DNA of 64,000 bases, the filler included, from Reclinomonas americana ATCC 50394 (lineage: Eukaryota): the NCBI GenBank assembly GCA_048213135.1. It is 13 parts of 13 records of this genome, joined end to end, with 100 filler letters (N's around TTAATTAATTAA, not from the genome) between each part and the next. Parts side by side here need not be neighbours in the genome. Positions count along the whole stretch, not along the records: positions 1 to 17,789 come from AFZH01021583.1; 12 more parts are not named here. One strand, 5' to 3'. Of this stretch, positions 1-64,000 are shown one piece after another (position 1 is the stretch's first letter; every line of letters starts with the position of its first letter). A program made the translations under genes and the position numbers. The notes beneath the pieces are model-generated. The model was not told the origin of the DNA. It made no database searches and worked only from the letters and a program-made list of their open reading frames with translations.

Positions 1-3000
1 TATCTCTCTCTCACGAACTTGCAGTTGCTGAATGACACCGACACATAGGTGCCAATGTACACGGCACCACCGCTGCCGAATGTCGACTTGCTCGACGTAA
101 AGGTGGAGCTGGTAAAAGCTGCCGCCACAGAGGCCGCACTGGTCGAGGTGATATGGACCTGCAACAAGCAGTGAGTAACTCAACAGCGAAGCTGCCGTGG
201 ACACCCACTCACCGCGCCGCCACTCTGCGTGGCCGTGTTGCTCGAGAATGTGGAGCCAGAGATAGTTGCGACGGCAATCTCAGCATACACAGCGCCACCG
301 CTGCCGGCGGCCGTGTTTGTTGAAAACGTGCAGTTGGTGATGGTGAAAATACTCGCCGACGCGCTAATTGCTCCGCCGGAAGCCGACGAGCTGTTGCTCG
401 TCATGGTGGCGTTGCTGAAACTGGCAACTGACGACGTCAGAGTGACTGGTGGAAGAGTTCGTGAAATCAGTTAGTGCTTGAAAATATATCGAGAGCTAAC
501 ACACACATCAAGGATCACGCACATGCGCCGCCACCGGAGGACGCAGTGTTGGATGAATACGTTCCACCAGTGACAGTCAAACTTGTGACACCCGACGCAG
601 CCACGCTTCCAGAATTTGTCGAAGCGTTTCGCGTGACAGTGCATGAGATGAGCTACAAAAAAGAGCGCATTCAGTAGACGACATAAGCACGCGAGATAAG
701 AGACAGCAAAGCTCTAATATGCAAACCGAATTCGTGCCTCCGACAAAGGTCACGGCTTGCGACGCGTGATCTGCAATGGTGACTGACGTGAACGTAACCG
801 TGCGGTTGTAAGCACTCGAGAACACAGCGGAGCCGCCAGATGTGGCGCTGGTGAGGTGTTAACTAATGAGCAGCACGGCGCTAGGCAGACATGCAGGGAA
901 TACAGAATGCGCATGACGCAACCTATTCCTGCTGAACGTGGAATTCTTCACCGCCAGCTCCGCGTCGACAGCAAAGACTGCAGTGGAACAGTCAATAGCC
1001 GTAGTCAGCAGGACAGCAGAAATGAAGGATGAACGAAACTGCCGCCCGCAATGGAAGACTGATTGCTGGTGAATGTCGACGTGTTGATGGTGACAGTGGT
1101 GGCAGTGACGTACACGGCACTGCAAAACAACGTCGGCATCGCGATATTGAGAAGCATTGCAACATAGCGCACAACGTACCCTCCGACACGATTTGCGACA
1201 TTGCTCGAAAACGTGCAGTCCGTGATCTGTGCCAGAAGGCAATAAGTGTCTGAAGCAGGACGACACGGCACTCGGGAGAGCAACACACCGAGTGTGCGGT
1301 ACCGGAGACAACAAAGACAGCAGCGCCGTTGCCAGCAGTGTTGCCGGTGAACTTGGTCGTCGACACGGTGAGAAGCGTGCCGCCGCCCAGTGCCGCAATA
1401 GCGCCACCCAAGCCCGATGAGCTGGCCTTGTTGTTGGCAAATTCACTGCAGGTGGCGCCAACCCGTGAGTCAGCAGTGGAATCAGATGCATGGCCACCAA
1501 AAATCGCACAACGCACCAGTTGTCCGACACGTTGAGAATGGCGTCATCCACAAGGACTGCTCCGCCCTGTGCAATGAGACAAGCGTGAATCAGTCAGTGT
1601 CACTGGCATTCAACCAAAGCCGATTGACGTGCGCACATCGGCAGTACTGGTGTTGAGCTTGAAGGTCGACTGGGATATATTGGACGCAGTCTCCACAGCT
1701 GCATTAGATCTCCACTCATCAGTGAAGCAAGACACGCAACCTACTGCACTCAGCGTACGAACCCCGTAGTGACAGGCCTCCAACACGACCCGTATTGTTG
1801 GTCATGGTCACCGACACGAGACTGGTCGGCGTACCTGTCGTTGTGTCGACAACGAACACAATCAGTGTGAGTAAACAGTGCGCAGGAGTTGACAAAAACG
1901 AACAACAAAGACGCAACTGAGGACAGTGATGGCGCCGCCCGTTTGCGCTCCATTCTGATCGAATAAACTGGAGGCAATGTTGAGTGTGTACGGCGACGTC
2001 ATGGTCGGTACATAAGACGAGCCACTCGAGTAAATGGCACTGGCAGATGCGCCCTGAGAAGAGACAAAAAGGCTGTACATCAGCAGAGAATCTCAACGTG
2101 TGCAACAATCGCCACGTCGCCAAACCGTATTCCTGCTGAACGTGCACGACGTGAGCGTACTGTAGCTCGGATTCGAAAGCGTCAACGCCGTATCAGGCGC
2201 ATTCGTGAATGAAACAGTGGTCATTGACAGCGACGAGTATGACAGAGACACGCGCGGAGTGTCTGCAAACAATTGAGCGTCGGTAAACTGCACATCAAGC
2301 AGCGTGCCTGTCGAAAGAGACACACCTCCGCTACTGCCGACCGTGCCTCCGGTGAACGAGACGCCTGTCATCGTCACCACGGCTGCTGTGTCGAGACTTC
2401 CGCTCATGGCGAACACCACACCACCACCCGAGAAGACGCTCGTTGCGTTTCCGGTGTTGGTGACCGTCAGCTTGCCGCCACCAGAACCCTGCACAAAAAG
2501 AGCGCGTTGGAGCACTGTTGAATGATGAAGCTATGTCATGAGGCGACACGTACCGAGAAGAAAGACTGTGTTTGCGCGCTCAGCGACACAGTACATCCTG
2601 TCATGGACACGGTGCTGGCACCGGTGCTGCTTATCATCGGAATGGTGCTAATGAACAAGGAAATTGTTTGCCCGTTGGCGTTTGTGACCGAATCAAAAGT
2701 GGAACTGGTAAAGGACAGGGTGGAAGCGTCGGCGGAGAAAATAGCGGCATCCTCGGACGACAGCGTCTGAATGAAATCCATCACGAATTTCGAGTTGGTG
2801 ACAGTGACCGTCGCTTGCGACAGAGCCTGTGTGGAGAGGACATTGCACCATGAGCGGCGCGCTGAGAATGCTCAAGAACGCATTCAACAATCTACGCACC
2901 GAAACAAGATTACCGCGACCGTAATACGTCACGTTGTCGAACTTGACCTTGCCAGTAACGCGACCAAAGTTGGCCTGCACAAGTGTGTGAGGCTAATTAG

Positions 3001-3480
3001 CCACGTTCCATTGTTGTGGATAGGCATGCGACAATGGCTGGCGCACCTGGAAAAGTGGCTCACGAAGAATCGTGCCAGGACACGAAATGATCGCATTTGA
3101 CAACGAAAAAGTTCCTTGCACGAGGAAGATGGGGGACGTGGTGGTCGAATGATCAATCTGCGTCGGGTCGGTGGAGACGACACAGCTCAGTGTCATCGGG
3201 CGGGTGGCGTCGGCGGACTTGATGGTCACACCAGGGTCGCCAGAAACAAGTTGCTGTCAACGCAGACGAGCTCGATTCAGTAGGCAGTGAGCACGAGACA
3301 GCAACCGACACCAACGACGCACCTGTGTCAGTGGCAAATTGAGTGACAGACCAGCCTCCACGGTGATGCGACGGCAGCCGTTCTTGTTTCGTGCACTGGT
3401 GATGGCATCCTGAAGTGTGGAGAAGTCGGTACTTACTAGCGGGGTGGCTAGCACTTGGTAATCTGTGCCCGATTTGCTCG
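1..3480 (-). other. Pmp-like right-handed beta-helix region of the giant gene
   Basis: Cap motif STLQDAI followed by repeated FxxNxA...GGA(I/V): FSTNTAAGSGGAV, FSSNTATQSGGA, FANNKASSSGLGGAI, FTGNTAGNGAAV, FDQNGAQTGGAI. Confidence 0.8.
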
Positions 3481-6400
3481 TCAGTACACACAGATGCACA
3501 GCATCAGCCAAATGTCAGTCCTCACCGCAGTCGCTGTGAAGACAAAATGGTTTGCCATGTCAGCCACCATTGCCTGGGAACAAAGACAACGCTCCTCACA
3601 CTAACCAATATTGCGGACATGAGACCCTCGCTGCCGGAAGTTGCGTCATGTCTGCCCACGTGACACCGTCCTTGCTGTACTCCAGGATATTCGGAGCGTC
3701 GCCGTCGTCGGTGAACCCGTACAATTCGAACCTATTCTCACACAGCCCCCCCACAACACAAATGAGCTACCAAGCACAGAAAAGACGTCGCCAGTATTGA
3801 CGCACAAGTTGTCGACATCCTTGCCCACGGCGACGGTGCACGGGCCAAAATTGCGCACAGTGGGATCAGTGGCCATGTCAAACGTCACGCCGGCAGTGAT
3901 CTTGCAAGAGGCGGCAGTGAGTGGGATAGGGTTGGGGTTCGCAGCATCCTGGTTGATGGCAGCCTGTGTAAAAAGAAACCCAAACGCAATCGTGAGACGG
4001 CAGGAACAGTCGCGAGAACTAGAATGTACGAGCGCAGACAGACCAGGGTGTTTGCCGAATTCATCGTCAAACCACCGCGGATGAAAATGGTATCGACATC
4101 CGGCCGGAAGTACACGGCAATGTAGTGTGCGAGGAATTTGAGGGTCGTAATCGAGGATGTTTCGCACACGCGACGAGCGTACTGGCCACGCATATCCGGC
4201 AGTGATGACGCCGTGCACACCGTGCTGCTCAACTGCCCGCGAGATTTCGATCTGTCAATGCCAGGGTGCGAAGACTTAAGCGATCGATGGAGTGCATCAC
4301 ACCTGACCAAATACTTGAGCGGCGACCGAGAAGGTGGTCGGCTTCGACGTGGTGATCGAGTACGAGGACACTTGCCAGTACACATCTGCCGGCGATTGTG
4401 TGAGTGTTGGAAGGGGATACCAACGACAGCAACAAGATGCATGTACTCACTGGCGGTCGCCTTGTTGGGTGACGAGCCCGCATCCACATATGCATCAGAC
4501 GTCGACACTTTGTCCTCAATCGACATCAAGCCGGGTGTTTGGTAGTCAAAATACGTCAAGTAGAAGCTGAGGCGTAGAGGGTCAGCAGAAGGAAGAGAAG
4601 GAAGAGAGGCAACTGTCAAGAGTTCTCATGCGATACGCACGTGTACATGGAACCTGGAGCCAGTGCCGCCGACACGCTCAGTACCGAGTACGGCGAGTTC
4701 CAGTCGAGGCTCCAGTCGTACGCGGTGAGAATGTTGGCTTGCACTTCGTTGAACAAGTACTGCAAACAGAGAACACAAGTAAGTGAGATCGCATCGAAAA
4801 AGCAGGTGCACAGCAACAAAACCGCTCACCGCTGCCGCGCGACTCCTGCACATGGTTGACAGAAAAAAACACGCAAAGTTTTTTTTGTGGTGAGATGCGG
4901 ATGGCGACGAATGAGAGAAGAAGTCTATCACACACACACACACCATTCCGCGCCAATGCGAATCTGGTACGTCGTAGTTGCCGTATTTTGTCGCGTGTCA
5001 AAGTCGATGCCGACGCGATACACGGCGTTGTCGCTGCTGGTGCAGCCAAAAGTGCGCACGTTGAACATTCGGAAGCTGGCCACATTTTGTTTGGAACAGT
5101 ACACTGAAGTGGCCTGCACATGAAACCGATTGTTTAGAAGAAGGGCCACCACAACAAACTGATCAACGCATCGAACATCGCACACCGTCTCGAAGAGATT
5201 CTCAATGTCGGTCCACGACGTCGATGCAGTGATAGGCGATCCCGTCGTGGTAGAGAATGGTCGGGTACCGGCATCGAATGTTGTGCCTGTTACGCAAAGA
5301 CAACGCTTCAATTGAGCGCACGCGGACTGTCGGAATTCTTGCACTATAACACGCACCGTAGACCACATTGAAGGTCACCGGAGTGGCGTTGCCGAGCAAG
5401 TCCACCAGCGACACCGTCTGATCGGTCACCGACGAGTCACCGGACATGGCGTATTGAGCACAGAGCGCAAACGTGCCGGGTGTTTGACCTGCAATTCCGT
5501 CAACAATTAGCATGACACACGACTGTTAAAACACACAGATCGACAATCGAACCTGCCACGGTCACAGCAAGGACGAGCTGTGTGGAGCTGACAAACCACG
5601 CGCTTACAGATGCCGTAGACAGTTTCGTGCCCGCACAATTCGTGTCTGCGCTTATGTACATGGCGGTGGTAAGCGCACTGCTGAGACCCTCGCCAGTGAT
5701 GGTGACCAGTTGGCGCGGTCGGTTGTACAAAGAAGTCGAGGGTGCGATGCTTGTGAACCGGGCTACACGGTCACATACAGAATGCGCCATTTAGGAAAGA
5801 GAAGCCACAAGCACACGATGCCACACCACCACGCGCGCACCATACGACAGCAGATTGCCGACCGAAACCCGACTGCCCAACACGTCCATGCACAAACGGT
5901 ACTGCGACGTGCCGTCGATCGGGCGTGTGACTGGCATCGTGGCAGATACTCGAGTGGTCGTCACAAATTTGTACAAGATGTCGACGGTGGTTCCAGCTGG
6001 TGCCGTGCATGTGTCCGTCGAACTGACCACGAACATTTTCTGCATCCATGGCCGTCAGCAATAGACACTCAGGCAGAGATGGTCCAACAAGGTGGAAAAG
6101 TACTTACCGTGACTGATGTTTTGGTGATGGAGCAAAAGTTGACCGCCAGCGTTGTCACCTTTGTGTCGTCGGCCGTAATGTTGTCGTACAGAGCCGTGGC
6201 AGACACGCTCACAGGCAGTGCGTCTGCGCGGCATCGCGAGTCAGAAAATGGAAAGGAAAAAAACAGCGGCGAGCGAGCTATTGCATAGAACGCACTTGCA
6301 GGCAACACAACCATAAGATTCGACTGTCGTGAGGCGGAGACAGAGGAAATGAGAACCGCGGCACAGAAGAGGAAGAAAGCACATGGGATGCATACAACGC

Positions 6401-9400
6401 ACCGCGACGGTGGACACCGCATAGAACGAGTTTGACAGAAGCGACCGCGAGGACAAGCCCACAAGTTGCTTGTTGATGGAGAGCACGGTACCAGTGCTGC
6501 CATCGGGCTGCAGCTGCCGCAGCAGTGTGTTCTACCAGCACACATCGTCAGCGACACAGCAGGTCCGCGCGATCGTCTAAGAGGCCACACAAACGTACCA
6601 CCGACGACGCCGTGTCGATGAAGAGGGCATCCACGCCATTTCCGGCTATCATGTTGCCGATGGTGGTGGAGGACAGAGAAGCCAACAGGAATTGGTAGGC
6701 TGTGCATAACATCAAGGCAACTGTGATAACATGGAGCACTCTCATCGACGAAAATCAGTAGCAACGCAACAGTCATTGAGGTCAACCAGAGCGACTCGCC
6801 CAGTGCTCTGCAACGACGCGAACGATCAGCAGACCGCAAGGAAAAAATTCGAAACAGAGAGAAAGAGTGGAAGGTGCACACCCCGCCGCCAATGAGCAGT
6901 CGCTTGGAGGGCGTGTTGCCGTCGTCGACGAGCGTCATTCCGCTCATGCTACACACATTAACACACACGCGCGACACCAAATTCAGTGAGGATATGATCA
7001 TACTTACAGAGAGGCAGGCACAGACACACCTTGTCGGCAGTCCACTTGTGAGAAGCGGCCCTTCAACATATGCCGCCATGGTCGCCGTTCCCACTACCGT
7101 CGTCGCCGTACCTGTAGCGACCCATCGAATGAGTGCAACTGCATGTGTGAAGGAGGAAGGCACGAGAGAACAACACGCACATGGCAGATACACGTCGCAG
7201 GTGCTGGTCAGCGCCAGCGTGCTAACGGTGCGCAGCGACTCGTCTGCACATCATTGTGAGGTAAAGCACTTTTCTCTCTTGCATCCTCTGTGCACAACAA
7301 CACTTGCCTGCGACATACAACTTGGAGTTGACCGAGTCAAAATACAGGGCAGTTGGCTTGACGAATGCTGCCGAGATGGTGCTCACAAGACCTGCGGTGC
7401 ATTCCAGTTGGTGCGTGGTAGAGAAGTAGGCGAATGAGCAGGGAGCGCTGCACGCAACGTCCTTGCAACGACACGCGACGGATGGAGCCACTGCCAACGT
7501 CCGCCACGTACAGGATCATGTTCGTTCTATCCGCCTGCACGACAGGAAGAAGAGAGTCAGACACGGGACGACTCCCTCGCCATGCACCAAGAAGAATGCC
7601 TTCACCTGCATGGCGGTCGGCTGTGAAAACTGCGCCGACTCAAACGGCGCGTCTCGTGTTCCTGCCGTGCCGTAGGTGCCAGCGACGCTGGTCATTGTGC
7701 CTTGTGGATCGATGCGCCACAGGACGTGTGACTGGTGCACACATGTCAACTCACTACTCATCGACTAGCACTGAGCAACAAGACAACTCACCGTCGAATC
7801 CGTGACAAACACGTCACCGCCGACGCTGGCGACTTCGGCAACCGCAGATGCGCGCGATGCAAGACCGGGCGCGTTCACGGGTACGCTGCATGCGGTCGGC
7901 GACACTGCGCGCGCAAGAGAGGAACATCAGCGGGCCGACAGATGCTGAAGGTTCTTTTTACACAAATCAAACTCACCGACAGTGACCGTGCCGAGCAGCA
8001 AGTACGACCAGCCCGAATTCCACGACACACACAAATACCACGTGCCGGCGGTGGCAGTCGACGCATCTACTTTGATGAACTTGCGAGAGTCACCAGACGG
8101 CGAGCTCAACATGGCACTTGGCAGGGTTCCAGTCGTCGATGACGCGCCGTTGCAGTTGCTACTCGTCATGATAATGGCAGTCGCCGAGCTCGATAGGTCC
8201 GGAAGCGCTGTGCCCTTGAGCACAAGCACCTGATCCGCGGCCGCAAATATGGTCGATGGCGTGGGAGTGCCCGTCACCGACACTGAGAAAAACGAAACGA
8301 GTGAGAGACATCGACAGGAGCTGCGTCATGCATTCGCACATGTACGAACCAACGCGCAAGACACCGGCTGCAGAAGCTTGTCCACTTTTGGTGGCGCACA
8401 CGTGATACACGCCAGCCGCAACTGTTACTCCCACGGAGATATTCACGGTGCAGAGTGACGTGCTACTGCAGCTGCTTGACGGAACGCTTGTGTCGTTGAC
8501 CTGCGTCGTGCAGTCGGCAGTGGTGGCCAGCATCCACGTCGAACTGTCAATGTTGCAACCCTTGACAGTGACGGCGACCTGCGACGACAGCCCAGCCACA
8601 ACAACGGGATTCGACACGAAAATCGGGGCCACTGCAACGATTGAAACAAGTGAGACTTTCACACATCGCCGTGTGACTATCCAATCACACAAGACGCACC
8701 GCGATAGCCGAGGAAGGTAATGCTCGACTGCATTCACATCGACGTACATCAGTGAGCCGTGTCACACATAGGAAGGTAAGTACGAGAGTGAGCGACTCAC
8801 CGCCTGCGAGAAGAGCGCATTGTAGCCTTTCAACGACACGCCGGTAATGTTGTTCTGCGAGTATCGCGGCGATGCCACTGCAGGGAGGGTCAGAGGTCAG
8901 CGAGGACAAGGAGACTCATGCACAGAAAAAGGTGCTACACACCACCGCCACTGGTAAACTCATATAATCCTTGAGTAGAAAACAGCGCAAGACCGACAGA
9001 GGAGGACCCGACAGGAGTCAAGGCTGTTGCTGAGGTGGACGCGATCACGACCGGTACTGCATTTGGGCAAGCAGAATGGTTGGCGCTCACACCTCTCAAA
9101 GTCAACAACACCGCGTAAATCACACAAACCAGCGACCGCGGGTCCAGTAATGATAGTTTGCGTGGACGTGGACACGTACAGGGTAGTGGGGCCACCCAGG
9201 TCTACAGCAATAGCCTTCGGTGATGTGATGCCAGTGAGGTATGTGGTGACAGCGCCGGTGCCTGCCACACGGACAGGAAAAATGACGACTCAAGTCAGCC
9301 AAGCAACTGGTCACTCGACAGAAGCGAAGGGCGAACCAGTGAGTGCGACTTGTCGAATCGAATTGTTGTCCGTATCCGCTACGTACAGCGATGTGCCGGA

Positions 9401-12400
9401 CACATCGAGTCCAGAGGGGGAATTGAACTGTGCACATACATTCACCTTGCTGAGCGGGTGACTGGAGATGACACTCGACGAGGATTTCACTCACCGTGGC
9501 ACTCGTTCTCACAGCACTGTTAGTCGAACCAGCGACACCCGCCGTTCCAGCATAAGTTGTCACGAAGCCTGCATGAAGGGAGACAACAATTAGATTCATC
9601 ATCCGCCGCCACCAATGTGCGAACCGGGCACCGCAGTCAGGCATACATACCATCAGTCGAAATCCGTCGAATCACATGGAAGCTCTGCATCACGACGTCG
9701 TGCAGTCAGTACACGATTCTCATAGCAGAGAGAGATGAGCGTGCACGCGTACCGGCTCAGCCACAAACACGTTCTCTGAATAATACGCAATGCCGCCGGT
9801 GGTGGCAGTCCAGCCGACTGAGGAGGCCAAACCGGAGAGCGACGATGCACTTGTAGCGCGGGCTCCATTACCAGCAAGAGATGTTACGTTGCCGGCGGGA
9901 TCCACGCGACGAACGTACGACGCCTGCACACATTCAACCGTGAGAAACAACGATACGAGCACAATCGTCCCTGTCACCGCACTGACCGATTGATCAACCA
10001 CGAATATGTTCGACACACTCGGCGTATACAACACGGCAGAGATGCCCGAAAACGAGTTACCGGTAAAGGTTGGAGCACACACAGCCGTATCTGCGCGAGT
10101 TGCAACATGCATTCACATTTGCGATGTCAAGCCGATCATGCACACACACTCACCAGCAACAATGGTGACGGTCACCGTGAGAACGAGAGCAGCATAAGTG
10201 CCGTGAGTAGCCTTGATACTCAGGGAGGTCGTGCCGGATGGGAGCGCACTGCCGACGACTACAGTCGAGCCAGTGACCTTGTATCCAGTCTGGAAACAGT
10301 GCGAAAGCAAGTGAGGACGTGTTGACACACAGGAGTACGGCATGCACACAGGAGCACACCGTTACAGTGATGAGCGAGTACGAGTACACATTGGCGACCG
10401 CAGCGGTGTTGCTGGGCGGTAACAGTGTCGATAGTGATCCGACCAGTGTGTCTTCACTGGAGCCCAGAGACACCACGTTGGGCGACAGGCTCACGGTAGT
10501 GGGTCCGAAGAACACTGGAAGGTAGATGAGCGAACATCAGAATTTCTGCGCGCCATCGTTTCAACTGCTTACCATTGATGGTAAATGACACTGGTGTGGC
10601 GATCGATGAAGTACCGTCGCTCACAGAGACCGAGACGACAAACTTCAGGTTGGCAGTGGAGGCGAGAGAGAGCGGAATCGTCGTCGTCGGTTTCCACTCC
10701 AGGTAGGCGTACGAGCACGGGCTGGCCAATGATGTGAGCTGCAGATAGGTCGTGTCGCCTGAGGTGAACGTGAACGTGTGACAGTCCTTGGGATTCCCTG
10801 GAGATGAGCAAACGGAGTAAGGCAGGGCGATCCGGTCGACACGAGACACGCGTGTCGCAACTGTCGATGGAGCGAAGCGTGCCAATCGGTCGCGACGCAG
10901 TGTACGGCGTGCTAACGGTGATCCCGTCAGTAGCCGATGTCGCCGAGGCGACAAACAGGTTGAGGGTCTCGGCCGCGCACGCAGTCCCGGAACAACAGGT
11001 TCCAACGGCGCCGGAACACGCCAAGATGTCCGTCGGAGCATAGTTTGCTGCACACAAACGATGGTGTCAACGCACAAGCACAAGGCGACAGCAGAACCGT
11101 GGCATACTGCGGGACGAAACTCTCATTGACGGTGCACGTTGTGCTAAAATTCAGCGTTGCCGAACCAGAATCGGTCGCGGTGACGCTGAGTACGTATGAC
11201 CCTGACAAGGCCAGGGTGCCTTTCTTGAACGAGAGGCCAGTGACACGGAATGCGTCGACAAGTGGCGTCGCGTCGCCAACTGCCGTGACAGAGTTGAGTG
11301 TCAGCGTGTTGCTCGCACCACTGCCATCCGGATCTGCGCAGCAAAACACAAAAATCCACATGAACAATGCAACGCGTGTGCACCATCACCATTCAAACTC
11401 GCCCAACCGTACCGGTAATGGAAAACGAGCCAAGTACAGCGTCAGCAGTCGCCGACGGGTCGTACGACGTCGGGCACGTAATGGCTGATGGCGCGCGATT
11501 CACCGCCACAGTGAGTGCCTGCGAGAACGTCAAGCTGCCGGTACCACTATCTGTGGTCTGTAGCCGAATCCGAATCGAGGTGCTGGAGAACGAATTTGCC
11601 AGAATTGTGGTTGCATTGTCGACCATCAGCGAGCTGTTGCTGATGGTGAACAAGCCGTTATCGTTGTCGCCGGTTCCCGACACCTTGGCATACTGGAATG
11701 TCTGTGCCGGCAGATTGGGATCCGTGGAGGACAGTGTGCCAATGGTGGTACCAGCCGGCACACCAGCAGTCGGGATCAGAAGCACGTTACTGGCAGCATA
11801 GGCGCCACTCAGTGTCACGCTTATCGCAGTCGGAGCACGATTCTCTGTGAGCGGGGACACGTGGTCAGCTGCAGTCGCTAGCCGAAGCAATAGATGCTCA
11901 CGCAACGCTCCGTGAGTGTCAGCGACACTGTTCGCGCCAACGTTGAGAATTGAGTATCGGTCGCCGTGAGGCTGACGACAATGGTGTTTTTCAGTTGCGC
12001 AGACGTGGCCGCCAGCAGCAGCTGGTTGCTGCTGTTGACAGTGAAGAGCGACTTCAGGTCAAAGTTGTCGATCTGTCGCACCACCGCGCTTAGCGACAAT
12101 GTATTCTGCCTGTATGCGGCGGCAGAATCACCATCTGCAGACAGAGATCAGCTAAGGCAGAGAGGCACACACAGAAAAAACGCGGTGACGTACCAACAAT
12201 GGCAAAGGTGCCTATGACTGCGCCCACAGTAGCCGTCGTGTCGTAGGTCGACGGTCCCGTGATATCGGTGGCTGGATTGTTGAGTGGAAACGTAATGGTC
12301 GTGGTGGTGAACAGATTCGTCGGAGTGCCATCGTCGGTGGCGCGGACGCGGATGGTCAGCGAGGTGACGCCACTCGAGTATGCGATGCCACCGACAGCGG

Positions 12401-15400
12401 GAAACAGCGTGGTGCCGACAATGCGGAACTTGGCATTGTCCAATGCACCACCCACACTGTCGAGGGTAAAGGTCAGCGTCTGACCGACGTTGGCGTCCGA
12501 TGCCGACAGCGTGCCGATACTGACTGCATCCGACCGCCCAGTACCCGTGATGGGCACCACAAGCGCCCCCGAAGTCGCATAATCAGTGCCCGCTGTCGCT
12601 TGCAACACAATCGAGGTTGGCGCCACATTGGCTGCACAGGACGGAATAGAGCGTCGATTCGAGTGAGCGACATGTGGCGGCGACAAACAAAAGCCAGAAG
12701 CTCTTGACTCAACTCTCCTTCAGCTCAAACGTCTCCTCATAGAACAGCGTACTGAGCTGTGAGTCTTCCGCGCGCACACGGACGGAGACCGTACCGGTTG
12801 GAATCGCGGAGCCCAGCTTTAACGTCAGTCCAGACAAGGTGAATGCATTGGTCAGTGCCACGCCATTTTGTGTCACCGACACCAACGAGAGCGTGTTGGT
12901 CTTGTACGGTGCCGCATCGGCATCTGTTACAGTAACGGGGCAGAAGGGGGCGTCAATACAAGAAGCAGCGAACTGGAGCACAACAGTACCACGCAAACAC
13001 ACCAACAATCGCAAAGTCGGTGGTGACCGAGTCATTTTCCGTGCCGTTTTGGTTGTAATTGGTGGGTCCGGTGATGTCGGTGGGGGCATTGTTCAGCGTC
13101 ACCGTGTATGACAGGTCTTGCGAAAGGCCGCCAGAGTCTGTCACACGGAACTTGAGCGACAGTGTGCCGTATGTCGGAGCCGCAACACCAGATGCCGACA
13201 CGCGGATCTTGTTGGTGGAGTACACCTCGAATAAGCTGTTACTCGTGCTGTTGTCCGTCGGCAGCGAGTATGTCAGCGTCTGCGCCGGCAGATTGGCGTC
13301 GTTGGCGCTTAACGTGCCAATGTCGGTACCCGCGACGAGACCACTGGTCGGGATCGGCAAAACAGTTGTCGTTCCGGTATAGGGACTTGAGAGAGTAAAG
13401 GCGAGGCTTGTCGGCGCCACATTGACTGCAAGAATGTGAGGCGTGAGGAATGATGAGAATCGGATGTACGCAATTTGTTGACAAAACTTTCCGAGAGCGT
13501 GAACGACTTGGTGACAAACAGAGTCGACACTACCGAGTCGGTGGCCTTCACGCTGACGGTGACGTTCCCGGAGGGTGTGCTTGTCCCGAGCGTCAGCACA
13601 AAGGTAGACGAATTCAGCGACAACACGTTGTTGCTGAGTGCGCTGCCGAGGCTGTCAGTTATCGAAACGATGCTCATCGTGTTGCTGTTGTACGTCGTGT
13701 CGGCATCTGGTGATGATGAAGTGGCAAAGTGAGACGGCCTGTTGACTGAGCATACAGGCGCGCACACAGACACAGAAAAAGCACGCACCAGTCACGGTGA
13801 ACGTTCCAATGGCGGTGCTTGTGCCGGTTCGATCGTACGTGCTATTCGAGAGCGTAATGTCGGTTGGGGCGTTATCAAACGCAATTGTGATGACCGAGTC
13901 GGTGGATGCTGGAGTGGAGCCAGAGTCGGTGGCGCGCACCAAGATGCTCAACGACGCTGATTGACGCAGTGGCAGCGCCGTGGCCAGCACGAGATTTGTG
14001 CCGGTGATGGTGAACTTGGAGTTGTCTGTGGATCCTACGCCACTCTGAAGGCTGAATGACACCGTCTGGCCCGTGTTGACGTCTGTCGAGGAAAGGGTGC
14101 CGACGGTGATGCTGGCTGCCAGTCCGCTTGCAGGCACTGCCAGCACCAGAGGATTCGAGGTGGAGTATGCGTACGTTGCTGAGAGGGTGAGGGCCGGTGC
14201 CGTTGGCGGCGTGTTGACTGCACACACCGCTCTGTCAGACCACCGAGAGGAGATGATGGATGGAAGAGCAGAGGTGGCACGCAACATTCAGACACCGTGA
14301 TACTTTCCTCGTACCAAATGCCCGGAAACGTTGCATCAGAGGCACGGATGGTGAGCACATATGTGCCCGAGGGCGATGACGTGCCGATGATGAGAGTTGA
14401 CCCATCTGATCCGGAAACATCAAAGAAGCCCGACTGCAGCACCGAGTTCTGACTCACACCAGACAGCGTGTACGAGTTCGTCGCGTACGTAGAAGAGTCC
14501 GTATCTAGTGACCGCAAAAACACATCGTAAATCCCAGAGCATTTATGCTCGTGTCGTTGACACACACACCTGTGCTCGATATTGTGGCCACTGTGCTCCC
14601 ATTTGTCGGCGGCACAACGTACGCTGTCGTGGACAGGTTGATCTTCGTGGCCGGACGGTTGAGAGTGATCTGTTTAAGGAATGCCGTGCTGGTCATCGCT
14701 GGTGAACTGTGTGCACGTGTCTCGCGAGTGAGCGCACTGCCCATCTACACACGCACGCACACGCACGCACGCACCCATTATCGGTGACCAAGATGCAAAT
14801 ATTGAGTGTGGACGTCGACGACACAGTACTCGGCGTGATGGTGGATGCTGTCGACACGAGTCCGGTGGAAGAATTGATGGAGAACAAGTTGTTGTTGGAG
14901 GTACCACTGCAGCCGGAGCCGAGTGAAAAAGTCTTCGTCTGCCCACTGTTCACATCGGTTGCCGCCGCTGTGCACACGCTGGTGGAGGCGGCGACACCAG
15001 TCTTGAAAATGTTGAACGCTCCCGTGAATGTCTCCGTGCAACCAGTAACCGTGGGAGCCTCGTTCTCCTCGGTGATGTTCAGAGCAAAGTCGGCCGTCAG
15101 CGATGTGAAATTCGTGTCCGTGGTGCGCAAGTTGATCGTGTAGGTGCCAGAACGCGTTCCCGTGCCAATGAACAGTTTGGAGCCGGAGATGGTGAACAGC
15201 GTGCTGCTGGCGGCACTTCCGTCCAACTTGGTAATGAAACTGACAGCGACGGCATTGGTGTTGTACGTTGCTCCCGTGTCATTGTCTGGCGATGCCGAGA
15301 AAGGTCAGTAACGACGCACAGCTCACCGACGCATGGCATCGCACTCACCGGTGACAGTAATATCGCCGACTTCGGTTCCCTGGGTGGCCGACACCTTGTA

Positions 15401-17535
15401 GGTCGTCGGAATGACGACAGCTGTTGGCGGATTGTTGATCGGCAAACTGTATGTGTACGTGGTCGACAGTGAGCCGTCCGAGGCGCTGACCACAATGTAC
15501 AGCGGACTCTGAAGGTAGCCCGTCAGCGGCGTATTGTTTGCCGGGTACAAGCTGCCGGCTTGGTCCATGGCAAATTTGCTGTTGCTGTCCGTGACGCCAC
15601 TGGTGGTGGTGAACGAGAAGGCGATGGTCTGACCAGTGTTGTACTCGGACGCCGAAAAAGTGCCGATCAGTGACGTCTGCCCGATAAGCGCGTAGGCACC
15701 CTTGGTGACCAGGCTGGTGTCGGAGGCGGTGAAGGCGACATTGTACGGCGCGTAGTTCACTGCACATGAGCAACGAAAACAAGCAAGTGAGCAGGCGAAT
15801 GGTGATGAGAAAGCAAGAGGCACCAGCGTGTGACGCACACTCGGTCAGAATGAACACCTTGGTGAACGTCAGCGTGTTGAATGTCGAACTGGTGGCCTTG
15901 AGCGTCACCGAAACCGGCCCGCTAATCACCGTTGTGCCGAGTGAGAGCGTGAGACCCGACACGGAAAACACGTTGGACAGTGCCTGATTGTTGGAGTCGG
16001 TGACCGAGTCCACCGTGATGGTGTTCCCGTTGAGCGGCGAGGGGTCACCGTCTGTGCAGAGTGAGCGAGCAATCGACGGCAATATGCAAGCAAGAGAGGC
16101 GACTGGGACGCACCCGTCACTGTGATCGTAGCCACCGTGAGTGTCAGTCGGCGAATATCGTACGTTGAAGCCGACAGAGTCAAATTCGTGGCAGCATTGT
16201 CGAGCGCGATCGATACAGATGTCGTGGACGTGGTGGATCCTCCACTGTGACGGCGATGAGCTTCTTCCACACATCGAAAAGTAGACGACGCAAACAGCAC
16301 TGCTGGGTGTAACCAACGCAACTTTCCGTCGCTGACAGAAAACTTAAAGGTCAGCGGTCCGACTTTTGGCGGGAGCAATGTTGCTTTCAGCGTGACGTTG
16401 CCGGTGGACGAGTCGACGTTGAACAAGGAGCTGCTGTCGGAACCATTGCTGACAATACTGAAGGAGAGTGTTTGTGCCGGTGTGTTGGGATCGGTGGCCG
16501 ACAACTGCACCAGCACGGTACTGGTGGGAATGCCCGTCGCCGTCAACGGGATGGCGTTGTTGGCGCCGGCCAGATTCGTCTCCACGTTCGTGTACGTCAG
16601 GCCGGTCGGGGCCTCGTTGACTGTGCGTCAACGTATCATGAGTCATTGTCAAGCGGGATGCACACCTTCATCACCCACGCGCAGCGTGCGTGCACGCAAC
16701 TCTCAGTCAGCGTGAACGTCTGATCAAAGAACAACAAAGAGTAGCTGGAGTCGGCGGCGCGAATCGTCACCGACACGTTGCCGCTGATGCTCGCGGCCGA
16801 GCCGCGCACCAAAAAGTAGGTGCTACCGACCTTGGAGACGGTGAATGCGTTGGCCACGGACTGCGAGTTTACCGTGGGTACGTTGATTTTGAGGGAGGCG
16901 GACGAGTCAGGATCTGCGGCGGTGGGGTGGAGTGAGGGGAAGAGAGGGACGAAGAGAAAAGAGAAGGGAGGGAGAGAAGAAAGGGGGGAGAAGGGAGGGC
17001 GAGAGAGAAACACGCACACATATATACACACAAGCGCCGCACCAGTGATGGTAATGGTGGCCACGGATGCGCCAGAGGCCGACGTGCGGCTGTAGGTGGT
17101 GGTGGAGAGCGTGATCGCCGAGGGTGGATTATTCAGCAAGATCGTTGTCGTGAGAGTAGAGCTCGTCAGCGCCGGCGTGCTGCGAAGGTGTGAGAGGTAA
17201 GCCGTGCGATACATGCACACACGTGCCGGCAACACTCGACAAGAGACGCAACCCGCTGTCTTGCGCGTAGGTCTTGACAACGAGGCTGCCCACGACAGGC
17301 CCCAGCAGCGTGTCGGAGGGGTACAGTCCGGTGCCGCTGATAGCAAAGAGGAAATTGTTGCCTTGTCCATCGGCCAGCACGTACGTAATCGTCTGCGTCG
17401 TATTCGCGTCGGTGGCCGAGTAGGTGCCGAGGAGAGTCGAGCTGGGGACGCCGCCGGTCACCAACGGCAGGAACCCGCTGTCCTTCAGTGGTTGGAACAC
17501 GGCCGTGAATGCCAGGCCAGTGGGCGCGATATTAT
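1..17535 (-). CDS. Giant multi-exon extracellular adhesin-like protein (cadherin-like repeats + NHL repeats + Ig/IPT-like + putative lectin-like + Pmp-like beta-helix); 5' end lies in the gap, 3' end lies beyond the window
   Basis: Ser/Thr-rich exons separated by mostly 45-100 nt GT-AG introns that splice in frame where tested (e.g. TVTGGTYSSNTASSGGGA|FTLTSSVASFSNATM near 400-580; STGRVALVDLND|SYQFLLAS near 6690-6805). One junction near 4255-4310 is not cleanly resolved, so single-gene status is likely but unproven. Confidence 0.8.
5365..8640 (-). other. Four Ig/IPT(TIG)-like domains, in two pairs that each follow an NHL region (about 7975-8640 and about 5365-6225)
   Basis: Repeated pattern of V.I.G...C...GxY/WxLC: AGVYHVC, AGTWYLC, GTSQYRLC, PGTFALC. 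Also FTSIAPSTSLYNRPRQLVTITGEGL. Confidence 0.5.
6290..7885 (-). other. NHL-repeat beta-propeller region 2 of the giant gene
   Basis: VFVTDST|SHVLWRIDPQGTMTSVAGTYGTAGTRDAPFESAQFSQPTAM; ILYVADVGSGSIRRV; FVKPTALYFDSVNSKLYVAD. Confidence 0.75.
8700..10075 (-). other. NHL-repeat beta-propeller region 1 of the giant gene
   Basis: Spliced sequence includes YVRRVDPAGNVTSLAG, HVIRRISTDGFVTTYAGTAGVAGSTN and FNSPSGLDVSGTSLYVADTDNNSIRQV, which match the NHL repeat consensus. Confidence 0.8.
10153..17535 (-). other. Region encoding about 18 cadherin-like repeats within the giant gene
   Basis: Repeats start with NIAPT, NNPPS, NEAPT, DNAAT, NYAPY, NNPPT, NEAPT, NRPAT, NTPPT, DNAPT, NVAPT, NNAPT, NVAPT, NNPAT, NRAPT, NRAPS, NYAPT and FFGPT. 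Internal motifs GTLSxTDxN/DxD and VxATDSG resemble cadherin Ca2+-binding motifs. Confidence 0.75.
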
Positions 17536-17709
17536 CTGCAGCGGCAAAGGAAAATCAGCCTAGCACAACTGTGCCTCTCTCGCTCTCTCGCTTCTCCAAG
17601 GATGCTGTGAAGACAGAGAGGCGCTGCTTGCAAGAGGGTACGCTCTTTCCGATCCTGCCTCTCTTCGTCATCTTTCGAGTGTGCAAGTGCCCCAACTCCC
17701 ACCGTGCCA

Positions 17710-17712
<3 letters not shown>

Positions 17713-17782
<70 letters not shown>

Positions 17783-17787
17783 CACAC
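17713..17787. repeat. (CA)n microsatellite in an intron next to a gap
   Basis: Directly visible. Confidence 0.95.
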
Positions 17788-17789
17788 GA

Positions 17790-17889
17790 NNNNNNNNNNN
17801 NNNNNNNNNNNNNNNNNNNNNNNNNNNNNNNNNTTAATTAATTAANNNNNNNNNNNNNNNNNNNNNNNNNNNNNNNNNNNNNNNNNNNN
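17790..17889. other. Artificial 100-nt scaffold spacer N44-TTAATTAATTAA-N44. Others at 26351, 27776, 37667, 39093, 41760, 51148, 52673, 54692, 56581, 57715 and 60540.
   Basis: Identical N-flanked six-frame-stop linker occurs 12 times. True gap sizes are unknown, and some must exceed 1 kb because the AGL N-terminus and the VPS35L middle are missing. Confidence 0.97.
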
Positions 17890-18001
17890 TCCCCTCTCCC
17901 CTCTCCCTCTCCCCTCTCCCCTCTCCCCTCTCCCCTCTCCCCCTCTCCCCCTCTCCCCCTCTCCCCCTCTCCCTCACATGCGCGTTCGTGTTTGTCGACA
18001 G

Positions 18002-19331
18002 GCGTGAAGTGCGCAAGCGACCGGCCTTCCGGCGCACCACCAGCCTCGACTCCAACGAGAGCATCGAGCCTCTGTCGCCGGCAAATCCGCGGGTGAATGT
18101 GGCGCCCATGTCGCTGCATCCGTCCGACTTTTCGCTGGCTCCTGAACCGGAGGTGCCGGCCGACGCCGAGGACGACAAGGCCGTGTCGGAGCCTGATCGG
18201 GTGCGCGAGTCTCCCACCGGGGCGGCGGTGACAACACGCAGCCTGCGGGCCGGTGTGGATGCGACCGACGACGACGCCGGCGACGACAGCAGTCAGGAGG
18301 CGATGCCGGCAGAGACGCTGCTTGCGGCGTCCATGTCGGAGCGGGGAGCCGGAGGAGGACCGTCGTCGTCAGCGGCAGCTTCAGCGGCCGCCGGAGCTCC
18401 GGAGGAGATCACTTCGGTGGCTTCGCCATCGTCGGGTTTGGTCAGTTTTGGCCGCATGTTGCGCGACACGCTGGAGCGATACAACATGGCTCCAGCCCCC
18501 AAGCACTGGTTCTTTGTCGACCAGGTGAGAGGGAGGGAGGGAGCGGAGAAGGAGGGAGTGCAATTCCCTCTTTTTTTCGCTTTTCTCTGACATGCGGGTT
18601 GTGCGCCTCAGATTTTGAGCGTCAACAGCGTGAGCGGCGGCCAGTTCAGCGAAATGGGACCCGGTAATCGGCGTACCATCCGTGCCGTGGCACGCAAGTT
18701 TGAGCAATGTGCGTTGCGATGGAAGTTCTGCCAGCAGCTCGATTGCATTATTCTCACACACCGTTGCAGCTTCACGCGGAGTACAACTGGTGTGCGTGCG
18801 CTGGCTGGAGTTGTCGCCAATGCCGCACTCGAGCATGTCGTCGGCCGTGGCCGGCTTGGTCCGTGCGGGCAATCCACTCGAATCACCACCTCAAGAGGTT
18901 AATCTCTCTCTCTCCCCAACTGTCGTGCTTTCGCTCCTTCCTTCCACTGACCGGCGCATGCATGCAGCGTGAAATCTTTGTGGAGACACCAGAAGGAGCC
19001 GAGCTGGTTGACGTGCTGCGCGTACAACGCCGCGAGGCACAACTCCGTGCTCTCCGCCTGCTTTCCTCCTTGCAGCATTCACACGTTCTGCGATCCACTC
19101 CGTATTCTTCGGAGAATCCACGGCATGAGGGTCTCCTGCAGCAACTGTGGGACCAGGTTACGTACGGCAAACACCTCCATCCATGTCGATGACGGCAGTC
19201 TCACACCGCCGCACGCCGCAGGTGTTCCCTGACACGCCGCTCGCCGCTCGCGTGACGGACCAGTGGAAGCGACTTGGGTTCCAGGTGCGTGTGTGTGTCT
19301 TTGTGTGTCTTTCTCTCCTTGTTTCCCTTTT

Positions 19332-19382
<51 letters not shown>

Positions 19383-20748
19383 GTGTGTAAATATATCTTC
19401 TTTTTTCTCTCTTTCTCTGTCTTTCTGTTTCTCTTTCTCTCTTTTCTCTTCTTTTCTGTCTTTCTCTCTGTCTTTCTGTTTCTCTTCTTCTCTTCTTCTC
19501 TCTTCTCTCTCTCTTCTCTCTTCCTCTCTCTTTCTCTCTTCCTCTCTTTCTCTGCCTCTTGTCTTACTCTCTCAATTTGTCCCTGTCCCCAATGTGTCAC
19601 CAACCCTCGCTGCACTTCGCAGGGACGCGATCCTGCCACCGACTTCCGGGGCATGGGCCTGCTGGGCCTGCACCAGATGCTGTACATGAGCAAGTGGTAT
19701 CCGGACCTGACGCGCCAGTGCGTCGAGCAACACATGCGGTATCCGTTCGCCGTGACCTCAATCAACATCACCAGTCTGCTCGTCCGCGCCTGTGATATTG
19801 CTGCTGGTGAGTGAGAATTCAGTCCCCTCAGTTGTTGAGTGCCTCCGTCGTCTCATGCATGCTGCGCTGTGCAGCCGAGATATGGAAGGAGAGCGAGCTC
19901 AAGGCAGACAGCTTGCCGCCGGCTGGCATGCCGGCGTCGCCAACCTCTGCACTGCGCGACATGACCGAGGGGCAGCGCAAGGCCCTCAAGCATGTCAACG
20001 GCAATGCGCTGTTTTCGTTCCTCACCCGTGCCTCACTGTTCCACAGTCCAGACGACATCTTCAACGAGGTGAGTGTGTGTCTGCGAAGTCTTTTCTTGCG
20101 GTCGCAGGCCTGACTGTTACTGTGTGCGCACGCCAGGTGCACGTGGCGTACTTTGAGTGCTTGAACAAGGTCTACATTGAGAGCGATGGCGGCTATCTCG
20201 ACTTCAACGAGGTGATGAGAGTGTGCGAGGAGCGGTTGGCTATGGCGCTGTGCCCGCGATCGCAGGTACGGCCAGCTGTGTGTTTGTGTGTGCCTCCGAC
20301 GTTAAGAACCCTCATCTTCTACAAACACCAAAAACAGGACCCAACACGGATCCCCGTCGCATCACTGCCGGCGTTGCGCGAGGCTCTTCGTGTGACTATC
20401 ATGCCGCCGGAGCTGCAACGCATCGAGTTGAAGACAATCACTGACGAAATGTTCGCCTTGTCACCTGGTGCGTGGCCTATCGTTCTCCATCCCTTTGCCT
20501 TGCCCGAAAAGACTCACTCGTCGGTGGCAGAACAAGTCACGGACTTGAGCCGGCTCACCCAAGTGCACTCGGCATCGGCGTCGCTCGAAGCCGTGCGTGA
20601 CGCGCCTGTTGACATTCAGCGTGACGCAGAAGGAGACGAGGAGATAGAAGAAGAGGAAGACGGCGAAGATGATGACGACGATGAGGAGGAGGAGGAGGGT
20701 GCGGCGGGCGCAAGCGGCAGTGGTACCGCTGTTGCGAGTGCCCTGTGA
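18002..20748 (+). CDS. ELMOD: ELMO/CED-12 domain protein (ELMOD-type Arf-family GAP), 5' incomplete, with acidic C-terminal tail
   Basis: Spliced HEGLLQQLWDQ|VFPDTPLAARVTDQWKRLGFQ|GRDPATDFRGMGLLGLHQMLY...YPFAVTSINIT. The ELMO signature WxxLGFQGxDPxTDFRG, including the catalytic Arg, is intact. Confidence 0.9.
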
Positions 20749-20908
20749 GACGCGTCTGTTCCTTGTCTCGAATCTTTCGTGTTCTCATGGCGGTCGGGAG
20801 TGAAAGAAAAAAAGAAACAGAGCACCTGTCGTTCTTGCACATGCATTCACTTGCGTTTTTTTCTTTATTCGCACCTCTTAACTCTTTTTTCATCTGCCCC
20901 GGCGCAGA

Positions 20909-23900
20909 TCACGTCGCAGTGACCACACCGAGTGACTTGGACGCGCGCTCGTCCGGCACGTCCAACGTGCCGCTCGGCTCGCCGCCCGATCCCACCAACG
21001 CCTCTAACATGTCCACACTATCCTTCTTTCTCGCTACGCTGCAAATATCGTACAAATCGTCCAGTGCATCCAGCAGTGTGGCCGATGACCACGCCTGCAG
21101 CCAACCTGCGTAAGCCTCGAAACAGGAACACAGGGTAGAGGGACGGCACCACAAACCTGCGTCTCGCAGCTGAACCGACAGTGCGCGCCACCCTCATTCG
21201 TCAACTCCGGCAACCCGCGGTACGGCCCGTTGATCGCCGACACGTGTTGTTGCAGCAACCGGAAGATGTAGTAGGAGATACTTAAGCGCAAAAAAATGTA
21301 CGTCAGCACATGCAAACAAAAGAGGAGCGGTGCAAGTGGACGCAGACAAACCGGCCCGGCTCGCAAGAAGCAAAACGCGAGTCGAAACGCATCTGTATCG
21401 GGAACGACACAAGGAGGGTGAGAATCAAGAGAGCCAATCAATGTAAAGCAAAAGAAACAGCAAACCTTGGCTCGCAAGTAGTATCCGAGTGGCCACAGCC
21501 TGGTGTCGACGGCGAGTGGTTGAGAAGACAATTTCACAACGGTTCATGGGAGTAAAAACGCGCAATCTCACCACTCGGGACCCTGATGATAATTGAAGCC
21601 TCGCGCCACCGAATAGTCCTCCGAGTCCAAGCTGTTGTCGTACACGGGCCTGTAGGCCCAGTCAGCCGGATCCAGTGTCTTCATCTGCGAGTACACAGTG
21701 GTAAGACAGGGGATGGATGGGAAGATCATGCTCGCCACCAACGCACCCCCAGCTTGGACACCAACACTTGCTCGACCATCTTCAGCGCGTGCGCCGCATG
21801 CTCGTGCACAAAGAGCTCCGGCGCCACGCACATGGCCACACACTGATTTGGTCGCAACTGGTAATCGGTGAACTGATCCGTGCTCCGGTACACATCCTTG
21901 TAGATACCACGACGATGCACCAACGACGGCGTAATGTCATACGTGTTGGCGTAGTCAGCCAGATCCGAGGCACTTCCCGCCGACGTCATGCTCGACGAGC
22001 ACGACAGGCCAAGCTTGTCCAGTGCCGCAGAGGAGCCTCCAAAGTCTGCCACAACAACCCCAGAGAATGAGAATATGTGACGATTGAAGAGGAAATCACC
22101 GCCAAACTCACCAGTCAGGCTCGTCGACGTGACAAGCCGCATGGAAGTTGACGTGGCGGGAATGTAGAAGCACCGCTCAAAGTTCTCAAACACCAACGCT
22201 GAACATCACACACGCAGCGCAGTCAGCACATGCCGAGCGAGCGGGGCACGCAGAGTGTTGAAGAGGGAGGGCGGTGCGTACCTTGCCAGTCGCTGTAGAA
22301 GAATGTCTCCTCTGTGTCAAAGAGGAACACGCCGGCGTACGGGAACGCATCGGGATCCGAGCTCTGCAACTCGCTCAACCACCGCAGAGTGGAGAACAGG
22401 AGACCGGCAATCTCGATGGGGCATCCGTCACGGGGGGTGGCTGGAATGCCAAAGTTGTTGGCCACGGTGCTCTCGCCCACCTTGTCCATCCATGTGCCTG
22501 CGGGAAAATGGGGTTCAGCGAGTCGTCGGCGTAGTGCACCAACCCATCACGAGGATGCACGAACCGGCATTGAACTTGTTGCCGCCAAAGAGAAGACCGG
22601 TCTCGCGATCCAGATCAATGTCGACATTGAAACCATCGGATGTCTGCGAGAGACAACGAATGGGCCACACACGTCACAAAGCGCAAGCAAGGCGATAAAG
22701 AGTGCGTCCACGCACCATGCGCTCGTCAATGTCCTTGCCGGCGTTCCACTGCACCACGACCGCTGAGTAATGCACACGCGAGCAGTAAATCATGGGCCCC
22801 CAACATACCTCGCGGAAGTGGATGCCATTGGCGTGCTCCTCCATAATGGACTGAATAACATCACGCAGCGGCACTGTGGACTCTTGCGCAGCCGGTGTCT
22901 CGCGACGATTCTCACGGCGTCGCACCGTGGCCTCACGGCGGTGCGGCAAGCTGCGCGGACTCGACGCCGACTTGCCGCTGCTGCTGAGACTCATGGTTGG
23001 CGACCGCGCCGACGCGTGCGGGGATGGTGACCGAGACGCCGACTGTTGCAGGGAATACCCATCAGCACCTCTCACACGCACTCGGACACAAAAAGACAGC
23101 AAGCCGCGCACCACCGATCGGCCAGAATCCTCCTGCACGTGGATGGTGCGCGGATCGGGGCGATGGATCGGGAAGCGCAGCTCCACCGGCTTGTCCAGAA
23201 TGGCCAACCCGTCGGAGGGGTGCATGGTCACGTAGTCCTGCACCGCTTGCAGGAACCACCACACTATAGTGACGGAAAAGAAGATGAGTGAGCTTGCTTT
23301 GGCTGAGAACCTTCACTGCCCGCACAAGCACAACCGACCTGAATCGCGACTGTTGTATCGCGGATTCCGACCGCCGTCCTTTACACATGGCACACAATCG
23401 TCAGCATGAAAGTCTGGAAGATACAAATACACACATGCGCGCACATACCAGCAAGTTGGGAATGAGACCGTGGCGCAGACACCTAGCAAACCCGATAATG
23501 ACGTCCTCGGCCTCCTTGAAGCGTCCCGTAACCAGCATCAGGCCTGCCAAGTAGCGCGCATGAGCACCTTCATTCGCAAGAACGTGACAGTGGAAACACA
23601 TGTGACGTACCGCGCAGAGAAATGAACGTGTCGCGACCCCAGGCGCGCATGTAGCCAGTCGCAAAGTGGTCCAGACCGGCGGCCAGACTCGGCGACGGGC
23701 TCTGCGCGCACGGAAATGAGACAAAGCAAGCCGAGAAGCGGTGATGCGCGGACCACCTCCAAAACAAACCTTGTCGTGCTCAATCGGTGCATTGGGAATG
23801 TTGCCAAAGAGCTGGATGCTGGTCAGTGCCAGCGCACGTGTGAAATCGCTAGCGTCGACCACCGACTGCACGAATCGGCAACAGGTCAGAGGCACACCAT

Positions 23901-26276
23901 TGCAGAGAAAGTTGAAAGAAGCATGCGCAACTCGACAATCGGCAGGCAGCAACTGCAGTGCGCGGTTGCACAGCTCACGGCACACGTTGGACATGATGAC
24001 ATCAAAGTACTTCGGACGCAGGTAGTGCGGAGTCTGTCGGAAGATCTCGCCAGTGGTGGCCATCCACTGCTGCAGCCGTCGTGCACTCGGCAAGTCGCCT
24101 AGTCTGGCCGACACGTACTCGTAGAGCCAGTTGCCCGCACTGCAACGGGTGGCGTGTCAGCGACGACAACAGCATCGAGTGCATGCATATCGTTCCTTGT
24201 GCGCAGTACTCACCGAACGTTGCCGTACACGGGATGGCCCAGATCACGCGAGGCACGGGCGACATCGAGAGCCCACTGGATCGACGAGAAGCCAGCATAC
24301 GGCAGCTGCTGGAATCCAGGAATGCCATACGAGCCTCGGCCAAACGATGCCTGCTCTTCCGCATTGCAGCGGAACAAGACGTAGTTCAGTCCGACCAGGT
24401 CCAGCTCAGAGCACGCCTCGCGCAACGAGTCGCGGAGAGGAGCGCGCGACGGATTGCCACTGAAGCGAGATGAGATGCACGGCATCGCAGTGGGAAAGAG
24501 GGGCAGATGTGAACTGGCACGCACCACCACAACTCGGTCAGCGGCGTCAAGCGAACGGCCAGAGTCGGATTGGAGATGGAGAACACGGCAACGGACCCCG
24601 GCGGGAAGAGCGTCATCTAGAAAACCACATGTTCAGATCAGCGATGAGGCAGCAACGCACGTCCACTGTGTGAGCATGTGAACGCAACATCCACTGTCAA
24701 CTCGTCATGCTTCCATCCGGGTGTCTCATCGCTTTCGACACGGCGCACCGAGTAGAACGAGCCAAGGCTGTGCACTTCGGCGGGCAGACCGTGCAGAATG
24801 TGGTCACGCTTGCCTTGTGAACCGTGCGAATCCTGCGGCATGGCGAGTGAGGGACAGAAACACGCACTGCAGAGACGAGAGGGACGCACATCCTTCGGTT
24901 CCACCACACCCGACCACAGGAACAACTCGAGCTCGCCGGGGAGCGACACCTCGATGGACGATTGCGAGGCTGCGCAGGGCGAGGGGGGAGGAGTGAGTCG
25001 GGGACGGGATCACATGACGACGACCACCATGACAAACAGTGGACGCAACAGCGGCAGCTGGCAATGGCCGAACGCACAACCATGAGAAAGCCGTGATGTG
25101 TTTCGGCTCGGTAACGCAGAATGGCGTGCACATCACTGCACTTTTGATCCACGAACAACTCATTGTAGCCGTGCCGTCCCATGTGGTCGTGCAATCGGCT
25201 CAAGAACTGGAGGGGGAGGAGATTAGTGAGGAGATGCACTGACGAGAATGAGCAGAGGAAACCAAACAAACCTTGCGCGCACTGCTAATTCCAATCTGGT
25301 CCAAGATGTCGCCGTGTGGCAGCGCCGGCAGCAGGTTCTCACGCAGCGACTCGGGTTCCGACTCGGGACCCACACAGTACACCTCGGCACCGGTCTCCGA
25401 GACACTGCGAGAGACGTGGAGAGGGAAAAGTCAGCGAATTGTGTCAACACAAGGAGGTACAACCACACGCAACTCGAGTTGGAAGGTGGAGCCGCGAGTC
25501 GAGATTGCCGTCTGCTGAGCATGTGCAGGAGTGACGTACTGCATTAGAAAAGACAAATAGGGCGCGTAAGAACATTGTCAACTCTCGAGGACGTGGCAAG
25601 TCGCGGTCGTGTACCTGCGGATACAGACGCTTCTCGTGCACCACGTGGACATTTTCGCGGAACAGCTCGTCGTGACCCTTGACAGAGCCGACGGGGCATG
25701 CACACATGCAAACCATGGCGGTGGTCGGCAACACATCCTGCACGCCGCGCCGTTGCACAATGGTCTCATTGTCGTGTGTCACGTCGAAGAAGATCGAGGC
25801 GGGGCGGGAGGGCAGCAGCGGTCGCACAACACGGCCCTCCGAATCAAAGGTGACACTGCAACAGAACATGAATGTCAAACGGGGTGAACGCGGAGAATGC
25901 AACAGCGGCACAATGGTGACGGAACTCGGCAAACGGAGTGCCCACGCTCTCGCCGCAGCCAAAGCGGTGAACGAGGCTGCACCACAACAGGCACGAAGGT
26001 GAGAATGAGGAGAGTGCAGTGACTCTTTTGAGCGCATGGGGAGCTGACTCACCGTCCAAGCTCATGCGCATCGTTGGCATGCACACTTTCGCGCAACAGG
26101 CAGTCGACGCCGAGGTGCGATACGAACCACGAGTCGATCTCGTCCGAGCCGGTGAACAACTCGCCGAAAACAAACAGGTTTGGTCGCACTTCGCGCGCCT
26201 TGTCGAGCATGTACTGACCGACGTGGACGGGGGTGGAGTGCGCATTGTCGATGCGGAAACCGTGGAAGATGCGGGC
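20909..26276 (-). CDS. AGL: Glycogen debranching enzyme (4-alpha-glucanotransferase/amylo-1,6-glucosidase); the N-terminal part lies in the gap
   Basis: [91 protein letters not shown] and SCETQ|AWS. The catalytic motifs of both domains are present. Confidence 0.96.
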
Positions 26277-26289
26277 CTGTGTCACGCGC

Positions 26290-26330
<41 letters not shown>

Positions 26331-27355
26331 GCTCTCTGATCTAGTTGCTGNNNNNNNNNNNNNNNNNNNNNNNNNNNNNNNNNNNNNNNNNNNNTTAATT
26401 AATTAANNNNNNNNNNNNNNNNNNNNNNNNNNNNNNNNNNNNNNNNNNNNCGATTCCGCTGTGAGAGGGGGAAGGGGGAGGGATAGAGGGGAAGGGTGAG
26501 AAGGAGGGAAGGGGGGAAGGTGAAGTGAGGAAGGAAGGAAGGGAAGGTGAAGGAGGGAAGGAAGGGAAGGGTTGAGAGTGGGGAATAGGCGGCAAAGAGG
26601 AGAGAAGAGAAGGAGAGAAAGATGGGTGAGAAGGGGAGGGGCAAGGATGAGAAGGAAGGAAAAGGAAGGGTGAGAAGGACGGGGCGAGAAGGAAGGGGCG
26701 AGGAAGAAAGGGACTGGAAGGGGGGAGATATAGTGTAGCAAGGAGGAGAAGTGAGAAAGGGGAAGGGTGAGAGAGGAAGGAAGGGGAATGGTGAGAAGGA
26801 AGGGGTGAGAGTGGGAATGGTGAGGGAGGAAGGACGAGGGAAGGGGGGAGAGTGAAGCAAGGAGGGAAGGAGGGGAACGGAGAGAAGGAAGGGTTAAGAG
26901 TGGGGAACAGGAGGGAAAAAGAGACAAGGGAAGAAAGGAAACGAGGGGAGACAAGAGGAGAAGGGAGGAGAGAGAAGGAAGGGGGAAGGGTGAGAAGGAA
27001 GGGAGAGTGAGAAGGAAAGGGTGAGAGTGGGGAATGGTGAGGGAGGAAGGGAGGGTTGAGGTGGCAAAGAGGAAAGAGAAAGAAGGAGAGAAGAAGAGGA
27101 AATGGGAAAGGGGAAGGAAGGGGAGCGAAGGAAGGGGAGAGAAGGGCGAGCAGGGAAAGAGGAGTGGAAGGATGAGGAATGGTGAATAAGGAAGGGAGGG
27201 TGAGAAGGGAGGGGGGAAGGGAGACAAGGAGAGTTGAGAGGAAAGAAAGAATGAGAATGCAGTGAGACAGATGATCACGCATGATCTCTCATCTCTCCTC
27301 TCTCTCTCTATTTCCCTTCCCCTCCACGTGTGTGTGTGCATGTTTACATAAGCAC

Positions 27356-27533
27356 CAGTGACGTGCGCAGGCATGGCAAAGCACGAGGCGGGCGGAGGTT
27401 GCGCGACAACTCCATAGATGTTTTCGGCGATAATCGCACGAAACACGTCCTCCACAGACTTGCCACCGGCCTTGTCAGAAAAGATAATCGTGCGATTCAC
27501 ATCAAAGTGCGCCACAACTCGCCTCATGCTCAC
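27356..27533 (-). CDS. First exon of a conserved-hypothetical HAD-like protein; the rest lies in the gap
   Basis: MRRVVAHFDVNRTIIFSDKAGGKSVEDVFRAIIAENIYG has a HAD motif-I-like hhhDxNxT and is followed by a GT donor at 27355. Confidence 0.55.
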
Positions 27534-27636
27534 TCACTTGTCACAAAAAAAGCGAAAAACACAAGGGACAAGGACAAGGTACCAATGTGTGTCAATCATT
27601 TGTACAATGATACAGTGTGCGAACCAAAAACGGGGA

Positions 27637-27775
27637 TTATGGTAAGAGGCCCTTGCCGGTCAGCATGTGGGCCAGTGCCTCGTAGACACGCAGCTGTCCG
27701 TCGCCATCCAGCGCGCCCAGCTTTAGTATGTAGTAATCGGCCTTGGTGCTGTGCTTGAGGAAGGTGTCGTGGTAC
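27637..27775 (-). CDS. 3'-terminal exon of an unidentified gene
   Basis: Open frame YHDTFLKHSTKADYYILKLGALDGDGQLRVYEALAHMLTGKGLLP* with GC-rich third positions, running from the gap to TAA. It is absent from the ORF track. Confidence 0.55.
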
Positions 27776-27977
27776 NNNNNNNNNNNNNNNNNNNNNNNNN
27801 NNNNNNNNNNNNNNNNNNNTTAATTAATTAANNNNNNNNNNNNNNNNNNNNNNNNNNNNNNNNNNNNNNNNNNNNAGAGGGGGAAGAGAGAGGGGGAGAC
27901 GAGATAAGAATCGAGAGAGAGAGAGAGAGAGAGAGAAGACGAGAGAGAGCGCCCGACACAGCACAACAAGAAGTCAC

Positions 27978-29115
27978 CTCAGCGTCGCGATACACACGCC
28001 CGTGTCGACATTCCACAGCTTGAGGGTCTGATCGTCGGAGCCAGAGACAATCAAGCTGCCGCTCTGGTTGAAGGCGAGAGTGTTGACACAGCCCTGTGGC
28101 GACTGGATGAGAAGAGAGCTCGGAATCAGAGGAAGCAAGTGGATGCGTACCCGATGGCCTCGAAGCACAATGGAGGTGCGCAGGGTGTCGATGGTGAAGC
28201 TGCTGCGGTAAAAGTCGCGTCGGCGTTTCTCGGGGGTCTGCAGAGGAGGAAAGTGAGCGAGTGGACATAATGACACAATCTGGCGAGGAACACAAAGGAC
28301 AGCAAGACCTCAGGAAGGCACAGTGTTGAGAAGGAGAAGCAATCGTTCAAATAGCCAGTATGAGTGTGAAATCAAGGGAACACGAGTGATGGTGTATACG
28401 AAGGAAGCACGCAAGGCGTCATTCAGATTCACAACGAACACAGACGATGCCACTCTGACAATGTGCGGAAAGAAAGGTGCGATCACTCACACAGTCCAAC
28501 GCCGCACAACGAACACTACGATGCCAGTCTGAGAATGTACGGAAGAAAGGTGTGATCACTCGCACAGTCAAAGACAGCACAAGGTTACAGCGCCAGTCTG
28601 AGAATGCGGAAAGAGGACGTGATCACTCGCACAGTCACAAGCAAGAGTGCCAGTCTGACGATGTTCCAAGGAACATGTGCGATCCCTCAACACGTGTGCC
28701 AGTGAAGACCGCACAAATGCCAGTCTTCCGATGCGCACAGGATCATTCAGTCGCACAATGCCAGTGTGATCACTCGTTTAGAGAACAAACACTCGCAAAG
28801 CAGAAGAAAAGCCTCACAGCGACAGGAGGGAATATACACCACACAAGGTGACAAGTGAATCTGGCACCTCCTCCCTCAGCATCCCACTCACTCACTCACA
28901 GGCAACAAACCGCACAGTCCCTCTCACACGCACAACACACCCACACTCTCTCCCACACACAACAATGACGCCATCAACAAACAAATAAAGATCTTCCGAC
29001 TCACCTTGCGCGGGAGTGCCACTGAGCGCGCATATGCACTCAGATTCATGCTATATGGCGGGTCTGTGTCGTAGCGCAGCATAGCACGCTGCAGCTGTTG
29101 CTCACAAATGCGCAT
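27978..29115 (-). CDS. WD40 protein of the DCAF8/DCAF6/WDTC1 type, 5' exons only
   Basis: Spliced MNLSAYARSVALPRK|TPEKRRRDFYRSSFTIDTLRTSIVLRGHR|GCVNTLAFNQSGSLIVSGSDDQTLKLWNV. The LxGHxGCVN...SGSDD motif is typical of this subfamily. Confidence 0.8.
28449..28780. repeat. Degenerate intronic direct-repeat array (core GCCAGTCTGAGAATG..GGAAGAAAGGTGTGATCACTCGCACAGTC)
   Basis: Three or four near-full copies plus fragments, separated by variable linkers. Confidence 0.8.
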
Positions 29116-29596
29116 GTGGTGAGAATGAGGGTGACGTCGAGTGTCCTGTGTGACAGCTCGCTTGATTGAAAGGCAGGGAGGCGGAGAGGTGAGCGCGGCT
29201 GCTCTTTGTAGTCGTGCACACGCGTGTCTGCGCAGTTGCTTGCCGCTTTCGAATTGATACGTCGCGCGTCCTGCACATCGTCACTCATTGAAGCACAGAC
29301 CACAGCAGATAGGTGAGCGCAAGCTGTGCTGTACTGTGATGTCTGTTGTGTGCATCTGTGGCGTCGCTCAAGCCTCGATGTTGCAGGCAGTGATACGTCG
29401 CGTCCTGCAAAACTTCACAAATCAAGAGTAAGCCGGGGAAGAGAGGTGAGCGTGTCTATGCCATCACACATGCTTATGTCCCTCTTTTCTGGCATCGCTT
29501 GTCGCTGCTTCTTTGCTTTCTTCTGGGGGCGACGTTGTCGTGTTCGTGCACATTCACATGCACAGACTCACCACACGCACTTTTCGTGCAGAGAAA

Positions 29597-30992
29597 ATGG
29601 TGACATTCAGCTGTGAGGATTGCAATGCGTCGTTGCGGCGACCGCAAGTGGAGAAGCACTGGTGTCCGTCGGTGCGTTGTTGTTCTCTGCATGAAGAGTG
29701 ATCATGCTGGCTCACAGGTGGAGAAAACAGGGTCGTCTGTCGTGTGTCGACTGTGGCGTGGTGTTTGATCGGTGCGTCGGTGTGGATGGTGGGTGAGTGA
29801 GTGTGCATCCGTTGGCTGATCGATCTTGTGTGTGAAGCGTGTCGTGGAAGGCGCACACGGATTGTGTGACCGAGGCGGTCAAGTATGGTCCGAAGAGTGG
29901 GGCGCCGCAGGCCAATGGCAAGAAGGTGCGAATAGGGGAAAGGGAGGGCAAGGGAGAAAGAGGGGGAGAGAGGAGGTAAAGGGAGGAGGGGGAGGGGAAG
30001 GCACCAATGCTGTAGAACAGGTAGCGATATCGTCAAGCTGCATGCTTTCTACTGCTTGAGAAGGGAAAGGTGGCAGTCACAGCAATGCAATGGAAGAGTG
30101 TAGTGCAATCGTCAGGCTGCGTGCTTACCACTGCTTGAGAAGGGAAAGGGTGGCAGTCGTAGGAATGCAGTTGAAGAGTGTGTGATCGTCAGGCTGCATG
30201 CTTGCCACTGCTTGAGAAGGGAAATGGCGGCTGTGGCAGCAGAAACCTCCGCTGCTTCATGCAGGTCACTCTTGTGATGAGCTCCCTCGCTCTCACTCTC
30301 TATTTCGACCTTTTGCACTTGCTCCTCTTTCTTAATGTGCAAGTGGAGGAGTGGAAGATGTGATGCAGTTAGATTGCAGAAGAGGCGTTAGAATGCAAGT
30401 GTGGTAACTTCGGTTTATGGTGTTCTATAGTTGCTGTTGCATTTCTCTGCAACACTCTGCTCCCTTCCACCTCTCCTTTGTGTTCTCATCTTCCTTCTCC
30501 GCGCGACTCACTCCTTGTCTCGTGTGCCATCATTCGCAGAAACCAATCAGCCCACTGGTTTGTCAACTATCACATCGCCACGTTGTCTCGCCATCCCTCC
30601 TCTCACTCTCTCCTGCTCCTCGCCGCTCACAGGAGGCCAAGATAAAAAAGGCTGTCACCGTGGCACAACGACGAAACAGCGCCGGCAAGGAGCTGAAGAT
30701 GAAGAGTCTGATTCGCGACATTGTGCGACAGGTACATCCCGCACTCATGTCCTGTTGCTCCTCTCCATCTAACTTGGCGACACGCAATCAGGTGTTTGGC
30801 TGGTCGGGTTCCATGGAGGACGTGCAGAATGTCTTTGCGTCGGTGTTGGTCGCCCTGCAAAAGGCGGAGAGCGAGGATGCGGCGAAGGGTGTGTTTACGC
30901 GCAAGGTGAACAGTGGGCGGGCGAAGACCTTCAAGGTCGACAGCGGGAAGATTGTGTCGGTGGTCTACAAGAAGGACGGTGAGGAGGAGTGA
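29597..30992 (+). CDS. LYAR: LYAR-type C2HC zinc-finger nucleolar protein
   Basis: Spliced MVTFSCEDCNASLRRPQVEKHWCPS|GRLSCVDCGVVFD|RVSWKAHTDCVTEAVKYG, matching the LYAR N-terminal consensus. Lys-rich C-terminal exons at 30633-30992. Confidence 0.88.
30030..30235. repeat. About 78-bp tandem repeat (about 3 copies) in a LYAR intron
   Basis: TCGTCAGGCTGCATGCTT.CCACTGCTTGAGAAGGGAAAGG recurs at about 30030, 30109 and 30186. Confidence 0.85.
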
Positions 30993-31045
30993 GGAATGAA
31001 GAGATGTTAGAGGGCAAGCTGGTGTAGATGAGGTTGGTGTTGGGC

Positions 31046-31175
31046 AGTGGAGAAGGCGTGCGGCGGGAGTGGAGAAGACGTGCGACGGGAGTGGAGAAGG
31101 CGTGCGACGGGAGTGGAGAAGGAGTGCGACGGGAGTAGAGAAGGAGTGCGACGGGAGTAGAGAAGGCGTGTGACG
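31046..31175. repeat. 22-bp tandem repeat (GGGAGTGGAGAAGGCGTGCGAC), about 6 copies
   Basis: Directly visible. Confidence 0.9.
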
Positions 31176-31196
31176 AGCATTTAGCAGCGCTGGACG

Positions 31197-31204
31197 ACAA
31201 CAGC

Positions 31205-31254
<50 letters not shown>

Positions 31255-31289
31255 CGGCGACGACGACGACGACGACGACGATGACGATG

Positions 31290-31323
<34 letters not shown>

Positions 31324-31525
31324 ACACGAACACGAACACGACGACGACAACGACGACAACGACTGCGACTGCGACGACAACAACGACATTGCCACCAAAA
31401 CTGCGTCAGAAGCAGCAGCGGCAGCAGCGGCAGCAGCGGCGGGCAGCATAACAACGAAGACGATGGGGACCACCACCACCACCACCACCACCACCACCAC
31501 CACCACCACCACCACCACCACCACC

Positions 31526-31587
<62 letters not shown>

Positions 31588-31590
31588 ATT
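31197..31590. repeat. Compound tri- and hexanucleotide microsatellite (CAA, CGA, GACCAC, GAACAC, GCA/GCG, CAC, CAA)
   Basis: Directly visible. Confidence 0.95.
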
Positions 31591-32860
31591 CATTCACCAA
31601 CAAACAAGCAACAGCCGTCTTGATGACCAAGTTCAACCGTATCCATATCATCAACACACCACCACCACCACCTCCACCAGCTACAGCAACGTTAACTGTT
31701 CTCATCCAGAGAGCAACACAGCCGCATAATGATCACCACGCACCAGAAACTCAGACATCACGGAAACTGTGAGAAAAGGTCGAGACGGCTGATGCTGGCG
31801 TTTCTGCAAGAGATCGCACCACGGTTTTACGCTGCCTTCCAAACTGAAATGAGAAAGACGGAAATGCAGAGACTATTGATGTCGGGGCCCGCAATTTGGA
31901 AGCCAGCAAAGCCAGACAAACAACAGCAACAACTTTACTAATCCAAACAGCAACACAGCTGCATGATGAACACCATCTTGAGTGAGCACCAGAAACTCAG
32001 ACATCACGGATCCGGAAAAAACAGCGCAAGGAAGTTCGACTTGGATCCATGGACGAGAGGAGATCGCTGATAAAGGGAACAAGTTTTCGAAGTTACTGGA
32101 AATCAAGTCTTGTTGTCACTCGGATCAAAACATTTTCTAGTCGCAGAAGGCTGAAATCGTCAAAGTGTGCTTTTTTGACTATGTTTTGCATTCCAAATGC
32201 CACTGGCTCACACCAGCGTTGTCGCCTAATTTCCTTTTTCGAACTTGTATTTCCAGTATCTCATCACTGGCTCCGAAGAAATCGGTTCTGAAGACATCTG
32301 CCTCATCTGGGAATGCCTTTAGAAGTGAATCTCTCATCCACAGACGTCAGAACAACGCCGCAGAGCGCGTTGATGAATTCACCATTCCACCGTCCGGTTC
32401 GCTCGACCGACTTGCAAATCCATTTTTGTCACACACACACTCGAGATGGCTGCTGTTGGTGCGTGCAACACCCATGCTCCTCTCTCTATACATATCGTGA
32501 CAGGCAGCAGTAGCGGTAGTGAGAAAGAACAGCGTTTCTTTGTTTGTTGAACATGGCGATGGTCCACTCCTGTCCACGCACTCACACGCACCCGCACTCA
32601 CGAGCGCACACACACATCGAGTGTGAGAGCGAGAAAGGGAGACACAGACACAGACAGAGAGCATGTCATCTGCGTGTGAAAGCAGAGTGAGAGAGGCATT
32701 TTATCTGGAACACTCGTCCTCTTGTGTATCACTGAGAACGCGTGTGCTTGCGTGCGTGTCATTGTGCGTGACTGCTCGTGCGTGTGTGTGTATGAGAGAG
32801 AGAGAAAGAAATGAGCATTGCAATCCTCATTCATCTCATCACTCATCGTCATCATCGCAG

Positions 32861-33936
32861 TGCCGCGAAACTTCCGTCTGTTGGAGGAGCTTGAGGAGGG
32901 TGAGAAGGGCGGTGATCCCAATGGCTTTGTCAGCTGGGGCCTGGTGCGTGTGCGCTCCTGAGTGTGAGCAATGCGTGTGACAACTGCATCACTGACTGTC
33001 TCTGTAGGACTCAGCGCAGGGCGACCCGATTGCACTGGAGTGGTGGACGGGCAGCATTGTCGGCCCCAACGTTGCGTGGGATAGGAACAGAATGGAGTAG
33101 AGTTCAAGCTGTTGCTCTTCACTCCCTTCTCTGCGTCGCTATCTCTCCTTGCGTCGCTCACTCTTCTTGCGTCGCTCTCTCTCGCTCTCTCCTTGCGTCG
33201 CTCGCTCTCCTTGCGTCGCTCACTCTTCTTGCGTCGCTCTCTCCTTGCGTCGCTCTCTCTCTCTCTCGCTCTCTCCTTGCGTCGCTCTCTCTCGCTCTCT
33301 CCTTGCGTCGCTCTCTCTCGCTCCCTCCTTGCGTCGCTCTCTCTCGCTCTCTCCTTGCGTCGCTCTTTCTCTCTCCTTCCCCTCCAATCCCTCTCACTTC
33401 CACGTTGCCTGCGCCCCACAGACACCCGCACACGGCGATCGTTTCTACCAGCTGTCGATTCACTGTGGTCCAGACGTTGCGCATCACAATACAATCCCAT
33501 CCCGCTCCCCCCGTTCCACATCCACCTCACTCTTTCTCCCCTTCTCACAGTACCCGAGGGTGGCACCGGAAGTGCGCTTTGTCAACCGCGTAAACCTTGG
33601 TCGATGTTTCGTATTGGGGGCGGGAGAGTAAGAGTGGTCGCACTGCTCAGCTTTCAGTATCGCTGACCGTTCCGACTGTTCGTGCGCAGATGTTGCCGCC
33701 GATGGACGAGTTTCGTTGCTTGAAGTTCGCTTTCTATCTCTCCATTTTGTCCACCCGTCTGCGACACCCAACGACGCCGGTCTCCATCCCTCGTGCTCAT
33801 CCCATCCCTCCCCCAGGTTCAACACCTCGAGTGGAACCAATCCATGAAGATGCGCGACTACCTCACCGCCGTTCGCGCACTCATGGCCGGCGAATTCGCC
33901 AACACGCGGCAGCCTGGCGAGGGCGAGACCTACTGA
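32861..33936 (+). CDS. MMS2: Ubiquitin-conjugating enzyme variant UEV1/MMS2; start exon not resolved
   Basis: [16 protein letters not shown]...[60 protein letters not shown]|...RQPGEGETY*. Confidence 0.93.
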
Positions 33937-34057
33937 GTCGGGGAGCAAAAGAAAATTTCGACCGCCACAACTCCTGGCTTCGTTTTCGTCTTTTTGTTCT
34001 CGCGGCCTTTGCTGACAAATCGCAGTGAATATATGCAGCTGCTATTCCAATCATATT

Positions 34058-37000
34058 TCATTCTCCGTCGTCATCATCATCGTCATCGTCGTCGTCACCG
34101 TCGTCTTCGTCATCGTCGCCTGGGTCAGGATACCCCTGGTCATCGACCACCTCCTCGTACTCAGCTGACCGCCCCGCAGCTATCTCCAACAGCTCGCGAA
34201 TGTCGGCCAGCTGTTCGGCGGCAGTGCGCAGAACACTGAAGGGTGGCGACAGGCCGCTGGCGTCCACTTTCAGGTACTCGTTGATGAGATCGGTCAGCAG
34301 GTGCATCAGGCGGCCGACAGTGGAGCGGCGCGAGCAGCGCATGGTGATTACCAGGAGGGCGTGGGAGATGGGAACGATCTGTGAGGTAAGGGGGAGGAGA
34401 AGGGGAAGGAGAGGAGAAGGGGAAGGAGAGGAGAAGGGGACGGAGAGGAGAAGGGCAAGGAGAGGAGAAGTGAGTGGAGGAAAGAAAGGGAGAGGGAAGC
34501 ACTTCATCGACGAGTTCAAGAAGATGCACGCTCCGACTCTCGTCAGCCCTCGCTAAACATTGCCTGAGATCTATCAAGATTGTGCACTTCTATTACGTTT
34601 CGCACAATCAATTGTACATGCTGCTATCCAAAGTGCTGTAATACGCTGCAATCTCACACATCAATGCGACTTCTTTCCGCGTCTGCACCAGCTGCTAACA
34701 CCATGCATTCTCATACCATCGCTCTGTCAAGTTACACACGATGCTGACGCATCGTCTTCCTAACAACGTGCACTACCTTAATCGTGACAGCGCGCCGACG
34801 ATGTGATGTCCTTCTCTCACCCTTTCCTCCATTATTCCCGTTATTGTCTGCGCTGTGTGCTCCCACTCTCCTTCTCCCTCCCCTCCTCCCTCACACACGC
34901 ACCACATGAAACGTGGCCAACATCACCGGCATATCGCCATTGATCACCAATCGGTCCTGCATACACAAGAGAGTCAAATACCACAGCAGCACGGCGACGA
35001 CCATCGACCTCCTGCCACTACTCACAATGCACGTCATGGCATCACGAGATCCGCCAGCTACCGACTGCCCGACTCGAATCCAACTCGGCTCGGCAAGCAC
35101 CTGGTACTGCAACCCGGGTACGGAGGCGTACTTTTCGTCGCGAGACGCCATGAGCTCCGCAGTCCATCCTGCGGCCTGCGCGGTGCATCACATTTCCCGT
35201 GAGTACGAGGTGCAGCAGCAGTCACCGACACCTTGTTGCATCTTCTCACCAATCGCTTGCTCATCACTCCCTCCACATTCACAAATGTCACACGCACGTC
35301 GCCGACGTTACCGATGCCGTCGACCTGCGGCGGTGGGCAGCAACGGAACGACGGGACGCCGTCCAACTGCAGGACGTGAAGGGTGTGAACTGGGAGAGAT
35401 CGACACGCAAGGGGAGCAGGTGTGCACGCACCGACAATGTTAGAGGCCAATAACTTGGCATCATTAGCGAGTATCGCTGGTGGCCGTCGTAGTATTCTTG
35501 AATGGAGGGGCACACTGCGGAGGGAGTCACAGTCAGGACGAGGAGGTGAAGGGGACATACAAGGGAGAAGGTGAAGGCAAACGAAGAAGGAGAGAAAACG
35601 GAAGGCAAGGATAAGTGGCAGTGAGACAAGCAGAGAAGAAAAAGAACGAATGCGACGACAACGAACGGGCAAGAAAGACAAACACGGGAGGAAAACGATT
35701 GAGGAGAAGGAGCCAACGGACAGCGGAGACAACAAACGACGAAGGACGGAATAGTAAACAAGCGAAGAAGAAGAGACAAGCAGCGGAAGGAGATATGAAA
35801 AAAGGAGACGATCGGCAGAGACGGAGAAGGAGACACAGATCGAGCAGGAACAAATGCCGAAGGAGACGAAAGATGGAGAAACATAAACTGAGAGACTGAG
35901 AGGACACCGCGACAGAGGCAGCGCAGTTGATTATCTTGTCGCTCGGCGAGAGATAAAGCACACAGACATGAGCAAAGCGATTGACTCGATTGTTGATGTC
36001 GCGATGTGCCAAGTCTCGGTCTCGCACAAATTCAATGTCCATTGCCTCACAACCACGCAGAGTCAAAGTTTCTCATACTCCCTACTTGTAGCGTCTTCGT
36101 GTCTCTCATTTTCGCTCCAATGTCCATAGTCTCACGATCGCTGAACCAAGCTCTCTCTTCATACATGCCTTTCTACAATCAATATCAGTTCCTGCTTGTT
36201 CCGTCTCCATCGACTCACAAACGCTCAGAGTCAAAGTTCCTCTTCATGCATGCTTTTCTGCAATCACTCTCCCCCTTTCCCCTTTCCCCCTTCTCTTCCA
36301 CCCCACTCACTTGTCGAGTGCGCCCTCTGCGACAACGTAATATACACCGACTGCGCGATTCTCTTCGTCAGCGCGGCACGCGGTCGCACCACCATCACCG
36401 GTCCGTGTGCAACCAGAGTCACGCACTTTTCACGGAAAATTAGAGTCAGCAACCAGCGCGAGAGCTCCACAGGTGCAAGCAAGCAAACCTTTCGCGCAAT
36501 TCCCAGCAAGACATCCTCGTGTCGCACCTCGGTCTCATACACAAACAGATATGCATCCACCCACTGCTGCTCCTGCTTCACCAGCATCTCCACGTGGTAC
36601 ACGGCACCATGAGCGTCTTCTGCCACCACACCGCCTGCTGGTCGCCGCTTCAGCTCCACGCGCTCATTCGTGTGCACCGTCAGCTCCGTTGGTGGAGTCC
36701 CGAATGTGCGAATGAATTCGCCCTACTCGAGTGGTGAGGGGGGAGGCGAAAGAGGAAGAGGTGATAGAAACGTGCTACGCACCACCAAATGGTCCTCTGT
36801 CTGCGCCGTCGACATGCGATCGTTGCTGTGCATGGCGACGGCGTACGAGAACGACTCGGTCGGCTGCAATTCAAAGCCACGCACTGCACTCTCATACATC
36901 TCGTCCTCCAGCTCGGATTCTGGCGGGACCACGGGTGTTGGATTCTCGCGCTCTCGTCGTTTCCGGCGACCTCGAGGGAGCTGGGTGGGGAAAAGGGAAG

Positions 37001-38033
37001 GAAATCAGCGAGGCATCATCAAGGGAGTGAGTGGGAGAAAATGACAGACCTCGGGCGACGCGCCAAACAGCACGGTAATGGTTGCCTCGTTCACGCGCTC
37101 CATCTCGGCGGGCACGACCACCGAGATGCCCTCGTCGAAAAAGTCGTGCTTGGTTAGTGAGCAGCCTGGGAGAGGCAAAGGGCGAGACGAGTGGAGAGGG
37201 AGAGGGTGAGACGAGTGGGAGGGAGAGGGTGAGGGAGAGGGAAGAGGGGAGAGGGGAGAGGGGAGAGGGGAAGACTAAAGAAGAAAAGAAAGAAGGAGAG
37301 GAGAGGAGAGGAGAGAAGCAGCGTGTAATGGCAGGACGAGAACAAGTGCTGCGAGCAGACAGGAAAATAAAAGGGACACCTTGGACGATGAGTGGAACGC
37401 AAGCTGTACCAAAGGTAGAAGTAGCAGCATCAACGTGAAGACGCCAGGAGACGTGAACCGCAGCTGGAATGTATTCTGCACCATCCCAGGCAAGAGAGAC
37501 AACAAGCGATCGGATGTGCCACCAGAGAAGCTGATACAGTGCGCAGAGCGAGAAGCGAGAGGTGAAAGGAGGCAAACATCATTCCATGTGCCAGATGACG
37601 CTCCGTTGAGTGTAAAGTCCCTCCTTCTCCTGCATATTCTTCTTCTCCTTCTTCTCTCTCTCTCTCNNNNNNNNNNNNNNNNNNNNNNNNNNNNNNNNNN
37701 NNNNNNNNNNTTAATTAATTAANNNNNNNNNNNNNNNNNNNNNNNNNNNNNNNNNNNNNNNNNNNNATCCTCCTCTTCCCGCGCCTGTCGCCGACCCAAC
37801 AACGGTGCAGCCGACGACGAGGAAAGCCCAAACGAGCAACACCGCTGACTCTTACTCTTCTTCTTATGCGCCGCCGACGCCGCCTGCACCGTCACCTTGC
37901 GTCGATGCGCAATGACTGGCGCCGGCAATCGCGCGCCTTCTCCTCCTGCATCCGTCCACGAGGCGGGAATCTCAAATCCAATCCCCGTCCACTCGTGCGT
38001 CTCACGTGCACTCCAGCCCGCCTCCTCCTCCAT
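34058..38033 (-). CDS. Uncharacterised multi-exon protein with an acidic C-tail, possibly containing tandem PsbP/Mog1-like domains; spans the gap at 37667
   Basis: Splice-bounded exons include MEEEAGWSARETHEWTGIGFEIPASWT, HDFFDEGISVVVPAEMER, WVDAYLFVYETEVRHEDVLLGIARKVCLL, EYYDGHQRYSLMMPSYWP and ...YPDPGDDDEDDGDDDDDDDDDDGE*. Internal structure is only partly resolved. Confidence 0.6.
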
Positions 38034-38209
38034 TGGAAATCACACACACACGAGAGTGAGTGAGAGCGCGAGAGAAAGCGCGCGTTCCCCGAGGAAATAA
38101 AGATGGTGACAATGGACAGAGCGAGCATCGGATTAATAATCTGTCCTCTATCACACGCGCGCTTATTTGGTGTGTGTTTTCGCTCGGCGACGACAACCAA
38201 CAACAAATC

Positions 38210-39231
38210 ATGTCGTATAACTGGTGAGCGTCTGTGTATTGGCTCTCACTTGTGTGTGCGTGTTTGCATGTGTATTGTTATGTGCTGGACATGACATGGC
38301 GCGCGCTTTTTTTCCTCACTCACACGCACACGCGCGCACTTGCAGGGTTCCGCGGCTCATCACCGACGATGATGTGGATGCGTGGAACAAGTTGCATTTT
38401 CCCCATCACTTGTCAAAAAGAGGGAAGAGTCACACTCACTCTTCTTGTCTTGCGCACAGGTCACTGACAGAGGGCTTGGTGGACTCGGCAGCTGAGCACC
38501 CGCTTCTCTCCATTGGCGCACGTCGTCGACGCGTCAATGCCGCCGAGCCCGCTGCTGCTGCTCCCGCTGCTCCAGCTGCTGCTGCTGCCTCCCCCTCCGC
38601 AGCACCTCCTGCACCCTCACAACCCGCTCGCGCACCCGCGAAAAAGTCAGTGTTTGGCGACGATGAGTTTGAGGAGGTGAGCGCCGCCGATCCACTGTCT
38701 GCTCCGTCGGGTTCGTCGTCATCGCGTGGACGAGCGACTGTGGTCGACGACTTTGACGAGGTCGGAGGCGGCGGCGATGACGAGGAGGTGACGGGCTTTG
38801 ATCCGCTGTCGATGATGGCGTCGGAGTCGCGCTCCGCTGTGGATGTGGTGGTGCACACGGGCGCTGGTGGGCTTGGGTCGGTGGCGGTGTCGTCGGAGAT
38901 TCCGTCGATTACGTTGGGTGTGGCGCCGACGAGCAGTGGAGCGCGGGCGCGCTTTGATCCGTCGCGAGTGCGCTCCAAGAGTGGCCGCGTGCCGCCCGAT
39001 TTCAATGTGCTCAAGCATGCCGTGCTGAAAAAGTACACGACGGCCAAGTCGATTCCGGTGACCTCCAAGGTCGTGGATCCCGGTGGCGCGGGNNNNNNNN
39101 NNNNNNNNNNNNNNNNNNNNNNNNNNNNNNNNNNNNTTAATTAATTAANNNNNNNNNNNNNNNNNNNNNNNNNNNNNNNNNNNNNNNNNNNNTTCCCTTT
39201 CGTCAGATCCCTCCACTTATCCTCCTTCCCT

Positions 39232-39284
<53 letters not shown>

Positions 39285-42200
39285 CTTATCCCCGCAGAGC
39301 CCTCGTCGTTTCTTCCCTCCCCCTCCCCTCACAGAGCCCTCATTTTCTCTTCGCCTCCCTCCCCTTCTCTCTCTCCCCTTCACTTACCCCCTTTGCCCTT
39401 ATCCCCGCAGAACCCTCGTCGTTTCTTCCCTCCCCCTCCCCTCACAGAGCCCTCATTTTCTCTTCGCCTCCCTCCCCTTCTCTCTCTCCCCTTCACTCAC
39501 CCCCTTTGCCCTTATCCCCGCAGAACCCTCGTCGTTCTTCCCTCCCCTGCCCCTCACAGAACCCTCATTTTCTCTTCGCCTCCCTCCTCTTCTCTCTTCG
39601 CTTCTCTCTCCCCCTTCACTCACCCCCTTTCCCTCTCTCCCCGCAGAGCCCTCCGCCATTGACCAAACCCGCGCCCGTCTCGAGCAGCTGGAGATCTCCG
39701 GCAACGTGCAGAAGATGTACATGTCGCAGCAAGACTACATCAAGCATCTGGAGAGCCTCCACGAGGACCTCCACCGCTCGTGGGAGGCCGGCGACCGTGT
39801 GCGTGCCCTCAAGCTCGTCATTCAGGTTTGTTTTCGTGCATCATGTGTTTCTGCAGGAGAAGGTGACTCTTACCGTCGCCACACAGTCGGCCAAGCTGCT
39901 GGGCGAGACCGACACGCCGCAATTCTACCCGAGCATGTTCATGTTGGTGAGCTCGGTGCTCGACACATTCGGCAGCCTGGTGTTCCAGCGCATCTACGAG
40001 CGCTGCTCGGGTGGTGACGAGGGTGTGGCGTCGCTCTCCATGTTCCTCGGCGAAGGTCTGTCGTTTGTGCGATGCAGGGCGATAGGGATATCTCACGAGC
40101 TCACACTCTCATTGGGTGGCGCAGAGTCATTTACGCACACGGAGGTGCTGCCGGAGGCCAAGGAGACGTGCTACAATTGGTTCTTCAAGATTGCGTCGAT
40201 TCGCGAGCTGCTGCCGCGCATCTATGTCGAGATGTGTGTGCTGGCTTGCTATCGATTTGTGGCGCCGCAGGAGGTGTGGAAGGGGGGAAGGGTGGTGATG
40301 GGGAAGGAGGGCGAAGGGGGAAGGGTGGCGAAGGGGGAAGGAAAAGGGAGGGTTGAGAGTGAAGGGAGGAGAGTGGAGGGTTGAGGGTTGAGGGTTGAGG
40401 GTGGAGGGTGGAGAGAGTGGAGACTGGAGAGTGGAGGGTGGAGGGTGGAGAGTAGAGGGTGGAGAGTGGAGGGTGGAGGGTGGAGAGTAGAGGGTGGAGA
40501 GTGAGGGTGGAGGATGGAGGATGTAGGGTGAAGTGTGGAGGAGGTTGAGAGCGGAGGGCGTGGCGGGTGGAGGGTGTGGAGGGTGCAGGGTGAGAGGATT
40601 GAATAAGAAGTGTGGATCAGTGCCGTGGCAGGGTAGGAGTGAGGCGACGTTGAGAGAAGGCTCACGGTCACAGATTTGGGCCAGAGCTGAGTGCTTAGAT
40701 CAGAGCGATGTCAAGTTGAAGAGTGCCTTTGCCCCGGCAGTTGACAGAGCTGAAGAGCGAGTTATGATTCGCAGACATTAGACATCGGTGACAGGAGGTG
40801 CGAGTGCCAGTGAAGAACGGCAGGATTATACTCAGCGAGATACATGTTTGACAGAGTGGAGAGAAAGCGCATTGCCTTACTGCTGCTGAATCTCTTGTCT
40901 CCTCCCTTCCCTTCATGCAGGAGTACACGCAACATCTGCACCGCCTGCAACGCTCGATCCGTGGCATTGGCAATCCATTGGTGGCCGCCTACGCCCACGC
41001 CTACCTGGCCAAGAAGGGCACCGAGTTGAACCCGGACGCGCTGCAGAATTTGGTGGACTCGTACGACGACATTATGCACATTACGCAGCGCCAGTGGAAC
41101 CACGTGTCGATCCAGACCATGCTCAATCAGATTGAGATGACGCAGGTCGAGTACATTGATTTGTACTCGCCTGCGCTTGGCTGGGTGCTCGGATGCTACG
41201 GCGCGCTCACACCACCGGTATGTTCTAGGAGAGGAAGGGGATGAAGGGCGAGCATGGCACTCATTTCTTGACACACAGGGCTCGCTGCGCGGAGTGCTGG
41301 AGACCTACAACCAGAAGAACCACGTGGCCATTTTCCTGCAGCACATTATCGCCTCGTTCCCGGCCGACGAAGTGGCGTTGTCTGCCGAGGTCATTTGCCG
41401 GATGATTGCGGAGTCGGATGAGTCGTCACCAAAGGTGTGTTGGAGGGAGACAAGAGTGTATTTTTGAAGTGATTGTGCGCTCTCTCTCTCGTCTTCCTCC
41501 CGCTGCGCTCCCTCTCTCTCGCTGCGCTCCCTCTCTCTCGCTGCGCTCCCTCCTCTCGCTGCGCTCCCTCTCTCTCGCTGCGCTCCCTCTTCTCTCGCTG
41601 CGCTCTCTCTTCTCTCGCTGCGCTCTCTCTTCTCTCGCTGCGCTCTCTCTTCTCTCGCTGCGCTCTCTCTTCTCTCGCTGCGCTCTCTCTTCTCTCGCTG
41701 CGCTCTCTCTTCTCTCGCTGCGCTCTCTCTTCTCTCGCTGCGCTCTCCTCCCTCTCGCTNNNNNNNNNNNNNNNNNNNNNNNNNNNNNNNNNNNNNNNNN
41801 NNNTTAATTAATTAANNNNNNNNNNNNNNNNNNNNNNNNNNNNNNNNNNNNNNNNNNNNAAAGGGAGAAGGAGAAGGAGAAGGAGAAGGAGAAGGAGAAG
41901 GAGAAGGAGAAGGAGAAGGAGAAGGAGAAGGAGAAGGAGAAGGAGAAGGAGAAGGAGAAGGAGAGATGGGAGGGCGGGGGAGAGAGGGAGTGGAGTGGAG
42001 AGGAGAAGAGTGGAGAATGGAGAGTGGAGAGTGCAGTGGAGTGGAGTGGAGAGGAGTGGAGAGGAGTGGAGAGGAGTGGAGAGGAGTGGAGAGGAGTGGA
42101 GAGGAGTGGAGAGGAGTGGAGTGGAGTGGAGTGGAGTGGAGTGGAGTGAAGTGGAGTGGAGTGGAGGGGAGGGGAGGTTAGGGGAGTGGAGTGGAGTGGA

Positions 42201-43459
42201 GTGGAGTGGAATGGAGAGTGGAGTGGAGAGGAGAGGAGAGGAGAGGAGAGGAAAGGAGAGGAGTGGAGTGGAGTGGAGTGGAGTGCTTTTGTGGTGCTGC
42301 GTTGAGCAGAGTGGTGTTTAGTGGTGTTGAGTTCAGTGGAGTGGAGTGGAGTGAGAGTGAGAGTGGAGATGTGTTGAATTTACTTCTGTGTGGTGCTAAT
42401 CCAAGAGCTTGCTATTAACGTGCACCATAAGATCAGCTTGTGCTAGTCCTTGAAAAGCGAGAGGAATGGCATGTTGCTGCATGCGAGAGTGTGATCCATG
42501 TGCTGTCTTGCTTCTCCAGTTTGATTCTATTTGATTGATCTCTTCTCATTCCCGCTCACCTTCTCCTTCTTCACAGTGGAAACCACTGGCGAGATGCGCT
42601 CCAACGAAGCCGACATGGAGGACGCTGTGGCAAACCTGTGCTCGGCGCTCGTGGTGGTGCCTGGCGATCCAGCCAACGGACCGTTCTATTTGGTCAAGGG
42701 CCTGTACGCCGTGCTGAAGGAGCTCAAGTGGTTTGTGTGATAAAGAAGGGATGTATCTTTCGTGTTGCCTGTGTTCTCACTCCTCTTTTGTGGCAGGGAC
42801 GACGATCACAGCTGCATCATTCGGTTACTGTCGCTGATGGTGCCACTGTGCTACACGTTCTTCCAGCGCGATCTTCCGTATCATGTGCCAGGCGGTGCGT
42901 GTTGGAGAAAGAGAAGGAGACAGAGAGAGGGAAAGGGGCAGGGGGAAGTAAGAGGACTGCGTTACAAGAGAAGCAGAAGCACCGGACACACAGACAAGCG
43001 CAGAGAAACAAGGCGACGATCTTTGATTGTTGACAACCCTTCCTCATCTACCCCTCCCACAGTGGAATCCAATGACACTCTCTACGACCGCGGCTCCCGC
43101 TCGCGCGAGATTGTCGCATTCGGCGTCGACCTGCTGCAATCCATCATGCAACTCGTCGAGCAAGTCAACGCCACGGACGATGTGTCGGTGCGTCACAATC
43201 TCCTCTTCCGGCTGCTTTCATGCCATGATGCGCTTCTCACCCTCCCTCTTTTCAGGTCGGTCGCAAGGTCGGCGTCGTGTGCTGCGGTCTCCTCGACTGC
43301 CTGTCGCACATGTCGACCATCGACGGCAACATGGTGGCCATCCTCAACCGGTTGCTGGCCATTTGCCGCCGACGGACATCGTTCGGACTCGACAAGCGCG
43401 TGCAGCGAATCGTGGCCTCCCTGGATCCGGCTGTGGCCGCCGCACTGACGCTGTCGTGA
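38210..43459 (+). CDS. VPS35L: VPS35 endosomal sorting factor-like (Retriever/Commander subunit, C16orf62); the middle is missing in the gap at 41760
   Basis: MSYNW|VPR...AEHPLL; MSQQDYIKHLESLHEDLHRSWEAGDRVRALKLVIQ|SAKLL...FYPSMF; AKETCYNWFFKIASIRELLPRIYVE; RGIGNPLVAAYAHAYL; VVPGDPANGPFYLVKGL; LPYHVPG|VESNDTLY. Confidence 0.93.
39280..39655 (+). repeat. About 113-bp intronic tandem repeat that contains copies of the 3' splice site
   Basis: CCCCGCAGA(G/A)CCCTC occurs at about 39290, 39403, 39516 and 39639 (the functional acceptor). Confidence 0.85.
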
Positions 43460-43700
43460 GCACACTGTGCGGAGTGGCGCAGCGTCGATGTCTATGTACG
43501 CCTTCGCTCCCGCCCCCAAAATTGATGAACAAAAACACACGCATATTCATTTCGAGTCATTAGGGTTTTGGGGTGGGGTTTTCTCCTTTTTTCCCTCGTC
43601 GGTCGCGCACCAGAGCACAGAAACATACAACAACAAACAACAAGGCGCACACTGGGCGACAATCCGTCAACGAGGAATTGGAAACGTAGAAAGGAACGAA

Positions 43701-46676
43701 TCACGAGGGGCAGGCCTCGAACGAGGCAATGGCGGAGCGGAAGGCGTTGTGGATGTTGGCGTTGCGGCCGCACAGGGTGCCACCGCCGCGGCCGCGCTGC
43801 GACTCGTTGCGGTTGATACCGCCGACGCACCATACGTCGCCGCAGGACTTGCAGATGGCCCACTGTGCAAGAGGGGGAAGGGAAAGAAAGGGAAAGAGAG
43901 GTGAGATGAAGGAGAAGGGACAGCAGAGAAAAAGAGAGAGAAAGAGTGGGAAGGCGAGGTGGACAGGGAGGAGGAGGAAGAGAGAAAAGCGGGAGAAGAT
44001 GAGAACACGAGTGCGGGAAGTAGAGAGAAGAAGATGAATAGGAGCGGGAAATGAACAGGATCGACGAAAAGAATACGAGTGTGGAGAACTGTGAAAGGAG
44101 TGGAGAAAAAAATCACAAGTTGCTCGATGTACAGCAGCGGAGAGCGTGAAGCGATGAGAAATGGAACCTCACTGAAGTGACTGCTTCCATTCTTCTTCAG
44201 TGTTCTAACTCTCTTCTGCACATGCAGAGAAGTAAAGTCGCTGCCAACACAGATCAAACAAGAATGTGCATGACGAATCACCAGGAACAGAAACAACGGA
44301 GTTTTGGAAGCAACGCATGGCTCTGGTTCCCGCTCGCTTGCGCTCTCTCTGGCTCTCGCTCGCTTGCGCTCTCTCTGGCTCTCGCTCGCTTGCGCTCTCT
44401 CTGGCTCTCGCTCGCTTGCGCTCTCTCTGGCTCTCGCTCGCTTGCGCTCTCTCTGGCTCTCGCTCGCTTGCGCTCTCTCTGGCTCTCGCTCGCTTGCGTC
44501 TCTCTCTGGCTCTCGCTCGCTTGCGCTCTCTCTGGCTTCCGCTCGCTTGCGCTCTCTCTGGTTCCCGCTCGCTTGCGCTCTCTCTGGTTCCCGCTCGCTT
44601 GCGCTCTCTCTGGTTCCCGCTCGCTTGCGCTCTCTCTGGTTCCCGCTCGCTTGCGCTCTCTCTGGTTCCCGCTCGCTTGCGCTCTCTCTGGTTCCCGCTC
44701 GCTTGTTCTCTCTTCGGCTCATACCCGCATGAGCACTCTCTGGCTCCCGCTCGCTTGCGGTCTCTCTGGTTCCCGCTCGCTTGCGTTCTCTCTTCGGCTC
44801 ATGAGCACTCTCTGGCTCCCGCTCGCTTGCGGTCTCTCTGGTTCCCGCTCGCTTGCGCTTTCTCTCTGGCATCCGCTCACTTGCGCTCTCTCTGGTTCCC
44901 GGTCGCTGCGCTTTCTCTCTGGCATCCGCTCGCTTGCGCTGTCTCTACCACCCGCTGCTCAACGCCCTCCGCTTCGTCTCCCGCCGACAAACCTTCGAAT
45001 GATCAGCCGTCTCCTTGAACTCATCACCGCTCAAGTTCATCGCAGACACGTTCTCCACCGTGTACGTGTTGCACTCGGTGCCGTCGGGACCATTCGGGCA
45101 GCACGAGTCGCGCTGTGAATTTGTCAAAGATAAGCCACACGCACCAATAAACTCTCTCCATCCCTCCATGCCTCTCACGCAACATGCGGGCGCATCCATG
45201 TCTCCACCAGCAGATTGTCCTGCAGATACGGCGCCACCAACTCGGCGTACAGATCCTTGCCCCAGTTGCGGCTCTTGGCGAACGACACCAGTGCCTCGCC
45301 AGTGACGGCGCGGAGGGTGACCACGCGCGTCATTTGCGACGACTCTTGCCCGCTGGCCACCTTGGACAGAGTTGGCGCAATGTGCTGCACGGCCGGCGGC
45401 ACTTGCGACGAGTACACTTGCGGGTAGTCGATCAGCAGCTGCTCGGCAATGCTCTCCAGTTGGTCAATGCCTGTGGTGAGATGGAAGTGAGCGACCAGGA
45501 GGCAATTGAAGAGTGAAGTGAGCAGAGGGCGGACGCACCAAAGGTGAGGCACGAGAAGCTCTGGCCGTAGATGGTCTGCGGCGAGGGGTAGTAGTAGCTG
45601 CGAGAAAAAGGAGTGAGCGAAAGGAGAGTGGGGCAGCACGCGTGAGATGAACAGACCTGGCCGACGGGTCGGGGAACTTGGGCACCGAGTGGAGCAGCCA
45701 GAAGCCGCCGTCGGTGGAGAATGCCAGCAGTCCCTAGTGGCGCATTCTTGACGTAAGCAACTGGGTGCACAAAAACCACTGCGTCGTGTACGACTCACCT
45801 TGGCGTGTCCAAACGTGCTGCTGACCTTGCCCGACGGCTCCTCGTCGTTGTACATGATCCATCCGACGGTGCTGTTGGTCTGTTGCTGCAGCAGAGCGTT
45901 GATGGTGGCGCCGACGGCGCTGCTCGTGGAGCCCAGCTCGTTGTTGCTGAACTGAGGAGGCGGTTAATCACAAGGGATTGGGGACACAGGCAGTGGGAGA
46001 GAGAGAGACACACAACTTGGAAGGTTCCATTGGGATTGAGGAACGGCAGGTAGGCCATCTTTGCAGAGCCGGCGGGCTTGAGGGCGACCCAGCCGCCGAC
46101 GGGGTGACTGAGGTTAAAGGGGTAAAGAAGGGGAAGGGGCGATGAGGAAGGAGGAGAGGAGAGGGGGATGGAAAGAACAGCGAAAGGATAGAGGGAGACG
46201 ACAAACACAAGCTTTACGCTGTCGCAGTGCTCTGCTCTGCTGCTGTCGCTGTGCTCCGCTGTCGCTGTGCTGCTCTGCTCTGCTCCGCTGTCGCTGTGCT
46301 GCTCTGCTCTGCTCCGCTGTCGCTGTGCTCGGCTGTCGCTGTCGCTGTGCTCGGCTGTCGCTGTCGCTGTGCTCGGCTGCGCTGTCGCTCTGCTCGGCTG
46401 CGCTGTCGCTCTGCTCTGCTCTGCTCCGCTGTCGCTCTGCTCTGCTCTGCTCCGCTGTCGCTCTGCTCTGCTCTGCTCCGCTGTCGCTCTGCTCTGCTCT
46501 GCTCCGCTGTCGCTCTGCTCTGCTCTGCTCCGCTGTCGCTCTGCTCTGCTCTGCTCCGCTGTCGCTCTGCTCTGCTCTGCTCCGCTGTCGCTCTGCTCTG
46601 CTCCGCTGTCGCTCTGCTCTGCTCCGCTGTCGCTCTGCTCTGCTCCGCTGTCGCTCTGCTCTGCTCCGCTGTGCTG

Positions 46677-46708
<32 letters not shown>

Positions 46709-46830
46709 TCACTATCACTCACGCATTCTTCCTTGCACGCTCACTTGCTCTCATATTTCTCACACTCACTTTCTCACACTCTCACGAACATCGACACCCC
46801 ACACTCTCACAACAATGACACACACCGAGA

Positions 46831-46902
<72 letters not shown>

Positions 46903-47256
46903 AAGTCATGTGCGCCCTCGGAAAAGCGCGAAAAAACACATTGCCAAAAGGGGGAATCACGCAATCATGACGCACGCACTCCCTTGCACCACACGCAAGC
47001 ACACACCATGATACTCACACACACGTCCACTCAATCAAGCACGCGTGCACAATCACTCATTCACAATTTTGGACGTGATGCGAAGATGCTCAAGTGCAAC
47101 AGTGACAAACAAGAAAAAACTCACTCTCCTCTCACACTCTCTCTCATTCACTCACCCATCACCATCCGCGCGGCAGCTCATGAACGGGAACGCTGCCAGT
47201 GCGCAAGAGGCACACAACAACAGCACAAAGAGTGCAATGGAGATGCGCCGGAACAT
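43701..47256 (-). CDS. DNASE2: Deoxyribonuclease II (lysosomal or secreted acid DNase, PLD family), complete
   Basis: Signal peptide MFRRISIALFVLLLCASCALA; WIMYNDE...GHAK|G...GFWLLHSVPKFP; YGQSFSC; SFAKS...DLY; VETW; DHSK|WAI...CVGGINRNESQRGRGGGTLC. Both HxK motifs are present. Confidence 0.95.
44320..44940. repeat. About 26-bp minisatellite (CGCTCTCTCTGGTTCCCGCTCGCTTG) in the last DNase II intron
   Basis: Directly visible, about 20 copies with variants. Confidence 0.95.
46217..46705. repeat. CTCTG/CTCCGCTGTCG composite minisatellite in the first DNase II intron; (CA)n at about 46830-46897
   Basis: Directly visible. Confidence 0.95.
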
Positions 47257-47438
47257 GATACAAACTGCTCTCTTCTTGCTCTCAATCACTCACTCACTCG
47301 ACTCAACCAGACAAGCACAGAGAGGCACAGAGACGCGCACACTGCGATGAGACGAGAAAGAGTGGGTGTCTACAATCCACCAATGACTCATCATCCAACA
47401 ACTCTCCCGCACTTCCCATCAGTTTCTCCTGTATCTCA

Positions 47439-50400
47439 TCAGCTGGTGCCGCTGCCGGTGACTGGCGCCTGCCCACTGCTGCCAGTGCTGCCACCACCGT
47501 GCGTGCGATGACGGCGGTGCCACCACGAGCGACCGTGGCGCACGTGCTTGCCGGGCGCGGGTTTCTTCACCAGCTCCTCCTCCTCCTCTTCCTCCTCCAA
47601 GCCGGTATTGTCGCCCTTGACGGGCACGTCGGCGGCGGTCTTGGCGCCGGGGATGTCGAATGGCGAGGTCGACGGTGGCACGCTTGTCTCTGTCTTCTTT
47701 TCCGTGGTGCCGCCGTGGCCGCGGTGGCTGCGGCGGCGGGACGGTGCGCCCGAGACCTCGATGGGCGGCGTCTTTTGCGGTCGCGAGGCCGACACGCCCT
47801 GGAAGGCGCCGCGGTGCTCGGCACGCTCCTGCAGGTTCTGCACGGAGCTGCCGAGGAGGCGCGAGGCGGCCTGCGTCGGCAGGAGGAACCAGCAAAAGTC
47901 GGCAAAGTCGCTGTTCATCTCCGGGTCGAGGTGCTCAAAGGTGACGTCGCGGATCACTTTTTCGACGATCGAGGGGGCGGAGTCGAAGAGCTGCGTGGAG
48001 GGGAAGGTGAGGGAGAAGGGAAAGAGGGGAGAAGGAAGGGAAAAGGGGGAGGGAGAGGGGGAAGGGTAAGGAAAAGGGGAAGGAAAGGGGGAGGGAAAGA
48101 GGGTGGGGGCTGGCTTTCTTTTCCTTGTCAACTTCTTCAATGTTCCTATATTGCGTCTAGTTCCGCTCCCTCTTCGTCCTTTTCTTGTTCTTCCAATGGT
48201 TGGTCTTGTTGTTACTAATGTTGAACGTTTCTCTGTCGGTCTCTTTTTCTCACCTCTTCTTCTTGTGCTTTTTTCTTTCTCTCGCACTGCGCTCCCGCTT
48301 CTCCTCCATCTCTGCCTCCAACTATTCTGCTTTTTATTTCTCTCGCACGCGCGTGCGCGTGCGCTCTCGCTTCTCCTCCACCTTTGCCTCCATCTCTTCT
48401 TCTTGTTCTTATTTCTTTCGCACGCGCGTGCGCGTGCGCTGTCTTTACTCCTCCGTGCCTGCCTTCTCGCCTTCTTCTTGTTTTTCTCTCGCATGCGCGT
48501 ACGCTCTCGCCTCTCCTCCGCCCCTGCCTCCTCCTCTTCTTCTTGTTCTTCTTTCTTTCTCTCGCACGCGCGTGCGCGTGCGCTCTCACATCTCCCCCGC
48601 ACGGAGAATTGCACTGAAGATGCTGTGTCCCTCTCCTTCATCCTCATCCTCCTCCTCGTCCCCCACCTCCTCCTTCTCCACCACCTCAGCTTCTTGTTGC
48701 TCTCCATTCCTCTGTGTCTCTTGCCCTCTTTCAGAACATTTTTCGTGCCTCTCTCCCGCTCTCTATCGCAGTGTCTCCCGTTCTCTGCCTCTTTCATCTT
48801 CTTGTCGTTCTCTTTCTTCTTCCCACTCTCCCAATTTTCTTGTCCTCTATCATATCCAGGCTCTTCATTCCTCTCTCGCTCTCTCTCCCCCTCTCTCTCC
48901 CTTCTCTCTCCCTCTCCCTTTCCCTCTCCCCAACGCACCTCCCGCGCAAACGCCAGATTATCGCGATACCAATCACGCTTGTCGACCTCCTGTCGGCGCA
49001 GTGAGCTGCCACTGGCGCCGCTGGCACTGACGTGGGAGACACTAAACGGGAACTGCAGGCCGTCGTCCGTGAACGTGACGTCGGTGAGGCGGAGCAGGTT
49101 GTCTTCGGTGCGTTCGCGGTGCGTCCAGCGTCCGGTGGCAGTGTTCAGGGTGTAGAGCGGAAGGAGTCTGTCGGGGGAGAAGGTGTGAGGAGGGTCAAGA
49201 GAAAAAACCGTGAAGTGCACTGCGCAGAGAACAGGGCGCAACTTCCACCCATCTCGCGCCACCATGTCGACAGCCTGCGCACGTCATTCTCGTCAGCTGG
49301 CGAAGGAATACCCTTTGTGCACATGTGCGACTCACCTGCACAATGTACTCAAACGTGTCGGGCTTCTCCATGGAGCCCGACGAGGCGATGAAATAGTTGA
49401 AGCTCAGGCTGCGGAGTGGGAGCGAATGAGTAGAGGATGCAGGCAAACTGTCATCTCCCCAGTACATGCACGCACCGGATCCAACCCATTGCAACGCCGC
49501 CGAACTTTTCGGCCACGATCAGATGCTCCAATCTGCGGGATTCGTCCTGTAGTGGAGCATGTCAGCTGAACTCCAATGAAACAGAGAGTGCTGCGCACAC
49601 AACCAACATCGTCAATGCCGAGCAACTGGTCGCCATACAGTGCTGCATGCAACGAGTCAGCACCAGCACATCGCAGTGAGACATGAGACAACTCACCGGC
49701 CGAGTCCAGTCCGCCGCGCGTCTGGATGCCGAAAATGTCTGCACTCGCAAGTCAGGACAGTCCAGATGACATCACATTTGCACCAAACAAACCATTCAGC
49801 AACGCCGCCACAAAGTCGTGATGAATCAGCATCTTGTCGGCCATGGCATCCTTGACAATGAAGCTGACAATGGCCAAGCGCGGGGCGTCCTCCTGGCCGA
49901 GAACCTTGATCTGCAGCCGCACACAATTCAGTCACCAGCACTTGCACAAACAACAAATGACAGCGACGTACCTGCTCATTGCGGTGCCAGAAACGCATGG
50001 CCGACTGCATCAGCATGTTTTCGCGCTCCTCAATGACGGCCGGCGTGACGGTGGCCTTGAGCTGGAACGCCAGGCCCGCGCGAACGGCGCCGATCGTGTC
50101 CGGCGTGCCGGCTGCCACGCAATTAATTGTTGGAATCATATTGCATCGAATCTCTCTCGCCAGCACAACTTGCCTTCTTCGCGATGCTCAATGTCGTCTG
50201 TGTAGTCCACCAGGTCACCTATGCAGGCATGCGACAGTCGGGACCGTGGCGCAATTGGCGACATAGGATTAGCAGCACGAACCGCGTCCCACATAGGTCG
50301 TTGTGCCTGCACCTGGCGAGGTGGGAATGCTGTTGGAGACGACCTGGCGCTTCACAATCAGCACGCCCGGGGTGCCTGGCGCGCCGATGAGCTTGTGCGG

Positions 50401-64000: not shown

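Follow-up and report, generated by a model that had tools for sequence, protein, structure and literature searches.

A probable giant mosaic gene of Reclinomonas americana combining cadherin-like repeats, beta-propellers, Ig-like domains and a Pmp-type beta-helix

Introduction

In Gram-negative bacteria, giant RTX-type repeat adhesins combine a long stalk of Ig-like domains with distal ligand-binding modules. Arrays of extracellular cadherin (EC) domains are also known from unicellular eukaryotes. Pythium genes encode 2-17 EC domains, and the cadherins of choanoflagellates and of Pythium/Phytophthora are reported to retain the LDRE and DxND motifs, by which true cadherins are told apart from the cadherin-like domains of bacteria (PMC2926784). 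A third group is defined by FxxN and GGA[I/V] tetrapeptides, which are described as beta-helix rungs of surface adhesins and are also reported from archaea, other bacteria and Trichomonas (PMC10715098); Trichomonas carries Pmp-like proteins (PMC10715098; bioRxiv 10.1101/454884).

Here, we describe a locus of Reclinomonas americana ATCC 50394 in which features of these systems are found side by side. The window analysed is a 64,000-nt stretch joined from 13 parts of the genome assembly, and its positions 1-17545 (minus strand) probably hold the greater part of one giant, intron-rich eukaryotic gene encoding a secreted or surface-anchored, adhesion-type protein. Every recognisable module of this protein is of a known kind, and their combination is unusual.

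Gene structure and splice signals

The partial gene (1..17545, minus strand) was modelled as 73 exons encoding at least 4082 aa, with both ends missing. The curated chain comprises ~12.2 kb of coding sequence across 72 junctions and contains zero stops, a property that follows from the construction of the exon-chaining program, which combines codon log-odds with GT/AG sites and has no intergenic state. A first, matrix-free pass gave 56 exons and 4043 aa, and the addition of splice matrices gave 77 exons and 3999 aa. Splice penalties from 4 to 20 yielded 60-77 exons and 3900-4086 aa, with an in-frame stop in none of the models. Twelve tiny or alternative exons are sensitive to the penalty, the unstable stretches being 7600-6200 and 5300-3460, and the junction across 3731-3460 has at least three in-frame solutions. 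Stop-to-stop ORFs on the minus strand bear NxAPT, NHL and FxxN/GGA motifs; the plus-strand frames hold no recognisable content. The model thus bears out the initial annotation in its view of a eukaryotic gene that is rich in introns and encodes several thousand residues, and adds the strand, which had gone unnamed.

All 72 introns are of the GT-AG type. They measure 39-204 nt (median 70), 64 of them fall within 50-90 nt, 67 end in CAG, and their GC content is 52% vs 57% in exons. The extended consensus GTG(C/T)G(T) / (T)GCAG was present already in the matrix-free pass, which provides a non-circular test of the splice signal: C occupies position -3 of 44/55 acceptors, where the background over all AG sites is 48% (p 1e-6), and G occupies position +5 of 32/55 donors, where the background over all GT sites is 29% (p 6e-6). 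In the self-training pipeline, the minus strand scored 2836, the plus strand 1411 and eight dinucleotide shuffles 138-269. The procedure inflates scores, since even the wrong (plus) strand reached 1411. The minus strand had 65/77 introns of 50-90 nt and the plus strand 31/88, and each shuffle gave 3-16 of that length.

Both ends of the gene are open. At the 3' end, the ORF runs on to a GTGAGA donor ~15 nt from the window start. At the 5' end, the first modelled exon begins at an acceptor, and the sequence read upstream of it (17546..17889, minus strand) consists of an intron, a (GT)n tract and a 44N-TTAATTAATTAA-44N contig linker (100 nt, 17790-17889), which places the 5' end of the gene outside the assembled sequence. 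A search of 17536-21000 found no signal-peptide-like first exon, and EC-like sequence was absent beyond 17800. Because both gene ends are missing, neither a signal peptide nor a transmembrane segment or anchor was seen in the available part. The modelled protein contains 16% Thr, 14% Ser, 46 N-glycosylation sequons and 45 Cys.

The cadherin-like array

Splicing yields 18 alignable cadherin-like (EC) repeats (10155..17533, minus strand; residues 5-1966). They alternate between an A-type of 107-139 aa with the motif SATDxNTGQT and a B-type of 98-104 aa with the motif TVTDxD, forming nine two-domain units. A profile built from eight exons and searched against the PDB matched 40 distinct sequences, all of them cadherin, protocadherin or CELSR (best 1.1e-18). 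The Pfam Cadherin family (PF00028) reached 22.6 bits at best against a cut-off of 28.8, in scans of single ORFs or exons rather than the spliced protein. A phmmer search of 1.84 billion representatives returned 506 matches, the best (1.3e-68) being a protein with 23 matched stretches. The closest relatives of the repeats are bacterial proteins at about 30-35% identity, with NxAP linkers, and the best matches (P0010-P0015) include a 'cadherin domain-containing protein' from a Nitrospira MAG and from Paenibacillus plantiphilus as well as a 'gliding motility-associated-like protein'. Conversely, two bacterial cadherin proteins used as tblastn queries gave 14 and 34 HSPs, all at 11354-17446 on the minus strand. 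The bacterial-adhesin-like flavour ascribed to the locus at the outset is therefore well founded for the cadherin part, whose nearest relatives bearing a name are bacterial.

The calcium-binding motifs LDRE or DxND occur in 0/18 repeats, which sets these apart from 'true' cadherins of the metazoan type in this feature; the DxD/DxN motif is retained in most repeats, and so is an 'A/T-x-D-x-G' motif. The initial annotation had pictured a Ca2+-rigidified stalk, a claim that loses its footing here: with neither LDRE nor DxND in any of the 18 repeats, Ca2+-dependent rigidity is unproven.

Introns within the array are strongly ordered. Seventeen of its 21 introns are of phase 1; one lies right before the DxD motif in eight canonical B-type repeats, and another lies one codon upstream of NxAPT at 7/8 B-to-A junctions. 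The array expanded as a unit of two domains and two to three exons, bounded by phase-1 introns, was duplicated in tandem. The order of the introns also bears on the idea that the locus is bacterial DNA, either a contaminant or a recent transfer, in which a long ORF has been frameshifted and the 'introns' are artefacts. The similarity of the cadherin repeats to bacterial proteins is what such an origin would predict, but the interruptions occupy homologous codon positions of the repeats, and the 72 of them show a tight length mode of ~70 nt, a lower GC content and an extended splice consensus. In addition, the flanking genes in the window, a glycogen debranching enzyme and a WD40 gene, are split in the eukaryotic manner, although the window consists of joined parts that are not necessarily genome neighbours. 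We regard a bacterial source for this DNA as hardly credible.

The repeats are also old, with 35-39% identity between A-type exons, and this age speaks to a further alternative, namely that the locus is real but is a decaying or silent pseudogene or a repeat relic. Decay could explain why exons in the middle of the model are short and unstable, yet it fits poorly with ~12.2 kb kept open over 72 junctions, with the conservation of intron phase and with repeats so diverged. Dinucleotide shuffles gave chains of only 1093-2617 aa at far lower scores. An open, phase-conserved chain of this kind would be difficult to maintain in the absence of selection, and a relic is quite improbable.

Propellers and Ig-like domains

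Downstream of the array lies a first NHL-repeat beta-propeller (8630..10154, minus strand; residues 1967-2250), with ~5-6 blades recognised by eye. Pfam identifies NHL in one blade, in exon 9338-9427 (2.4e-5, 24.5 bits vs a cut-off of 20), and again on ORF 9314-9490; the other blades are assigned by eye only. A second propeller (6222..7977, minus strand; residues 2441-2746) has no Pfam match of its own and lies where the exon model is least stable, and is homologous to the first by blastp (3.5e-12 over 155 aa; 6.8e-8 over 292 aa, almost end to end).

Each propeller is followed by two Ig-like domains. The first pair (7978..8629, minus strand) comprises ig1 (8366-8629) and ig2 (7978-8365), with one exon each; the second pair (5285..6221, minus strand) comprises ig3 (5761-6221) and ig4 (5285-5760), the latter being a probable IPT/TIG domain with a marginal Pfam TIG match in exon 5554-5760 (1.8e-4, 21.9 bits vs a cut-off of 20.9). 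By blastp, ig2 matches ig4 at 1.4e-5 and ig1 matches ig2 at 0.005, and the links of ig1 and ig3 are no stronger than 0.005-0.018. An AF2 model of ig2 is all-beta but of low confidence (pLDDT 53), its best fold match having an E of 0.24, which is not significant; a profile of the four domains found nothing in the PDB. The matches between the two propellers (3.5e-12) and between ig2 and ig4 show the two propeller-Ig-Ig segments to be tandem copies of one module.

The C-terminal region

A stretch of ~340 residues (3596..5284, minus strand; residues 2966-3303) composed of short exons follows ig4, and its junction to the beta-helix at 3463-3731 is ambiguous. Pfam at E<=10, applied to eight exons and one read-through piece, found no relevant family and one spurious HTH_54, a weak test for lectins given that it covered single exons no longer than 63 aa rather than the spliced protein. 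The Atlas was blank for this region, and phmmer against the PDB gave no match below 0.05. An 'S-K-D-G-x-T-W' motif and a PA14-like stretch are possible resemblances. The two lectin-like domains proposed earlier for this stretch thus find no family, structure or Atlas match, nor any clear internal duplication.

The remainder is a predicted right-handed beta-helix region (1..3667, minus strand; residues 3304-4082+) of 779 or more residues that runs off the window. Chlamydia-Pmp-type rungs occur in its last ~450 residues, where Chlam_PMP (PF02415) is detected at 1.6e-10 and 8.8e-10 (40.5 and 38.2 bits, cut-off 20.6); the first ~330 residues have no detectable relatives. The motifs of the region comprise 15 of the FxxN type and 11 GG[AGSV]x, eight of the latter being GGA[IV]. 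Pfam Beta_helix matched at 1.2e-4 to 1.7e-4, below its cut-off, and a single-sequence AF2 model of exon 2126-2488 had a pLDDT of 38.8. Neither an autotransporter beta-barrel nor a Pmp middle domain appeared in any Pfam scan of the available part, from which the C-terminus is missing; an autotransporter barrel is not expected in a eukaryote.

Module order and unity of the gene

From N- to C-terminus, the protein consists of 18 cadherin-like repeats, a propeller with two Ig-like domains, a second propeller with two Ig-like domains, the ~340 unclassified residues and the beta-helix. Lectin-like domains aside, this is the order first proposed, and it is supported by Pfam matches above cut-off for NHL, TIG and Chlam_PMP, by the 18 repeats and by the homology of the propellers.

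Because the chaining program has no intergenic state, it may have fused two or more adjacent genes on one strand, such as one with cadherin repeats, one with NHL/TIG and one with the Pmp helix. Given more sequence, the program did run on into the glycogen-debranching gene, and the two weakest junctions, 6224-6395 (172 nt) and 3463-3666 (204 nt), both coincide with module boundaries. However, non-coding gaps in the model reach at most 204 nt, followed by 172 and 129 nt, the last of them within a cadherin repeat, compared with >3 kb to the next upstream gene, a spacing that crosses the linker at 17790-17889. All module boundaries are bridged by in-frame, consensus introns of ordinary length. A break had been suspected near 4255-4310, and an ordinary 70-nt intron (4233-4302) spans that point. 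The duplicated propeller-Ig-Ig module, moreover, lies inside the chain. A fusion of neighbouring genes is consequently unlikely, and on the logic of the sequence the whole exon chain would form one transcript.

The architecture had been described as unfamiliar, and database and literature searches agree: the same combination was found in no protein and no paper. The C-terminal half (2000+ residues) resembles 0/159 compared proteins, 150 of which are the closest cadherin relatives (phmmer E<=1e-3).

Proposed role

An adhesin role may be proposed by analogy with chlamydial Pmp surface adhesins, which carry the same motifs. The cadherin/Ig array would act as a long spacer, and the propellers, the unclassified region and the beta-helix could serve as ligand-binding or adhesive modules, following the design logic of giant bacterial repeat adhesins and Pmp adhesins. 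More speculatively, and with considerable doubt, the unclassified ~340-residue segment might be a new ligand-binding fold that confers specificity for prey, substrate or host surfaces. It would belong to a protist-built counterpart of the bacterial giant adhesins, made by duplicating and shuffling exons of modules that are flanked by phase-1 introns and descend from bacteria (cadherin-like, NHL, TIG and Pmp helix). Lateral acquisition of the modules and a role in prey capture are conjecture.

If the locus is one transcription unit, its product would rank among the largest mosaic surface proteins reported from a protist. The locus would then also clearly exemplify how adhesion modules of bacterial flavour, namely Pmp rungs and cadherin-like repeats lacking the metazoan calcium motifs, can be set within exons and introns of typical eukaryotic organisation, with module exons of phase 1. 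It would bear on how eukaryotes outside animals assemble extracellular adhesion machinery, and on whether protist cadherin-like arrays derive from bacterial or pre-metazoan stock.

Comparison with known systems

In its cadherin-like array, the protein resembles the giant bacterial cadherin-domain repeat proteins, which also carry tandem EC-like repeats (15-25 matched stretches each, at 32-35% identity), share the NxAP linkers and mostly lack LDRE and DxND. Unlike them, it is encoded by a spliced, eukaryotic gene. With chlamydial Pmps and the Pmp-like proteins of Trichomonas vaginalis it shares FxxN and GGA[I/V] tetrapeptides repeating ~26 residues apart; it differs from them in that the helix forms the tail of a >4000-aa protein that also contains cadherin, NHL and TIG modules. 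The non-metazoan cadherins of choanoflagellates and Pythium/Phytophthora are likewise made of many tandem EC repeats in a unicellular eukaryote, but they differ in the LDRE and DxND motifs reported for them, which the repeats described here lack, and the nearest relatives of these repeats are bacterial. RTX-type adhesins share design logic only, in the form of a long array of ~100-aa beta-sandwich domains followed by a cluster of different binding modules that include a beta-solenoid; a eukaryote must secrete and anchor such a protein in another way.

Gene model and splice signals

The plus-strand frames of the giant-gene region, which has a G+C content of 54–57% and an excess of A over T on the plus strand, contain no recognizable motif. 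The NxAPT starts, NHL-like blades, and FxxN/GGA runs described in the initial annotation are all present in minus-strand stop-to-stop ORFs, so the giant gene reads from ~17545 down to 1. Exons were assembled with our own exon chainer, which scores codon log-odds, requires GT...AG introns of at least 35–40 nt, keeps phase, and forbids in-frame stops. A first pass without splice matrices yielded 56 exons and 4043 residues, and a pass with matrices trained on that first pass yielded 77 real exons and 3999 residues. Varying the splice penalty from 4 to 20 gave 60–77 exons and 3900–4086 residues; the exon core is constant across penalties, and 12 small or alternative exons vary, mostly at 7600–6200 and 5300–3460. 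The curated final model, in which four donors were shifted manually with guidance from the repeat pattern, comprises 73 exons and 4082 residues. Its introns range from 39 to 204 nt (median 70), with 64 of 72 falling within 50–90 nt, and 67 of the 72 end in CAG. Donors carry G at +3 in 42, G at +5 in 55, and T at +6 in 42 of the 72 cases, and the GC content is 57% in exons versus 52% in introns.

As controls, the identical self-training pipeline was applied to the plus strand of the same DNA and to eight dinucleotide shuffles. The real minus strand scored 2836, with 65 of 77 introns of 50–90 nt, compared with 1411 for the plus strand (31 of 88 introns) and 138–269 for the shuffles (3–16 such introns each). 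The plus-strand score of 1411 indicates that the self-training method inflates its own scores, and the matrix-free first pass was therefore also checked. In that pass, position −3 is C in 44 of 55 acceptors, versus 48% of AG sites overall (p = 1e-6), and position +5 is G in 32 of 55 donors, versus 29% of GT sites overall (p = 6e-6). The final model keeps 31 of the 55 introns identical. The strongest support for the gene comes from homology, which is independent of the exon-chaining program. Given the exon chain, the controls, and the repeat homology, the giant intron-rich gene first proposed on inspection is real and was largely correctly described.

The exon chainer has no intergenic state and merges neighbors where possible, and the model could accordingly represent adjacent genes fused into one. 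Against such a fusion, in-frame introns of normal size span every module boundary, and gaps reach at most 204 nt, followed by 172 and 129 nt, with the 129-nt one situated within a cadherin repeat. The break suspected near 4255–4310 is instead an ordinary 70-nt intron at 4233–4302. Window 1–17545 is thus very probably a single gene, as judged from the spliced sequence. At the 3' end, the frame runs on to a GTGAGA donor ~15 nt from the window start. The model's first exon opens at an acceptor, and the sequence before it consists of intron followed by a (GT)n tract and then by the contig linker at 17790–17889. No cadherin-like sequence was found at 17890–21000, and a crude screen of 17536–21000 returned no signal-peptide-like first exon.

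Cadherin-like repeats

Splicing of model residues 1–1966 yields 18 alignable repeats, in which an A type (107–139 aa) and a B type (98–104 aa) alternate to form nine two-domain units. B-type repeats carry a phase-1 intron immediately before the DxD motif, B-to-A junctions carry a phase-1 intron one codon ahead of NxAPT, and three A-type repeats carry a phase-2 intron after an 'ATDSG'-type motif. Phase 1 is found in 17 of the 21 introns of the array (10155–17533, minus strand), and the array exons are mostly 1-1 symmetric. Phase-1 introns and 1-1 exons are classically tied to the way animals duplicate and shuffle extracellular modules; the giant gene shows this pattern in a protist.

Searched as single pieces, the repeats reach at best 22.6 bits against the Pfam Cadherin family, under its cut-off of 28.8. 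An eight-exon profile matched 40 distinct sequences in the PDB, all of them cadherins, protocadherins, or CELSR (best 1.1e-18). A single 169-aa exon searched against 1.84 billion representatives matched 506 proteins (best 1.3e-68), 145 of them at 1e-10 or better and 21 at 1e-30 or better. Identity to all of these matches is at most 43%, and the best are multi-repeat proteins that are 30–35% identical. Among the top ten clusters examined, the informatively named ones are all bacterial: proteins of a Nitrospira MAG and of Paenibacillus plantiphilus, and one annotated as a 'gliding motility-associated-like protein'. Bacterial cadherin proteins match the window only at 11354–17446 (minus strand), and none of the 159 proteins fetched in the search for relatives resembles the model's C-terminal half. 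The relatives share the NxAP linker with the giant gene, and the cadherin calcium motifs LDRE and DxND are mostly absent from them. Neither motif occurs in any of the 18 repeats of the giant gene, which leaves the calcium stiffening implied by an earlier proposal of a Ca2+-rigidified stalk unproven. A criterion separating 'true' cadherins from bacterial cadherin-like domains is set out in the Pythium genome paper (PMC2926784), and by it the giant-gene repeats classify as bacterial-type cadherin-like domains, not 'true' cadherins.

Propellers and Ig-like domains

The cadherin-like array is followed by two propellers. Propeller 1 spans 284 residues with five to six blades by eye, one of which scores 24.5 bits against the Pfam NHL cut-off of 20. 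Propeller 2 yields no Pfam match of its own and aligns to propeller 1 at 3.5e-12 (6.8e-8 for a near end-to-end alignment). Each propeller is followed by two Ig-like domains of ~90–115 residues each, ig1 (8366–8629) and ig2 (7978–8365) after the first, and ig3 (5761–6221) and ig4 (5285–5760) after the second. ig2 and ig4 match at 1.4e-5, and ig1 and ig3 are linked weakly; ig4 also reaches 21.9 bits against Pfam TIG, marginally over the cut-off of 20.9. Together, the propeller and Ig homologies indicate that a propeller-Ig-Ig module was duplicated in tandem. An Ig profile gave no PDB match at E ≤ 1, and a metagenome scan with ig2 gave 593 pattern matches, none confirmed. Prediction of the ig2 structure from the single exon without an alignment gave an unusable model (pLDDT 53.1); Foldseek with this low-confidence model found no match at E ≤ 0.001, and its weak list, mostly Ig domains, is not counted as evidence.

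Unclassified segment and predicted Pmp-type beta-helix

Between ig4 and the beta-helix lies an unclassified segment (model residues 2966–3303, window ~5284–3600, minus strand) built of exons of at most 63 aa. Exon by exon, it matches no relevant Pfam family even at E ≤ 10 and nothing in the PDB below 0.05 (phmmer), and exon 4044–4232 has no usable match in the Atlas. No convincing internal duplication was found, the single match being 31 aa long (E = 0.004). These negatives are weak because the family, structure, and fold searches took exon pieces, not the spliced sequence. The two lectin-like domains proposed in the initial annotation are unproven, lacking a family or structure match in these weak piecewise searches. 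How this segment joins the beta-helix is ambiguous, with at least three in-frame solutions and the '...ILEYSKDG' frame open 24 codons further than the donor chosen by the program.

The predicted beta-helix matches Chlam_PMP at 40.5 and 38.2 bits (cut-off 20.6) and reaches ~1e-4 against Beta_helix, short of that family's cut-off. Its last 450 residues contain 15 FxxN-type and 11 GG[AGSV]x motifs (8 of them GGA[IV]), spaced ~26 residues apart, and its N-terminal part resembles a beta-helix cap, by eye only. A search of the beta-helix exon 2126–2488 against longer proteins (up to 2000 aa) found none at E ≤ 0.01, which is weak evidence, and structure prediction from this single exon without an alignment was unusable (pLDDT 38.8). 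AlphaFold is described in PMC11795689 as prone to over-predicting beta-solenoids for repeats, a caveat for any follow-up.

Flanking sequence

The window is a set of contigs chained at repeat-caused assembly breaks. Twelve identical 100-nt linkers (44 N, TTAATTAATTAA, 44 N) lie at 17790–17889, 26351–26450, 27776–27875, 37667–37766, 39093–39192, 41760–41859, 51148–51247, 52673–52772, 54692–54791, 56581–56680, 57715–57814, and 60540–60639, and window coordinates consequently give no true distances across them. Microsatellites of the (GT)n, (GA)n, or (TC)n type border most linkers. The next gene upstream of the giant gene, a split glycogen debranching enzyme gene (~21000–26400, minus strand; Pfam GDE_C 9.1e-9 on ORF 23404–24156), is more than 3 kb off in window coordinates. 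The top relatives retrieved for this enzyme from the protein collection (animals, fungi, Neospora) are only 24–33% identical, indicating that the source organism lacks a close annotated relative. Two long plus-strand open frames lie between these genes, at 17838–18587 (250 aa) and 19756–20745 (330 aa), the latter matching no Pfam family. An exon with a WD40 repeat is found at 27977–28309 (minus strand; Pfam 1.8e-8). At 30600–31730, a long trinucleotide/homopolymer-codon repeat tract is open in several frames on both strands, with runs of N, T, D, H, and Q on one and of L, V, W, and C on the other; it is low-complexity DNA with no obvious gene. No paralogues of the giant gene were found elsewhere in the window (tblastn, 1e-4). 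Minus-strand ORFs at 60595–63471 (e.g., 61593–61994 and 62947–63471) have Gly/Ser/Asn-rich stretches and are Pmp-like by eye; Pfam gives them no match at E ≤ 0.1, and tblastn (1e-4) detects no resemblance to the giant gene.

Proposed function and relation to known adhesins

Thr and Ser make up 16% and 14% of the model, which also contains 46 N-x-S/T sequons and 45 Cys. With the exclusively extracellular-type modules, this composition would fit a secreted or surface protein with heavy glycosylation. An adhesin or receptor would be the most economical reading. Under an adhesin or receptor role, ~2000 residues of beta-sandwich repeats might serve as a spacer, beyond which would lie two propeller/Ig modules and one unclassified module, with the Pmp-type helix as a possible binding surface. 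The functional reading is drawn by analogy with bacterial repeat adhesins and with the Pmps described in PMC10715098 and bioRxiv 10.1101/454884. Lateral transfer of modules, also suggested earlier, is unproven.

Pmp-type rungs outside Chlamydia, Trichomonas included, are already described (PMC10715098), and an adhesive role is claimed for the Trichomonas Pmp-like proteins (bioRxiv 10.1101/454884). Searches of the main-text literature yielded no description of cadherin, NHL, and Pmp in one protein. Giant mosaic adhesins are known as a kind, and this architecture is a new variation on them.
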